Source of the DNA: a virus
DNA: 64,000 nt
Direction: 5' to 3' (one strand)
IMG/VR virus record: IMGVR_UViG_3300042350_001802
Span: 32,001 to 96,000 of that record
Numbering within the stretch: position 1 is the stretch's first letter; each line of letters begins with the position of its first letter. The notes under the pieces were generated by a model. The model was not told the DNA's origin. It did no database searches and saw only the letters and a program-made list of their open reading frames with translations. A program made the translations under genes and the position numbers. Below, one piece after another: positions 1 to 64,000 of the stretch.

Positions 1-147
1 GGTCGTACGAACGGATTCCAGTCTTCTGGACAGTTCAACGGTTACCGTGTATTCATGAGTCAGACAATGCCTGCTATCTGGGTTAAAGACCCAACTAAGG
101 TGTTGAAGATTGTGATGCGCAACCCGATCACCGGTGGTTCATTCTAA
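1..147 (+). CDS. Major capsid protein, C-terminal end (partial)
   Basis: Frame 1 reads GRTNGFQSSGQFNGYRVFMSQTMPAIWVKDPTKVLKIVMRNPITGGSF*. The IWVKDP...NP tail resembles crAss-like MCP C-termini, and the downstream synteny fits. Confidence 0.75.
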   Translation, partial: GRTNGFQSSGQFNGYRVFMSQTMPAIWVKDPTKVLKIVMRNPITGGSF

Positions 148-161
148 TATATATGTACTAA

Positions 162-190
162 GGATAGGGGTGCTATATGTTCCCCTATCC
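162..190 (+). promoter_or_regulatory. 9-bp stem-loop after the MCP stop (mRNA stabiliser/attenuator)
   Basis: GGATAGGGG (162-170) pairs with CCCCTATCC (182-190). There is no U-tract, so it is not a canonical intrinsic terminator. Confidence 0.5.
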
Positions 191-242
191 CTCTGGTACA
201 CATTGTAAAAAGATCCCACTCTGTAGATAGTATCTGCAGATC

Positions 243-300
243 ACCTGTTGTACGCACACCGAGTTTGATCAACCGGAGAGCTTGCAACTCTCAACAGGTT
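243..300 (+). ncRNA. Candidate structured RNA (tRNA-like acceptor stem plus T-arm geometry)
   Basis: ACCTGTT (243-249) pairs with AACAGGT (293-299); GAGAG (276-280)/CTCTC (288-292) closes a 7-nt loop. No full cloverleaf and no CCA. Confidence 0.35.
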
Positions 301-376
301 CAAAATAAATAGTTAGTATTACACTAATCCGTCTAAGACGAGAGTCTGGACCTATTTATAAACCAAAAAACCAAAC

Positions 377-1393
377 ATGAGTAGTATTACAATGGTGGAG
401 AAGTATCCACAAAACAAAAAGTCTAGTATCGCAGTGCGTCCATTTTTTGAAGCTAATGTTTCAAACATGGGACTCGAAAAGTACGGACTCTCGCTCTTTG
501 ACGGTGCATTTCATGAAGAACAGCTTGCTTGTTTAGAGATAAACGGTATCAAGCGTTATCTGACAGGACTTAATGAGTTTGCTCCTGAGATTAAAGCACT
601 ATCTGCTGATGAAGCTGATGCGAAAGTGAAGCAAATCAGAATAGTGGTAGCTCAGTTAGAAAAAGAACTAGCAGCAAACATCATTGATCCTAAAGATGAG
701 CAGTTCTGGAATAAGGTGAAACTCTTAAAACCCGATAATGATGAGTTTTGGGGTAGAATTAAGATTGCTTGTGGTAATGAACCTTTATTCTTAGAACCTG
801 ATAAAGATCCTTATGATCTTATTAAATTATACGCAATCGAAGCTGGTGGTTTTTCTATCGTAGCTAAATCTTTTGAGGAAGCGCGTAGAATGCCAACACC
901 TCCTAAGTTCTATTTAGATAAACTAGAAGATACAGTGTCTACTAAGACAGAGGTGAAGAAACTTCGCAACAAAGCTCTTGCAGAACTACAAAAGCTCTTT
1001 GATAAGAATACAAATAAACTGTTTTATGTAGCTAAGGTGGTAGATATTAATTCCACTCAGTATAAAAAGTCTACACCAAATGATGTATTGTACGATAATA
1101 TGGACAAGTACATTAATGGAGAAACAGTAGAAACAAATAAAAAGAAGACAGCTGAGCGTTTCTTAGAAGTGGTAGATCTTGATATGGAAACACTTAAGCT
1201 TAGAGCAATTGTGAAAGATGCAACCTATTACAAGTATATTTCACCACGTGGAGATGGATTTATCTATCACATGCAATCTGGAACAATGCTTGGTAAAACT
1301 CCTACAGATATTGTAGAATATCTTAAGAATCCACTTAATGATCAGATTCTTATAGATCTTCAACAAAAGGTAGAAAAAACATGGAATAAGTAA
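377..1393 (+). CDS. Conserved crAss-like head-module protein immediately downstream of MCP
   Basis: 338-aa ORF with A-rich AAACCAAAC leader; position matches the conserved gene following MCP in crAss-like phages. Confidence 0.6.
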   Translation: MSSITMVEKYPQNKKSSIAVRPFFEANVSNMGLEKYGLSLFDGAFHEEQLACLEINGIKRYLTGLNEFAPEIKALSADEADAKVKQIRIVVAQLEKELAANIIDPKDEQFWNKVKLLKPDNDEFWGRIKIACGNEPLFLEPDKDPYDLIKLYAIEAGGFSIVAKSFEEARRMPTPPKFYLDKLEDTVSTKTEVKKLRNKALAELQKLFDKNTNKLFYVAKVVDINSTQYKKSTPNDVLYDNMDKYINGETVETNKKKTAERFLEVVDLDMETLKLRAIVKDATYYKYISPRGDGFIYHMQSGTMLGKTPTDIVEYLKNPLNDQILIDLQQKVEKTWNK

Positions 1394-2091
1394 TGGATAA
1401 TAATCTTGTTAAAGTTAAATTTTATGAACGCTTAAATAAACTTGCAAGCTTTGATTATGATAACATCGAATGCTGGCAGATTGCAGAAGCGTTTAATAAA
1501 GCTCAACGTGAGTGGTTTCGTAGACAAGTGCACGGTATTAATGTGCGCAAACAATCTACGGAACAAAGCACAGCTTTAATAGATGATATTCAGAAGTTTA
1601 TTAAATCGCAAGATTTAAAAGGAACTAATAAAAAGTTGTTCTTTGAAACAGAGCAGATTCCTGGTGATTATGCTCACTTTATTCGTTTAAGTTCTTATGC
1701 TGATGCTGGTAATTGTAAGAACAGAGAAGTGACAGTGTATTTAGCTGAAGAAGCAAATGCTGATGTTCTTCTTACAGATGTTTTAAAAGGACCCAGTTTT
1801 GAGTGGGCAGAAACATTCACTACAATGTACTTTGATCGTTTTAAGGTGTATACAAACGATAAGTTTAAAGTTACAAAAGCTGTTTTGTATTATTACAGAA
1901 AACCTGCAGATATTTCTTTTGATGGGTGTGTAAATCCTTCTACAGGACAATCTTCTACAGAACAAATATGTGAACTTAGAGATGATGTTGTAGAGATTAT
2001 TATAGATGAAGCAGTAGCAATACTTGCAGGTGATATGGATAATTTTAATCAGTATCAGCGTAACTTACAAAACGGACAAAGAAATAGTTAA
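1393..2091 (+). CDS. Putative tail ring/adaptor protein
   Basis: 232 aa; FNKAQ N-terminal motif, YYRKP and C-terminal CEL..VVEIIIDEAV pattern resemble crAss-like ring proteins; TAATG-coupled to the upstream gene. Confidence 0.6.
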   Translation: MDNNLVKVKFYERLNKLASFDYDNIECWQIAEAFNKAQREWFRRQVHGINVRKQSTEQSTALIDDIQKFIKSQDLKGTNKKLFFETEQIPGDYAHFIRLSSYADAGNCKNREVTVYLAEEANADVLLTDVLKGPSFEWAETFTTMYFDRFKVYTNDKFKVTKAVLYYYRKPADISFDGCVNPSTGQSSTEQICELRDDVVEIIIDEAVAILAGDMDNFNQYQRNLQNGQRNS

Positions 2092-2093
2092 TC

Positions 2094-2570
2094 ATGAACC
2101 GAGTACTAGCAAGACAACAGTCTATGATTCCATCGCAAAAATTACAGAGACCTGCAGAAACTCCTGTAGCTCAAGATCCTGTAATGAAAACACCTTGTGC
2201 TGAAACAGGAATGTTGGTTGGAGAAATGATGAGCGCTAGTGTAAGTTTTCATAATCTTCATTTAAAAATCACTGGACCTGGTTCTTTTTCAGCACATAAA
2301 GCTCTTGGAGATTTTTACGAAGGTATTCAAGGTCATGCTGACAGTGTTGCTGAGCAGTATCAAGGAGCTCGCGAGTCATTATTAGATATTCCCGCAGTGT
2401 ATCCAACAACTCTATCATCTGTAGATGAAGCAGTTCAGTATTTGAGAGATCTTTCTGGTAAGGTGGACACTTTGCAAAAGATGATGCCTTTTAGTGAGAT
2501 TGTTAATCAACTGGATGAAGTGAAGAGTTTAATTGATTCAACTAAGTATAAACTATTATTCCTAAGCTAA
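2094..2570 (+). CDS. Dps/ferritin-like four-helix bundle protein
   Basis: FHNLHL...SFSAHKALGDFYEG...ADSVAEQYQG matches the Dps-type H..H..D..E ferroxidase pattern; ends KYKLLFL like phage ferritin-like proteins. Confidence 0.75.
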   Translation: MNRVLARQQSMIPSQKLQRPAETPVAQDPVMKTPCAETGMLVGEMMSASVSFHNLHLKITGPGSFSAHKALGDFYEGIQGHADSVAEQYQGARESLLDIPAVYPTTLSSVDEAVQYLRDLSGKVDTLQKMMPFSEIVNQLDEVKSLIDSTKYKLLFLS

Positions 2571-2606
2571 TTATTTTTTATTTTTTAACCCATAAATGTA
2601 AACAAC

Positions 2607-3971
2607 ATGGCTTATTTTAATCATGCGTTCAAGAAAGCGTTTCTTCCTGCAACAACTGGAAATGCGCTTGTTCTTGCTGATGGTGGTAGCACAGCAGATC
2701 TTACTGCTGGTGAACTGGGTCTTTTTGACGCGAAGACTTACCAGGCTATTACTACTGTAAGTTCTAAACCCTTTATTCTTGCACAGGGTTCTTATTTCAC
2801 TAGTGATAAGATCGGACCTTTTCACGGTGGGTATAAAGAGTCTGTAAAGAGTAAGGTGATCAATCCTAAGTACATCACCAAAGTATGGACTGCTTGTGCT
2901 GAAGAACCTCAGAATCAAGAGATTGAAGTATCTGTTAGTGGCGCTGAGTGCGGTACTACTTACTATCTTCGCTTGGATCTTAAAGGATCTCCTGCTTTGC
3001 GTCTGCTTTCTCACAACATTTATCGTACTGTAGATGCTTTTACAGGATGTTGCGATGATGATTGTTCTGCTACTTGTACTGGAGCTTTGGTTGACCCAAC
3101 TATCGTAACTATCAACTGGGCAAAGCAAATCCTGGAGCGTCCTATTCTCCCTGATTTTGTAAAGTTGGTTGTAACAGACTACGAAGGAAACACTGTAGCT
3201 ACACAAGCTGGTACATCTCAAGCTGATATTGCTGCGTTTATCGCTGCTTTAGATGCTTATCTTGCTGGTCCTGTGCATGCTGCTTTTGATCCTACAACTG
3301 ATGCTTCTACAGATTCAGTTCTGACATTAGTTGCTGCTTATGTAGACACTAAATTCGGTAACTGTACTTTCACTCCTACAGATCATTACGAACTTCAACC
3401 TTTGCAGATTTTCCCTTCATTGGTTGATGAGTCTGGTGAACCTTGTGTTGTGAGAAGCGGTCCTAACGCAGACTACGATTGGACTTGGAAAGGATTTGCT
3501 TGTAACCTCATCCAACCTGGACTTCAAGCTCAGGGAACTGGTGAGACAGTTGTACGCGAATTGATCCTTGATACTCGTTATCATCAGAACGCTTTCCCTG
3601 ACAACAAATATGTTGACAGCTTGCGTATGCGTGAGATCGAGACTGATCCTGCGATTAAGAACTTTAATCGTAACACCTTGTGGGATTCTATCAACATTCT
3701 TCACAGTGTTCCTCGCTTTAACAACCCAACTGGTACATTTGACAACGATCAGTATTTGCTGAGCTTGTACATTCCTAAAGGAACAAATGCTATCTTATTC
3801 CTTAACATGATTCAGGATATCCTGAACTGTGCTGGAAATGGTGTTGAAATTGAGAGCACTAACGCTACACCTTGTTCTAATTTGACACCTGGTGTACCTT
3901 TTGTGAACAATTGTGACACTACTCCTACAACAACTGTGCCTCCTACTAGTAGCACTACCACTGTAGGTTAA
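2607..3971 (+). CDS. Abundant structural protein (auxiliary capsid-like) with C-terminal Thr-rich tail
   Basis: 454 aa, followed by a strong terminator; position matches the crAss auxiliary capsid gene; ends DTTPTTTVPPTSSTTTVG. Confidence 0.5.
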   Translation: MAYFNHAFKKAFLPATTGNALVLADGGSTADLTAGELGLFDAKTYQAITTVSSKPFILAQGSYFTSDKIGPFHGGYKESVKSKVINPKYITKVWTACAEEPQNQEIEVSVSGAECGTTYYLRLDLKGSPALRLLSHNIYRTVDAFTGCCDDDCSATCTGALVDPTIVTINWAKQILERPILPDFVKLVVTDYEGNTVATQAGTSQADIAAFIAALDAYLAGPVHAAFDPTTDASTDSVLTLVAAYVDTKFGNCTFTPTDHYELQPLQIFPSLVDESGEPCVVRSGPNADYDWTWKGFACNLIQPGLQAQGTGETVVRELILDTRYHQNAFPDNKYVDSLRMREIETDPAIKNFNRNTLWDSINILHSVPRFNNPTGTFDNDQYLLSLYIPKGTNAILFLNMIQDILNCAGNGVEIESTNATPCSNLTPGVPFVNNCDTTPTTTVPPTSSTTTVG

Positions 3972-3995
3972 TAACTACATTGATTAACATAAAAG

Positions 3996-4025
3996 AGGGT
4001 GGGGATTTTTCCCTACCCTTTTTTT
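3996..4025 (+). terminator. Rho-independent terminator
   Basis: AGGGTGGGGA / TCCCTACCCT stem followed by a T-run. Confidence 0.8.
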
Positions 4026-4113
4026 ATTTGCAGAAGTGCTCTTTTTTTGTTATATTATTATTGAGTAGTATGCCCAATTTAGACATACACTTTTAAAGTG
4101 TAAACCATTGATT

Positions 4114-4662
4114 ATGAGACACATATTAGGTTTAGATAATATAGAAACAGCAAATAAAACAATCATACGTATTGCAGATGCTAGTATTTATGCTGATTTT
4201 CCAGCAACTTGTGGACTTTTAGAAATACAAGCACCAGGTTTTAACATCATTAAACAGTTTGATGTCACTCCTAATTTTACGCTTGTTTTGAATGCATGTA
4301 GTCTTGGTTTACAGACAGATGATTGTGGTGATCACGCTGCTGATCTTCCTGATGGAATTTGGAAAGTAAAGTACTCTGTTTCCCCTAATGATAAAGTTTA
4401 TGTAGAATATGCATGGTTAAGAACCACTGCATTCATGGCAAAGTATTATGATATACTTTGTAACCTTGACATGTCTGGATGTGATCCTTCACAAGAAGTA
4501 GCGTCACAACTAGAGCAGTTAGGGATGATTCGTATGTATTTGGATTCTGCTAAAGCGGAAGTTGAATACTGTCATGAACTTCAGAAGGGAATGGATGTTT
4601 ATAAATATGCAAAAGCTCAGTTGGATAAACTAAGCGTTGCATGTTGTGGAGCGACTTGTTAA
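4114..4662 (+). CDS. Cys-rich putative structural protein
   Basis: ATG at 4114 preferred to TTG at 4108; contains an LPDGIWKVKYSV Ig-like motif and ends ACCGATC. Confidence 0.55.
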   Translation: MRHILGLDNIETANKTIIRIADASIYADFPATCGLLEIQAPGFNIIKQFDVTPNFTLVLNACSLGLQTDDCGDHAADLPDGIWKVKYSVSPNDKVYVEYAWLRTTAFMAKYYDILCNLDMSGCDPSQEVASQLEQLGMIRMYLDSAKAEVEYCHELQKGMDVYKYAKAQLDKLSVACCGATC

Positions 4663-4681
4663 ACCAAAAATAAAACCAATT

Positions 4682-4828
4682 ATGTCACAGTCAGTTTGTC
4701 CAAACTGTTCTTCTAAGATTACATGCGGATGTCAAAGAAGAACAGCATCAGATGGTAAATCCGTATGTTCTAATTGTGTAACGCTTTACGAAAAGAAGTT
4801 ACAGGAACAAAAAGCACAAAAAAGATAA
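4682..4828 (+). CDS. Small Cys-rich (zinc-binding-like) protein, 48 aa
   Basis: ATG at 4682 after an AAAACCAATT leader; CPNC..TCGCQ..VCSNC pattern. Confidence 0.6.
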   Translation: MSQSVCPNCSSKITCGCQRRTASDGKSVCSNCVTLYEKKLQEQKAQKR

Positions 4829-4829
4829 A

Positions 4830-5393
4830 ATGTCTTGTTATTCTACACCCACATCAGAAACAAATACATGTTGCCCAGCAGAAGCACCTAACTTAGTTAA
4901 AGATGCTAAGAAGGTCTACTCGCAATACGCATCTAATGTATATGCAGAGTTTCTCACTAAAAGATATGGAGTGAAGTCATGCAGAAAACAGCGTGACTTC
5001 ATTTCTGCTTCTATACGTAAGCAAATGCTTGATTGGCAACTTATTGCTGGTGTTAAGTGTGATGTAAATATTGGGTTTGCAGATGGATCTATTGTACTTC
5101 CTTCTTCTGGAGTTCTTGAGATTCCTGTACAAGGAACAGATGGTCTTATTCATGTTAATATGGGTGGTTGTGAAATTAAACTTAAAGTGACTAGTAGACC
5201 TGATAACTATGCACACGTTCAGTCTATTCCGTCTACTAACTGGTTTATTAAACATAATCTTGGATATAACCCAGTTGTACGTACAGAAAATGCTATGGGT
5301 GTAGATATGGAAGGTGTGATTACACATGATAATGTTAATGAACTCACTATCGTATTTTCTCAACCCGTTACCGGAACAGCATACTTATCATAA
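4830..5393 (+). CDS. Structural protein with C-terminal W.I.HNL tail-fibre-type module
   Basis: C-terminus HVQSIPSTNWFIKHNLGYNPVV...FSQPVTGTAYL is paralogous to the C-terminus of the next gene. Confidence 0.6.
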   Translation: MSCYSTPTSETNTCCPAEAPNLVKDAKKVYSQYASNVYAEFLTKRYGVKSCRKQRDFISASIRKQMLDWQLIAGVKCDVNIGFADGSIVLPSSGVLEIPVQGTDGLIHVNMGGCEIKLKVTSRPDNYAHVQSIPSTNWFIKHNLGYNPVVRTENAMGVDMEGVITHDNVNELTIVFSQPVTGTAYLS

Positions 5394-5926
5394 TGGCAGA
5401 TAATAAATTATATCTACATAATATTGATTTAGCAACAAATCAGTTGTTAAATGCTAGAATGCAACCAGTTACAACTGGAGTGAGAAATGCTCTTGCTAGC
5501 AATTATAACTCAGGAGATGAAGGCATTCTAGTTTATGATATTGATTTAGATGCTTTTTTTGTATGGGATGGAAATCAGTGGGTACAGGTAACACTAACTC
5601 CTATTCAGATAGCTCAGTTACAAGCTGCTTATGATAATATTATAACAGGAATAACGGTAAGTCCGATTAATCCTGAGCAAGCGATGATTACGCTTAGTAA
5701 GCTTAATGCTGTTCCTATCACATACACTTATGAGCGTGCTTATATTCATAATCAAACATCACCAGCTTCTACATGGACAGTAGCACATAATTTAAATAAG
5801 TATCCATCAGTTTCTGTAGTGGATAGTGCATATGAAGAAGTGATAGGTGAGGTGGAATACTTAACCCCAAATACACTAGAGGTTAGATTTACAGCACCTT
5901 TTAGTGGACAAGCATATATAAATTAA
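5393..5926 (+). CDS. Tail-fibre-associated structural protein
   Basis: G.LVYD.D...FVWDG..W motif plus the HNQTSPASTWTVAHNLNKYPSV...FTAPFSGQAYI module. Confidence 0.65.
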   Translation: MADNKLYLHNIDLATNQLLNARMQPVTTGVRNALASNYNSGDEGILVYDIDLDAFFVWDGNQWVQVTLTPIQIAQLQAAYDNIITGITVSPINPEQAMITLSKLNAVPITYTYERAYIHNQTSPASTWTVAHNLNKYPSVSVVDSAYEEVIGEVEYLTPNTLEVRFTAPFSGQAYIN

Positions 5927-5937
5927 AAATATTCGTC

Positions 5938-7155
5938 ATGTCAAAAAGAGTCTTAACCAGTCTCGACTTTGCGAAAAATCAGATACTGAACGTAGCTCTA
6001 CAAAATCTACCTTCACCTCCTGGTTCTCCTGTCGCAGGTCAGATATATTATGATACAACAGATTTTCGTGTATACTTCTGGGATGGTTCATCCTGGATAG
6101 ATATGTCAGGAGATATCCGTGATGTTATTGGAGGAGCAGGTATTACAACAACCACTGTAGGAGATGTCGTTACAGTGGATGTAAACGTAGACAATGTTAC
6201 CATCGAAGTAGATGGTAGTGATAATCTACGAATTAAAGATCTTGGTGTAAGTACAGCAAAACTTGCTGACTCTGCAGTTACAACTATTAAGATTAATGCT
6301 AACGCAGTAACATATGATAAGATCCAGCAAGTTGGGTCTATGAAAGTGTTAGCAAACCTTACAGGTTCAACAGCTAACGTAGCTGAGTTTGATGTTTTAA
6401 CAGATATATCTACAGGAGCTAGTAATACAAATCTAGGTACAGCGCTTGCTGTTAAAAACTATGTAGATAATGCGATAGCAGGTATTGGTATTTTACAGGG
6501 TGGATGGGACGCATCTAGCGGTGCGTTTCCCTCAGCTCCTGGTGGTACAATGAAGGGTGACTACTGGTATGTTACAGTTGCAGGTACTTGTTTTGGACTA
6601 GTATTTAATGTAGGAGATGTAATTATTGCAGCTATAAACAGTGCATCAACAACCAATCCTAACGACTGGATAGCACTTGAAGTTAACCGTGATCAAGCTA
6701 CTGAAACAGTTCTTGGTATTATTAAGCTTGCAACACAAGCACTTACAGATGCAGGTACAGATGACCTCACTGCTGTCACTCCTTTAAAGCTAGCAGGACG
6801 TACAGCAACTGAGACACGTACTGGTATAGCAGAAATTGCTACACAAACAGAAGTTAATGCTGGTCTTGACGATAGTAGAATTGTAACTCCTTTAAAACTT
6901 GTTACATATTTAGCTACGTTTGCAGGTGGATATAAAGCAACCATAAATGTTACTGCAGCAGGTACATATACAGTGACACACAACTTAAATAACTTAGATG
7001 TTCAAGTTGAGGTGTACAGAGAGTCTACGGGTGAAACAGTGATATGTGACGTAGCTCGTATTACAGTGAATGATATTAATCTTACATTCTCATGGGATGC
7101 TTCTGTAGCAGCTTCCATGACTGGTAACTATCGTGTACTTGTTAAAGAACAATAA
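5938..7155 (+). CDS. Tail fibre protein
   Basis: GQIYYDT..VYFWDG, VTTIKI/VSTAKLAD repeats, AT.T..GI..(L/I)AT fibre repeats and a C-terminal THNL module. Confidence 0.75.
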   Translation: MSKRVLTSLDFAKNQILNVALQNLPSPPGSPVAGQIYYDTTDFRVYFWDGSSWIDMSGDIRDVIGGAGITTTTVGDVVTVDVNVDNVTIEVDGSDNLRIKDLGVSTAKLADSAVTTIKINANAVTYDKIQQVGSMKVLANLTGSTANVAEFDVLTDISTGASNTNLGTALAVKNYVDNAIAGIGILQGGWDASSGAFPSAPGGTMKGDYWYVTVAGTCFGLVFNVGDVIIAAINSASTTNPNDWIALEVNRDQATETVLGIIKLATQALTDAGTDDLTAVTPLKLAGRTATETRTGIAEIATQTEVNAGLDDSRIVTPLKLVTYLATFAGGYKATINVTAAGTYTVTHNLNNLDVQVEVYRESTGETVICDVARITVNDINLTFSWDASVAASMTGNYRVLVKEQ

Positions 7156-7157
7156 TA

Positions 7158-10100
7158 ATGAAGTTTGTAACCGACATACTAGCAAAAGCAAATCTAGTTG
7201 TCGATGGTAGCGTCATACTGAATACTACACCTAATGCTATCGTTGATACAGATAAGTTTTTGGTTCAAGATGGAGCAACCATTAAGTACCGTACAGGAGC
7301 AGAAGTGCTTTCTGATATTGGTGCTCAGGGTGCTATCACTCTCACTGTTATAGGAAATAGTGGTCCAGCTACTCTGATAGGTAATGGACTAAATATTCCT
7401 ACATATTCTTTATCAGGACTCGGAGGGGTTCCTCTCACTCGTACTCTTACAATAAACGGAACTAGTTACGATCTTAGTTTTGATAGAACCTGGTCAGTAG
7501 GTACTGTCACTAGTGTTGATATGTCCGTACCTACAGGATTTACTATATCTGGTAATCCTATTACAACCACTGGTACTTTAGCATTAGCTTTTGCATCGGG
7601 ATATGCACTTCCAACTGTAGCATCTCAGCTTAACTGGAATAGTGCGTATAATAATATGATCACTGCAATCTCCTATAATACATCAACAGGGGATGTTACA
7701 CTTACACAACAGGATCTTGGGACACTTAGTGCTACTATTACATTACAACCTTTTACTACTACAAACCTTGCAGAGGGAACTAATCTCTACTACACGGACG
7801 CGCGCGCGAGACTAGCTTTATCAGCTGGTACAGGTATAAGTTATAATAATCTCACAGGTGTTATCACTAACTCAGACACAGGTTCTGCTCAGAATATATT
7901 TAAAAATATTGCAGTAACTGGACAGAATACTATCGTAGCAGATAGTAATAATGATACACTTACAGTGGTAGCTGGAACAGCTATTTCTATTACTACTGAT
8001 GATACTACAGATTCTATCACTATTACAAATACTCTACCTGATCAAACTGTAGTATTAACTGGAGCTGGTACAACTGTAGTTTCTGGAACCTATCCTAATT
8101 TTACAATTACATCAAATGATTCATATGGAGGAACAGTAACAAATGTTTCTGCTTTAACTATTGGAACTACTGGTACAGATTTAAGCAGTAGTGTAGTAAA
8201 TAGTACAACCACTCCAGTTATTACATTAAATGTTCCAACAGCATCTTCTGTAAATAGGGGAGCTCTTTCTGCAGCAGATTGGAGTATGTTTAATGCAAAG
8301 CAGGATGCTCTCACTCTTACTACAGTTGGTAGTTCAGGAGCGTCAACATTAATTGGAGCTACTCTTAATATTCCTGCTTATACACTTTCTGGACTTGGTG
8401 GGGTTCCTAGCACACGTACAATTAATGGTTTAGCTCTTTCTTCTGATCAAACATTTGCTACTGGAACAACGGGTACAGACTTTAATATTGTAAGTGCAGG
8501 TACTGTTCATACATTTAATATTCCTGATGCGTCTTCTACAGCTAGAGGACTAATTAACGATATTTCACAAACTATTAATGGTACAAAAACTTTCTTAAAC
8601 TCTCCTGTAGTTCCTTCTTTGTTTTTAACAAACATGGGAGCAGGAAGTGGGGCTGTTTATTATGATGTTCCAGATAATCGTTTAACACTTGCTAACTATA
8701 ATGTAGGTGGTGAGATTAAGTTTGAGGTGAATGGTGGTGTGTACACAATGACTCTAAATAGTGACCTCACTATTGAGTTAATGGGATATACAACTAATGG
8801 ATTCCTTAAAACATCCGGATCTAATGGTTTATTAGTAGTAGATACTACATCTTACACTCCAACTACTAGAACTCTTACTATAAATGGTGTTGCTCATGAT
8901 TTGTCAGCAGATAGATCATGGTCTGTTGGAACAGTAACATCTGTTGGACTTTCAGTTCCTACAGGATTTAGTGTTGCAAGTTCTCCAGTTACTACATCTG
9001 GAACTATAGCTTTAAGTTTTGCTTCTGGGTATAGTCTTCCCACAAATGCTTCTCAGTCCAATTGGGATGCAGCATATACTGGAAGAATAGATTCTTTGAC
9101 AACTACAGGAACAAGTGGTGCTGCAACCTTTGTAGCAAACGTTCTTAATATCCCTCAGTATCAAGCTCAGGGTAACTATATCACTTCTCTTACTGGTGAA
9201 GCTACTGGATCAGGTCCAGGTGCAACTACTGTAACTCTTACTAACTCTGCTGTAATAGGTAAGGTGCTAACAGGACTTACAGTTACTAGTGGTGCAGTGG
9301 TTGCAACAGATAGTATTTTACAAGCATTTGGAAAAGTACAAGGTCAAATCAATGCTCTTGCTGGGGGTCTTCAGTTTCAGGGTACATGGAATGCTAATAC
9401 TAACTCTCCAACGATTACATCTGGTGTTGGTACACAAGGTTATTTTTATATTGTAAATGTAGCAGGTAATACCACAATTGATGGTAATACTGGATGGCAA
9501 GTAGGTGACTGGATCTTGTTTGACGGTACAGTGTGGCAAAAGGTGGATAACACTGATGCTGTTACATCTGTTAACGGATTTACAGGAGCTGTTGTTCTTA
9601 CAACCACTAATATATCTGAGGGTACAAACCTTTATTATACTGATGCTAGAGCTAGACAAGCAATCAGTCTTACCACTACAGGATCTAGTGGAGCAGCCAC
9701 TTATAGTAATGTAACAGGTATTCTTAATATACCACAATATACATTAACAGGACTTGGTGGTGTTCCCACTTCTAGAACAATAACTATTAATGGTACAGCA
9801 CAAGACTTATCTGTTGACCGCACTTGGAACGTAGGCACTGTAACTAGTATTGCAACTACAGGTCCAATTACAGGAGGCACTATTACAGGAACTGGTACAA
9901 TTGGTATTACACAAGCTACTACATCAACTAATGGATATCTATCTAGTACAGACTGGAACACCTTTAACAATAAGCAGAATGCTATCACACTAACAACAAC
10001 AGGAAGTAGCGGATCTGCAACTTTTGTTGGTGCAACACTGAATATACCTAACTACACTTTATCTGGTTTAGGTGGTGTTCCTGATAGTAGAACTTTGACC

Positions 10101-12044
10101 ATTAATGGTACAAGTTATGATCTTACTACTAACCGTACATGGTCAGTGGGTACTGTTACATCTATCACCTTCTCAGGACCTCTTACAGGAGGAACCATTA
10201 CAGGAAGCGGTACAGTAGGAATATTACAAGCAAGCGGTTCTCAGAATGGTTTCTTGTCTTCTACTGACTGGACTACGTTTAATAACAAACAGAATACTAT
10301 TACGCTTACTACTACTGGTTCTTCTGGTGCTTCTACACTTGTAGGGGCTACTTTAAACATCCCAACTTATACTTTGTCAGGTTTAGGGGGAGTACCAACA
10401 TCAAGGACACTTACAATTAATGGTACTGCTCTTGACTTATCCGTTGATAGATCTTGGAGTGTTGGAACCGTAACTAGTGTAGCAGCTCTTACTTTAGGAA
10501 CATCGGGTACAGATTTAAATAGTTCAGTAGCTACAGGAACAACAACTCCTGTTATAACATTAAATGTACCAACTGCTTCTGCTACGAATCGCGGTGCTTT
10601 ATCATCTACCGATTGGTCAACTTTTAACAATAAGATTGGGGGTAGCGGAACAACTAATTATATATCAAAGTTTACAGCGTCTGGAACTATTGGTAATTCT
10701 CAAATATTTGATAATGGTACTACAGTTGGTATTGGAACCTTAACACCAGTAGGAACCGGATTAGAGATATTTAATGATACTATTAGTGGTAGATTAAGAT
10801 TATCTCGTGATTCAGGTCAGATTAAAGGTATTATTATTTTTGGAAGAAATAATGGAGGTTCATTTCAAGAGACAGCTAGTATAACAGGAAGAGCGGATAG
10901 CGCATCTCAAAATAATGGTACTTTAACTTTTAATACTTCTGATAGTACGGGTGCATCGGTAGTACGATTAACTTTAGAAGCTAATGGTGATGTAAGAATA
11001 GCTACAATTAATAATGCCACTATAGATACGGATAGGTTTTTAGTTAGCGATAACGGGGTTATTAAATATCGAACTGGAACCGAACTTCTTTCCGATATTG
11101 GAGCACAAGCTGCTTTAACAAATCCTGTAACTGGCACTGGAACAGCTAACTATGTAGCTAGATGGACAGGTTCTACTACTCTTAGTACAGGTACATTATA
11201 TGATACTGGATCAGCAGTTGGAATTGGTACAACAACAATGACCTCAGTATTTAACGTAACTGGATCTAATTCAGGTAGTGTTCCTCTTATAAATCTAACA
11301 GTATCAGGAAGTGGTTCATTCCAAAGAGGTGTAAGAATGCTTAATAGTGGAATGAGCACTGGTGATAGTCTTATGTATGCTGTTGGACGTTCTGATGATG
11401 CTAGAAACATGGGTCAGTTTTATTTCTATTATTCATCAGCAGGTTCTGTTTCTAACAGATTATCAATGGGACTTCATTCTGTTGATGATGTATTTAATAT
11501 ACAAGGAACTGGAGATGTTACTATTGGATCAACCACAAATACAGGATTAGCTAAACTACAAGTGACTGGAGCTATACAGCAAACATCTGTTACTTCCTCA
11601 ATGCTTAAAGTAAACTCTAATGGTGTTCTTGTAGCAGCTGTAGCAGGTACAGATTATTTAACCGCTACTAGCTCTGACTTTACATACAATGCAAGCTTGA
11701 CACTTTCTACCAGTTGGCAGAATACAGGTGTTACCTCAGCAAATCTAGGAACCAAGGGTACTTATGTTGTAACATGTTATGCAAATGACTACTCTGTTGG
11801 AGGATCACAATACATGTGCACTTACGTAGGACTTATGTTCTGGTATACAGATGGAACTAATAGTGTTGATACTATATCTGAGATAGCATTACATCATTCT
11901 GGTCATCATGATGGTGGAAGATTTATATATTTGAGAACTTTATCTACTCTTAATGCAGATGGTAAAACTTATCTACAGATTAAAGGTAACGGAACTAACT
12001 CAGGAGCATCCACTTACACATTCACATTTAAACGTCTACTATAA
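7158..12044 (+). CDS. Long repetitive tail fibre protein (1628 aa)
   Basis: Gly/Thr/Ser-rich; five LNIP.Y.L.GLGGVP.-RT modules, GTVTSV repeats and VGIGT motifs. Confidence 0.8.
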   Translation: MKFVTDILAKANLVVDGSVILNTTPNAIVDTDKFLVQDGATIKYRTGAEVLSDIGAQGAITLTVIGNSGPATLIGNGLNIPTYSLSGLGGVPLTRTLTINGTSYDLSFDRTWSVGTVTSVDMSVPTGFTISGNPITTTGTLALAFASGYALPTVASQLNWNSAYNNMITAISYNTSTGDVTLTQQDLGTLSATITLQPFTTTNLAEGTNLYYTDARARLALSAGTGISYNNLTGVITNSDTGSAQNIFKNIAVTGQNTIVADSNNDTLTVVAGTAISITTDDTTDSITITNTLPDQTVVLTGAGTTVVSGTYPNFTITSNDSYGGTVTNVSALTIGTTGTDLSSSVVNSTTTPVITLNVPTASSVNRGALSAADWSMFNAKQDALTLTTVGSSGASTLIGATLNIPAYTLSGLGGVPSTRTINGLALSSDQTFATGTTGTDFNIVSAGTVHTFNIPDASSTARGLINDISQTINGTKTFLNSPVVPSLFLTNMGAGSGAVYYDVPDNRLTLANYNVGGEIKFEVNGGVYTMTLNSDLTIELMGYTTNGFLKTSGSNGLLVVDTTSYTPTTRTLTINGVAHDLSADRSWSVGTVTSVGLSVPTGFSVASSPVTTSGTIALSFASGYSLPTNASQSNWDAAYTGRIDSLTTTGTSGAATFVANVLNIPQYQAQGNYITSLTGEATGSGPGATTVTLTNSAVIGKVLTGLTVTSGAVVATDSILQAFGKVQGQINALAGGLQFQGTWNANTNSPTITSGVGTQGYFYIVNVAGNTTIDGNTGWQVGDWILFDGTVWQKVDNTDAVTSVNGFTGAVVLTTTNISEGTNLYYTDARARQAISLTTTGSSGAATYSNVTGILNIPQYTLTGLGGVPTSRTITINGTAQDLSVDRTWNVGTVTSIATTGPITGGTITGTGTIGITQATTSTNGYLSSTDWNTFNNKQNAITLTTTGSSGSATFVGATLNIPNYTLSGLGGVPDSRTLTINGTSYDLTTNRTWSVGTVTSITFSGPLTGGTITGSGTVGILQASGSQNGFLSSTDWTTFNNKQNTITLTTTGSSGASTLVGATLNIPTYTLSGLGGVPTSRTLTINGTALDLSVDRSWSVGTVTSVAALTLGTSGTDLNSSVATGTTTPVITLNVPTASATNRGALSSTDWSTFNNKIGGSGTTNYISKFTASGTIGNSQIFDNGTTVGIGTLTPVGTGLEIFNDTISGRLRLSRDSGQIKGIIIFGRNNGGSFQETASITGRADSASQNNGTLTFNTSDSTGASVVRLTLEANGDVRIATINNATIDTDRFLVSDNGVIKYRTGTELLSDIGAQAALTNPVTGTGTANYVARWTGSTTLSTGTLYDTGSAVGIGTTTMTSVFNVTGSNSGSVPLINLTVSGSGSFQRGVRMLNSGMSTGDSLMYAVGRSDDARNMGQFYFYYSSAGSVSNRLSMGLHSVDDVFNIQGTGDVTIGSTTNTGLAKLQVTGAIQQTSVTSSMLKVNSNGVLVAAVAGTDYLTATSSDFTYNASLTLSTSWQNTGVTSANLGTKGTYVVTCYANDYSVGGSQYMCTYVGLMFWYTDGTNSVDTISEIALHHSGHHDGGRFIYLRTLSTLNADGKTYLQIKGNGTNSGASTYTFTFKRLL

Positions 12045-12047
12045 CAT

Positions 12048-15000
12048 ATGTCATTTAGAATAGACCAATTAGCAGTACTAAACTTAGCAACGGTAGGTAA
12101 CTCTATCACTGCAGGTTCGTTTGTGAGATCTGGTGGCACATCCTCTCAGTTTTTAAAAGCTGATGGATCTGTAGACTCAAGTGCTTATATCACAGGTATC
12201 ACCTCTGGTATGGTGACCACTGCTTTGGGATATACGCCAGTACCAACTACACGTACATTAACCATTAATGGAGTAGCACAAGATCTTTCTACTGATAGAA
12301 GCTGGACTATTTCTGCAGGTGTATCTTCTGTATCAGGATCTGGTGCTGGAATTTCTGTATCTCCTACAACAGGAGCAGTGGTGGTTAGTAATACGGGAGT
12401 AACATCTAATTTAGCTGGTACGGGCATCTCTGTATCAGGTGCAACGGGTGCTGTTACTATTACAAACACGGGTGTTACATCTATTGTAGCAGGAACAGGA
12501 ATATCAATTTCTGGAGCTACAGGAGCTGTAACAGTAACAAATGCTGGTGTTACATCAGTGAACGGATCTTCAGGTGCTATTACAGGTATTGCTACAACAG
12601 CTCAATTAGCAAGTTATCTTCCTTTAGCAGGTGGTACAATGACTGGAGTAATTACAACTCCAAATGGTACTCATGGTATTATAGTTGGTGATGATTCAAG
12701 ACTTGCAGATAGAAATATTGCTAATACATTATTTGTAGAGGGTGTTCAAAATAATGATAGAGGATATATAAACTTTAGTTCAACAACAGGAAATGCTCTT
12801 GGAGCAATTAATGCAGGTTCATTAACATGGAGGGGGGATGTTGTTTTAACATCTGCAAACTATAATAGTTATGCTCCCACATTAACTGGAACAGGAGCTT
12901 CTGGTAGTTGGGGGATTAGTATTACAGGTAACTCAGCAACCACTTCACAAACTAACTTTACTACCCTCACTTTAAATAGTGCAACAGTTGCAACACAAAC
13001 TTGGGTGACATCTCAGGGGTATATTACAAGTGCGTCTGTTGGAAATGGTACATTAACTCTTGCTGTAGCTGGAACTGGATTAACAGGGTCTGCTTCTTTT
13101 ACAGCAAACCAATCTGGTAATACTACATTCACTGTAACATCTAATGCTACAAGTGCAAATACAGCTTCTACAATAGTAGCTCGTGATGCATCTAGTAACT
13201 TTACTGCTAGTAGAATAACAACAAGTGGTCTTTATGGTCCTAGTACTAGTGGTGGTAATATTCCTATATGGCAGTATGATTCAGCTAATACTGGCTATGG
13301 TATTGTTTATGTAGAAGGAGCAACAGACAGTTTAAGAATTGATGTTAGTGGTCAAGCTTTAACGGGTACCCCTGATTTATTAGTTACTCCAGATACTTTA
13401 CAAATAAATGGTAATACTGTACTTCACGCAGGTAATTTTAATTCTTATGCTCCAACGCTAGCAGGAACAGGAGCTTTTGGAACCTGGTCTATAAATATCA
13501 CAGGAGATGCGGGAAGTGTGGATGGGTATAGTGCTTCTACATCAATATTAGGTACACATATTGTTGTAAGAGATCCTAATGGTTACATATTTGGTAACTA
13601 TATAAATATGACAGATGATGGTAATCCGGGAGGAGGAACAGCTATCACTTCTTTCATCACCAAACAAGGTGACAACTATTATCGTTCTGTATCTCCAACA
13701 AATGCAATGGTTTCTATAAGAAGCGTTGCATCAGGATCATGGGGTATTAATATTACTGGTACAGCTGGATCAGAAACTCTTGGTACAGTAACTGGAAGAG
13801 GAAGCAGTACAGGAACGTTCTCTACGTTTTCTGGAGGATTAAGTGTAAGTTCAAGTACATTATATTTTAGAGGTAGTAACACTGAAAGGATTCAGGGTGA
13901 AGGATGGGCAATGGGTATTTACGGGTATAATAATAACGATGGGTTTTTATTTTACCAAAGAGATACCGCAGATGCTGCTCATCCATGCTTTCATATAGGT
14001 GGCTGGAATAATGCTAGTTATGGAGGGTGGTCTAATGCAGACTCCTTAATCACATTAGTAAGAGGAGATGGTACTAATACAACAGGACCTAGTTATGCTT
14101 ATAGAGGTCTTTCTAACTCTTCTTACTATAGTAATATTGTAAAAACAGTATCTAGTACAATATTTAAAGATTCTCAGGGATTACATGAGTTTGTTGGTTC
14201 GGTTAATATAAATGGATCAGGAGTTCAACCTTTAGTATTAACTACTAACTCTAATGGACCTTGGGCATTAAATCTTTATAGATCTGATTTAGTTAGTAGT
14301 ACACGTGTTTTTAATAATGGTGGATATTGGTATTTTGAACATAGACCAATGTTTAATGGTAACTGGGCATTAGATGCAGGTAACTATAACTCTTACTCTC
14401 CAACTTTGACGGGTGGGGGAGCAAGCGGTACGTGGGGTATTAATATTACAGGTAACGCTGGATATGCATCTTCTGCAGGAAGTGCAGATGTATTAAATAC
14501 TTTCTTTTTAGGTACTGGCTCAATGAATACTAGTGCTGGTAGTTCTCGTATTTTGAGAGTAGATGGTGGTTCTGGGGCTGCTGTACAATATTCACCTTTA
14601 TTTCATGCTGCAGCAAGTGATACTATGTGGCAAATTCAAGGTACATATGGTACTTCGGGTGATGGTATTCTATATTTTAGACAAGGTTATGCGGGTAGTT
14701 GGGGGAATTGGCTTACAATGCTTTCTTCTTCTAACTTTAGTTCCTATGCTGTTCCATTAAGAACTCAGTCTAACTGGAATGATGCAACATCAGTGATAGG
14801 TAATGTAGTTGGACTATTAGCTTGGAAGGAATATCAAAATAATCACGTTATCTTTGATGCTTCTGATGGTACATCTCCAAGTGGCACTAGTATAAATAGT
14901 GTAAATTCTCAAATAGCTTGGTCTAACACATATCCAACTCTCATGGGTTGGAATGGAGCAAACACGTATGGTGTACGTGTAGATAGAGCAAGACTTGCTG

Positions 15001-15572
15001 ACAGTGCAAATTATGCTTTATCTGCAACTCAGGTGGTTAGTATTCAAGATTCTGTTCCTCCTACAGCACTTACTGGTGAATTGTGGTGGGAAAGTGATAC
15101 AGGAAGACTTAAACTTTATAACGGAATAGCAGCTGCATGGGTTGATGCTATGCCAATTCCAGATATGTCGATTTACTACCCTAAAGCGGGTGGTCCTATT
15201 TATGGGGATGTGTCAATTCAACAAACCCTTAATGTAGTAGGAAACGTTCTCATTCAGGGTTTTTTAACTGAAACCTCAGATGCATCTTTAAAGGAAAATG
15301 TAGTTTCTCTTGAAGGTTCATTAGATAAAGTAATGAAACTCAAAGGAGTATCTTTTAATAAAAAAATCACTCCACATATAAAAGAAGTTGGTTTTATTGC
15401 ACAAGAAGTGGAAGCTGTTATTCCTGAACTGGTAACAGAAACTGATCAGGGTATTAAAACAGTATCCTATTCAAGAGTTGCTGCTGTACTTGTTGAAACT
15501 ATTAAAGAACAACAAAGTCAGATTGATGAACTTAAAGACTTATTAAATAAATTAATTCTAGGAAAACTTTAA
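12048..15572 (+). CDS. Tail fibre protein with C-terminal peptidase S74 intramolecular chaperone
   Basis: SDASLKENV..L...LDKVMKLKGVSF...GFIAQEVEAVIPELV...IKEQQ is the S74 signature; G.W.I.ITG repeats in the shaft. Confidence 0.85.
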   Translation: MSFRIDQLAVLNLATVGNSITAGSFVRSGGTSSQFLKADGSVDSSAYITGITSGMVTTALGYTPVPTTRTLTINGVAQDLSTDRSWTISAGVSSVSGSGAGISVSPTTGAVVVSNTGVTSNLAGTGISVSGATGAVTITNTGVTSIVAGTGISISGATGAVTVTNAGVTSVNGSSGAITGIATTAQLASYLPLAGGTMTGVITTPNGTHGIIVGDDSRLADRNIANTLFVEGVQNNDRGYINFSSTTGNALGAINAGSLTWRGDVVLTSANYNSYAPTLTGTGASGSWGISITGNSATTSQTNFTTLTLNSATVATQTWVTSQGYITSASVGNGTLTLAVAGTGLTGSASFTANQSGNTTFTVTSNATSANTASTIVARDASSNFTASRITTSGLYGPSTSGGNIPIWQYDSANTGYGIVYVEGATDSLRIDVSGQALTGTPDLLVTPDTLQINGNTVLHAGNFNSYAPTLAGTGAFGTWSINITGDAGSVDGYSASTSILGTHIVVRDPNGYIFGNYINMTDDGNPGGGTAITSFITKQGDNYYRSVSPTNAMVSIRSVASGSWGINITGTAGSETLGTVTGRGSSTGTFSTFSGGLSVSSSTLYFRGSNTERIQGEGWAMGIYGYNNNDGFLFYQRDTADAAHPCFHIGGWNNASYGGWSNADSLITLVRGDGTNTTGPSYAYRGLSNSSYYSNIVKTVSSTIFKDSQGLHEFVGSVNINGSGVQPLVLTTNSNGPWALNLYRSDLVSSTRVFNNGGYWYFEHRPMFNGNWALDAGNYNSYSPTLTGGGASGTWGINITGNAGYASSAGSADVLNTFFLGTGSMNTSAGSSRILRVDGGSGAAVQYSPLFHAAASDTMWQIQGTYGTSGDGILYFRQGYAGSWGNWLTMLSSSNFSSYAVPLRTQSNWNDATSVIGNVVGLLAWKEYQNNHVIFDASDGTSPSGTSINSVNSQIAWSNTYPTLMGWNGANTYGVRVDRARLADSANYALSATQVVSIQDSVPPTALTGELWWESDTGRLKLYNGIAAAWVDAMPIPDMSIYYPKAGGPIYGDVSIQQTLNVVGNVLIQGFLTETSDASLKENVVSLEGSLDKVMKLKGVSFNKKITPHIKEVGFIAQEVEAVIPELVTETDQGIKTVSYSRVAAVLVETIKEQQSQIDELKDLLNKLILGKL

Positions 15573-15574
15573 CT

Positions 15575-16612
15575 ATGCCCGCTACATTTACATTTCCATC
15601 ATCACCAACTATAGGAACATTGTATGTTTCTCCTGTTGGGGTTATGTATGTTTGGGATGGAACCTGGACAACATCTGGGTCAACTCAGACATCTAATCCA
15701 TTTAATAATAGCTTTTTGTATAGAACAATTTATACAAAGGGGTATATGACCGCAGGATACAAAAATAGTTCTCCATGGAGAAACGTTAATAAAACTATTC
15801 ATGCTATAGATTTAACAACCAACTTAGGAGATAAACTGGTTTATAGTAGTAGTTATATTGGTGGAGGATTTAGTGATTATACTAGTTATAATTATCCAAG
15901 TACTGGAGCTGTTCAAGGAACTGGTACTATAGTGGAAGCTATGAATATGGCTACTGAGTCAATGTTTTCTTTAGATTCAGCTAGATATCTTAAAACATCA
16001 CGTACCGACTGTGAAGCATTAATGACCCCCTCTTTAACTTCTGCATATATTGTTGGAGGTGGATCAGTAACAGTCGATAGACATAACTTTACAACAGATG
16101 TTATGTTTTCTGCTGGAACAGCTCCCAACTCTCCATTAGCTGGTGGAACAGCTGGTGGACTTGGTTCATTTTTTGGACAGTATAAAGGATGGGTATCTCA
16201 AGGAGCTGGTTCTAGTTTTACATTTGCTACAGAAACTTGGGCTACTGGTGGCATGAGTTGGGCTACAGATGGACAACCAAAGGGTTTATCTAGTAAGCAT
16301 GGTTATGGATATGGTGGAACAGGTTCATATCCTGGTTCAGTAAACTTAGGTAAGTATAGTGAAGCCACTGGATCAAATCTTGCAACTATTAGTAGAAATA
16401 AAACAAATGGTGAAGAAAACTGGCAGGTAGGACAGAACTGGGGGTATATGCTTGGTGCTTATGATGGGTCTGCTCAAAATAATGATGCTGGTAGACTTAA
16501 CTATTTAACGGATGTTTATACAGCATTGGGTAGTACCGCTGAACCAAAAGGACATGATGGTGCATCATCGGGTTGTTGTTCTACAGGTTCTGCAATGTTA
16601 GTTGGGTATTAA
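15575..16612 (+). CDS. Gly-rich beta-propeller (Kelch-like) virion-associated protein
   Basis: N-terminal FPSSPT.G...YVWDG.W attachment-like motif; repeated GY..GG blades (GYMTAG, AYIVGGG, GYGGTG, GYMLGAY). Confidence 0.5.
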   Translation: MPATFTFPSSPTIGTLYVSPVGVMYVWDGTWTTSGSTQTSNPFNNSFLYRTIYTKGYMTAGYKNSSPWRNVNKTIHAIDLTTNLGDKLVYSSSYIGGGFSDYTSYNYPSTGAVQGTGTIVEAMNMATESMFSLDSARYLKTSRTDCEALMTPSLTSAYIVGGGSVTVDRHNFTTDVMFSAGTAPNSPLAGGTAGGLGSFFGQYKGWVSQGAGSSFTFATETWATGGMSWATDGQPKGLSSKHGYGYGGTGSYPGSVNLGKYSEATGSNLATISRNKTNGEENWQVGQNWGYMLGAYDGSAQNNDAGRLNYLTDVYTALGSTAEPKGHDGASSGCCSTGSAMLVGY

Positions 16613-16632
16613 TTAAAACTGATATATATTTG
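16602..16632 (+). promoter_or_regulatory. Bacteroidota sigma-A-type promoter
   Basis: TTG (16602-16604), 20-nt spacer, TATATTTG (16625-16632); matches the -33 TTG / -7 TAnnTTTG consensus. Confidence 0.55.
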
Positions 16633-16646
16633 CTAATAAAAGATAT

Positions 16647-17189
16647 ATGAAATACTTTCTTATAAGATTCTATAAAGAGATCCCTACAATCGCGGGTATG
16701 ACCTCATTAAGTAGGTTTGATTCTTATGGTATATATCTACTCACTCCAGAAGCAGAAAATGAAATAACTCAACTTAACTTAAGTATGGAGGAAATTTCAG
16801 AAGATGAAGCTTTAATCGGAGCTAAGTTTTATTCTGTATCTAGAGACTACCGTAAAGCATATTCTGTTGTAGAAGGACTTGAACCAGATGAAGTGGGGGG
16901 ATCTAAAACTAAAGTGTATCATACAGAACATACAAGAGAGGTAACTCTTAGTTTGATGAAGAAGATTACAAAACTTAGAATAATTGATGAGTTTAATAGG
17001 AGAGAAGATCAGACGAATAAAGATACTATTTTAGATTCTGTCGATGCTTGCACTTCTATCTGGGATATTAATATTCTAAGAGAAGATCTTTTAGGAGTAG
17101 AAATGCCTGTTTATCAAGCTACTGAAATGGGTCTTTTTAATGAAAACGGTGTACGTATTGTACCTGTTAACTATAATAAAGGATTTTAA
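16647..17189 (+). CDS. Hypothetical protein
   Basis: 180-aa ORF; no motif recognised. Confidence 0.6.
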   Translation: MKYFLIRFYKEIPTIAGMTSLSRFDSYGIYLLTPEAENEITQLNLSMEEISEDEALIGAKFYSVSRDYRKAYSVVEGLEPDEVGGSKTKVYHTEHTREVTLSLMKKITKLRIIDEFNRREDQTNKDTILDSVDACTSIWDINILREDLLGVEMPVYQATEMGLFNENGVRIVPVNYNKGF

Positions 17190-17202
17190 ATAAAACTAAT
17201 AT

Positions 17203-18072
17203 ATGAGAATAGTATTAGCAGTACTGGTGATTTTATGCTTTAATATTTTTTCATTTGCTCAATATAGTAATAGTGCAATCAAACAGGGATCTGAGCAGAC
17301 TGTAAAGTCTCAGGACACGGTTAAAAATCAGTTACAGGAGATTATTGTAACTGCTAAGAAGGTTCCTTTGATGACTAAAGTTGGTCCTTATGGTCAACCA
17401 CTTTGGACAACTATTAGGATGTTTCCATCTACAAGAGTTTATGTTATGAACCCACCAGGTACAGCAATGTATGAGAAGTGGTTTGATATTAGACAACGTA
17501 GAAATGGAGCAGCTCAGATTAGGATGAGAGATGAGTTTACATTTGGTTTGGGTAAAAGAGTTCAGTTAGATCTTTATTCACATACAGTTTACGACGGTTA
17601 CAATGGTGATAAAACATTTAAGTGGAGAGGGTTTTCTTGGGAGTTTAGATATGCGTTAGCTGACTGGGGTAAAATCTGGGGTAATCCAACACTCTACTAT
17701 GAGATGAAAATGCTAGATGGTAGATGGGGTATTGAACCTAAACTTTTGTTAGGAGATAGAATAGGTAAAAGAGGTGTATGGGGATTTAATGCAATCTATG
17801 AAGCTAACCTTGGTGGAACAAAAGAAGAGCAAGAACGCGAATATGCATATACTGCATCATACGCCAATATCATTAACAGTGATTTATCTCTTGGTGTTTC
17901 ACATATGTTTAGATACAATGATTTTGAAGGAGGATCTAAAGAATGGTATATAGGACCGTTGCTTCAATATCGCTTTAGTAATAAAGGTTATTTAAATATT
18001 GAACATATGCCAGGTCTGAACCAAGACGCAAAACAGTCTAGAACGCTTATTATTTTTGGATGGAGATTCTAA
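17203..18072 (+). CDS. Outer-membrane beta-barrel protein with signal peptide
   Basis: Signal peptide MRIVLAVLVILCFNIFSFA, amphipathic aromatic strands, terminal GWRF (BAM-type signal), LQEIIVTA TonB-box-like segment. Confidence 0.7.
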   Translation: MRIVLAVLVILCFNIFSFAQYSNSAIKQGSEQTVKSQDTVKNQLQEIIVTAKKVPLMTKVGPYGQPLWTTIRMFPSTRVYVMNPPGTAMYEKWFDIRQRRNGAAQIRMRDEFTFGLGKRVQLDLYSHTVYDGYNGDKTFKWRGFSWEFRYALADWGKIWGNPTLYYEMKMLDGRWGIEPKLLLGDRIGKRGVWGFNAIYEANLGGTKEEQEREYAYTASYANIINSDLSLGVSHMFRYNDFEGGSKEWYIGPLLQYRFSNKGYLNIEHMPGLNQDAKQSRTLIIFGWRF

Positions 18073-18082
18073 ATAAAAAACC

Positions 18083-18796
18083 ATGGAAAAAAAAGATGTT
18101 TTAAACTTAGTAGAAAGTTACGGAGGATGGAGCATGAGCGACTTCCAAAGTCGTTATTTTGTAGTAAACTCACAGGTTACTGACTATCGTAGAGTTAGAC
18201 AAGCTTTATTAGAGATTGAAACACGTATTGCTGCTAAAAAGCAAATCATTCGTGAATGTAAAAGATCTGAAGTTAAACTAAAGATTAAGGAAAGGGATAT
18301 TGCAGCTGAGTCTCAAGATCTTGAAAAAGAACTTATTCTTTTAGACATTGATCAGCTTCACTATGATATTTCTGTATATAAGAAAAGACTAAGGGTTGTA
18401 GAAGAAGAGCTTGATGAATTTGCAAAGCTTGTACTTGAGTTAGTACCTTCTTTAGCAGAACTAGAAACCTATAAGGAACATAATGAAGAACTAGAAAGAG
18501 AATACTGGATTTACCGTATGGCAAAGCAAGCTAGTGTAGATTTGGTGACAACTGGAAGAATTGGTGCAGGTAACTTAGATTCGATTGCTATGATGAGACC
18601 TAAAGATCAAGCTCTTACAATTGGTTCTGCTCTACTCAACTCAAAGAATCTCACTGCAGGTATTAATATGATTGAACAAGCTATTAATACCAATAGTGGT
18701 CTTCTTGATAATAACTTTTCAGGACTGTTTGGAGAAAAAGATCTTATTGCGCTAATATCAGATAAAAAGGAAAAAACAGATGGCGAAGATATTTAG
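18083..18796 (+). CDS. Coiled-coil protein
   Basis: MSDFQ.RYFVV.SQ.T.YRRVRQALLE followed by a long heptad region; overlaps the next gene. Confidence 0.6.
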   Translation: MEKKDVLNLVESYGGWSMSDFQSRYFVVNSQVTDYRRVRQALLEIETRIAAKKQIIRECKRSEVKLKIKERDIAAESQDLEKELILLDIDQLHYDISVYKKRLRVVEEELDEFAKLVLELVPSLAELETYKEHNEELEREYWIYRMAKQASVDLVTTGRIGAGNLDSIAMMRPKDQALTIGSALLNSKNLTAGINMIEQAINTNSGLLDNNFSGLFGEKDLIALISDKKEKTDGEDI

Positions 18797-20390
18797 TCTA
18801 CCAATCAATCCTAAATTATCTGTAAAACAGTTTGAAGAGTTTATAAGTTTTTGTGACAAGTATAAAGACTACATTTCAGATATATACTTTACATGCAGAA
18901 TCCCTCCTTTTACACAAGATGCAATGGGAGATCTGTTTGTTTCAGAGGATGATCCTCAATATATGATTGATGTAGCATTGTATATCCAGGAAACAACTGG
19001 TATTACAGCTTCTGCAACGTTTAATAATATATCCGTTAGACCTACGCAGGAGAACTTAGATCTTTGGATAGAATCGTTTAAACCTCTATATGCTAAAGGT
19101 GTTCGGTTATGTACATTACCGTTTAACCATTGGCTTATGACAGGTCAGATTCAAAAGGAGTTTCCGGAGCTGGAAGTTAGAGCTTCTATCTTGATGGATA
19201 CAAAGACACCAACAGATGTCTATAACGTGGTATCAAGTGGTTTCCATTCTGTTTGTATTGATAGAGCTTTGATGCGAGATCATGATACAATAAAGACTAT
19301 AGTTAAGATAAAGCGTAAAAAACCTTTTAAACTTGTCTTATTAGCTAACGAAGGATGCTTGGGTAAGTGTCCAGTGATGTCTGAACACTACCACTATAAT
19401 AATACCAGAACCACTGATAGTCAATACTTTAACAATCCTATTAGTCGAGTGTCATGTCCTAGATGGGATGTTACTAACAAAGCTGTTGTACTAAAGACTG
19501 CAGATATCCCAGCTTGGAAAGAAGACTGGGATGAGTTTCTTGACATGGGAGTAGATATCTTTAAACTGCACGGTAGAGAGAACGTAAACAAGGTTTACGA
19601 AACTATGGAAATAGTAATAAACTATGCAGAAAATAAAAGTATGCTCTATGATATAGATCTTAAGATTAGTGAAAGTAATGCTAATAAGTGGAGAAAGATT
19701 ATTAAGAACTGTAAGTTTGAGTGTTGGAGTTGTAACTTTTGTGATAAAATAGCTGGAGGTACATTGGATGAAAAAGCAGTTAGTGTAGCAGATATTTTAG
19801 TTACAAGTGTCAACTCAGACTTTGAAACAACTTTACCAGGGTTATCTAGTCCTAGAGTTAATAAGTTGCTAAATGAACTTGGTAAAATTTCAACAGCATA
19901 TTTAGAAGTTGGATGTCTTAGTGGTAAAACGTTTTCTAGTGCTATTGCGGGTAATAAGCTTAATGCTTATGCTGTAGATAACTGGAAAGAAGGAATAGGT
20001 GCTGAGAATGGGTCTATCGAGATAACAACTACTAAAGAAGATTTTATTAAAAACATCTTACCCTATAAAGGAGAGAATAAGATTAAGGTTTTTAACTGTG
20101 ACTTTATAGATGTAGATAAGACTAATATTAAGGATATAGATCTGTTTTTTTATGATGGTGATCATTCATATGAAAGCACTAAACTATCTGTAGAATATTT
20201 TGCTGATACGTTTGCTGAGGAATGCGTTCTTGTTTTTGATGATGCTAACTGGAAAGGAGTGGTGGATGGTGCTGTTGCAGGTATTCAGAAAGCTGGTCTA
20301 ACTATTGTATACGAGAAAAAAATGCTAAACGCAATAGAAGACGAAGATATGTGGTGGAATGGATTATATATAGTGGTGGTTAAAAAGTAA
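18780..20390 (+). CDS. Peptidase-U32-family (Fe-S hydroxylase-like) domain fused to a class I SAM methyltransferase
   Basis: LLANEGCLGKCP, SCP and GVDIFKLHGRE are U32-type motifs; a CKFECWSCNFC cluster follows; the C-terminal YLEVGC..G, DLFFYDGDHSYE and VFDD motifs are Methyltransf_24-like. Confidence 0.7.
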   Translation: MAKIFSLPINPKLSVKQFEEFISFCDKYKDYISDIYFTCRIPPFTQDAMGDLFVSEDDPQYMIDVALYIQETTGITASATFNNISVRPTQENLDLWIESFKPLYAKGVRLCTLPFNHWLMTGQIQKEFPELEVRASILMDTKTPTDVYNVVSSGFHSVCIDRALMRDHDTIKTIVKIKRKKPFKLVLLANEGCLGKCPVMSEHYHYNNTRTTDSQYFNNPISRVSCPRWDVTNKAVVLKTADIPAWKEDWDEFLDMGVDIFKLHGRENVNKVYETMEIVINYAENKSMLYDIDLKISESNANKWRKIIKNCKFECWSCNFCDKIAGGTLDEKAVSVADILVTSVNSDFETTLPGLSSPRVNKLLNELGKISTAYLEVGCLSGKTFSSAIAGNKLNAYAVDNWKEGIGAENGSIEITTTKEDFIKNILPYKGENKIKVFNCDFIDVDKTNIKDIDLFFYDGDHSYESTKLSVEYFADTFAEECVLVFDDANWKGVVDGAVAGIQKAGLTIVYEKKMLNAIEDEDMWWNGLYIVVVKK

Positions 20391-20392
20391 TT

Positions 20393-21265
20393 ATGGAAAC
20401 GTTAGTTAAACTGTTAGATGGAATATGGTTTGTTCCTTTTGTAGCAGCTATTATGGTTTTAACTAACCTTATTAATGCTAAAGGATACTTTATACCATTC
20501 TATACCTTTTTAGAAAGAAAGATAAAGTCAAAAAGGTTACTGGTAGCTTTGATTAGCGCAGTATCAGGAGTTCTTCCGATTCCAGGTAGGGTTATTATTA
20601 GTGCTGGAGCTCTTGATACTTTAGCACCAGATGACAAGAGGAGAAAGAACTTTGGTGTGATAAACTACCTATCTACACACCACTACTATCTCTGGTCACC
20701 ATTAGAAGCTACTGTACTTATTCCGCTTTCTGTACTTGGTATAAGCTACTTCTACTTCTTGTCTTTGATTGCTCCTTTGCTGATAACTGTTATTGCGTTT
20801 ACACTATATTATATATTCTATGTCATTAAGGAAGAAGATGTTATAATAAACAAGATGGAGCGTAAAAACCCAGGTGTTATAAAACCTATAAAGTGGGATG
20901 TAGTGGTACTGACAGCTTTGGTTATTATTACGGGTAATGCTATAAAAATGCACTCAAATACTATTGTAGACTTCTTTATGTCCTTTAATAGTAGTGTCTT
21001 TTTTGCGAGTGTGATAGCTTTTGCAACTAGTTTCATTTTAGGATCTAGTAGCAAATTTGCAGGAATAACAGCTTTACTTACTACGGTTTTTGGTATAAAC
21101 TATCTACCGTTGTTCTTTGCACTGGGGTACTCAGGATACTTAATAAGCCCTATGCACAAATGTTTGGTGATTACAAAAAGTTATTTTAACTTATATAGAG
21201 AGCTATATAAGATCCTAATACTTATAATTATAGTATTGATTATAGTAGGATGTTTATTAGTTTAA
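20393..21265 (+). CDS. Multi-pass inner-membrane permease-like protein
   Basis: About 8-9 hydrophobic segments; GVLPIPGR, HHYYLWSPLE and SPMHKCL motifs recall DUF401/ion-transporter-like proteins. Confidence 0.65.
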   Translation: METLVKLLDGIWFVPFVAAIMVLTNLINAKGYFIPFYTFLERKIKSKRLLVALISAVSGVLPIPGRVIISAGALDTLAPDDKRRKNFGVINYLSTHHYYLWSPLEATVLIPLSVLGISYFYFLSLIAPLLITVIAFTLYYIFYVIKEEDVIINKMERKNPGVIKPIKWDVVVLTALVIITGNAIKMHSNTIVDFFMSFNSSVFFASVIAFATSFILGSSSKFAGITALLTTVFGINYLPLFFALGYSGYLISPMHKCLVITKSYFNLYRELYKILILIIIVLIIVGCLLV

Positions 21266-21283
21266 AAGATTAATCTTAAAAAA

Positions 21284-22117
21284 ATGGCAACTTTACTAAC
21301 AACCGTAATTAATGGTTCTTTGACGGTAGGTACTGGTTTAAATGCTAGTGATATTTACATGAATGATAGTGATGAAGGTACGCGTAGAATACACTGTAAT
21401 TCAAACCGTGTAGGATTTTTAAATCAAGGATCAGGATGGGGATCATATTGTGATGATACAGGAAACTGGGTGTCAGATTATGCAATATATTGTAGTAACT
21501 GGTTTAGAACATATGGGTTTACAGGAATGTATTCTGAGAGTTATGGATCTCATATTAGACCAGTAGCATTGGCAACTCATGGCACATGGGAAATATATGG
21601 GTATACTAAGAATGGTTATAATGGATTAAATATATATGATGCACAAGGTTATATCAATAACTATATGCATGAAAGTGGTAATGGTGGACTATACCTTGAA
21701 AATCAAAGTGGACGTTGGGCATGGTATTGGCATAGAAGTAATATATGTTTAGGTCTTGGTAATTCTACAACATCTAATTCATACCGTGTGTATGTTGATG
21801 GTGGTCTTTATGCAACTGGGGATGTAGTGGCATATTCAGATAGTCGTAAAAAGACTGATGTTATAACTATTAATAATGCTCTTGAAATAGTGACAAATCT
21901 TCGTGGTGTGTTTTACACTAAAGTGGGGGAAGAAGAAAAGGGTAGAAAAACGGGTGTTATTGCTCAGGAAATTAATAAGGTACTTCCAGAAGTAGTAACA
22001 TATGCTGCTGATGTTGATGAATATGGTGTAGCTTATGGAAACATTGTAGGTGTACTTATTGAAGCTATAAAAGAGCAACAGAAACAAATTGAAGAACTGA
22101 AAAAAATGTTGAAATAA
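21284..22117 (+). CDS. Short tail fibre with C-terminal S74 chaperone
   Basis: ATGDVVAYSDSRKKTDV...LRGV...GVIAQE...LPEVV...LIEAIKEQQ signature. Confidence 0.85.
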   Translation: MATLLTTVINGSLTVGTGLNASDIYMNDSDEGTRRIHCNSNRVGFLNQGSGWGSYCDDTGNWVSDYAIYCSNWFRTYGFTGMYSESYGSHIRPVALATHGTWEIYGYTKNGYNGLNIYDAQGYINNYMHESGNGGLYLENQSGRWAWYWHRSNICLGLGNSTTSNSYRVYVDGGLYATGDVVAYSDSRKKTDVITINNALEIVTNLRGVFYTKVGEEEKGRKTGVIAQEINKVLPEVVTYAADVDEYGVAYGNIVGVLIEAIKEQQKQIEELKKMLK

Positions 22118-22118
22118 T

Positions 22119-22733
22119 ATGTGTCTTCCTGCGTCTGGTACTATATCGATTAGTCAGATCCGTAATGAGATATATAATAACGGATGTGGACCTAGTACTT
22201 ATTCTTTAGGTGCTCTTGCAGGGTATGCCGGGTTTCCTGCTAATCCAGATGCTATGAGTGAGTTTTATAACTATTGTTGTAATTGTAACTTTGCAAACTT
22301 TTGTTATCATGCTACAGATTGTTATATGGCGTGTAACAGTACTCCATGTACAGATGTAGTAACATATTGGATTGGCACATTAACAGTGGGGACTGTCCTG
22401 CGTAATGGTGATTGTACAGGAAGTGGAGCATCAAATGGTTATTATGCTTATGCTGGAAACTGTTATACAGTTACAGGAGGAGCGGGTGTTGTAGCAAGTG
22501 TAACATCATGTCCTCCTCCAACAACTACAACCACTACATCTGGAACAACTACAACAACCACTACCGCAGCACCTGGAAACTGTGTCGATCACCAAGCAAC
22601 TGCTAGTGGATTTATGACATGGGACGATTGTTCTGGTAATATTCAAAGTCAGTATCTTATAGTTGGAGATATATTCTGTGCCATAGTGGGTACAGTTACT
22701 GGAAACTATATTAATCTTAATGTACCTTGTTAA
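22119..22733 (+). CDS. Fibre-tip/adhesin-like Cys-rich protein with Thr tract
   Basis: M.LPASG.IS.S.I..E N-terminus is typical of tip proteins following S74 fibres; contains PPPTTTTTTSGTTTTTTTAAP. Confidence 0.55.
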   Translation: MCLPASGTISISQIRNEIYNNGCGPSTYSLGALAGYAGFPANPDAMSEFYNYCCNCNFANFCYHATDCYMACNSTPCTDVVTYWIGTLTVGTVLRNGDCTGSGASNGYYAYAGNCYTVTGGAGVVASVTSCPPPTTTTTTSGTTTTTTTAAPGNCVDHQATASGFMTWDDCSGNIQSQYLIVGDIFCAIVGTVTGNYINLNVPC

Positions 22734-22753
22734 ACCTTTAAAACTTATATATT

Positions 22754-23314
22754 ATGCCTACTTATTCTTTTAAACGTGCTCCTGGAGCAGTAACTGCAGA
22801 TTATAAACTTATTGAGGGAGGAGATAAATATAATTTATCTCGTGGAACTCTTACTGATCCTAATAACATTAGTGTTGCTAGTGTTGTTAATTATTCTGTA
22901 GCAAATAATATTATAGCTGCTTCTACCTCATGGTCTTCAATTAGTGCTCAAGTATATGAAACCAGAAAAGTAGATTTTGTATCATATTTGATAAATAGTG
23001 TTCCTTCTGAGTTTATTCCTGAAAGTGAAATATCATATTGGACTTTTGAGAAAAAAACATTTTTTGCTGTTACTACTTCAACAAAAAGTTATTCATTTTC
23101 AGAAACTATTAATTACAATGTAGATACTCTTGAGTTTAATGTTATTAGAAATAACAATCCTGCATATGTAAAAGCTCTTTATGAATTTTTAAAAAATACA
23201 CCAGGATTTGAACCATTTCCTGTTGAAGCATATAATAATGTAAGATATGAAGTTCTTCAGACGCTTTCAAATGAACAAACAGATATTCCTATTGATTTTG
23301 AGGTAGCAGGGTAA
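22754..23314 (+). CDS. Hypothetical protein
   Basis: 186-aa ORF; no motif recognised. Confidence 0.55.
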   Translation: MPTYSFKRAPGAVTADYKLIEGGDKYNLSRGTLTDPNNISVASVVNYSVANNIIAASTSWSSISAQVYETRKVDFVSYLINSVPSEFIPESEISYWTFEKKTFFAVTTSTKSYSFSETINYNVDTLEFNVIRNNNPAYVKALYEFLKNTPGFEPFPVEAYNNVRYEVLQTLSNEQTDIPIDFEVAG

Positions 23315-23400
23315 AATGTTTATCCACATATGTTGATATGTCATTTAAAAACTCTAGAATAATACTTGTATATTCGTATTAGATTAATCTACAAACATTT

Positions 23401-23910
23401 ATGGAAAAAATTACATTGAAACTTTTTGAGTTCTACAATCTAGATGCAGAACTCAACGGTCTTGTCAACCAATCGACAGGTGAAACCATCACTGCTGGTT
23501 TGCTTCGTGAAAAACTTCCTCTTGTTACAAAGTACTGGTTAACAGAACTTGGCAAGAAGGTAGCTGCTGAAAAAACTGCTATTGAGGAACTTAAGAATGA
23601 TCTTATCAAAAAGTATGGTAAAGAAGATGATAACGGTAAAATCTTTATTCCCATGCTTGTCGATGACCTTGATGGTAATGGAAATCCTATTAAAGACACA
23701 GATGCTGAGGAAAACGAAGTGATTCGTAAAAAGTTAAACCCTGACTATCAGCAATTTGAAAAGGAGTTTAATGAACTTCTCCAGACTGAAAAGGAGCTGG
23801 AGTACAAACCCGTTCTACTTTCTGACCTAGAAAAGGTTGAGACAGAAGAAAACTACGTAACCCTGTTTAAGCTTGTAAAAGCTGAGGATGGGAAGGTAGT
23901 ACCTATGTAA
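23401..23910 (+). CDS. Conserved phage helical protein (DUF1617-like)
   Basis: Charged helical protein, L.KKYG and F.KE.NELL pattern; followed by its own terminator. Confidence 0.5.
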   Translation: MEKITLKLFEFYNLDAELNGLVNQSTGETITAGLLREKLPLVTKYWLTELGKKVAAEKTAIEELKNDLIKKYGKEDDNGKIFIPMLVDDLDGNGNPIKDTDAEENEVIRKKLNPDYQQFEKEFNELLQTEKELEYKPVLLSDLEKVETEENYVTLFKLVKAEDGKVVPM

Positions 23911-23934
23911 TCCTCTACTCTGTCAAACATTGAA

Positions 23935-23964
23935 GACCACCTCATTCCTGGGGTGGTTTTTTTT
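23935..23964 (+). terminator. Rho-independent terminator
   Basis: ACCACCTC / GGGGTGGT stem followed by a T-run. Confidence 0.8.
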
Positions 23965-24063
23965 GTTTATATCCCTCAAAAATTGTATATTGTATTGTAG
24001 ACTATTCTGTTATGTCTGCATTATATCTGTTCTTATTTATAACAACCTGATATTCAGTATATT

Positions 24064-25332
24064 ATGCCTCCTATTAGCTCAAATATAAACAAGGAGACTT
24101 GCTCACCAATATCTTCCAACTGTATAGTGTGGCAAGGACCTGATCTAAAGTGTATCGATGTATGCACTGGTCAACCTCTATCTGAGACAGTTTACAATGT
24201 TGCAATGAAGGTCTGCGAACTGCAGAGTCAACTAGATCTTTCTGATCTAGATCTTAAATGTATCATTGATACTTGTTTAGCTTGTCCTCAACCTCAAAAG
24301 ATATTAGCAATTGTATTGCAACTTATTATAGATAAGGTATGTGACCTACAAGAAATCATTGATAACCTAACAACAGCTTCTACAACATCCGACCCATTGG
24401 TAAGGATGGCAACTTGCTTTCAATATACAGATCCATCTACTGGTGACCTAGTTAAGGATCTTCCTCACACACAGTACACCAAACGTATTGGTGTAGAGGT
24501 TTGTAACCTTGCTAATCAGATTACGGGTATACTCTTAGATATTACCAATTTACAAGATCAGGTGGATGCTCTAGATGTACGTGTTACTATTCTTGAGAAT
24601 CAGACACTTCCCGAAGTGACCCTTACATGTATCAATCCGGGATTACAACCTATGGATGATGCAATTGAAGCTATTGAAGCTGATTATTGTAGTTTAAAAG
24701 GTGTTCTTGGATCAAATACTGATGTAGCAGCTATTGCTGGTGCTGAACCCACTACGCTTCCTGTAATGTCATTAGTTAACCCTGCTACAGCTTTATGGTC
24801 TACAGCTTCTGCTAATGCTGCAGAGTCTTTAGAGAAGATGTGGTTGGCTATTAATGATCTTAGAAGTGCTGTTAAACTCATCCAAGATAACTGCTGTAAG
24901 ATTACTTGTGAGGACATCCTTATTGACTTTGATGTTGAGGTTAATGTAGCAGATGATGAGTTGACACTGTTCTTCTTACCAAAGAGCTTCTTGCCAACTG
25001 GATTTGCAGATTGTAATACAACACTTGGAACTAAGTTTATTATTACAGACACTGCAGGACATGAGTCTTACTTTTACATTAAACTCAGAGAAGATGTATT
25101 TGATGATCCTACAGTACTTCAAGATGGATATCTATTATCTATACCAGGAGCTATAGATCCTACATTAGGTATGACTATCACATCTGATGTTTGCGTAACA
25201 GATGGTAGCACTACATGCGTTAAATGCGTACGTGTAGAGGTTGCTCCTAAAGGTTGTGCATATTGTGAACTTACAGCAACTGGTCCTAAAGAAGGTGGTG
25301 GTACTGCTGTTGTCACTTACACAGTTGGTTAA
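24064..25332 (+). CDS. Cys-rich coiled-coil structural protein (fibre/appendage base)
   Basis: N-terminal CSPISSNCIVWQGPDLKC domain, coiled-coil core and many Cys. Confidence 0.6.
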   Translation: MPPISSNINKETCSPISSNCIVWQGPDLKCIDVCTGQPLSETVYNVAMKVCELQSQLDLSDLDLKCIIDTCLACPQPQKILAIVLQLIIDKVCDLQEIIDNLTTASTTSDPLVRMATCFQYTDPSTGDLVKDLPHTQYTKRIGVEVCNLANQITGILLDITNLQDQVDALDVRVTILENQTLPEVTLTCINPGLQPMDDAIEAIEADYCSLKGVLGSNTDVAAIAGAEPTTLPVMSLVNPATALWSTASANAAESLEKMWLAINDLRSAVKLIQDNCCKITCEDILIDFDVEVNVADDELTLFFLPKSFLPTGFADCNTTLGTKFIITDTAGHESYFYIKLREDVFDDPTVLQDGYLLSIPGAIDPTLGMTITSDVCVTDGSTTCVKCVRVEVAPKGCAYCELTATGPKEGGGTAVVTYTVG

Positions 25333-25361
25333 TATTTTACATTTTTATAAACTCGCTATAT

Positions 25362-25880
25362 ATGTCTACTACTCAATCTATAACTTTAACTCCTGGACAA
25401 ACCTTTGTTCTTCCAGCAGGTGCTGTTGTTACAGGACTGTTTGTTGATGGAGCAATATCAGTTACATCTTCTTGTGATAATCTTCCACCTCCTGGTGAGT
25501 TTGTATGCGGGCATTTTTACATGAATATAGATGATGATGATAACCCAAGTCACCCTAATGATGAAGAATCTACTGAATTTACAAGTATTAAAATTGGTGA
25601 TACAACATATCCTTTAAATGGTCTTTTGTTAGATCAGACTGTTACTAACTTAAATGCACTACTTAATATTGGTGCTGTATTTACGTTTACATCAATTACT
25701 CGTTATATAATTGATGATGATCCATCAAATGATAAAAGAATGGCTATTAAATTATATTTTAAAGTTCCAGAAACACTTGTTGATACACTTGAGTTAATTA
25801 TTACTGGTAATAGCGGAGAACCTGAACCTACAACTCAGATATATAGACCTGTTGAGGTGGGACCTTGTTCAGAATCCTAA
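25362..25880 (+). CDS. Putative structural protein
   Basis: 172 aa, beta-rich and acidic, within the structural operon. Confidence 0.55.
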   Translation: MSTTQSITLTPGQTFVLPAGAVVTGLFVDGAISVTSSCDNLPPPGEFVCGHFYMNIDDDDNPSHPNDEESTEFTSIKIGDTTYPLNGLLLDQTVTNLNALLNIGAVFTFTSITRYIIDDDPSNDKRMAIKLYFKVPETLVDTLELIITGNSGEPEPTTQIYRPVEVGPCSES

Positions 25881-25896
25881 TTAAAACTACTAGAAA

Positions 25897-26997
25897 ATGT
25901 CATCTTGTAATTGTAATAATCCTTGGCACGATAAGTGGTGTCCTTCTTTTTTACCACCTGCTGAAACATGTCCAGATGGAGAACCTTGTGATGAGCAAGT
26001 ATCTACAGACTGCGTAATTTATACAGGTCCTAGTATTCCTTGTTATGGAATTACTACAGGTATGACAGTTACTCAACTTCTTTCAATATTATACAGTTCA
26101 ATATATCCAAATTGTAGCACTACAACAACCACATTGAATCCTTGTGGATTATGTAGTGGATTTGCTGCTATTCCCACTATTGCTTGTTTATATAATCTTA
26201 AAATAGAATTTTTATATATAGCTGTTACCTCGGATCTTTCTTTATTACCATCGGGATATGTACACCCTTGTCCAGATTCAATAGCTACACATAATTGTAA
26301 CCGTGCTTTACATGAAGCATATTTAGCTAATTATTATATTGGAGATGTTTACATGAATAACGCGGATGGTGAATGTGGTTCTTTAACAGATTATGGGACA
26401 CCGATATGTAAAGATTTTAAAAACACACCTGCAGCTTTAAGACCAAATAAAATATGGAATGGTAACACTCATAGTAGATATACATCTATTACATTAGATA
26501 TGGATCAAGCTATAGAAATAGCTGCTGCTAATAGTAATAATTCAAATATTGTTTTTGATTTACAACACGCTGTTGGCAAATATGGTATTTCTTGTGATGG
26601 TACACAAGTTTCTCATGATCACGAAGTATGGGTGAGAATAACAAGAGCAGATGGGGTTGTTATCTATAATGGATGTGACACAGGAAATCCGTTTACCGTA
26701 AATGTTTGTCAATTAACTCCTTATACTACAACAACAACAACAATACCGGTTACAACAACGACAACATTGTCTTGTGCAACTTGTAATACATATTCAGTTA
26801 ATAATACAGGTGCTACTCCAGTTTATGTAACATATCGTATTTGTGGTTCAAATACATATAACACTCAACTTGTAAATAATGGATCAAGCGTTACAATTTG
26901 TGCTTGCACAGGATCTATAGCTGCTCCTACAGGATCTTCAGTAACAATAACAAATACTGGTGTCTGTGTTCCAACTACAACAACTACCACCGTGTAA
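25897..26997 (+). CDS. Cys-rich protein with Thr tracts (mucin-like)
   Basis: CDEQVSTDCVIYTGP N-terminal domain, several poly-Thr runs and a C-terminal Cys domain. Confidence 0.7.
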   Translation: MSSCNCNNPWHDKWCPSFLPPAETCPDGEPCDEQVSTDCVIYTGPSIPCYGITTGMTVTQLLSILYSSIYPNCSTTTTTLNPCGLCSGFAAIPTIACLYNLKIEFLYIAVTSDLSLLPSGYVHPCPDSIATHNCNRALHEAYLANYYIGDVYMNNADGECGSLTDYGTPICKDFKNTPAALRPNKIWNGNTHSRYTSITLDMDQAIEIAAANSNNSNIVFDLQHAVGKYGISCDGTQVSHDHEVWVRITRADGVVIYNGCDTGNPFTVNVCQLTPYTTTTTTIPVTTTTTLSCATCNTYSVNNTGATPVYVTYRICGSNTYNTQLVNNGSSVTICACTGSIAAPTGSSVTITNTGVCVPTTTTTTV

Positions 26998-27012
26998 TAT
27001 AAAATATTTGAC

Positions 27013-28029
27013 ATGCCATTTTCAGTAAGTATATCATTATCAGGATTAGGTGCTAATACAGGACCTTTTAACTTATTATCTAATGCATCTGGCTCATTTG
27101 TTGTTTTTATGACAGGTGTTAGCAAATCTTTAATTGCTTCACCAGCAATATTTACAGTTTTAGTTCCTGATAATACAACCATTATTAGAGTACAGTCCAC
27201 AGGTACATGTTCAACATTTATTGACCTTTTTGTAATTGGAGGACCTTTACCACCAACCACAACTACTACAACATCTGGAACTACCACTACTACTACATCA
27301 GGTGGATCAACAACCACCACCACAACAGTGAGTGGTCCGACAACTACGACAACTACATCTGGCGGATCAACAACTACTTCGACTACTGGGTCACCATCAA
27401 CTACGACTACTACTATATTAGTACCCACTACAACTACTACCACATCTGGAGCAACACCGACAACTACTACAAGTAGTACTACTTCTACAACATCTACTAG
27501 TTCTACAACTACAAGCACTAGTACTACTACCACAACAATAGAACCGACTACTACAACGACCAGTTCAACAACTAGTACAACATCTACAACAAGTTCTACA
27601 TCAACAACTACAACTGTTGAACCTACAACTACAACCACATCTTCTACTAGTACTACAACTACTGAAGAACCCACAACAACTACTACTAGTACTACATTAG
27701 AGCCAACTACAACTACTACAACTACAGAGTGTTTAAATCCTTGTTACGAAACTGAGTATAGTGTAAGTGGAGATGGAACTGCTGAATGGTTTAGTTGTAA
27801 TCAACAATCTGGACCTCCTAACACTCAAGCTGTTAGTACAGGAACATATTCGTTCTGTCATGATGGAAGTGGTGTAGTATTCTATAATGGTGCATCTGGG
27901 ACACCAATTGGTACTCCAACTATTTGTGGATGTAATGAACCACCTCCTACAACTACAACTTCAACAAGTACAACTACCACATTAGAACCAACTACTACTA
28001 CTACTTTTACAACATTAAATCCTGAATAA
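27013..28029 (+). CDS. Mucin-like Thr/Ser/Pro-rich protein
   Basis: About 160-aa uninterrupted T/S/P tract between an N-terminal beta domain and a Cys domain; Thr codons are diverse, so this is not a simple microsatellite. Confidence 0.75.
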   Translation: MPFSVSISLSGLGANTGPFNLLSNASGSFVVFMTGVSKSLIASPAIFTVLVPDNTTIIRVQSTGTCSTFIDLFVIGGPLPPTTTTTTSGTTTTTTSGGSTTTTTTVSGPTTTTTTSGGSTTTSTTGSPSTTTTTILVPTTTTTTSGATPTTTTSSTTSTTSTSSTTTSTSTTTTTIEPTTTTTSSTTSTTSTTSSTSTTTTVEPTTTTTSSTSTTTTEEPTTTTTSTTLEPTTTTTTTECLNPCYETEYSVSGDGTAEWFSCNQQSGPPNTQAVSTGTYSFCHDGSGVVFYNGASGTPIGTPTICGCNEPPPTTTTSTSTTTTLEPTTTTTFTTLNPE

Positions 28030-28039
28030 ACGGAAAACT

Positions 28040-28264
28040 ATGAGCAATATAACTGAATGTAAATCTCCTTGTTATAATCAAGAATATATGGTTAACGGGG
28101 TTGGTGTTGCAGTATTCACAGAATGTAAAGGTTCTTCATCTATTTCAGTATTTGTTGAAACAGGATCATATACATTTTGTCATAATGGATCAGGAGTTGT
28201 TTTTAAAGGTAGTCTCTTTGCTTTTCCTGTTGGGGAAAAAGTAGTATGTGGATGCAACGATTAA
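28040..28264 (+). CDS. Stand-alone Cys domain (paralogue of the domain in the preceding gene)
   Basis: PCYNQEY.V.G.G...TGSYTFCHNGSGVVF...CGCND aligns with PCYETEY.V.G.G...TGTYSFCHDGSGVVF...CGCNE. Confidence 0.65.
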   Translation: MSNITECKSPCYNQEYMVNGVGVAVFTECKGSSSISVFVETGSYTFCHNGSGVVFKGSLFAFPVGEKVVCGCND

Positions 28265-28285
28265 TACACCTGAAGTAAAGTAAGC

Positions 28286-29752
28286 ATGTCTTGTAATTGT
28301 AACAATCAGTATGTTTTATGTGATCCTCCCTGTCCTAATAGTTCAGGAACGACTACATCGTCGACTACAACAACTACTACTTTATGTCTAGATGCTGAAG
28401 TTTGTGTAGATGTTAAAAAAGATATATGTGTAGTTCATCCTGGGAGTACATGTTATGGAATAGAGGCTCTTACTGATCTTAATACGCTAATATTAAATTT
28501 AATCAGTTTACTTCCTACCCCAACAGCATGTTTGACCACAACAACTACTACTGTCAAACCTACTACAACAACAAGTACAACATTAGTTCCCACTACTACA
28601 ACTACTACTTGTATTTGTCCTACAACAACGACAAGTACAAGTACATCTACAACATCTACAACCACACTTGCTCCGTGTAGTTGTTTAACATTTAGTATTA
28701 AAAATATTACTACTTCTACACAAAAGTATTCATATGAGAATTGTTCTCATGTGCAGATTAACAATGTAAATATTGCTGCTGGTGTTACACAGATTATATG
28801 TGTATGTAATGAAAATCTAGTTTATGATCGTACTAAGTTTATAGTGATTGCTACCGGACAAGGGTGTAATACTTCTACAACTACATCCACTAGCACATCT
28901 ACTACTAGTACTACCAGTAGTTCTACAACAACTACAACAACAAATCCTTGTCCTGCATGTAACACTTATAAGATACAATCTACATCTCTACCTGCATCAT
29001 GGCTAGGTAAGAGATGCGATGATGGGGTTGTTGTAAGCTATAACTTTACAAGCGTTGGTCAAATTATTACAACTCCTTGTATTTGTTCTACTTCTTTAGT
29101 AGTAAGCAACGCTTCTGTAAAAGAAACTACAAACTGTATTGGAACTACTACAACTTCTACAAGCACTTCTACTACATCTACAACTACAGCAGCTCCAACA
29201 ACTACAACTACTACAATAGCTTGTTTACAATATATTCTTTCTAGTCCTACTGGAGGATATGCAACCGCTACATCTTGTATTGGGGAAGAAGTTATTATTT
29301 CTGTACCTGTTATAACACCGGTGGTAACTCCTTGTGTACAGGTTGGGTCTCTTGTATTACATGAAGCTGTGATTGATTATAGTATTCCTTGTGGTGGAAC
29401 TACAAGCACTACAACAAGTACTAGCACTACAACCACTTTACCTGCATGCGAATGCTTCTCTATAGAGAACCTAACAGAATTAACTGAAGGAGCTGTGATT
29501 ATACCTTGTGGTAGTAATGATCCTTTAGAGGTTAGTATTGCTCCATTTACAATCAATAGTTACTGTGTTAAATACGGAACTGTTCCTTATGAGCAATCAG
29601 GGTCTAGTCTGAACATTGTAAGATGTTACACATTTACATGTACTTCAAATATAGATTGTACTGGATGTATTGATACTACAACGACAACTACAACAGCTCC
29701 GACTACAACTACCACTACAGAAATACCAACAACCACTACAACTACAATATAA
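28286..29752 (+). CDS. Mucin-like protein: alternating Thr tracts and four Cys domains
   Basis: Repeated poly-T/S linkers separate C.C..(F/Y).I...C...C domains. Confidence 0.75.
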   Translation: MSCNCNNQYVLCDPPCPNSSGTTTSSTTTTTTLCLDAEVCVDVKKDICVVHPGSTCYGIEALTDLNTLILNLISLLPTPTACLTTTTTTVKPTTTTSTTLVPTTTTTTCICPTTTTSTSTSTTSTTTLAPCSCLTFSIKNITTSTQKYSYENCSHVQINNVNIAAGVTQIICVCNENLVYDRTKFIVIATGQGCNTSTTTSTSTSTTSTTSSSTTTTTTNPCPACNTYKIQSTSLPASWLGKRCDDGVVVSYNFTSVGQIITTPCICSTSLVVSNASVKETTNCIGTTTTSTSTSTTSTTTAAPTTTTTTIACLQYILSSPTGGYATATSCIGEEVIISVPVITPVVTPCVQVGSLVLHEAVIDYSIPCGGTTSTTTSTSTTTTLPACECFSIENLTELTEGAVIIPCGSNDPLEVSIAPFTINSYCVKYGTVPYEQSGSSLNIVRCYTFTCTSNIDCTGCIDTTTTTTTAPTTTTTTEIPTTTTTTI

Positions 29753-29760
29753 TAAGATTG

Positions 29761-29768
29761 TATATTTG
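29761..29768 (+). promoter_or_regulatory. Bacteroidota -7 promoter element
   Basis: TATATTTG 16 nt upstream of the glycosyltransferase ATG; no clear -33 TTG. Confidence 0.4.
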
Positions 29769-29783
29769 TAGAAAACCAACATT

Positions 29784-30716
29784 ATGAAATTTGTCTGTGC
29801 ACAACCAGCGATAGACTATTACGCTTGGCAAGTTGAGGTGATGATTCTCAACTTTATCAGAAACGGAGTAAACGCAAATGACATACATATAGTATGTGGC
29901 TATTATGGATCTGTCCCAGAAAGATGGAGAAAATTAGCTAATACATACAACTATGTGTGTTTTTTCTTTTATCCGGATGATCGTCCTAAAAAGGGTTATA
30001 TACCAAGCATTCGTCCTTACATTTTACATAAACACTGGATAGCTCGTCCTGAGTTAGAAAAGGAAACAGTGTTCTATCATGATTCTGATATTATTTTAAG
30101 TAAACCTTTTGCTTTCCAACATCTTTCAGAAGGAGATACTTGCTATGTAGCTGATACTATTAGTTACATAGGAGCTAATTATGTACGTAGTAAAGGTGAG
30201 CACTATTTAGATATTATGACATCTATTGTAGGTGTCGATAAGCAACTAGTTATAGATAACGAAAAAGATAGTGGTGGTGCTCAGTATATCATTAAAGATA
30301 TAGATGCACTTTTTTGGGAAACTATGTATCATGATGTTGAAGAGATGTATACCACTGTAAATCAAATGATTGCGGAAGATAAAGCTAAAGATCCATCACA
30401 TCATGAGATTCAAATATGGTGCGCTGACATGTGGTGTTTACTTTGGGGACTTTGGAAGCGCGGTAAAGAGGTGAAAGTTACACAAGAACTATCTTTTTCT
30501 TGGGGGACATCTAATATAGAGCAGTGGGATATGCATAATATCTTTCACAATGCTGGTGTAACTCACGAAAGAGCTAATGAATTATTCTACAAAGGAGCAT
30601 ATATACATACACTTCCTTTTGATGATGTAAGTAAAAAGACTTATAGTGATAAGTTTTGTTCTATTAAGTATGTAGATGAAATCTTAAAAACAAAGGAGGT
30701 GACATGTTTAAAATAA
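29784..30716 (+). CDS. GT-A glycosyltransferase resembling peptidyl-Ser/Hyp O-glycosyltransferases (GT95/GT96-like)
   Basis: YYAWQVEVMILNF, Y.PSIRPY, FYHDSDII (DxD), GGAQY, WCADMW and IFHNAG motifs. Confidence 0.7.
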   Translation: MKFVCAQPAIDYYAWQVEVMILNFIRNGVNANDIHIVCGYYGSVPERWRKLANTYNYVCFFFYPDDRPKKGYIPSIRPYILHKHWIARPELEKETVFYHDSDIILSKPFAFQHLSEGDTCYVADTISYIGANYVRSKGEHYLDIMTSIVGVDKQLVIDNEKDSGGAQYIIKDIDALFWETMYHDVEEMYTTVNQMIAEDKAKDPSHHEIQIWCADMWCLLWGLWKRGKEVKVTQELSFSWGTSNIEQWDMHNIFHNAGVTHERANELFYKGAYIHTLPFDDVSKKTYSDKFCSIKYVDEILKTKEVTCLK

Positions 30717-31177
30717 ATAGTGAAGAACCAAAAGAGCATTGGTCATTTTTAGATATATCTGGAAAGATTGTATTAGATCTAGGATGTGGTAAGTTCTACT
30801 CATCTATATCTACAGCACAGTGGTTTTTAAATGAGGGTGCTGCAAAGGTAATAGGGGTAGATCTTTCTAAAGAAGGTATTGAAGACTCTAAACTTGTAGC
30901 ATATGCTAAAGCTGTTTCTAGTAAAGAAGACCTTGAATACTTTCTGCATTATATGCCAGAGATTATTAAGTGTGATATTGAAGGTGCTGAAATATATTTT
31001 GATGAGATTGAACAGCTTCCTACATCTGTAAAACAGTTTGCTGTAGAATACCACGATAACAATCTTAAGACAATCTGTGAGAAAGCTATTCAAAGATGGG
31101 GTTTTACTAATGTTGAACTATATCAGTTGTTTAACGAAAATACAGACCGAGTGGGGGTCTTACACGCATGGAAATAA
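30704..31177 (+). CDS. SAM-dependent methyltransferase (FkbM-like)
   Basis: VLDLGCG SAM motif, GAAKVIGVD, IIKCDIEGAE and VEYH. Confidence 0.75.
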   Translation: MFKINSEEPKEHWSFLDISGKIVLDLGCGKFYSSISTAQWFLNEGAAKVIGVDLSKEGIEDSKLVAYAKAVSSKEDLEYFLHYMPEIIKCDIEGAEIYFDEIEQLPTSVKQFAVEYHDNNLKTICEKAIQRWGFTNVELYQLFNENTDRVGVLHAWK

Positions 31178-32007
31178 TTAAAGCAACATACGGTGGTGCA
31201 GATGTTACATCTGTTATAAAAGCTAGAATTAAGAATGGACAGCTAAGGATGAAAGTGTCTAACGATACTTTAGGTGACCCAGCTCCAGGTACTTTTAAGT
31301 TTTTAGAAGTGATTCATTCTGAGGGTATTAAGAAAGTTCCAGAAGGTTCCTACATCACTCTTCCAGAATCACAGATTAACAAACTTGGTATCTGGTATTC
31401 TAATAACAACCATGATAAAACAGTTAGGGAATCCGTAATGAATCTTCAACGATTTGAAAACGTCGCGGATATTCTTACATGCGTATGGAATCCCATACCT
31501 GGAAATCCTTTCTATGAGGTGAGTGCTATGACTAAAAGTAGCAGTCATCTCAATATCGTAATCCAGATCTTACAACTTTTATATGCTGCAAAGTCTAGTG
31601 GTAAGTATAAGTATGTCAGCTTTTTAGAGCATGATGTATTGTATCCAGATGGATACTTTAACTTCCCTGACTTTGAGACTGGCATCATGACTAATATGAA
31701 CTACATTGGTATTTGCGAAGCAGGTTTCCAGAGAAAGACAGCTAACCATGAACCTCTTCATCAGATGACAATGATCTTTACAGAAGCTATAGATCACTTT
31801 GAAAACTTAGTAAAGGAAGCTATAGAAAAAGGTGGTGTGCTTGTAGAACCTAATCCAGGTAGAAAACAGTGGATGTGTGCAAATCCTGCAATCCATGTAA
31901 ATCACGGTAGACACTTTACATCCCACTTTAGTATATACAGTAGGGATACATATGAAGAAGATGCTTTCTGGGGAAAAGCTGATTCTTTGATTAATAAACT
32001 ATTCTAA
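31168..32007 (+). CDS. Lectin-like (SUEL-type) domain fused to a GT-A-like domain
   Basis: N-terminal IIKATYG..DVT...GDPAPG..K.L; C-terminal SFLEHDVLYP..YF and NHG..FT. Confidence 0.6.
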   Translation: MEIIKATYGGADVTSVIKARIKNGQLRMKVSNDTLGDPAPGTFKFLEVIHSEGIKKVPEGSYITLPESQINKLGIWYSNNNHDKTVRESVMNLQRFENVADILTCVWNPIPGNPFYEVSAMTKSSSHLNIVIQILQLLYAAKSSGKYKYVSFLEHDVLYPDGYFNFPDFETGIMTNMNYIGICEAGFQRKTANHEPLHQMTMIFTEAIDHFENLVKEAIEKGGVLVEPNPGRKQWMCANPAIHVNHGRHFTSHFSIYSRDTYEEDAFWGKADSLINKLF

Positions 32008-32040
32008 AATACAAAGTCAGGTTTGTTGGTTTTCCTGACA

Positions 32041-32079
32041 AAACCCCCGTCGTTTCTACGTCTGGGGGTTTATTTTTTT
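32041..32079 (+). terminator. Rho-independent terminator
   Basis: AAACCCCC...GGGGGTTT stem followed by ATTTTTTT. Confidence 0.75.
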
Positions 32080-32131
32080 ATACGGAAAAGTATTTGTAAT
32101 ATTGTTTAACTTAACCCATTAATATACCCAT

Positions 32132-33445
32132 ATGAATCTTATCAATCAAGTGTATGATTCACTTAAGCTAAAGAAGAGTGATGCCTTCTGTGCAGCAAAG
32201 ATAGGAATTTCCCTGGAGAAATACCGTCAACTCAAGCAACAAATTACTAACATAAAATCCTTAGTGCAAGACGATATGGATGGAATGATGAAGGATGTTA
32301 TTAATAAACGAATGCTTGATATTATAGATGACGATACTATTTTAAATAATTATGTTGGAGAACTTGAGGACCAACTGACCGACGCGCTAAACCATAAAAA
32401 GGAGCGCGTCGTTGAGTTTAAGGAGGATCTTGAAGATGGTACAGCTGAGATAAAGGGGATAGCTTTTGCTGAACCTAAGAGTCCTGAAGAAATCATTCGT
32501 ATTCTTAAGATTGACACTGATAAGTGGAAACTCTCATCCTATTGGAATAAGCAGCATAAAGACTACTGGTTAATTTCTGCAATGGTAACACAGGTGAAGC
32601 AGGAACCCCAAGATCTGCTTGTAAAGGTGCTAGAGAACTTTAATCCTTTTACACAGGTACTTCCAGAACCTAAGATTACAGATAAGTTTATAAACCCTTC
32701 TGTAGCAGTGCTTTCTATACAAGATCTACACTTTGGTAAGGAGGGTAATGATGGGGTGGTAAAAGACTTCAAAGATGCTATAACTAACTTAGTATTAAGA
32801 GCTTATCATTCGCATATGCTTGCGAAAATTATCTATGTTATTGGGGGTGACCTTCTTAATATGGATACTTTTAATGGAGGAACTACTAGTGGAACAATTG
32901 TAGATAATGAGCAAAGAGCACAGCAAGCTTACCAGGACGCTTTTAATGCTATGTACTGGTCTATCAACTACTTAGCAGAGTTTACGCACGATTTACACGT
33001 TGTTTATTTACCAGGTAACCATGACCGCTTAAGTTCTTTTCATCTTGCTCACGCTCTATCTAAATGTTTTAACGATGATAGGGTGAAGTTTGATGTAGAG
33101 TATGCTGAAAGAAAGGTGGTTACATACGGAAATAACTTCTTTGCTTTTGAGCATGGAGATGTTACTAAGAAAAACACACCCCTAGTTTATGCTACAGAAT
33201 TTGCAAATGATTGGGGATCAACTATTTATAGAACTTGCTACACTGGACATTTCCATAGCAAGAAAACTATAGAATTTGTTACAGAGAATGAACACCACGG
33301 GTTCTCTATAAAGCACCTACCTAGTCTTTCTAAGACTGATTATTGGCACTATCATAATAAGTTCACAGGTGCTAAGCGTCAAGCAGTTATGGAGCTTCAT
33401 GACAAGGAAAAGGGTAAAATTAGTGAGTTTGTATATACAGCTTAA
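32132..33445 (+). CDS. Calcineurin-like metallophosphoesterase with N-terminal helical/HTH extension
   Basis: DLHFG, GGDLLN, PGNHD, EHGD and TGHFH: all five canonical motifs present. Confidence 0.85.
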   Translation: MNLINQVYDSLKLKKSDAFCAAKIGISLEKYRQLKQQITNIKSLVQDDMDGMMKDVINKRMLDIIDDDTILNNYVGELEDQLTDALNHKKERVVEFKEDLEDGTAEIKGIAFAEPKSPEEIIRILKIDTDKWKLSSYWNKQHKDYWLISAMVTQVKQEPQDLLVKVLENFNPFTQVLPEPKITDKFINPSVAVLSIQDLHFGKEGNDGVVKDFKDAITNLVLRAYHSHMLAKIIYVIGGDLLNMDTFNGGTTSGTIVDNEQRAQQAYQDAFNAMYWSINYLAEFTHDLHVVYLPGNHDRLSSFHLAHALSKCFNDDRVKFDVEYAERKVVTYGNNFFAFEHGDVTKKNTPLVYATEFANDWGSTIYRTCYTGHFHSKKTIEFVTENEHHGFSIKHLPSLSKTDYWHYHNKFTGAKRQAVMELHDKEKGKISEFVYTA

Positions 33446-33500
33446 ACTCTATAAGTTTAGATAGGTTTATTGGTATTTTTTTCGTAAATTATTAATGTAG
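33442..33500 (+). promoter_or_regulatory. Putative phage late promoter/operator (copy 1)
   Basis: TTAAACTCTATAAGTTTAG, 17/19 identical to 49398-49416, followed by an AT-rich ...GTAG element. Confidence 0.45.
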
Positions 33501-33507
33501 ATAGCTC

Positions 33508-34092
33508 TTGAGTAAACTATTTAGAAAACCAGATCTTAATGCTCCTAGATTTAGGGCTAAAAGACTGAAAATATTAAACGCTGAGTTTTACAATGCGTTT
33601 AGAGCGGAAAATCCAAAGTTCTCCTATTTATCAAATGATGATATTAAGGAGATAGTGAATGAGGTGAATGGTAAACTTTGGAATACGGTGATAGATGAAA
33701 GAGATGGTGTAGAACTACCAGAACAGTTAGGATACATCTTTATAGGAAGTTGTCCAGCTAAAGGGATGAATAAAGATTATAAAACTTCTGGAGAACTACA
33801 GCAGGTGATTCAACATCGTAATTGGGAATCAGATAGTTATCTAGCTAAGATCTTTTATACAAACTATGGATCTAAATACAGATTCCATTTTTCTAAACTG
33901 TGGGGATTTAAACCTGTAAGACAGTTTTCTAGGAAGGTGGGTCAGACATATCCTGAACAATATCTCAAGTATGTTTATGTAGATAACAAGAAAAGAATTA
34001 ATGAGATGTTTAAGAGAAAGTCGTATAAGATGAATAGAGAAAAGATTGAACAAGAAATGATGAAGACATACAATGAATTTGATCTAGATTAA
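33508..34092 (+). CDS. IHF/HU-like protein of the crAss tail module
   Basis: DGVELPEQLGYIFI and final GFKPVR arm resemble HU/IHF; synteny before the ring and muzzle genes; TTG start. Confidence 0.55.
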   Translation: MSKLFRKPDLNAPRFRAKRLKILNAEFYNAFRAENPKFSYLSNDDIKEIVNEVNGKLWNTVIDERDGVELPEQLGYIFIGSCPAKGMNKDYKTSGELQQVIQHRNWESDSYLAKIFYTNYGSKYRFHFSKLWGFKPVRQFSRKVGQTYPEQYLKYVYVDNKKRINEMFKRKSYKMNREKIEQEMMKTYNEFDLD

Positions 34093-34101
34093 ACTTATGA
34101 C

Positions 34102-34773
34102 ATGACGACTATAGGAGAAGCAATATCAAGAGTGCGTAACTTAATTAAAGCAGTTAAGCAGGATGCGTTCCTAACAGATCGTTTTCTTTATAGTCTTATT
34201 TCTAAGCACGCGCATTGGTTGATGAAGCGAGAGGATTCTAAGAATAAGCTTATGAGGTTTTCTTCTGTTATGCAAACTATTGATGTATTGGAACTTGAAG
34301 AGGTTGATAAGATAGAAGCGCAATGTGCTGGTATTAAAACAAACTGTACGATTAAAAGATCTTGCAGAGAGGTTCCTACATTTATGCAGGGATATTACGG
34401 ACCATTAATTCGTTCTATTACATCATTAGATGGATCTCAAGTGCTACAACCTACAAATCCATCTACATATACAGCAATGACTGCTAGTAGTTCTTTTAAG
34501 TATAACAAGACTAAATACTACTGGTATTTAAATGACTATCTCTACTTTCCAGATTTAGAATGGGATGCTGTACGTATAGAAGCAATTTTTGAAGATGATA
34601 TTACATCTTATAACTGTGATACTTGCGATGATTGTGTTCTTAGAACTGACCAACAATTTAATGTCCCAGATTATTTACACGCTGAGGTTGAAAGTAATGT
34701 GATGAAAGATCTTAGTATAATGTTACAAATACCATCAGACGTGCAATCAGATAAGCAAAATCCGTTACGATAA
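34102..34773 (+). CDS. Putative tail ring protein
   Basis: YYWYLNDYLYFP...V.IEAIFED motif and synteny. Confidence 0.6.
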   Translation: MTTIGEAISRVRNLIKAVKQDAFLTDRFLYSLISKHAHWLMKREDSKNKLMRFSSVMQTIDVLELEEVDKIEAQCAGIKTNCTIKRSCREVPTFMQGYYGPLIRSITSLDGSQVLQPTNPSTYTAMTASSSFKYNKTKYYWYLNDYLYFPDLEWDAVRIEAIFEDDITSYNCDTCDDCVLRTDQQFNVPDYLHAEVESNVMKDLSIMLQIPSDVQSDKQNPLR

Positions 34774-35612
34774 TGGCACTAACAGAACCTAAATATAAAA
34801 CGTTTGATCAACTTCTTTCGGATGTAACAACTGATTTTTACAGTTTTGATCTGGAAGGAATGATTGATCCTCAGCAACTTATTAAGGTTGCGCAGCGTGT
34901 TAACTACGAACTTGGTCTTCGTATTTATTCACCTAAAGACGCTGTATTAAATATTGAGAAAGGAAAAGCTCGTCTTCCCTTAGACTTTTATGTTTTAAAC
35001 TATGCAAATCTTTGTGGTAAATATACTGTACTAGAACCAGTAATAAGTGGTACACAAATTGAAGAAAGAGTATTAGATCCTTCTTACACTAATGATAACC
35101 CTTGTAGTGTAAAACCATGTGTATCTGCTTGTGGTAATTATGTAAACTTAGTACAAACACTTAAGTCTGAGATTAGAACATACGAAGTTTTCTATCCTTT
35201 AAATATTAAACAGGGTAAACTTGTATCGTTGGATTGTCCAAATTTAAAGGTGGAAAGTGTAAACTCAGCATATTTAAAAGATGGTTTTTTATATTCAGAT
35301 CTTGAACAAGCTGTAGTACATATTAACTATATGGGCAACTTAGAAGATGAGCAAGGGAATCTTTTGGTATATGATAATCCACTCATTAATGAGTTTTATG
35401 AATATGCTCTGAAGCAACGTATTCTTGAGAATCTTTATTTGAATGGAGAAGATGTATCTCAAAGAATATCTCTTATAGAGCAAAGACTCAGAGCAGCTCG
35501 AAATAATGCTCTCACTATTACAAATATGCCTGATTATGAGGAGTTGAAAAATGTGTGGGAGACAAACAGAAAAGCAATGTATGGAAAATACTACGCAATG
35601 TTCAAACGATAA
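34773..35612 (+). CDS. Tail tubular/ring protein
   Basis: A.L.IE.GKA.LP.DF and I.Y.G...DE.G..L motifs; lies upstream of the muzzle gene. Confidence 0.65.
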   Translation: MALTEPKYKTFDQLLSDVTTDFYSFDLEGMIDPQQLIKVAQRVNYELGLRIYSPKDAVLNIEKGKARLPLDFYVLNYANLCGKYTVLEPVISGTQIEERVLDPSYTNDNPCSVKPCVSACGNYVNLVQTLKSEIRTYEVFYPLNIKQGKLVSLDCPNLKVESVNSAYLKDGFLYSDLEQAVVHINYMGNLEDEQGNLLVYDNPLINEFYEYALKQRILENLYLNGEDVSQRISLIEQRLRAARNNALTITNMPDYEELKNVWETNRKAMYGKYYAMFKR

Positions 35613-35973
35613 AAAGAAACTTAGGGTTGTCAAGAGTCTTAAAATACCTGTTTATGGATGCACACTTCAGTTCATTATAACTGATGTGCTAATTGATGAA
35701 GTAAACAAGATTTATAAGAAATATGACATCCCTGAACTTTTTACTGACTATGCGGAAGGATGTTTAATAAGTTCGGATATAGATTTATACATAGTAGTTT
35801 TTGAAGATAGATACTTATCTCACAATACAATAGCACATGAAATCTTTCATGCTGTTACAAAAATAACTGAGGACAGAGGAATTGAGGATGATGAACAACA
35901 AGCATGGTTATGTGGATGGGTTACAGAACACTTGTATAAATTTATAGCAAAGAAGAATCTTACAGTTAAGTAA
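35581..35973 (+). CDS. Small zincin metalloprotease-like protein
   Basis: TIAHEIFHAV (HExxH) plus downstream DEQQAW glutamate; ATG at 35581 preferred. Confidence 0.65.
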   Translation: MENTTQCSNDKKKLRVVKSLKIPVYGCTLQFIITDVLIDEVNKIYKKYDIPELFTDYAEGCLISSDIDLYIVVFEDRYLSHNTIAHEIFHAVTKITEDRGIEDDEQQAWLCGWVTEHLYKFIAKKNLTVK

Positions 35974-38900
35974 TGGCAGAACAACAAAATACAAGTTCAA
36001 TTAAAACAAACATCTTTACCAAAGGAATGGTGAAGGATACAGATCCATCGTTTATTCCTGAAGGTGTTTGGACACATGCTCGTAATGCTGTTAATAATAC
36101 AGTGTTAGGTCAAGTGGGGGATATTGGTAATGAACCTGCAAATAAATACTGTACATCAGCTCCATTTACAGTTATAGGAATAGTTTCTTTAATTGAAGAT
36201 AAATGGGTTGTTTTTTCTACAAATGATGTTGATTCTGAGATTGGCATATTTGATGAATCTGAATGCTCCTATAAAAAGATTGTAAGAGATGCATGCTTAA
36301 ACTTTAAAACATCCCATCTTATAAAGGGGGTATCTCGTGAAAACTTTGACTGTACAAGATCCGTTTACTTTGTAGATTCTTTAAATCCAGATCGCGTTTT
36401 AAATCTTGATCGCGTCCCTTATATAGCAAAACGTAAAAGAAAGATTGGGGATAATTGTTACGTTGATGAGTATAGTGATAAACTAGATTGTGAAGCATTA
36501 CGTATTGCCCCTCTTATTGATAGTCCATGCATCTCATTAAAAAAATCAGATAGCTCAGGAACTCTTCCTAATGGATCATATCAGGTTGCTGTTGCTTATA
36601 GTAGCAATGGAATTAGACTTACAGATTACTTTCTTCCATCTAATATACAATCCTTATTTAATCATTCTAATGTTGCGGGGGCAGTAGAAGTTGGTATTTC
36701 TTTTATGGATAGTTCTTATGATGAGTTTGAACTAGTATTGATTAGTACCATAAGTGCTAACACTGTAGCCCGTAGTATTGGGTTTTATTCTACAAGATCT
36801 AAAACTATTCTTATAGATAGATTGGATGATGTAAGTCCCGCAGTTTCTCTTAGTGAGATTCCTTTGATTACACCATCTTATGAAACTTCAGATAATATAA
36901 CTGAAGTGAATGGGTATTTAGTACGTACTGGAATTTATACACGTCCTAATTTTAACTATCAACCTCAAGCAAACAATATAGTTACCAAATGGGTATCTGT
37001 AAATTTACCAGCTGACTATTATGTTAAAGGTGGTAATCAAACCTCGTACATGCGTGATGAGGTGTATTCTTTCTTTATCCGTTGGGTTTATAATACTGGA
37101 GATAGATCTGCATCCTATCATATTCCAGGTAGAAAAGCTATTGGTTCTGATAATAGAACTATTGGTGGTGCAGATGCATTAGAATCTGCTTCTGGTGTTG
37201 TTACTAGAAAGTGGGAAGCATATGATACTTCTGACATTACATCTACAACACAATATCAACTTCCAAATGGACAGGGAACTGTTATTGCAGAAGGTGTTAT
37301 GTCATACTGGGAATCTTCTGAATCTTATCCTGATGATAAACCGATCATTTGGGGAGATTTATGTGGCGATAAAATCCGTCATCATAAATTTCCTGATAAT
37401 TGCACAACTAATATTAATAGTAGCGATGGCGCTAACATTAATATACTGGGTGTTAAGTTTGAAAATATCAGTCATCCGTTGGATATTAACGGAAATCCTA
37501 TCCAATCTATAGTTGGATATGAAATCTTACGTGGATCTCGTGAAGGTAATAAAACAATTATTGCCAAGGGTATTCTTAATAATATGGGTGAATACGATCT
37601 TGATGAACAGATAACAGAACGTAAAGGACTATATTCTAACTATCCTTTTAATGATCTGCGTGTAGATCCATATTTAAGTAAGAAAGAAGTTAAAGGTGGA
37701 TGTGCAGGTAAGGGATATGAACCTATGGGTACATTTAAAAATGATGTATTTAGTTTTCATTCTCCAGAGACACAGTTCCAAGATCCGTTCTTAAATCCTT
37801 TTGAACTTAAGATACATGGTGAAATATCTGGATCGGTAGATGGTCAGTTTAAACCTGTATATAATCATCCAGAACAAAAAGCACTAAGAGATGCAGCTAT
37901 ATTTACAGCTGCTGTTATAGGTACTGGTATAGGATTAATTGCTGCTACAGGTGAAAAAACTACTTATAATGTTAGTGAAAGAGTTTCTACATCAGGATTA
38001 ACAATGACGCTTTTAGGAGCCTCAACAGGTACACTTGTTGATAATGGTTCTGGTATATTAGGATCAACAACAGATGTTTCTAGAAAACAATCCCCTGTTA
38101 CAGCTAACTTAGCACAATCTATAGCAACTCAAGTAGCTGGTGGATTTATCTTTGTTTCTTTCTTAGGGCAAGGAATGGAAGCTACTATAAAAGTATTAGA
38201 ATCTTTAATACCTTATAATAAGTTTGCATATCAATATAATGCGCATGGGTTTTATACCAACTATACATGTCCAAAACAAAGTAACACTCGTAGAAAAGTG
38301 CTTGATGCTCAGTATATTAATCCTTATTTACAAGAGTTTGGCATTGACTACAGAATTAATAATCTTTTTAGAAGTAGAATTGTAGCTGTTAGACTAGATA
38401 ATGAAATTGAACGTCCATCTGTAGTGGATGATAGTCGTGTTACAATAGGTAATTTACAACTTTGGAAAGATCCTACAAGACCTTTTAAAAGAACTACTTC
38501 TGCATATTATTCTTCTTTGAAGATTAAAATGGCGAGTCAATATGGTCAGATTGATAGTATTATACAAGTTCCTATATCTTCTTGTGTATATGCTACTGAA
38601 CCAAGTAAAGATCTTAAAATAACTTCTCCAGTTTTATTTGGTGGAGATATTTATATTAATCGATACACTGAAAAGAATACATTCTTCTTTTTTAACGATT
38701 GGTTGTTTGGTCAACCAGATGGGTATCAGTATGATTATATGCAGCATATAAACATTCCTTATCCTCGTTATTGGATGGATACCACTCAGTATGACTACAC
38801 TAAATTAATTGCACCTTTTGCAGCTGGTATTGGTTCAGCAGCACTTTCAAGTTTAGCATTAGAAAGAATTTGGAAAAGAAGTTTAGCAAGAACAGAACAA

Positions 38901-40856
38901 CTTTTACAGGAAGCTAAAAATGGTGCTGCACTTGCTGTAGATCCTGCTTCAGCTACAGCACTTGGAAACACAATTAAAAAACTTCAAGATAAAATAGATA
39001 GGTTAAATAGAAGAATAAATAATATTCAAGATGGAGATAGTGTTGTTAATCCACTTATAGGAGCTGCAGTTGGAGCTGCTGTAGCATTTGGAACTTGGAA
39101 AAATAGAGTGCTTCCTAATGATTATAGATATTTAGATAGACAAAAAAGTGAGTGTGACTCTCAAGCTGCTGTAGGAATTACTGATGGTTATTTTTACTTA
39201 TTTGCTAATGGCATACGTGACTTTTTTGTAGAGAGTGAAATTAATCTTGCTCAGCGCGATTGGGGTGAAGAATTATATCAACGTTTTTACGATCCATATA
39301 ATAATACAGATCTTGATACACTGTTTAGATCTGATATTATAAAGAGTGGCAACTACTTTAAATATGATTATTCTCTATCAGCTTCTAAGTTTTATGTGAA
39401 CAACATTAGTTGGGGTAGCGTACTTGCTCGTGATTTTGATCCTTTGATTGAAAATACCTGTTATAATTATTATCCAAATAGAGCAATCTATTCCCTACCA
39501 CAAAGTGAAGAACTTAAAAAGGATAATTGGTTAGTGTATCTTCCAAATAACTACAGAGATTTTGATGGTAGAGTGACAGCAATACAATCTGCTTATAAGA
39601 CTGGTGCACTTATATTATTTAACGATGCAAGTCCTGTAGTATTTCCAGGAGTAGACCAACTTCAAACAGATAATGGTATTAAAGTGACTATTGGAGATGG
39701 AGGATTATTCACTGGTAATCTACAAAATATATATACCTCAGATGCAGTTTATGAACAAGGATCTTGTCAATCATTTTACTCTGCAATAAACACACCTGTA
39801 GGATTATTTTGGGTTAGTCAGAATCAAGGTCGTGTATTCAACTTTAACTCTGGTCTTAAAGAGATTTCTCGTAATGGAATGAAGTGGTGGTTTGCTAAGT
39901 ATTTACCATCAATGCTTCTTAAGGATTTTCCAACATTTGAACTTTATGATAATCCAGTGGCAGGGGTGGGTGTTATGTTAGCATATGATAATACTAATGA
40001 AATACTCTACCTGACTAAAAAGGACTACAAACTTAAAGATGAGTATGAGGGTAAACTGGTGTATAAGAGTGGAAACACTTTCTTACTTGGAAGAAGAAAA
40101 ATTCCTTTAGGAGATCCTACATATTTTGAAGATGCTTCATTTACAATCAGTTATGATCCTAAAGGAAACTCTGGAAGTGGAGCATGGGTATCTTTTCATG
40201 ATTGGCATCCTAACATGATAGTTTCTTCAAGAGATCACTTTATGACTATTAAGGGTAAAGATGTATGGAAGCATAATGTAAGATGTGATAAGTTCTGTAA
40301 CTTCTATGGTAAGGATTATCCATTTGAAGTGGAGTATGTTACATCTACAGGACAAGAAGTAGCCACTCTTAAAAACATAGAGTATCAGTTAGAGTGTTAT
40401 AAATATGCTCCAAACTGCGAGGATGTTAACCACGTTCTTAATGAGAACTTTGACAATGCTATAATCTATAATACAGAGCAGGTATCTGGGAATCTTAAAC
40501 TTGTTATGAAACAAGCTAATGATCCACTTGCTACATTTGAATATCCAATCATTCGTCAAAATCAAATAGATATTCTTTGTTCTAAAGAGGAGAATAAATA
40601 CAGATTTAACCAGTTCTGGGATATTACACGCAATCGTGGAGAGTTTACACCAAACTATGAAACAATATGGGATACAGCTCCTAATGGTTATGTTAAAGAG
40701 ATAAACCCGACATATACAAATTATACAAAGGGTCCTCTTCAGCGTAAGAAGTTTAGACACTATCTTACACGTGTATTATTTAAGAAACTTGTATCAGATG
40801 ACATTAAGATGCTTTTACGTATTTCTAACAATAAACTTACTAAGTCTTTCAGATAA
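35973..40856 (+). CDS. Tail stabilisation (muzzle) protein
   Basis: F.KGM.KD...P...ARN N-terminus, YMRDEVYSF, IRHHKFP, FGGD.YI and WVSFHDW.P motifs typical of crAss-like muzzle proteins. Confidence 0.8.
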   Translation: MAEQQNTSSIKTNIFTKGMVKDTDPSFIPEGVWTHARNAVNNTVLGQVGDIGNEPANKYCTSAPFTVIGIVSLIEDKWVVFSTNDVDSEIGIFDESECSYKKIVRDACLNFKTSHLIKGVSRENFDCTRSVYFVDSLNPDRVLNLDRVPYIAKRKRKIGDNCYVDEYSDKLDCEALRIAPLIDSPCISLKKSDSSGTLPNGSYQVAVAYSSNGIRLTDYFLPSNIQSLFNHSNVAGAVEVGISFMDSSYDEFELVLISTISANTVARSIGFYSTRSKTILIDRLDDVSPAVSLSEIPLITPSYETSDNITEVNGYLVRTGIYTRPNFNYQPQANNIVTKWVSVNLPADYYVKGGNQTSYMRDEVYSFFIRWVYNTGDRSASYHIPGRKAIGSDNRTIGGADALESASGVVTRKWEAYDTSDITSTTQYQLPNGQGTVIAEGVMSYWESSESYPDDKPIIWGDLCGDKIRHHKFPDNCTTNINSSDGANINILGVKFENISHPLDINGNPIQSIVGYEILRGSREGNKTIIAKGILNNMGEYDLDEQITERKGLYSNYPFNDLRVDPYLSKKEVKGGCAGKGYEPMGTFKNDVFSFHSPETQFQDPFLNPFELKIHGEISGSVDGQFKPVYNHPEQKALRDAAIFTAAVIGTGIGLIAATGEKTTYNVSERVSTSGLTMTLLGASTGTLVDNGSGILGSTTDVSRKQSPVTANLAQSIATQVAGGFIFVSFLGQGMEATIKVLESLIPYNKFAYQYNAHGFYTNYTCPKQSNTRRKVLDAQYINPYLQEFGIDYRINNLFRSRIVAVRLDNEIERPSVVDDSRVTIGNLQLWKDPTRPFKRTTSAYYSSLKIKMASQYGQIDSIIQVPISSCVYATEPSKDLKITSPVLFGGDIYINRYTEKNTFFFFNDWLFGQPDGYQYDYMQHINIPYPRYWMDTTQYDYTKLIAPFAAGIGSAALSSLALERIWKRSLARTEQLLQEAKNGAALAVDPASATALGNTIKKLQDKIDRLNRRINNIQDGDSVVNPLIGAAVGAAVAFGTWKNRVLPNDYRYLDRQKSECDSQAAVGITDGYFYLFANGIRDFFVESEINLAQRDWGEELYQRFYDPYNNTDLDTLFRSDIIKSGNYFKYDYSLSASKFYVNNISWGSVLARDFDPLIENTCYNYYPNRAIYSLPQSEELKKDNWLVYLPNNYRDFDGRVTAIQSAYKTGALILFNDASPVVFPGVDQLQTDNGIKVTIGDGGLFTGNLQNIYTSDAVYEQGSCQSFYSAINTPVGLFWVSQNQGRVFNFNSGLKEISRNGMKWWFAKYLPSMLLKDFPTFELYDNPVAGVGVMLAYDNTNEILYLTKKDYKLKDEYEGKLVYKSGNTFLLGRRKIPLGDPTYFEDASFTISYDPKGNSGSGAWVSFHDWHPNMIVSSRDHFMTIKGKDVWKHNVRCDKFCNFYGKDYPFEVEYVTSTGQEVATLKNIEYQLECYKYAPNCEDVNHVLNENFDNAIIYNTEQVSGNLKLVMKQANDPLATFEYPIIRQNQIDILCSKEENKYRFNQFWDITRNRGEFTPNYETIWDTAPNGYVKEINPTYTNYTKGPLQRKKFRHYLTRVLFKKLVSDDIKMLLRISNNKLTKSFR

Positions 40857-43800
40857 TGAAAAGATCTGACTCCATATTATTGAAGTTTTATAATAGTAAA
40901 CTTCCTAAGTATCAGCAGAAAGGATTAGTTCTTCCTGGATATGCACAACAGTATATGTCTGGTAGAATGGGTGATCTTCAATCACTTATACCAAGAGTAG
41001 ATGTAGACTTTGCTAAAAATATAGCTGCTGCTAGAAAAAGAGATGAGGAAGCTGCACTAATAGCAATTGCTCCTAAACTTTCTTTCATAGGTCCTGCAGA
41101 TACACGTGTGAGTACACAAATTATAGAGAAAGAGTTAGCTGAGCAGCGTGCTAGACAAGAAGCTCAACAAAGATCAGCTCTTGCACAGACATTTGGGTCA
41201 TTTACACCCACTGGTAGTCCTGCTGCTGGAGCAATAGGTGCTGAGATGTTTGTAAATATGAATCCTATTACAGGACCTGCAATGTCTGCAGGAAGACTTA
41301 CACAACAAGCACTAGGTGAAAACCCTTATGGGTTTGATTCTAATAATGCTTGGTGGAAAAATGCATTAGCTAACTTAGCAGTTGCAGGAGATATTGTTGG
41401 AGTGGGGATGCTTGGTAATATGAGATTGGCACAGAATGCACCAGCAAGTTCTCAAGTATTAAGTAGACTAAATCAACAAATAAGACCTTTACCTTTAGTA
41501 AAACCACAAACTGTTTTACAACAAGCTAAACCTACTGCTTCTGTAATTGGAAAAAATGTTTATGAAAAAGTAGATCCTGAAACTGGAGTGAGTACATTTC
41601 AAGAATCTCCTATTACACAGAGGTATGCTTCTAGTTCAAAACCTATATTTGGAAGAGATGAGCAAGGTGTTTTTTCTGAAATAAATGGTATAAGAACATA
41701 TGAGTTATTACCTCCAGCTGATGAAATAGTTTTAGGAAAACCAGTTAGAAACTCTCTTTTAAATATTACAGAAACTGATTATAATATTGTCATTAATAGA
41801 TTACGCAATATACCAAAAATAGATAGATTCTTAAGTGGTCCTTCAGGAAATATAGCAACTTATCGTATTCTTAGAGATTTGGGTTATGATGTTGGTGGTA
41901 TGAGTTCTTCTCGACAAATAAGAGATATGGTTAGAACTCTATCTGAAAATATAAATCAAGGAACAAACTTTGATGATGCTATTAGATCTACTATAAAATC
42001 TTATCTTACTGTGCCAACAAGTGGTTGGGAAGGTTATAGAGGAGGATTATCCAGTAACTATACTTATGATGCAAATTCTTGGACTAATAGAGGAAGTTTT
42101 TTAGGAAACCTTGTTCAAAAAATAAAACGTCAAGCAAATACGGTTGACTATCAACTAGGAGATTTTTATAGAAGTCTTACCGCAAAAACACCACCTATTT
42201 ATAATCAACAGTCATTAGTTGATGAAATAAATCAAGAACTAGCAAAAGGTGTAGGGGTGAAAAAAACAAACCTTCCTTTAAGAATAGAGTTAAACTCAGG
42301 GAATCAAAATATAAATGATTTTTATTTAAGAACCTTTATTGATGATAAACTTGCAGGAGATATTAATCTTGTAAGAAATATAGGTCCATATACAGGGGGT
42401 CCTAGAAAAAAACTCACTGAAATATTATTTAGTGATAATGTTAATAATGCTTATACTAAGTGGTTAAAAACCCCAGGTTTTTTAAAAAGGGGAGATTTTC
42501 CTTTATCCTATTATCAAGGAGCTAATTTAAAACAGCAGGGTATAAGCGGTGAATTTAATAAAGCTATTAATGAAGTTCTTAAGCGTAGAGGATTTGGAAA
42601 TATTTTAAGTGGTGGTACAGGACATTCTACTCTTGGAAAAGAAAGATGGGAAAATCTTGTAAAAAGAGGTCTTGCTGAATTTTTAGGTGATCAATATTAT
42701 AAGTTGAAAAAAAAGGGTGGTCCTATAGTTAATCCTCGTGGATTTATGGATGGTGAACCTCCTAGAGGATCTAACTGGAGAATACCTGGTGATACATTAT
42801 ACAACCCCACTCCAAATAAAATACGTGCTATTTCTGATAACGGTATAGAAAAAACACTTAATCCTTTTGATGAAACGCAAGTAAACTTTCCCGGTGCTCA
42901 ATATGTTGATGAGTATAAGATGAAAATGGGAGGACTATCTCCTAACAAAGCACGTGAGATATTACACGATGGTACAGTGCATGGTCGTCCTTTAACAGAA
43001 AAGCAGCGTAGATTCTTTGGTGCTATGTCTAAAGGAAACACTAAAAAGTATCAACTCGGTGGTAATGCTTTAGCAATGCTTAGAGATTATGGTGGAGGAA
43101 TCTCAGTTGCTTCTCTTAACTCACCACTTCCTAAAGCGCAAGGTGGTCTACCTATTAAGTCAACAACACCTATTATATCTCCAATACTTGAACTAACAAA
43201 GATTTTGACAGGAGTTACAGGAGATAAAAAAGAAACTGTTTCTAATAAACCTAAAGTACCAGAAGTAACACTTGAAAGGTATTTTAATGTTGTAGATCCT
43301 AGAAAGATTAGAGCAACCACTGGACAACCTATTAACCCTAATGTTGATCTTGTTGCTGGTCAATATCCAACAAGATATATTACACAAGATTTAAAGTTAG
43401 CTAAACAAAAAGGTCTTTCAAAAGAAGATGCATGGAATCTTGCAGCAATAGCTTTTCAGGAATCAGGATGGGGTAAGACTGATAGTAACTTGGGACATGT
43501 TTTAGGACCCGCTGGTAAGGGGGACTATGGTAGTACTCTTATTAATGCTTATATGAATAAGATGAAAGAAGCAGATCGTTTGGGTATTACTGATCCGTAT
43601 ACACGTTTACAAGTGTATAACGGACTTGGAAAGATATTTCCTTCTACAGAACAGAAGTATCATAGGTTTAAAATGAAGAAGATATATGGAGTACCTGTTC
43701 CACAAGGAGGATTAAATTTGAGAGAAAATCCTTTATATGGAAAACAAGTGGTTGATATCCGCGAGAATGTTCTTAAAAAGAATCCTAAGTTAGTAGAATA

Positions 43801-44116
43801 CATTGATTCTCTATACAAAAAAAATGGTGGATCATTTGGAGCGTTCGGATATGTAGGAAAGGGGTGGTATAAGAATGGTGGTCAGCATGGAGGATTAGAC
43901 AGATGGTTCGCTGAAAAGTGGGTTGATGTAAAGACAGGTAAACCATGTGGTAGACAAGAAGGGGAAAGTAGAGCATACCCAGCATGTAGACCTAGCAGAC
44001 GCGTATCATCTAAAACTCCTAAGACTAGTGGAGAGATGAGTTCATCTGAAAAAGCAAAGTTTAAAAGTAGTAAAACATCATCACAAAGAATACCTTACAA
44101 TCATAAAAGACGATAA
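40856..44116 (+). CDS. Modular cargo/polyvalent protein (GNAT-like, SLT-like and basic modules) with GG-delimited segments
   Basis: KQQGISG...LSG...GKERWENLVKRG (GNAT-like); AAIAFQESG...YNG (lytic-transglycosylase-like); recurrent xxGG motifs. Confidence 0.55.
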   Translation: MKRSDSILLKFYNSKLPKYQQKGLVLPGYAQQYMSGRMGDLQSLIPRVDVDFAKNIAAARKRDEEAALIAIAPKLSFIGPADTRVSTQIIEKELAEQRARQEAQQRSALAQTFGSFTPTGSPAAGAIGAEMFVNMNPITGPAMSAGRLTQQALGENPYGFDSNNAWWKNALANLAVAGDIVGVGMLGNMRLAQNAPASSQVLSRLNQQIRPLPLVKPQTVLQQAKPTASVIGKNVYEKVDPETGVSTFQESPITQRYASSSKPIFGRDEQGVFSEINGIRTYELLPPADEIVLGKPVRNSLLNITETDYNIVINRLRNIPKIDRFLSGPSGNIATYRILRDLGYDVGGMSSSRQIRDMVRTLSENINQGTNFDDAIRSTIKSYLTVPTSGWEGYRGGLSSNYTYDANSWTNRGSFLGNLVQKIKRQANTVDYQLGDFYRSLTAKTPPIYNQQSLVDEINQELAKGVGVKKTNLPLRIELNSGNQNINDFYLRTFIDDKLAGDINLVRNIGPYTGGPRKKLTEILFSDNVNNAYTKWLKTPGFLKRGDFPLSYYQGANLKQQGISGEFNKAINEVLKRRGFGNILSGGTGHSTLGKERWENLVKRGLAEFLGDQYYKLKKKGGPIVNPRGFMDGEPPRGSNWRIPGDTLYNPTPNKIRAISDNGIEKTLNPFDETQVNFPGAQYVDEYKMKMGGLSPNKAREILHDGTVHGRPLTEKQRRFFGAMSKGNTKKYQLGGNALAMLRDYGGGISVASLNSPLPKAQGGLPIKSTTPIISPILELTKILTGVTGDKKETVSNKPKVPEVTLERYFNVVDPRKIRATTGQPINPNVDLVAGQYPTRYITQDLKLAKQKGLSKEDAWNLAAIAFQESGWGKTDSNLGHVLGPAGKGDYGSTLINAYMNKMKEADRLGITDPYTRLQVYNGLGKIFPSTEQKYHRFKMKKIYGVPVPQGGLNLRENPLYGKQVVDIRENVLKKNPKLVEYIDSLYKKNGGSFGAFGYVGKGWYKNGGQHGGLDRWFAEKWVDVKTGKPCGRQEGESRAYPACRPSRRVSSKTPKTSGEMSSSEKAKFKSSKTSSQRIPYNHKRR

Positions 44117-44117
44117 T

Positions 44118-46052
44118 ATGGCAAACAAACCTAATAACCCATCACTCTGGTCTAAAGCTAAATCATTAGCTAAGCAGAAGTTTGATGTTTACCCATCTGC
44201 ATATGCTAACGGATGGGCAGCTAAGTGGTACAAATCTAAAGGTGGCACTTGGAGAAAAGCACAAGAAGGAATAACAGTTCCTTATTCTAAAGAGTATGTG
44301 GACTCACTTCGTAACAAATGGATTAATTTTTATAATAATCCCGCTTCTTTAGTAGAATCTCCAAGCATGGATGATAGATTTGATGACTTTTACTATAGTG
44401 AAGCTAGAAAGATTCCAAAGGTTAAAAAAAATGTTTCTGGATGGATAAAATATTATGATAATGGAGAAAATGAATTTGAAATGGGATCTAAAGATAACCC
44501 ACCTTCTAATTTTGGTAAACCTATTCCAGGATATAAATTTATTGAAAACGTTACTATAACAGAAGAACCTGATACTAGTGAACTTTCTAGACTAGTAAAA
44601 GCTATAGCTACTACCGAACAAGAAAAACCTCGTCATTTAAGAAGTGTAAATTTTCCAAGAGAACTTATGCAAGTGGGTGGATTATTTCCACGTTTTATGC
44701 AAGACGGTGGTGAACCTGATGGAGGAATGGCACTTGGTCAGATGGCTGCTGTTATAGATAAGCTTAGCAAACTACGCGAGTTTATTAGTGAAGACTCAGA
44801 TCTTGAACCATGGGTTAGTTCTAAGCTTGCTGTAATGGATCATTATGCTGACGCTGTATCTGATTATATGATGTATGGTGCAGAAGGAGATCAGGAAGAA
44901 GAGGAAGAAGAGGAAGAGGATGAAGAACTTTCTGAAGATGAAATGGAAGAGATGAAGAATGGCGGTATTCCTGAGCGTTATAGAAAACGCGGGTTTACTA
45001 GAGTGGGAGCAAAACGTAAGTCTAATCGTCCTGGTAAAAAATGGATGGTGCTTGCTAAGAAAGGTGATAAGTATAAGATTGTACACGGTGGGTATAAGGG
45101 TATGCAAGACTACACTCAGCATCGTAACAGAAAACGTCAAAAGAACTTTTGGAACCGTATGGGTGGTCGTAACTCAGGTAAAGCAACAGATCCATTTTCT
45201 CCTCTATACTGGCATAAACGCTTTGGTACATGGCAAGATGGTGGTAATACAAATAACAATTTAAATACAAACTTTATGAATCCTCTTTATGATTTCATCC
45301 AGCGTGCTCAGATGGGTGGACAACAACAGTCACAAGATGAGCAATTAATGCAGATTATTGCTATGTTTGCTCAGATGCAAGGTATTGATCCTCAAGACCT
45401 TATGCAGCAATTACAGCAACTTTCTGCTGAAGAACAACAACAAGCTATTATGCAGATGGCACAAGCAGTACAACAACAGGGTGCTGATGGTCAACAGCAG
45501 ATGATGCGTAGTGGTGGTATGCCATGCTTTGAGTGTGGTGGTAAGTATGGTGCGGGTGGAGAAATGGGTGGTCCTGTGGAACTTCCTGCTCTTCCTGTAG
45601 ATATTTACGGTATCCCCACTTATGGTGGTGGAGGTGCTGCTTATCTTAATCCCTACACTGATGCTATGATGGAAATGCAAGATGGTGGTAAACCTGAGTG
45701 GTTAATTCGTGCACAACTTAAAGCACAAGGATATAGTGGATCTGCTTTAGAAAATAAGATGTCACAAATGAAACAGGGTGGTATACATATTAATCCAAAA
45801 AATAAAGGTAAATTTACAGCAAAAGCTAAAGCTGCTGGTATGGGTGTACAAGCGTATGCTAGTAAGGTGCTTGGAGCTCCTGAAGGACAATATCCTGCAT
45901 CCACTCGTAGACAAGCAAACTTTGCACGCAATGCTGCTGATTGGAAAAAACAAGATGGTGGACTTGCAATTGGAACAGTTATTGAGGATGCTGATGATGA
46001 ATTGATTAACCGTTTAAGAAACGAAGGATATACAATTGAAATTGTAGGATAA
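44118..46052 (+). CDS. Modular polyprotein-like virion protein
   Basis: More than 10 MQDGG/MKNGG/AQMGG-type motifs separate basic, acidic and Gln-rich modules. Confidence 0.6.
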   Translation: MANKPNNPSLWSKAKSLAKQKFDVYPSAYANGWAAKWYKSKGGTWRKAQEGITVPYSKEYVDSLRNKWINFYNNPASLVESPSMDDRFDDFYYSEARKIPKVKKNVSGWIKYYDNGENEFEMGSKDNPPSNFGKPIPGYKFIENVTITEEPDTSELSRLVKAIATTEQEKPRHLRSVNFPRELMQVGGLFPRFMQDGGEPDGGMALGQMAAVIDKLSKLREFISEDSDLEPWVSSKLAVMDHYADAVSDYMMYGAEGDQEEEEEEEEDEELSEDEMEEMKNGGIPERYRKRGFTRVGAKRKSNRPGKKWMVLAKKGDKYKIVHGGYKGMQDYTQHRNRKRQKNFWNRMGGRNSGKATDPFSPLYWHKRFGTWQDGGNTNNNLNTNFMNPLYDFIQRAQMGGQQQSQDEQLMQIIAMFAQMQGIDPQDLMQQLQQLSAEEQQQAIMQMAQAVQQQGADGQQQMMRSGGMPCFECGGKYGAGGEMGGPVELPALPVDIYGIPTYGGGGAAYLNPYTDAMMEMQDGGKPEWLIRAQLKAQGYSGSALENKMSQMKQGGIHINPKNKGKFTAKAKAAGMGVQAYASKVLGAPEGQYPASTRRQANFARNAADWKKQDGGLAIGTVIEDADDELINRLRNEGYTIEIVG

Positions 46053-47410
46053 TGAAGATACTTATCAAAAATACACCTCTTCCTAAAAATCAAATAGGAA
46101 AGTATATTCCTAAGTTTCCTCCTGGTTATTTACAAGCAATGCAGATGACTGGGTGGAATCCTTCTATGACACCATTTACATTTCCTCAGAGTATGATTAG
46201 TAATGTAAATATTACACCTATTAATATACCTTTAGATGGACTAGTAAATGAATCTACTGTTGATCGACCCCCTTCAGATATATTTCCATATGATTTTATT
46301 GGACCTGAGTTAGAAGGACAAGAAAGAGAACTTGACCCTGTAACCAAAGCTGCTTGGGAACAAGCACAGCGTGATGCTGCTATAATTGGAACTAGAGATA
46401 CAGATGATGGAGAAGTTAGATATAGTGCAGAGGATCTTATGAAAATGAGACAACCTAAAACTACTATTACAACCACAACTTCACAACAGAATCTTTCTGG
46501 TCCCATTCTTGCTTCTATGATTACAGCTGGGTTATCTGGTCTTGGTAACATGTTGCAAAAAAATAATTTACAACAAGCATCTAGAAGGTTTCAGATAAGA
46601 TCTGGAATGACGGATAGTTATTTTCCAGTGATTCCAAATTTAACAAGTAGAGGAACAACAGAAATTAATACAGGAGAAATGTTTCCTAATCTTCGTGTTC
46701 CTGTGCAGTTTCCTGGTAATCCATATGCTTCTATAAATCGTCAACCCTACTTTGGAATGGCGCAAGAAGGTGCGTTAATTCCAAAAGTTCCTTATGATGT
46801 CCCATCAATTAGTATACCTACAACTCCATCGTTTAACTATACGATGGGCACTGATGTTTATTCAGATAGAGAAGAAGCATCATCTATATATCCATCAACA
46901 GAATCTTCTAGTGTAAATATAGTGAACTCAGATACAAATGCAGAGATTTCATTTACACATAATAATCCTTTAAACATTCATTACGGTGATTTTGCAAGAA
47001 AATATGGTGGGACTAAAGGGCATCCAGATAGTGATGGAAATGTTGCTATTTTCCAAAATATTGATACTGGAATAACAGCAGCTAGAGATCTTTTATTTGG
47101 TCCCACTTATAGAAACCTTACAATTTCACAAGCAAGAAAAAGATGGGTGGGTGGACCTAGCAATTCTATTTCTAATATAGTAAAAGCTATGGGTGGAGAT
47201 AAGCTTTTAAGTAGTATGACTGTTGAAGAACGTGAAAAGCTTATTAAAGAGTTTGCGAGATGGGAAGGTAAACAAGCGTACAATCTTTTAAAAGATATGA
47301 ATTTAAAACCGTATCTTAATGATGAGTACCGTGAAGGAGGAGAATATGACCTTACAGATGACGAAATAGATTATATATTAGCTAACGGAGGTGAGATAGA
47401 ATACCTCTAA
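46052..47410 (+). CDS. Cargo protein with lysozyme-like muralytic domain
   Basis: HNNPLNI...AIFQN..TG..A...LL matches NNPGNI-type phage virion lysozyme-like domains; hydrophobic LASMITAGLSGLG segment. Confidence 0.55.
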   Translation: MKILIKNTPLPKNQIGKYIPKFPPGYLQAMQMTGWNPSMTPFTFPQSMISNVNITPINIPLDGLVNESTVDRPPSDIFPYDFIGPELEGQERELDPVTKAAWEQAQRDAAIIGTRDTDDGEVRYSAEDLMKMRQPKTTITTTTSQQNLSGPILASMITAGLSGLGNMLQKNNLQQASRRFQIRSGMTDSYFPVIPNLTSRGTTEINTGEMFPNLRVPVQFPGNPYASINRQPYFGMAQEGALIPKVPYDVPSISIPTTPSFNYTMGTDVYSDREEASSIYPSTESSSVNIVNSDTNAEISFTHNNPLNIHYGDFARKYGGTKGHPDSDGNVAIFQNIDTGITAARDLLFGPTYRNLTISQARKRWVGGPSNSISNIVKAMGGDKLLSSMTVEEREKLIKEFARWEGKQAYNLLKDMNLKPYLNDEYREGGEYDLTDDEIDYILANGGEIEYL

Positions 47411-47421
47411 ACTTGAATAAT

Positions 47422-49401
47422 ATGAAACGCAAAGTAAAAATTGTTAAGAAACCTAGTTATGAATCAGGTGGGATGCACACAGGTGATCAGCAAAACTATG
47501 GACTATATCGTGGTGGTGGACAGATGCACGATTATATGACAGGTCCTGAACAAGCATCCACTGAAGGTATTCGTACAATGTATCCTGAAGTTCCTCGTGA
47601 TCAAGCAAGTATTGAAGTGGAAAAAGGTGAATATATTATACCAGCAGATATGACTGCATTATATAAAGTGGGTGGAAAGAAACACTCGCAAGGCGGTACT
47701 CCCGTATATGCAAAAGGTGGTGAGTATGTCGTATCTGACTATATAACAATGCCTGATGGTTTGCAAGAACTGTTAGGTTTTGAAGGAAAAACGCGTAAGA
47801 AAAAAGACAATACTATTGCTGCTCTTCTTGGTGACAAGGTGGATGCTAAAGAATACAATCGTCTTAGTAAAATTATACAAGATGATTTAAGTGGTAAAGA
47901 TGTAGATCAGTTTGAACTTGCGACAGCTCGTAATAGAATGCCATTATATCAAGAGTATGTATCTAAAGCTGCATTTGGTGGTGAAATGGCAAAAGCGTTA
48001 CAAGGAAAAGATTATGAGATTCCAGCTATTGCTCAACCTGCTATGGAAAAGATTATGATGGGGTCAAGACTTAATATGGTAGAACAAGAACCTCTTGCAG
48101 AAGCTAAAATGGGTGGTGAACTTGTTAAATATCAAACACGTGGTAAAGTTCCTAAATCTAAAGTGCAAGAATATTTAACTCAGGGATGGGCAGCAAATCC
48201 AGAAGGAACTGTTCTTTCTAGAACAGTATCTAGTCCAGGGACTCTGACTCCTGGGAAAACAATTGTTATTCGCAATACAGGTTCTGTAAACGATTATGAT
48301 TATGTAAAACAAAATCCTTCTGAGTTTCCTAGTTTTTTAGTTAAATCAGGATGGGGTCAAGCACCTGATGATCTTGCACGTAAAGCTTGGGAGACATGGA
48401 GATTAACAACACAACGTCCTACATATACACCAGGGACAAGTACAACAGAATATATGGATGTTGTTTCTGAAGAAGCTCCAGGTGTAACTGGTAGTACAAC
48501 TGGAACAACTAGTGGTGATAAACCTGCTAATGGAAATGTAACTATTAAGATTACTGGTAATAATACAGGAACAACAGGGGGTAAATCAGAAACAACAGGG
48601 GGTGATAGTGGTACAGAATCATCAACTTATAAACAACCATGGACATCTGGTGCTCAACCTTGGTGGACACAAAATGTTCTTCAAACAGGAATGCTTGCTG
48701 CTGATTTATTTAATAGACAAAGAATAGGACCTTGGGAAGCTTCTGTTGATGCTGTATATCCTACTGCAGTGTTTAGAAGTCCTCGTCAAGCTATTGCTGC
48801 TATACAATCAGATGCTGCTAGTGCAAGACGTGCTGCTGCAATGCTTGCTGGTCCTCAACGTTTTGCTGCTACTAATGCTGCTATATCTGCACAATCTGTA
48901 CGTCCAATCATGCAAGCAGAAGAAGCTGTTAATGCAGCTAATCAAAATGTTGCTAATCAACTGACTATGCAAGCTATTCCTGATGTAGCTAATAGATTGG
49001 CAATGATGAGAGCAGATCGTGCTACAAGATTGTACGATAAGAACACTGTATTATCTGCTCAAGCTAGAGAAGAAGATCGTATGAAACTTGCAGCACTGCT
49101 TGAAAAAGGAATTATTCCTGGAATGAAAGAAGCTATGAAAACATCTTGGTTGAATGCACTCACTAAATATCCTGTAGACCCTAGAACAGGTGTTATGTAT
49201 TTTAGAGGTGGAAAAGATCTTAATGAAGATCCTACAAGTCAAGGAAATATAGAGTCTGATATTGCTACAATAGAACGTCTTAAGAAAATGGGACTATCTG
49301 GAGATGAGGCAGTTAAGTATGTTATTGGAATGCGTTCATCTAGCAGACGTGGTGGTCAATCACCTGAAGAACTATTTTTAAGAATGCAAGGACTCATTTA
49401 A
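47422..49401 (+). CDS. Putative ejected cargo protein
   Basis: IEVEKGE...GKKHSQGG...GEYVVS motif; Ala/Gln-rich C-terminal helices; ATG at 47422 preferred. Confidence 0.55.
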   Translation: MKRKVKIVKKPSYESGGMHTGDQQNYGLYRGGGQMHDYMTGPEQASTEGIRTMYPEVPRDQASIEVEKGEYIIPADMTALYKVGGKKHSQGGTPVYAKGGEYVVSDYITMPDGLQELLGFEGKTRKKKDNTIAALLGDKVDAKEYNRLSKIIQDDLSGKDVDQFELATARNRMPLYQEYVSKAAFGGEMAKALQGKDYEIPAIAQPAMEKIMMGSRLNMVEQEPLAEAKMGGELVKYQTRGKVPKSKVQEYLTQGWAANPEGTVLSRTVSSPGTLTPGKTIVIRNTGSVNDYDYVKQNPSEFPSFLVKSGWGQAPDDLARKAWETWRLTTQRPTYTPGTSTTEYMDVVSEEAPGVTGSTTGTTSGDKPANGNVTIKITGNNTGTTGGKSETTGGDSGTESSTYKQPWTSGAQPWWTQNVLQTGMLAADLFNRQRIGPWEASVDAVYPTAVFRSPRQAIAAIQSDAASARRAAAMLAGPQRFAATNAAISAQSVRPIMQAEEAVNAANQNVANQLTMQAIPDVANRLAMMRADRATRLYDKNTVLSAQAREEDRMKLAALLEKGIIPGMKEAMKTSWLNALTKYPVDPRTGVMYFRGGKDLNEDPTSQGNIESDIATIERLKKMGLSGDEAVKYVIGMRSSSRRGGQSPEELFLRMQGLI

Positions 49402-49454
49402 ACATTATAAGTTTAGTTTTAAACTTCGAAGATTTATTGTTATATTATAAGTAG
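49398..49454 (+). promoter_or_regulatory. Putative phage late promoter/operator (copy 2)
   Basis: TTAAACATTATAAGTTTAG followed by TTGTTATATTATAAGTAG. Confidence 0.45.
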
Positions 49455-49462
49455 AGAATACC

Positions 49463-52441
49463 ATGGCAACATATATTAAAGGATTGATGGATAGCCCGCT
49501 TGCGGTGACACCGTTTACTCCAGACTATAGTTTTTTGCAGACTGTAATGAAGACAAAGGATGCAGAATACGAACAGGGGTTTGCGAAAGTTAAAGGTTTA
49601 TATAACTCCCTACTCAATTCAAAAGTATCTAATGCTGAGGATCAAGAGGTTCAAAAAGCATATATAGCTGATGCAGAACGCAAGCTTCAAAATCTTGCAA
49701 GTGTTGATTTATCTGTTCCGCAAAATGTAGGAATTGCAAATAGCGTATTCAAAACATTTCTTAATGATGATGAGTTGATGTATGATATTAATCTCACCAA
49801 ACTTTCTGATCAACAACTAGCATTAGGACAATCTTTTTTATCATCCGATGATGAAAAACAACGTGCAAAACATTCTTCTATATCTGATGAATACGTTAAA
49901 ATACCTACAGATGAGTTAAAAAGAGCAAAGCGTGGGGATGGTAGTATTCTACAAGTGAGACCTCGTTATTATGTACCTTCTGTTAATCTATACGAAAAGT
50001 TTAAAGGATTCTTAGATGTTTCTAAGTATAAAGCAGTACAAGAATCTCCAAATGGACAGGGATATATATTTACTACTGTTGATGGTAAGAAGGTAGAGAT
50101 GGGGGTATACAATCTTATGAATGGTCTCCTTACAGGAGATGAGCGTAAATATTTTGATGCGTGGGGTGAAGTTGTTTTTAATCGTGAAGTTAATAACTAC
50201 TTTCAGCAAGGAATGTCTGATAAAGATGCTCGAATGGCTGTTGCTACAAATCTTTATACAGAAAACCTTGAAGCATTAACTAAAAGTAAAAATGCTACTA
50301 TTGCAGATAAAGCTCTTGTAGATGCAAAGATTACATCTCTTCAACAATTAAATAGACCTCTTACACCATATGAACAAGAACTATCTACCAGCTTAACAAT
50401 ATCTGCATTAGATTATAAAAAAGCTATAGATTATTATGAATCAACTATTAATAAAGAAATATCACAAAAGGATGACACCATTAGAAAAAATTTTGAGGGT
50501 AAGTCAAAGGTGTTTAGTGATATGATCTTAGAAAGAGATCTTAGATCAATAGCAAAAGGTGTTGGAACTTTAGCTCAAAGTTCAGAAGTTAAATCTGATG
50601 ATGCATACTGGAAAAAACTTGAGCATTTACGCGGTATGGAACAGTTGGAAATAAATCGTATGAAAGCTATTGCAGGTATGTCTGATGGTGATTCTGGTGG
50701 AGGTAGTGGTGGTGGAACAGGTGGTGGGGGTCGTAAATTAACAGAAGCTGAAAAACTTTTAGCAAAAACAAACACCCCAACATATGAAGGTTTACAAGCT
50801 GTTCCAAAAGATGAAGGTAAACCCCTACCTAGATTTTATAATAATCTAAATATGATTTATGATGCTATGATGGATGCTGGTATAAAAGGAATTGGTGAAA
50901 TGTTAGGGGAGGAATTTAGTAAGGGAGGACCAGCTGCAATATCTGTGCTTACAAACTTTTTAGTTAAGAAAAAACAAGAGGGTAAGTTTTTTGATGAAGC
51001 TGTAGAAATTAACAGAGGAACTGGTCCAGAAGCAGAAGCAATGAGACAGTTTATAAAAGTTTACAAAGAAGATATTACACCATATTTATCTAAAGCTGGA
51101 AAGTTTGGTCCTAATGATCCTATCTCTTATGGAGATGTATATGATTTTCTTTTAAATAGATCATATACACAGTATGATAGTCAAAAGGAAGTTTTTGGTG
51201 ATGCTAAAAAAATTGAGCTTTTGAGAAACTCATTTGGTCAAATAGAGCAGTTAAAACAACTTGCTGATATATATGAAAACGATAAGCAAACTCTTGAAGA
51301 TAAAGTTTATTCGCAAGCTGATATTATTCTTGGTCCTGATAAATATGATGTTTCGTTATTGTTTAAAACAGATGCTAACGGTTATAAAAGATTGATTACA
51401 AAAAACGAACTAAATGATATTTATGCTGCAAAAAGATTAGAGATGCAGAAAGAATTAGCAGCAAAAGGTTTTTATAATAGAGATGATGTTGCCAGATCTA
51501 CTAGAATGGCAAATGTTGTAAATGATTATGATAAGATAGAAGAAACTCTTAATAAATATGTTGGAGAAGGATTAACTGCTAATAAATTTACTCTCAGCAA
51601 AGAAGCATTAAGTCAATTTGGAACTTATTATCTTCCATTTAGATCTGATGTTCCTGGTGAAGTTGCAGAAAATTCTATAGCAATGCTATTAAGTGATGCT
51701 AATTTAAGTGTTGGAAAAGATAATACTAAAAATGCTATAGATCTTGTTCCTTTATTAGGAACAGATGATTTATCTCAAGGTGATGTAGATGCAGCACGTA
51801 AGGTACTTGCACAACTTGCTTCTGATTTAAAAAATCCTGATAGCGGATATAGCGGAACGGTACAGTTTAAACAGTTTACTGGTGATCGCGCAGATAATAG
51901 AAAAGAGTATGTTATTAGAATAGACTCTAAAAAACTTCAAGATCAAGCAGATTTTTATGAGAAGAAAGATAATCGTACTAACGAAGATTTGGTAATAGGT
52001 AGTATATATAGAAGGATTATTAAAGAGGGAGGTGTATCAGTAAGAACAAATGATCCTATACCAGGTGGTACAGGTGAGTATAATGTATTAGAAAGATATT
52101 ATCAATCACGAAATAAGTATACATCACCAGAAATGGCAAAAGATCTTTATCAGTTTACTATTCTTAAAAAAGTTGGGGATCAGGGGTATGAACTATCTCC
52201 TGATTCATATTATATGGTTAAAAACCCTACAACAGGAGCTCCTGAAAAGATTAATTTAACAGGTATTGATTTTCCTCCACAATCTAGTTTTTTAGGACTT
52301 GCTGCAGAAACTACAAACTATATTATTGCTAGAATAGAAGCGTACACTAAAAAGCTTCAGCAGCAGCAAGCTAATCCTGGAAATACTAAAGTATATATGC
52401 AAGATATACTTAATCAGTATAATTATAAACCAGGTCAATAA
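49463..52441 (+). CDS. Large helical cargo/ejection protein
   Basis: 992 aa; MATYI...PFTPD N-terminus and a Gly linker; lies before the giant RNAP-region genes. Confidence 0.55.
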   Translation: MATYIKGLMDSPLAVTPFTPDYSFLQTVMKTKDAEYEQGFAKVKGLYNSLLNSKVSNAEDQEVQKAYIADAERKLQNLASVDLSVPQNVGIANSVFKTFLNDDELMYDINLTKLSDQQLALGQSFLSSDDEKQRAKHSSISDEYVKIPTDELKRAKRGDGSILQVRPRYYVPSVNLYEKFKGFLDVSKYKAVQESPNGQGYIFTTVDGKKVEMGVYNLMNGLLTGDERKYFDAWGEVVFNREVNNYFQQGMSDKDARMAVATNLYTENLEALTKSKNATIADKALVDAKITSLQQLNRPLTPYEQELSTSLTISALDYKKAIDYYESTINKEISQKDDTIRKNFEGKSKVFSDMILERDLRSIAKGVGTLAQSSEVKSDDAYWKKLEHLRGMEQLEINRMKAIAGMSDGDSGGGSGGGTGGGGRKLTEAEKLLAKTNTPTYEGLQAVPKDEGKPLPRFYNNLNMIYDAMMDAGIKGIGEMLGEEFSKGGPAAISVLTNFLVKKKQEGKFFDEAVEINRGTGPEAEAMRQFIKVYKEDITPYLSKAGKFGPNDPISYGDVYDFLLNRSYTQYDSQKEVFGDAKKIELLRNSFGQIEQLKQLADIYENDKQTLEDKVYSQADIILGPDKYDVSLLFKTDANGYKRLITKNELNDIYAAKRLEMQKELAAKGFYNRDDVARSTRMANVVNDYDKIEETLNKYVGEGLTANKFTLSKEALSQFGTYYLPFRSDVPGEVAENSIAMLLSDANLSVGKDNTKNAIDLVPLLGTDDLSQGDVDAARKVLAQLASDLKNPDSGYSGTVQFKQFTGDRADNRKEYVIRIDSKKLQDQADFYEKKDNRTNEDLVIGSIYRRIIKEGGVSVRTNDPIPGGTGEYNVLERYYQSRNKYTSPEMAKDLYQFTILKKVGDQGYELSPDSYYMVKNPTTGAPEKINLTGIDFPPQSSFLGLAAETTNYIIARIEAYTKKLQQQQANPGNTKVYMQDILNQYNYKPGQ

Positions 52442-52460
52442 AGTTTAAATTGTAAACAAG

Positions 52461-55400
52461 ATGCCAGATAAAAGTAATATTGACCCTGGGTTTGGTGTTT
52501 TAGTACCTAACAGACCATATGATGTTCCTGAACAAAGAACACCTGTGGTTGCACCTCCAGGTCCTTTATATGGAGAAGGACCATCTGTTTTACAAACAGA
52601 ACAGGAAGCTCTAGATAAGTTTAGAAGACAAGCTGGTTCTCATTTTGAGTTTCAATCTCTTATACAACCTATTCGTTATGATGATCCAATGTACGATAAA
52701 TTACAACGTACATTTGATAATGCTGATAGAGACTATCTATTTCAGAAGTTGGGGTTTATGCCTAACAGAGATAATGAAGATTTGTTTGCTAATAACTTAA
52801 CTAGATGGCAGAAGTTGGGACTTGCATGGGATCAGATGGGAGAACTTGCAAAAACTACATTTGCAGAGCAATGGGAAACAGAAGCAGAGTTTTGGGGTAA
52901 TCTTGCTACAGCAAGAGTGAAAGACGCTTTCCTACCTTTTGGTGATCAAGAAGAACTACAAAGCATGTATGATAACATGCAGTCTATTAGTAGTAATAAT
53001 TACATCCCATTAACTTCTGAAGAAAGAGCTGGTGACTATGGATTTGGAAAATTTTCTACAGCGCTAGGACAGTTTGGATTTACACTAGGTACAATAGGTG
53101 CTTTTGCTACACAACTTGGACTTGAGTATGCATTTGCTGCTCTCACTGCTCCAGAAACAGGAGGAGCATCTATAGTAGCTGCTGGTGCTAGTACAGCAAA
53201 TAAAGCAAGTCGATTACTTCGTATAGCTGAGATGTTTAAAAATCTTAATCGTTTTGAGAATACTGCTCAGACAACTAATAAGATTAAACAAGCATATGAT
53301 TATTTAACTAACACACAAAATCTAAAAACAGGTTTTGGTAAGTTTTACTCTTTTTCCAAACAATGGAATGCTGCTGCTGGAGAAGCTAAATTTGAAGCTG
53401 CTTTTTCTTATGGGGATCATGTTAACTCAGAAATAGAGAAAGCTAAACAACAGGGGATAACACTTTCATTTGCAGATAGAGAGAGAATTGAAAAGGATGG
53501 GATGGAGATTGCAATGAGAAACGGTATAACAAACACAGGATTATTGTTTGTTATGAACCGTATGAACATGAACAATCTCTTTAGAGGTCCTTTTAATCCT
53601 CAGCGTCGTTATATGACCGAACTAGCATCTAGTATACAAGATGACTTAGTTAAGGTGGGTGGGAAGACTATGTCTCGTTTTGAGGTTCCTTTCTTTACAA
53701 AACAAGGAATGCTTCAAGCAGGTAAGAGTCTTGGTACATGGACTGCTAATAGTGCTTGGGAAGGTGTTCAAGAAGTGGGTCAAGGTATATCTTCTAACTA
53801 CTGGGAAGCATTTTATGATAATAAATATAGTGAAGAAAAGGTAAACAATCTATATCTACTTGGTAAAACCATTGGGGATAGATTAGAAAGTAATGAAGCT
53901 TTTGAGGAGTTTATCAGTGGTTTTATTATTGGTGCTCCAGGTAGTATGGTGAATGCTGGGTTAGGTAGATTAATGACCAGTGGTGCACAACGTGCTCAAT
54001 ATAAACAAGCAGTTAGTGACTATGCAAAGAAAATAAACGAATACGAGAATGATCCTTTAAGAGTGTTTGATCAGCGTAAAGCTAATGCTAATACGCAAAT
54101 GTCTGTTTCTAGTCAAATGGACGAAGCTGTTCGTACCAATAATGTATACGCATACAAGAATCTTTCAAAAGAGCAGATGCGTGATATGATTATGTTAGGT
54201 ATTCGAACTGGAAAACTTGATTACATGATTGGCAATATGAAAGACCAGGTTGCTAATATGTCTGATGAAGATTTTCAAAAACAGTTCGCTATGGTGTCTG
54301 ATGCTACTAATAGAAAGAAAGCAACAGACTACATTAACGCTTTTGAACAAGAATCTATTAACATTCTTAAGGAGTATGATAAGACTAAACAACTTTTCCC
54401 AAATCCATATAGTAACACAAAAAATGTTGCAAAGGGTTCCCCAGAAGAAATTAATCAAAAGATTAAATATCAAGCGTGGGAAGATGCTGTACAAGATTTA
54501 GTATTTGAAAGAAATAACTACAACGATACGTTAAAACGTATGCGTGAGATATTAGGAGACTCTAAGGATTATATTGGTGATGCTCTTTATAACACATACC
54601 AGATGTTGACATCTGATAGAAGTGTAGATAAAGAAATATCAATGCTTCAGTTAGAGATTGCTAATGATCTGAAGATAGAAAACAAAGATAAATCCGTACT
54701 AGACAGAATCAATAAAAAGAAAAAGCAGATTGAAGCTCTTAAAAAATGGAGACAGTCATACACTGCTATAGTTGATTTTAGAGATAACCCTCAACCTATT
54801 GACTTACTTCAAGATAGTACAGCAGATCAGGAATGGAAAAATAAGTCTCGTGATGTATTTGAGGAAGTGTTAAATGCATACCAACTTGATGAAGATCTTA
54901 CACCTCTTACATCAGAAAATGTAGGAAGAGCATATCAGGGTGTATTGGATTTTATTCAACTCCAAAAAGATAACGAGACAGCTGTAAAGAACATATCCTT
55001 TTTATCTTCTCCTGAAGGGTTTGATCAAAACTTTGGACAACGTGCATTACAAGCAGAACTTTTTTATAACAAAGTGCTACAGAATAGAAAAGAAACTATT
55101 CAAAAAAGAGAAGCTGTTTTACAAGCTTTAGAAGAGGATGCTGAGTTTTACAATCGTCCCGATGTACAGGAACTTGTTCAGATATTAAACCAAACTATTG
55201 CTGAAAGTGAGCATGATGCTTCTGCAGTTATTCTTGATATGCTTCAAGAAATATATGAGAAGGGAGAAATTGCAGAACCTGTAAATATTGAAGACACATC
55301 AAAAGACAGTGCAGATAAACCACTTATTGGTGAAACACCGGAAGGAGATTATCTTATAGCATTTGAGGGCGTTAACTATCAAGTGTTTAAAGATGAACCA

Positions 55401-58400
55401 GAACTATTCTATGTAGAAATGCCAGATGGTACTATTGATCCTATTGAAAATATTAATGTGCCACAAGCAGTTAAAGATGCTTTAAAAGATTATATAGCAA
55501 AAAAGACACAACCTCAGCAACCATCTACTGCTGTTGTAGGTGGTCCACCTCCAAAATCATCTCAACCTTCCAATTTAACTTTTACAGATTTTCTTTCCAA
55601 GATTGCGAATGCGGATCAAGCAACTCTATCTGGATTAGCTGAGGACATATCTAAAAATGTTACCACTGCACCATATTCTAATTTTAATAATGCAGAGCTT
55701 GGAATGATCTATGACGCTATGGAAAAAAGACAAGCGGAATTAGATTTACAAGCACAGAAAGCAAAACCAAAAGTTGGAACTAAATCTGAGAATGACACAG
55801 ACTTTATACAAGAATATAATGAAGCTTTAACTAAGGTGAAGCAAATTGTTGATAAAGAAGGTGTTACAGCAAATGAGGTGAAAGCTGCATTTGCTAGCAT
55901 GATGACTGTATTAAATACACTAGCTGATGCTGCAGTACGTAATAAATACATTGCTAATCTGATTACACAACAGAATGCAATTATTGATCGTATAAATAAA
56001 ATTAACTACGCTAAAAACCCAGTTCTCATCAAGTCCACTATAGATGATATCTTTAAGAATAATACATCTTTAGAAACAGCAGTTCAAGAGATATTGGTGC
56101 TGTTTGAAAACTCTACAGATCCTTCTATCAAAGAGGAAATGATATCCTATTTTGAAGAAGCATTTAAAAAGAAGGTAGATGAAATGACTGAATCTTTGAA
56201 AGCACTTGCAAGTCAAGGAGTTACATCAGAGGTTCTTAAAAAGTTTGCAGAAGAGACTACAAAGTTTAGAAACAATGTCATCGCTAGTCTTAACGAACTA
56301 GAAACACTTAGTGGTCAGATTGCGGATGAAACAGCTAATAATAACTACAACCTTGCTGTAAGTGTAGATGAGTCTTTTACAAATCCTACACATAGGTATA
56401 TTATTGATAATATATCACCCACCATCAAAGCAACTTTGTCGCAAACCATTGCGATAAGAAACCTTGTAAATGCTGGTATTCTTACAGAAGATGAAGTTGC
56501 AACTACCGACCAGGATATTTTAGTAGAAGCAAGCGATCTTATCAATCTTGGAGTTGCTCGTATTTTTACAATCGGTATTAACAAAGAGCTTCATCGCTAT
56601 TTTACTCTTGGAAAGAAGGATAGAAAGAAAGACTTAGAAGATATTATAGCAACATACTTAGAGACCAAAGATGACGATTTTAAAGGACCAATAGCTTTAG
56701 AAACAGCTCGTGAGTTTATTAAAACTGCAGAAGACAATGGTCAGTCTGTAGATGTTCTTTTAGAAGCTTTAGAGATTCCCACTACATCAATTATTTCAGA
56801 CGAACATAGAGATCTTCTTGATAAACAACGTCGTGTACTTAATGACTTGCTTAGAAATAACGCAACATTAGATATAATGACAAGTCTTGATGAAAGACAA
56901 AACACCGCTCTTTCTTCTCTAGGAATGGAGACTGTTGAACCTTCCTATTTTATTGATGGAGAATTTATAAACAAGCTATCAAAGCTCTCTAAGAAAGATG
57001 CTGATAAGGTGGCAATGAAGTCTGAATTAACAGCACTTGTAAATGAAGTTAAAGACGAAACTGATATAAAAGTTGCTAATAAGAAGATAAATACGTTTGT
57101 TCAAAAGTATGCATCAAATAATGCAAGAGCAGCTTCTAATCTTAAAAATGTTGTAATCTCCACTGTTAGTTATATATCTCAAACTCAGAATGCAATCGAC
57201 AGTGGTGAAACCTCTAAAGAACCTCTTACAGATAATGATATTAAGGGTGTTCTAAGTGGGAACACTGTCCCTTTGACATTAGCGCAGATCAACCAAGTAC
57301 AGGAATTTGCTCTAAATGTGGTACTTGAGGATGCCAAGAAGACATTCAATGTTACCAGTGGGTATGTGGGATCTATTGATTTTACACCAGAAATGCTTCC
57401 TGATCCAACCGCAGGGTTTAGAACTAAGTTTTCTGTACTTCGTATCAAGGAAGCAGGTGATATAAGAACTTTAGAAGATCTTAATGCTCTTCTTAAAGTG
57501 GAGAATAATACAGTTAACACCCATACTGCTCTTAGAATGATAATGGATAGTGACTTTTCCACTCCTTCTGAGAAGATGATTGCGGGTAGACTTCTTACTA
57601 TTATACCATCAACTGAAACTATTACTATTGACAACGCTCAAGAAGATCTTGGTACATACGATGTTGATACTAATATGGTTACCATCAATCTTGCGTCAGT
57701 AGGATATAAAGAAGATGCTCCAACATATCCAGTAGAAACACTTATTTTACATGAGCTTTTACACCGTGTAATCGAGGTAGAAGCATCTAACCCTAAGAGT
57801 TCTTTTTACAATCAAATTAGATCTGTAATAGAGGTTGTAAAGAACAACCCAGCATCTAAAACTTTTTACGCATTCCAAGGAAATCTCACTGAAGATGAGC
57901 AAGTTAGAGAGTTTGTAATAGAAGCACTCACTAATCCTGCGTTCCAATACCATTTGTCTCAGATTCAATACGCAAAGAGTGGAAAGACAGCATGGGAGAA
58001 GTTTGTAGATGTGTTGGTTAAGATGCTAGCAGCAGTCGGTATTAATGTAGATGGTACAGCACTAGGAGAAGTTCTTAATGTAACTGACGATCTTTTAAGA
58101 TTTCAAGCATCAGAGGAAACACTTAAGAGAATATCCGTAGCTAATAAAGAACAACTTGGTGAATTACAAAAAGAGGTTGAGTCTGATACGACTATGATAC
58201 CATCTGTAAAAGATGCTATGATGTCCTTGATTAACAAGAAGTTACAAGGATATGCATCTGCTGAGATGTACAATAAGACTAAAACCATGAATCCATTTAA
58301 AGGATCTGATGGTATAACTTATTACTATGCAATTGATAATGGGTCTCTACTTGTAGTACGTAAAGGTCGCGATGGTTATAAAGAATCTAAGAAACAGTCT

Positions 58401-60644
58401 ATTAAGGTTGAGATTATAAATCAATTGATTAAAACTAATAAGATTGGTTCTTTTATTCCTAAAAACATTGTAGAAGAAATCTTGAATGTTGCTGGTGATC
58501 CTAAAGTGATGGGCACTTATTCTAGCGGTGCAATGGTGAGTGATGGTGCTACTATTGGTGAAACACGTTTTCCAAATGCTTCTGAAGTAGTTGTAGAAAT
58601 ACCAATCAGAAATCCTCAAGATTATACCAAGTTTAAGAATGACTTCTGGGCAGCTATGAAACTCCGTGGTGCTGCACGTGCAGGTGCATTGGATACAATG
58701 CGATCTAAGTATGGATCTACAGCAGTTGGTGATTATGGTGAATTAGCTAATGCTATTGGCAGTCGTGCAGATATAGAGCGTCTTGTTAGAATGGGATATA
58801 TTTCTATTGGAAAAACTGGAGCTAACACTCTTGGTGATCTCACTTATGATACTAATCTGACACAGGATGAGTTATTTGAAATGTATAAGTTTGTTTTAGG
58901 TGGTGGTAAACTTGATATGTCAGAGTACTCCGATATATCAAACTATATCAATCGTACTTTATCTTCATTGTTTAAAGTTCCAATCTCTGCTGAACTTCAA
59001 ACAAAAATAGAATCAGAACTTTTCAATATTGAACAAGAAGAATACGATGAAGTGCCCCCACCACCTGCTGAAGATGGAGTGGTTATATTCTCCACTACTA
59101 GTAAGGGGATGGAAGAAGATCCTGCAGCATACGCAGCAAATAAAGATGATATTGAACTTACAAACACTGCAGTGGAAACTAATCCGTTAAGATCCTTCTA
59201 TCCTGATGGATATACAGATTATAATACTGGTGAGTTTGTAGAGAATAAGCAATTTAAACTGTATTACAATAAAGTGAGAGCAGTTGTAAATGCTTTATCT
59301 GTAAAGAATCTTGAGGAGTTGAAAGGTGTTATGGTCACCTTTGATATTGACAATGAGTTTCTAAGATGGGATGGATCTGCACAAGATAGTGAATGGAAAG
59401 AAGCACAGAAAGGTGTAGTAGGATACTTATCAGATAATAAAGGAAACCCATATATTTTTAATAAGAAAGGTGATATTGTTGGTACACTAGATCGTAACAA
59501 CCTTGCAGATCAGAAAGGATTAAATAATGGGGAGAACCAGATTGTATACTTCTATACGTTTGCTAATCCTGAAAGACCAGCTGCTAAAGCTGCACAAAAG
59601 AATGATCCTGAAGGTTTTGCAAAACTTATGGAAATGCGCAAGATGGTTATGTCTGGTACTCCTGTAATATCAGCACTAACTAGTGTTTCTCAAGGACAGT
59701 TTAATAAGAAGGTGTTAGTTAATCCTACTAATGCTAATAGACAAGATACGCGTAATGATGAGTTTAGAGATCAATTATTACAACCCCATGTAACATTTGC
59801 ATTCTCTAATAAGTCTGGAACACTTCTTGCAAACGTAAAAGCTCCTAATGGGTCAGTCAATAGTTTTGGATTGTTTGCACCTAATATGCGATATGTTTCT
59901 ATAAAAGTTGGTGATAAACAAATGCCAATTACAGATTATGTTATGGAACTTATGCGTGTATATCAAGAGGTGTTGCTTAGAGATCCTAAAGCAGCAGAGC
60001 AAATCCAAAGCGGTCTTGTAATGTTTAATAACAATATGTGGTTGACAGGACTTGATAAGAACGTTCAGATTCCTAAAAGTCTTCGTAGAGTGGGGGTAAA
60101 AAAATACACTACAACAGCACAGGGTAAAAGACTACCTAGTTTAAACTATTATGATTTGTTTAGCGTGGTGAATGGTGTTGTAGTAATGAATGATAAAAAT
60201 GCTCAGCTTTTAAGAAACTATCTGAATAACCAACCTATGAATATTTGGTCTCAGTGGTTATCTGGAAAGCAAGAGTTTATGATTCCAGTGATTGTTACAC
60301 GTGGTGATGAAAGAAGTATTACATTTGTAAAGAAAGATTATAAAGAGTTCTTATTCAAGGATGTAGGGTTGAAATCTAATGTTGTAGAGATTCCTGCAGA
60401 GGAGTATTTAACAGCATATAATTCAATTGTTCACTTTACAGAAGGACAACCTTTGAATCCTGTAACACAGGTGATAGCACCAACAACACAAGATTTGATT
60501 GATGATCCAAACGCGATAAAGAAGTCTATTGAAAACGTCGGTGATGATGTTAAAACAGATGAAGAAGAAATTAAAGCTCTGAAAAAAGGAAGACGTTTTA
60601 AAGTTCCTGGGTACACTGAAATATTTGAAAAAATCTGTAGGTAA
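52461..60644 (+). CDS. Giant virion cargo protein with membrane-like N-terminal region and zincin domain
   Basis: 2727 aa; hydrophobic GFTLGTIGAFA...APETGGAS and EGVQEVGQ segments; LILHELLHRV...EFVIEA zincin motif near 57740-57930. Confidence 0.7.
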   Translation: MPDKSNIDPGFGVLVPNRPYDVPEQRTPVVAPPGPLYGEGPSVLQTEQEALDKFRRQAGSHFEFQSLIQPIRYDDPMYDKLQRTFDNADRDYLFQKLGFMPNRDNEDLFANNLTRWQKLGLAWDQMGELAKTTFAEQWETEAEFWGNLATARVKDAFLPFGDQEELQSMYDNMQSISSNNYIPLTSEERAGDYGFGKFSTALGQFGFTLGTIGAFATQLGLEYAFAALTAPETGGASIVAAGASTANKASRLLRIAEMFKNLNRFENTAQTTNKIKQAYDYLTNTQNLKTGFGKFYSFSKQWNAAAGEAKFEAAFSYGDHVNSEIEKAKQQGITLSFADRERIEKDGMEIAMRNGITNTGLLFVMNRMNMNNLFRGPFNPQRRYMTELASSIQDDLVKVGGKTMSRFEVPFFTKQGMLQAGKSLGTWTANSAWEGVQEVGQGISSNYWEAFYDNKYSEEKVNNLYLLGKTIGDRLESNEAFEEFISGFIIGAPGSMVNAGLGRLMTSGAQRAQYKQAVSDYAKKINEYENDPLRVFDQRKANANTQMSVSSQMDEAVRTNNVYAYKNLSKEQMRDMIMLGIRTGKLDYMIGNMKDQVANMSDEDFQKQFAMVSDATNRKKATDYINAFEQESINILKEYDKTKQLFPNPYSNTKNVAKGSPEEINQKIKYQAWEDAVQDLVFERNNYNDTLKRMREILGDSKDYIGDALYNTYQMLTSDRSVDKEISMLQLEIANDLKIENKDKSVLDRINKKKKQIEALKKWRQSYTAIVDFRDNPQPIDLLQDSTADQEWKNKSRDVFEEVLNAYQLDEDLTPLTSENVGRAYQGVLDFIQLQKDNETAVKNISFLSSPEGFDQNFGQRALQAELFYNKVLQNRKETIQKREAVLQALEEDAEFYNRPDVQELVQILNQTIAESEHDASAVILDMLQEIYEKGEIAEPVNIEDTSKDSADKPLIGETPEGDYLIAFEGVNYQVFKDEPELFYVEMPDGTIDPIENINVPQAVKDALKDYIAKKTQPQQPSTAVVGGPPPKSSQPSNLTFTDFLSKIANADQATLSGLAEDISKNVTTAPYSNFNNAELGMIYDAMEKRQAELDLQAQKAKPKVGTKSENDTDFIQEYNEALTKVKQIVDKEGVTANEVKAAFASMMTVLNTLADAAVRNKYIANLITQQNAIIDRINKINYAKNPVLIKSTIDDIFKNNTSLETAVQEILVLFENSTDPSIKEEMISYFEEAFKKKVDEMTESLKALASQGVTSEVLKKFAEETTKFRNNVIASLNELETLSGQIADETANNNYNLAVSVDESFTNPTHRYIIDNISPTIKATLSQTIAIRNLVNAGILTEDEVATTDQDILVEASDLINLGVARIFTIGINKELHRYFTLGKKDRKKDLEDIIATYLETKDDDFKGPIALETAREFIKTAEDNGQSVDVLLEALEIPTTSIISDEHRDLLDKQRRVLNDLLRNNATLDIMTSLDERQNTALSSLGMETVEPSYFIDGEFINKLSKLSKKDADKVAMKSELTALVNEVKDETDIKVANKKINTFVQKYASNNARAASNLKNVVISTVSYISQTQNAIDSGETSKEPLTDNDIKGVLSGNTVPLTLAQINQVQEFALNVVLEDAKKTFNVTSGYVGSIDFTPEMLPDPTAGFRTKFSVLRIKEAGDIRTLEDLNALLKVENNTVNTHTALRMIMDSDFSTPSEKMIAGRLLTIIPSTETITIDNAQEDLGTYDVDTNMVTINLASVGYKEDAPTYPVETLILHELLHRVIEVEASNPKSSFYNQIRSVIEVVKNNPASKTFYAFQGNLTEDEQVREFVIEALTNPAFQYHLSQIQYAKSGKTAWEKFVDVLVKMLAAVGINVDGTALGEVLNVTDDLLRFQASEETLKRISVANKEQLGELQKEVESDTTMIPSVKDAMMSLINKKLQGYASAEMYNKTKTMNPFKGSDGITYYYAIDNGSLLVVRKGRDGYKESKKQSIKVEIINQLIKTNKIGSFIPKNIVEEILNVAGDPKVMGTYSSGAMVSDGATIGETRFPNASEVVVEIPIRNPQDYTKFKNDFWAAMKLRGAARAGALDTMRSKYGSTAVGDYGELANAIGSRADIERLVRMGYISIGKTGANTLGDLTYDTNLTQDELFEMYKFVLGGGKLDMSEYSDISNYINRTLSSLFKVPISAELQTKIESELFNIEQEEYDEVPPPPAEDGVVIFSTTSKGMEEDPAAYAANKDDIELTNTAVETNPLRSFYPDGYTDYNTGEFVENKQFKLYYNKVRAVVNALSVKNLEELKGVMVTFDIDNEFLRWDGSAQDSEWKEAQKGVVGYLSDNKGNPYIFNKKGDIVGTLDRNNLADQKGLNNGENQIVYFYTFANPERPAAKAAQKNDPEGFAKLMEMRKMVMSGTPVISALTSVSQGQFNKKVLVNPTNANRQDTRNDEFRDQLLQPHVTFAFSNKSGTLLANVKAPNGSVNSFGLFAPNMRYVSIKVGDKQMPITDYVMELMRVYQEVLLRDPKAAEQIQSGLVMFNNNMWLTGLDKNVQIPKSLRRVGVKKYTTTAQGKRLPSLNYYDLFSVVNGVVVMNDKNAQLLRNYLNNQPMNIWSQWLSGKQEFMIPVIVTRGDERSITFVKKDYKEFLFKDVGLKSNVVEIPAEEYLTAYNSIVHFTEGQPLNPVTQVIAPTTQDLIDDPNAIKKSIENVGDDVKTDEEEIKALKKGRRFKVPGYTEIFEKICR

Positions 60645-63600
60645 TGGCAAACAACTGTTCAATTAACATTAAAGCTGATAAGCTACCTATTGTACTTAAG
60701 AAGGTAGAATACTATATGTTTAAAGCGTTAGATCGCTCTGGCATATCCTTTTTACAACTTCCTAAAACTAATGTAGATGAAAAACTTCAGCTTTTAGAAA
60801 ATGCACGTTTGTTGCTTGAAGAAGATATTCTACTCTATTCTAAAAAAGCAGTGAAGTTAAAAGATACAGAAGAAGGTGCGTTATATGAGAGTTTTGCACA
60901 AAACCTACAGGGTATAAATGCAAACTGGTCTGAAGCATCTGCATTGTTTCTAAAACACTTTGGTGGTATTATAAATTTAAGGACAAAGTTTAGACTTGAT
61001 GAAGCGGGTCTTATAGATTTAGATGAAACAGTGGATGAAGAAGAAGCTTTAAACACTAAGTTTGTATATGATCAACCAGCAAATGAGATTGATCCTGTAG
61101 ATAATATAGATAAGGGGATTGAATTATTTCTAAGATCTATTACTAAAAAGGATGTTTTTGACGACTATGGGTTTAATGTACTAGTAGACTACGGATCTTT
61201 TGTACGTCGTCTATCAACTGATTTAGAGAACACTGTAAACACTAATGAGATTATTAGTCGTTTAGAAACATTAAAAACAAGTGTTCCAGAATACCAGCAG
61301 ATATTAGATAAGCTTCAGTTTAAACCTACAGATAATGCTGATGACCTTCAGTTTAAAATAAACTTCCGTAATTCTTTTGCTAAAGCATTGATTCCTATAT
61401 ATGTTACATCTTTAGAGAATGGGGTTGTTAAGGTGATAGAAGCTACTACAGCTAAAAAGAATGCATACGAGCAAAGAGTTAACTCTAACTTTTTTAGACG
61501 CGGGATGCCTGTAACTGTAAATGGTAAAAAGGTAAATCTAGCAAGTAAAGAAGGAGGGGTGTGGGTGCTTACTAAGAGTGATCTTTCTAAGCTTCAAAAG
61601 TTTATGGATGAGAAATCTATTCCAGCTGGAGAGATTACAGAAAGAAAGATTCAATTTTTAGAAGCACTCGGATTTGAGTTTTCTCCTGAGTCAAGAGAAC
61701 TTTTAAAAAAGGTTAGCAATCTTAACACAGTTGTTAAATATATATACGATCATACAGTAAGAATATTAGAAAAAGGTGATAGGATTAAAAGTCCTATTGA
61801 TGCCATTTCTAAGACAGTCTTTATTAATAAGAAGAAATATCAGGGACAGAGAGGTAATCTTAATATAATTACCAACTTTGAGATTAAATATAATAAAAGC
61901 TTTAACACTGAAAGAAGTATTGTAAATCAGGATGGTAATAGACAGCATGCTATTCAACACCATAACAATTTTACTATTGTAAATAAGTTCTTATCTGATC
62001 CTCAATCTTATCCTACACTTCAAAGTATAATTCAATCAGAACCATCTATGTTCTGGTTAGATCCTATACGCAATCCCTCGATTGCAAATAGTGTTCTATT
62101 GAATAGTCTATTTTACTATTCTCCTCAAGATCCAAACTTTGGTGCTAGAAGACGTGTTACTAAAAATCAGCAGGGTGTTGTTTTTTCACCAACTGAAGGT
62201 GAATTTGTTACAATCAGTGTTACCAACACTGGTGGTATGCAAATGAAAGATGAGCGAGGTCTTAAGAGTGATTCTGCAGGTAGTACTTCCTTGACAAGTG
62301 TTGATAAACTCATACAGGATATAAATATGTTTATGTTCCGTGGGATTACAAGTGTTCAACGACTTTCAGATAAAGCTACAGATCTTGGAGTTTCATTAAA
62401 CTATTATATTGATCCAGTAACCGGTGCTCCAGTGCAGCGTATATTAGGTGGTGCAACAAATTACGAAAGCATATTTAATACAGATCAGTTTTTAGAGAGT
62501 ACGTTAAATGCTTTGCGAGATGTAATGAAGTCTGCGTATTTAGCAAAAAATGGATTTTACGATGAGTTGGCAGTAGCAAGTAAAACTATAATGTCACCAT
62601 CTAACTTTGGTGTATTTACTAGTATATTGAGTAGTGATGTTAAGTCTATTCTTAACTCAATGATTGATAATGCAGTATCTGTAGAAGATATTGATAATAT
62701 GATGTTAGAAAACACTGATGAAAGAGAAGTGATTCTTTTTGATATTCAGGAGTATATGACAGAGTATAGAGAGCGTTTTAAAGATCTCTTAAACCCTGTT
62801 TTATCTTTAGTTCCAACAACTAATATATTTGGTGCTGATGGTGCGGGTAAAGCTAAAGATGTGGATAATATAATTGACTACTATCTTGCTAATACATTTC
62901 TACAGGATATAGAAAACCTTAAAGTATTTTTTGGTGATTCTTTCTTCTTTAAAGCATTTCATAAGCGTAGCAGTAAAGATTCTGCAACAGGAATTTTTAC
63001 AATCATTGATGATGCTATTATTGAAAGATTTAATAACTACAGTGATGCTCAAGGATATGGTGCAAATACCAACCTTGGTGGAAGAATGCTAGCAGAAAGA
63101 CTTTATAATCAGGGTGTTATAAATAATGATTCTAAAAACTCTGTTATTGAATTACAACAAGTTAGCAAGTCTTTTAGATCTGGTGTAATAAGCGATGTAA
63201 ATTTTAAATCATCGTATATAAAAAACATTAAAGATAACATCGAGAGACTTCGTTCACAAGGACTTATTTCAGATGAGAACTATAAGTTGTATAAAGACAA
63301 TCTACAAAAAGTTATTAGCGAAAGTTATAACGGTGTAGAAGCAGATGGACAGGGTAAATGTACATTTGATTTCTATCGTATTATGAGCATTCTTACTAGC
63401 GATTGGAGTAGGGAGCATGAGGACGCATATAAAAAAATCACCTTATACGCACATTATCAGAGTCTTGTTGAGTCTGAAAAAGATGAAGCTAAGCGTGCTG
63501 AGTATTTAATGAAAAGAGATGCTGTAGGATACGACCCCCTACTTGAGGTGTATTTTCCACCTAAAAAGTTTCAATACTCTGGACCAATGGAATACTCAAA

Positions 63601-64000
63601 AGCTGTCAATGGTCAAGAGTATGGGCAAATGATTCCTGTGTTTGATAAGTTTTCTTTACAACCACTTATACCTACAATCATCAAAGGAACTGCAGATGAG
63701 CACTTAGCTAATAAAATGATGTTTAATGGTGTTGGATATGTAAAGTTTGAAAGTGGAACAAAGGTAGAAAGTCCTAAGAATAAGGATAGTTACTATGCTG
63801 AATACAATGAGTCTAATCCTCAAAGTAGATCTATATATACATTGGAGCAGATGATTGAGATGGGTAGGAACGTTCGTTTTAAATCCGAACAAACTCTCTT
63901 CTTTAATCATCTAAAGCAACAGGTTCGTATTGATTCAAATGTGCATCTAACATCAATCTTTGGTTCACAAATTCGTAAGCTTGTTTTAAGTAACATCTTA
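60644..64000 (+). CDS. Virion-packaged RNA polymerase (crAss-type), 5' portion, truncated by the window end
   Basis: ATG overlaps the upstream TAA; spot-checked segments stay in one frame. FHKR, EADGQG..TFDFYR....W, PPKKFQYSG, FDKFSL.PLIP, FESGTK and GSQIRKL resemble crAss vRNAP motifs. The catalytic DxDxD motif was not seen within the window. Confidence 0.7.
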   Translation, partial: MANNCSINIKADKLPIVLKKVEYYMFKALDRSGISFLQLPKTNVDEKLQLLENARLLLEEDILLYSKKAVKLKDTEEGALYESFAQNLQGINANWSEASALFLKHFGGIINLRTKFRLDEAGLIDLDETVDEEEALNTKFVYDQPANEIDPVDNIDKGIELFLRSITKKDVFDDYGFNVLVDYGSFVRRLSTDLENTVNTNEIISRLETLKTSVPEYQQILDKLQFKPTDNADDLQFKINFRNSFAKALIPIYVTSLENGVVKVIEATTAKKNAYEQRVNSNFFRRGMPVTVNGKKVNLASKEGGVWVLTKSDLSKLQKFMDEKSIPAGEITERKIQFLEALGFEFSPESRELLKKVSNLNTVVKYIYDHTVRILEKGDRIKSPIDAISKTVFINKKKYQGQRGNLNIITNFEIKYNKSFNTERSIVNQDGNRQHAIQHHNNFTIVNKFLSDPQSYPTLQSIIQSEPSMFWLDPIRNPSIANSVLLNSLFYYSPQDPNFGARRRVTKNQQGVVFSPTEGEFVTISVTNTGGMQMKDERGLKSDSAGSTSLTSVDKLIQDINMFMFRGITSVQRLSDKATDLGVSLNYYIDPVTGAPVQRILGGATNYESIFNTDQFLESTLNALRDVMKSAYLAKNGFYDELAVASKTIMSPSNFGVFTSILSSDVKSILNSMIDNAVSVEDIDNMMLENTDEREVILFDIQEYMTEYRERFKDLLNPVLSLVPTTNIFGADGAGKAKDVDNIIDYYLANTFLQDIENLKVFFGDSFFFKAFHKRSSKDSATGIFTIIDDAIIERFNNYSDAQGYGANTNLGGRMLAERLYNQGVINNDSKNSVIELQQVSKSFRSGVISDVNFKSSYIKNIKDNIERLRSQGLISDENYKLYKDNLQKVISESYNGVEADGQGKCTFDFYRIMSILTSDWSREHEDAYKKITLYAHYQSLVESEKDEAKRAEYLMKRDAVGYDPLLEVYFPPKKFQYSGPMEYSKAVNGQEYGQMIPVFDKFSLQPLIPTIIKGTADEHLANKMMFNGVGYVKFESGTKVESPKNKDSYYAEYNESNPQSRSIYTLEQMIEMGRNVRFKSEQTLFFNHLKQQVRIDSNVHLTSIFGSQIRKLVLSNIL

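Follow-up and report, generated by a model that had tools for sequence, protein, structure and literature searches.

The four adjacent open reading frames that follow the muzzle gene in this viral DNA carry one short peptide ending in Gly-Gly over and over, and the question raised by the locus is whether these peptides are sites at which the proteins are cut or joints that remain intact. The window, that is, the whole 64,000-nucleotide stretch analysed (positions 32,001–96,000 of IMG/VR record IMGVR_UViG_3300042350_001802), comes from the complete 127 kb genome of a crAss-like phage from a lake. In our view the peptides, here called seams, are uncut hinge or docking joints, an interpretation to which we assign a probability of about one half.

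The muzzle protein (1627 aa, 35973–40856; this and the other features described are on the plus strand) is recognized by Pfam PF25731 (crAss_MUZ, E = 1.4e-32) and anchors the region as a crAss-like tail and cargo block. Directly behind it lie ORF1 (40856–44116, 1086 aa), ORF2 (44118–46052, 644 aa), ORF3 (46052–47410, 452 aa) and ORF4 (47413–49401, 662 aa, TTG start; phrog_36695, E = 2e-4), with the giant RNA-polymerase-associated genes further downstream. In this aquatic crAss-like phage the four ORFs probably form an expanded block of cargo (ejection-protein) genes; their position, together with individual modules homologous to cargo protein C1 (gp45) of Bacteroides phage crAss001, suggests that the products are located in the virion. 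A conserved 992-residue gene (49463–52441) occupies the position of cargo protein C2, contains no strict seam and has a homologue that ends the cargo block in 47 of 80 related loci. Homologues of the muzzle protein, ORF1, ORF2 and ORF4 are present in 62, 43, 78 and 49 of these loci, respectively, and those of ORF3 in only five. The order muzzle, ORF1, ORF2, (ORF3), ORF4, C2 is kept in the 45 loci having both anchors. ORF3 gave no match in Pfam or PHROG, and its C-terminal tail is of the same type as that of ORF2.

Successive modules are joined by a single type of conserved peptide, a seam of five residues, [M/Y/W]-[Q/K/E/A]-x-Gly-Gly. Its strict form, [YMW]-[KQRE]-x-G-G, is present in 14 copies across the four ORFs (2,844 aa; three, seven, one and three copies in ORF1 to ORF4), compared with one in the 121 other ORFs of at least 60 aa in the whole genome (37,186 aa); the observation made in the earlier note is confirmed. 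The muzzle and the three giants contain none, as the earlier note had it. Shuffling the residues of the four ORFs 2,000 times gave a mean of 0.58 strict motifs and a maximum of four. A looser form, [YMWFLIVA][KQRE]xGG, is found 17 times in the four ORFs versus ten in the remaining ORFs (shuffles: mean 2.3, maximum 9), and relaxing the pattern further yields 25 sites, in agreement with the earlier estimate of about 25 copies; all 18 xxxGG examples quoted there and all four single-glycine variants were located. The restriction of the motif to the cargo genes is real. Gly-Gly dipeptides number 14, 19, 5 and 12 in ORF1 to ORF4, a total of 50 compared with 27.2 expected from the glycine content. 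Across a family of 121 proteins, with a median of 11 seams per protein, position P5 is Met, Tyr, Trp or Phe in 598 of 921 unique Gly-Gly contexts (65%, versus a background of 17%).

The strict seams of ORF1 are MKMGG (42920–42934), YQLGG (43049–43063) and YKNGG (43868–43882). ORF2, which is the richest in seams and has 17 Gly-Gly runs, contains MQVGG (44667–44681), MQDGG (44697–44711), MKNGG (44952–44966), WQDGG (45231–45245), MRSGG (45504–45518), a second MQDGG (45675–45689) and MKQGG (45768–45782). ORF3 has YREGG (47327–47341), and ORF4 has YESGG (47458–47472), which lies behind a basic N-terminus of 15 residues, YRGGG (47506–47520) and YKVGG (47662–47676). The last of these falls within a conserved N-terminal domain (residues ~55–200, alignment of 22 relatives) and probably has a structural role instead of serving as a joint.

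The four proteins, ORF2 most of all, are strings of small autonomous modules. The AlphaFold2 model of ORF2 shows beads at residues 55–175, 201–240, 270–372, 406–455 and 525–610 with low-confidence linkers between them; the mean pLDDT is 45.1 in the 17 ten-residue blocks that contain Gly-Gly and 70.8 in the 48 others (one-sided Mann–Whitney p = 3.4e-5). The N-terminal module (residues 3–43, NKPNNPSLW...YKSKGG, 44124–44246; phrog_27331, E = 4.8e-7) is equivalent to the front half of DUF5872-type proteins that occur on their own. A protein of Synechococcus phage Sf-CH8 ends in a stretch 97% identical to this module, which forms a separate 58-residue gene in phage C72C1. A Tlr6F/DUF5754 module (residues 284–372, 44967–45233; Pfam PF19058, 38.3 bits with a cut-off of 27.4) is flanked immediately by MKNGG and WQDGG, and free-standing Tlr6F genes on other viral contigs start with M(P/A)IPERY and end with ...TW exactly at these two seams. 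Near the C-terminus, the module GIHINPKNKGKFT...ANFARNAADWKKQDGG (residues 554–615, 45777–45962; phrog_20603) is common to the cargo protein C1 of gut crassviruses: it matches residues 374–423 of crAss001 gp45 (BLASTP E = 8e-5) and, by tblastn, the gene behind the muzzle in cr128_1, with further tblastn matches to other gut crAss phages. ORF1 ends in a DUF5872-like module (residues 978–1075; Pfam PF19197, 54.4 bits, cut-off 27.5). Tlr6F/DUF5754 and DUF5872 are known small viral proteins, and several of the modules, including Tlr6F/DUF5754 and both halves of DUF5872, are free-standing genes in other viruses.

The seams lie at the joints between modules, and modules are swapped, fused and split there. 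Of 344 internal BLASTP alignment ends in ORF2, which are not independent because the 120 relatives aligned share kinship, 181 (53%) fall within three residues of a Gly-Gly, compared with 20% expected; 42 end at residue 184 (MQVGG) and 33 at residue 376 (WQDGG). Where the N-terminus of one gene matches the interior of a longer relative, 517 of 681 matches have Gly-Gly at the junction, versus 672 of 3,488 when internal pieces are taken at random (33/61 versus 39/383 when counted per query). Model linkers, similarity break-points and gene split or fusion points all support the earlier placement of the motif at module boundaries, and comparison among relatives, of which ORF2 has more than 3,682, finds the module order extensively shuffled. 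Among relatives with only ~50–60% overall identity, Gly-Gly is retained at the well aligned joints of ORF2 in 119 of 119 (first MQDGG), 119 of 119 (MKNGG), 104 of 104 (WQDGG), 112 of 116 (MKQGG) and, at a fifth joint, 119 of 120. The seam pattern is real and widespread.

We infer the hinge or docking role and the absence of cutting as follows. The seams would remain uncut in the virion, with the bulky residue closing or docking the module before it and the invariant Gly-Gly acting as a tight, fully flexible hinge. The string of beads would pack against the portal and tail lumen, and at infection its modules would thread singly through the narrow channel and refold in the host. One line of evidence comes from the cargo protein C1 of crAss001 (Bayfield et al., 2023, PMC10172136; PDB entries 7QOG, 7QOI, 7QOJ, 7QOL and 8CKB), a virion cargo that is presumed to be the first to leave. 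It has Gly-Gly runs at 209–210, 263–265, 427–428 and 562–563, which flank both of the segments reported there as resolved (214–245 and 425–552). The portal-bound segment, as stated, begins at residue 425 and so takes in the seam Ala425-Phe426-Gly427-Gly428 before the would-be cut, although continuity across 428/429 is read only from the residue range in the text. Proline directly follows Gly-Gly in 36 of the 921 family contexts (3.9%). It does so too at the last joint of ORF2, in 22 of the 119 relatives retaining Gly-Gly there, and at the AYGG-P joint that is conserved in C1 of gut crAss phages. Similar Gly-Gly pairs also occur within the folded Tlr6F module (IVHGG and NRMGG, kept in 119/119 and 120/120 relatives), and the genome yields no dedicated maturation protease. 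All of these points favour uncut joints. Against them, the invariance at the joints is stricter than a mere flexible linker predicts; such strictness typifies recognition sites. Furthermore, the mass spectrometry in PMC10172136 was performed on one excised gel band, so that it gives no record of how large gp45 is in virions.

The earlier note had suggested looking in the full genome for an Ulp1- or adenain-like or other protease. Six-frame searches of the complete genome found no Ulp1 (PF02902), adenain (PF00770), C39 (PF03412), HK97-type (PF04586) or T4-type (PF03420) prohead protease or ClpP (PF00574), and Pfam scans of 124 of the 125 ORFs plus one overlapping ORF gave no peptidase, the only related matches being the tail-fibre S74 chaperone and an Amidase_2. 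The earlier interpretation is supported as regards cargo genes and xxGG-delimited modules, but, as stated, not as regards a dedicated maturation enzyme. There is, however, a candidate co-packaged protease in the next-but-one gene, a giant of 2727 residues (52461–60644), in which a zincin-like domain is predicted at residues ~1660–1880 (57438–58100). It carries HELLH at 1764–1768 (57750–57764) followed by Glu1817 and Glu1821; since the domain belongs to a neighbouring giant cargo gene, such a protease would travel with the cargo. The region matches genes labelled 'zincin protease' or 'peptidase' in p-crAssphage and cr107_1, as well as g065 of phi14:2, where the domain is in the third giant rather than the first. 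The fold is modelled with confidence (pLDDT 81.7, pTM 0.71), and the structure matches that cover the catalytic core are exclusively M34-type zincins, namely anthrax lethal factor (159 residues aligned at Z = 7.3) and PPEP-2 (18% identity at Z = 6.0); the fold matches have Z < 8, which is middling on the scale of the comparison tool.

Cleavage at the seams by this metallopeptidase domain, or by a host protease, is the main rival to uncut joints, and we consider it possible but rather unlikely. The strings would then yield some 10–25 small proteins after packaging or upon ejection, including basic Tlr6F-like and DUF5872-like proteins and wall-degrading modules, as a phage counterpart of adenovirus and ASFV core-polyprotein maturation. 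The invariant Gly-Gly fits such a code, as does the coincidence of the seams with the natural termini of free-standing homologues, since cleavage at these points would set free small proteins in near-native form; proline is enriched at P2' (165/921, 3.7-fold) and P3', but is not depleted at P1'. Of 33 aligned relatives, 23 have an intact HExxH and nine a degenerate one, with a gap in one row, and neither Pfam nor Foldseek (E <= 0.001) recognizes the domain. A preprint by Drobysheva et al. (10.1101/2020.03.07.982082) describes gp65 orthologues as virion proteins with a zincin-like protease domain and the fused giants as 'likely cleaved', which counts against uncut joints. The role suggested there and in PMC13434306, which notes an HExxH in the C-terminal domain of N4 vRNAP, is RNA polymerase activation or wall digestion rather than cutting of cargo seams, as far as the accessible portions go. 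The zincin-bearing giants themselves are nearly devoid of seams, a seam-like FDEGG marks only one of three placeable junctions in fused giants, cleavage products have not been seen anywhere, and the gp45 segment crosses a seam.

It is less probable still, and in our judgement unlikely, that the seam is a short linear motif attaching to one shared receptor in the particle (such as the portal wing, tail-ring lumen, capsid interior or the giant proteins), tethering every module for packaging and ordered release, much like the 'packaging tag' proposed earlier. The confinement of the motif to cargo genes and the strict conservation of its bulky residue and both glycines agree with such a handle, as do the seam residues AFGG at the start of the ordered portal-bound piece of gp45 and the tail-barrel helix 214–245, which starts four residues past FSAYGG. 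Only that one seam is reported as ordered in the available text, however, and most lie in predicted disorder; the seven strict seams of ORF2 and the median of 11 in its relatives also sit poorly with the known docking sites, which are 12-fold sets for single segments. Very improbable is a functionless by-product of modules shuffled together with a piece of linker, perhaps through a repeated GGTGGT word. The shuffled module order and the seam codons of the window (GGT in 36 of 50, versus 140 of 277 glycine codons overall in these ORFs) would suit it, but the codon bias measured over 188 cargo proteins is slight (GGT 64% versus 57%; GGTGGT 44% versus 41% of Gly-Gly pairs), the same seam joins unrelated modules, and an invariant Gly-Gly would be lost without selection at ~50% overall identity.

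Among the closest known systems is crAss001 C1. Its gene also lies directly behind that of the muzzle, it has the GIxINPxNKGKFT...ANFARNA module in common with ORF2, and it has aromatic-Gly-Gly joints of its own (FSAYGG, AFAEGGG, LKAFGG, WNAFGG and MFAYGG); in the accessible text of PMC10172136 we found no mention of these joints or of cleavage, proteolysis or a protease. It differs in being one protein of 842 aa rather than four ORFs, in lacking many of the modules present here (Tlr6F, DUF5872 and the possible transglycosylase) and in having A-[FY]-GG where the seam here is [MYW]-polar-x-GG; the conserved N-terminal domain of ORF4 shows at most a weak similarity to its portal-bound domain (residues 445–540, BLASTP E = 0.029, hhalign E = 0.043–0.054). 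Adenovirus and ASFV offer a second parallel.

Adenovirus protease cleaves (M/L/I)xGG and ASFV pS273R processes core polyproteins at GG-x, both being cysteine proteases of the adenain type. In both cases, as here, a hydrophobic residue and Gly-Gly punctuate packaged, partly very basic proteins, and the modules would come free as small core proteins; Tlr6F and DUF5872 also occur in giant and polinton-like viruses. The differences are that the complete genome searched here has no C5 or C48 protease, that the hydrophobic residue is at P5 rather than P4 with proline tolerated at P1', and that the seam products are not known. Inside the head, T4 internal proteins are cut by gp21 and phiKZ inner-body proteins by gp175 at short motifs (LxE and S/A/G-x-E). 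The packaged cargo with short motifs is similar, but the motifs differ and no S77, S78 or ClpP protease is present.

To our knowledge, the T7 and P22 ejection proteins contain neither strings of interchangeable mini-modules nor a repeated seam peptide. A possible lytic-transglycosylase-like module at residues ~800–960 of ORF1 is a lead from the ESM Atlas (SLT clusters, score 0.90), with no match in PDB and Pfam searches. The podovirus proteins (T7 gp14/15/16 and P22 gp7/16/20), as discussed in PMC10172136, are internal, exit before the DNA and presumably form a bridge across the envelope. The present block would resemble them in these respects, and ORF1 may carry a wall-degrading module.

The record that contains the four cargo ORFs is complete (127,227 bp, with direct terminal repeats) and comes from an uncultured crAss-like phage; the window spans its bases 32001-96000. 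ORF1 (40856-44116, 1086 aa), ORF2 (44118-46052, 644 aa), ORF3 (46052-47410, 452 aa) and ORF4 (47413-49401, 662 aa) are preceded by the muzzle gene (35973-40856; Pfam PF25731, E 1.4e-32), with ring proteins and a crassvirus capsid protein further upstream, and are followed by a gene of 992 aa and then by three giant genes of 2,727, 2,428 and 2,222 aa. Given the muzzle before them and the 992-aa gene and giants after them, the four ORFs hold the position of the cargo protein C1 of Bacteroides phage crAss001, as described in the text of Bayfield et al. (2023; PMC10172136): directly after the muzzle and ahead of both the position of the second cargo protein, C2, and the giants. The order muzzle, O1, O2, (O3), O4, C2, where O1-O4 are homologues of the four ORFs, recurs in 45 loci holding both anchors, and a muzzle homologue is present in 62 of the 80 related viral-contig loci. 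The block is probably C1-position crassvirus cargo, much expanded and divided over four genes. We also note a 158-aa late protein (2094-2570) similar to DUF5856 (E 5.6e-15), with weaker matches to ferritin-like domains.

The modules of these proteins meet at a five-residue joint ending in Gly-Gly, here called the seam, with the strict form [YMW][KQRE]xGG and its first residue denoted P5. An earlier note had described the four ORFs as polyproteins delimited by Gly-Gly, and every motif example that it quoted was found in them. The motif is also largely restricted to the cargo ORFs: these 2,844 aa hold 14 copies of the strict form, whereas the other 37,186 aa encoded by the genome hold a single one, with none in the muzzle and none in the giants. 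Over 2,000 shuffled controls the count averaged 0.58 and never exceeded 4, compared with the 14 observed. In the 45 loci with both anchors, each O2-type gene contains 5-15 seams, compared with 0-2 in the muzzle and in C2. A set of 121 ORF2-type proteins provides 921 distinct GG contexts, with a median of 11 seams per protein; P5 is Met, Tyr, Trp or Phe in 598 of these contexts (65%, against a background of 17%) and P4 is mostly Gln, Ala, Lys or Glu. Both glycines are invariant at the well-aligned joints (119/119, 119/119, 104/104, 112/116 and 119/120 relatives).

That the seam is a by-product without a function of its own appears highly improbable. The codon GGT is used for 36 of the 50 seam glycines, compared with 140 of 277 for all glycines in the four ORFs, a bias that becomes smaller over 188 related cargo proteins (64% versus 57%). 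A GGTGGT recombination word was rejected as the main cause of the seams, its share in the same 188 proteins being 44% among the GG pairs of seams and 41% among the others. Internal starts or Shine-Dalgarno mimicry through GGAGG were likewise rejected; the four ORFs contain only nine GGAGG, and the seams are mostly GGTGG.

The placement of the seams at module boundaries, also proposed in the earlier note, is borne out by a structure model, by similarity break-points and by gene fission and fusion, three independent lines that agree. An AlphaFold2 model of ORF2 built with 120 relatives (mean pLDDT 63.9) has confident beads at residues 55-175, 201-240, 270-372, 406-455 and 525-610, and the seams fall where the pLDDT is below 50 (41-54, 177-200, 373-405, 456-524 and 611-616). 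Ten-residue blocks of ORF2 that contain GG have a mean pLDDT of 45.1, compared with 70.8 elsewhere (p = 3.4e-5). The ends of internal BLASTP alignments on ORF2 (n = 344, not independent of one another) lie within three residues of a GG in 53% of cases, against 20% expected. Where the N-terminus of a gene in the 80 loci matches inside a longer relative, 517 of 681 such matches have a GG where the two meet, with at least five junction types contributing, compared with 672 of 3,488 random internal pieces. Two N-terminus types are out of line, namely MARKKPIISP (0 of 14) and MSTSEKAKFK (0 of 56), the latter start being probably mis-called. The relatives of ORF2 number more than 3,682; in them the order of modules is shuffled and extra domains occur (YkuD, DUF3597 and a peptidase). 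Thousands of mosaic cargo proteins are thus organised around one conserved seam peptide, which provides a simple rule for dividing them into functional modules.

Two of the modules belong to recognized families. Residues 300-348 of ORF2 match Tlr6F/DUF5754 (PF19058) with 38.3 bits, above the gathering score of 27.4, and free-standing Tlr6F homologues of 91-108 aa align over residues 279-376. ORF2 reads ...MKNGG / IPERY...FGTW / QDGG... around this module; in other contigs, free-standing Tlr6F genes start with M(P/A/AA)IPERY and several end in ...TW. The C-terminus of ORF1 (residues 978-1075) is a DUF5872 domain (PF19197; 54.4 bits against a gathering score of 27.5; profile positions 24-111 of 116), and the N-terminus of ORF2 corresponds to the remaining half of DUF5872-type proteins that stand alone elsewhere. 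We observed that free-standing genes for DUF5872 (112-118 aa) and Tlr6F (91-98 aa) adjoin, without seams, in five viral contigs (L001-L003, L078 and L088), near locus positions 9,600-10,300 or 2,850-3,490; a muzzle homologue was not found by BLAST in these contigs. It seems that the two families are carried together. According to three sources, Tlr6F is a small protein without known function that is conserved in polinton-like viruses, virophages, giant viruses and some phages (PMC4642659, 10.1101/2022.07.28.501842, PMC12220804). Both orphan pan-viral families are now placed in the context of probable virion cargo. A run of about ten glutamates with further acidic residues directly precedes the very basic Tlr6F module (44850-44950; ORF2 residues ~245-278), and this acidic/basic pairing is kept in relatives.

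The four ORFs were compared with C1 of crAss001 (gp45), of which the published model has a single chain running across portal and tail. One module of ORF2 matches gp45 residues 374-423 (E 8e-5), and ORF1 and ORF4 match gp45 weakly; in ORF4 it is the N-terminal domain that aligns weakly with the portal-bound region 445-540 (E 0.029 by BLASTP; E 0.054 and 0.043 by hhalign, with a probability of about 1%). None of the four ORFs matches a Pfam C1 family at E <= 0.01. Gut crassviruses have a leaner form of the block, with gp45 and the C1 protein of cr128_1 carrying A-[FY]-GG joints, and these gut C1 proteins have one module in common with ORF2. In outline, the block probably resembles the ejection proteins of podoviruses in how it works. 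We found no description of the seam peptide in the openly accessible literature searched, and the term 'Gly-Gly' is absent from three crAss papers in that search. In the Crassvirales review PMC10136315 the terms protease, proteoly, cleav and zincin yield a single occurrence, on inteins; protease, proteoly and cleav do not occur in the text of PMC10172136.

The earlier note had suggested that a phage maturation protease, to be sought among Ulp1/adenain-like or other enzymes, processes the strings or that the motif is a packaging tag. The adenain-type consensus is (M/L/I)-x-G-G, with a hydrophobic residue at P4. The seams do not follow it, as their hydrophobic residue is at P5 and P4 is Gln, Ala, Lys or Glu. 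A Ulp1/adenain-like protease was also not found, with no matches to PF02902 or PF00770 at E <= 1 in six frames of the complete genome. The likeness to adenain-type GG/X polyproteins is confined to the look of the motif, with the defining protease absent and the register different. With a following Glu or Gln the seam may resemble the C-termini of Pup or ubiquitin. C39 peptidases, which serve double-glycine leader export (PF03412; searched in the phage genome, though the host might supply one), and the head proteases S77 (PF03420), S78 (PF04586) and ClpP (PF00574) each gave no match at E <= 1. A Pfam scan of the proteome found no peptidase beyond an S74 chaperone and Amidase_2, among the best 25 of 30 and the best 25 of 29 families in two batches; it covered one overlapping ORF and, of the 125 ORFs with a length of 60 aa or more, all 124 other than the middle giant (60644-67930).

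A candidate protease is present in the giant encoded at 52461-60644. Gluzincins are characterized by HExxH and a downstream Glu ligand, and this giant has HELLH at residues 1764-1768 (57750-57764) followed by such a glutamate. The region matches p-crAssphage and cr107_1 genes annotated 'zincin protease' or 'peptidase', as well as phi14:2 g065 (E 1e-5 to 5e-3), and an exhaustive HMMER search retrieved 194 representatives. According to a preprint by Drobysheva et al. (10.1101/2020.03.07.982082), orthologues of gp65 are virion proteins that carry a zincin-like protease domain and that might either activate the RNAP or break down peptidoglycan. On this evidence, a candidate for a co-packaged protease exists. 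The AlphaFold2 model of the domain is confident (pLDDT 81.7, pTM 0.71). Foldseek returned nothing for it at E <= 0.001 (best E 0.34), and the only VIA-align matches that extend over the catalytic core are to zincins of the M34 type, namely anthrax lethal factor (Z 7.3, r.m.s.d. 4.7, 159 residues aligned) and PPEP-2 (Z 6.0, 128 aligned, 18% identity), both below the tool's caution line of Z 8. In relatives, Pfam gave only SprT-like (E 0.008-0.023). When the domain was aligned with 32 shorter relatives, 23 of the 33 rows had an intact HExxH, nine had a degenerate one and one had a gap; Glu1817 is kept in 26 rows and Glu1821 in 29. Degenerate forms include REEVN and KEEVG, and in these the downstream EFxxEA block is retained. 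The loss of HExxH while EFxxEA stays means that the domain may also have a non-catalytic role. Eleven fused giants were examined and three junctions could be placed, one with FDEGG and two without. The former is a fusion of the zincin protein with RNAP (P0203), which reads ...FDEGG/NLFD... at residues ~1578-1590; the other two have no GG there.

In our view, the seams are best interpreted as hinge joints that stay uncut, with a probability of about 0.5. Their cleavage, whether read by the zincin or by a host enzyme, is doubtful but is the main rival. In its favour, the GG does not vary at the joints, free-standing homologues naturally begin and end exactly where the seams lie, and the candidate zincin would travel in the particle together with the cargo. 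The crAss001 mass spectrometry described in the text of PMC10172136 is also compatible with cleavage, since it used one excised band with no sizes, and that text does not report the size of gp45 in virions. Against cleavage, the same text gives the portal-bound segment of gp45 as 425-552, which therefore begins with the seam residues A425-F426-G427-G428. Furthermore, proline directly follows GG in 36 of the 921 contexts, in 22 relatives at the last joint of ORF2 and at the AYGG-P joint that gut C1 proteins conserve; some members of the zincin family no longer have HExxH, identical-looking GG pairs occur inside folded modules, and the seam is present at only one in three placeable junctions of the fused giants.

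A specific form of the cleavage reading takes [M/Y/W]-x-x-Gly-Gly as a processing code by which the zincin-like peptidase of the giant would cut the strings, in the filled head or on entry, into some 10-25 small proteins including Tlr6F and DUF5872. This we consider unlikely. If it were true, crAss-like phages would rely on genuine polyproteins for the payload that they inject, and Tlr6F would be identified as a protein delivered by the virion. A role for the seam as a docking or loading handle, akin to the packaging tag suggested earlier, is rather improbable. Whether the seams are cut or uncut, and by the co-packaged zincin or not, either answer bears on the passage of large protein payloads through a phage tail. 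Crassviruses rank with the most abundant of all phages, and there is little understanding of the cargo that they inject.

Several other features of the modules were observed. The C-termini of ORF2 and ORF3 (45962-46049 and 47330-47407) share a type of tail consisting of an acidic stretch followed by E-I/L-x-x-L-x-x-x-G-Y/G-x-I/V-E-Y/I-L. This pattern is found in 36 of 85 O2-type and four of five O3-type relatives, compared with seven of 716 other ORFs of the loci, and the tail may serve as a signal for docking or loading at the end of the protein. In ORF1, residues ~800-960 (43250-43730) contain ...FQESGWG... and ...VYNGLG..., which resemble a lytic transglycosylase; the ESM Atlas returned SLT clusters for this region with a score of 0.90, graded by the tool as a lead, and Pfam, PHROGs and PDB sequence searches returned nothing. 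ORF1 has no match to PDB sequences at E <= 1. The PDB matches of ORF2 are RecA concatemer chains only and were rejected as a repeated-chain artefact because each stretch alone has an E of about 100; the remaining PDB sequence matches have E > 0.04. A tblastn search with whole ORF2 against cultured phages gave four records, each matching the N-terminal module only. Within this module (44124-44231), 36 residues share 97% identity with the C-terminus of a cyanomyophage protein of 201 aa (Synechococcus phage Sf-CH8, PV340853.1), a degree of conservation that is unusual between unrelated phages. In one relative of ORF2 (P0019, residues ~26-290) the same module is broken after ...VYP by about 260 residues and resumes afterwards at SAYANGW; the insert starts with Cys, ends in ...TITGN and, judged by eye, looks like an intein.
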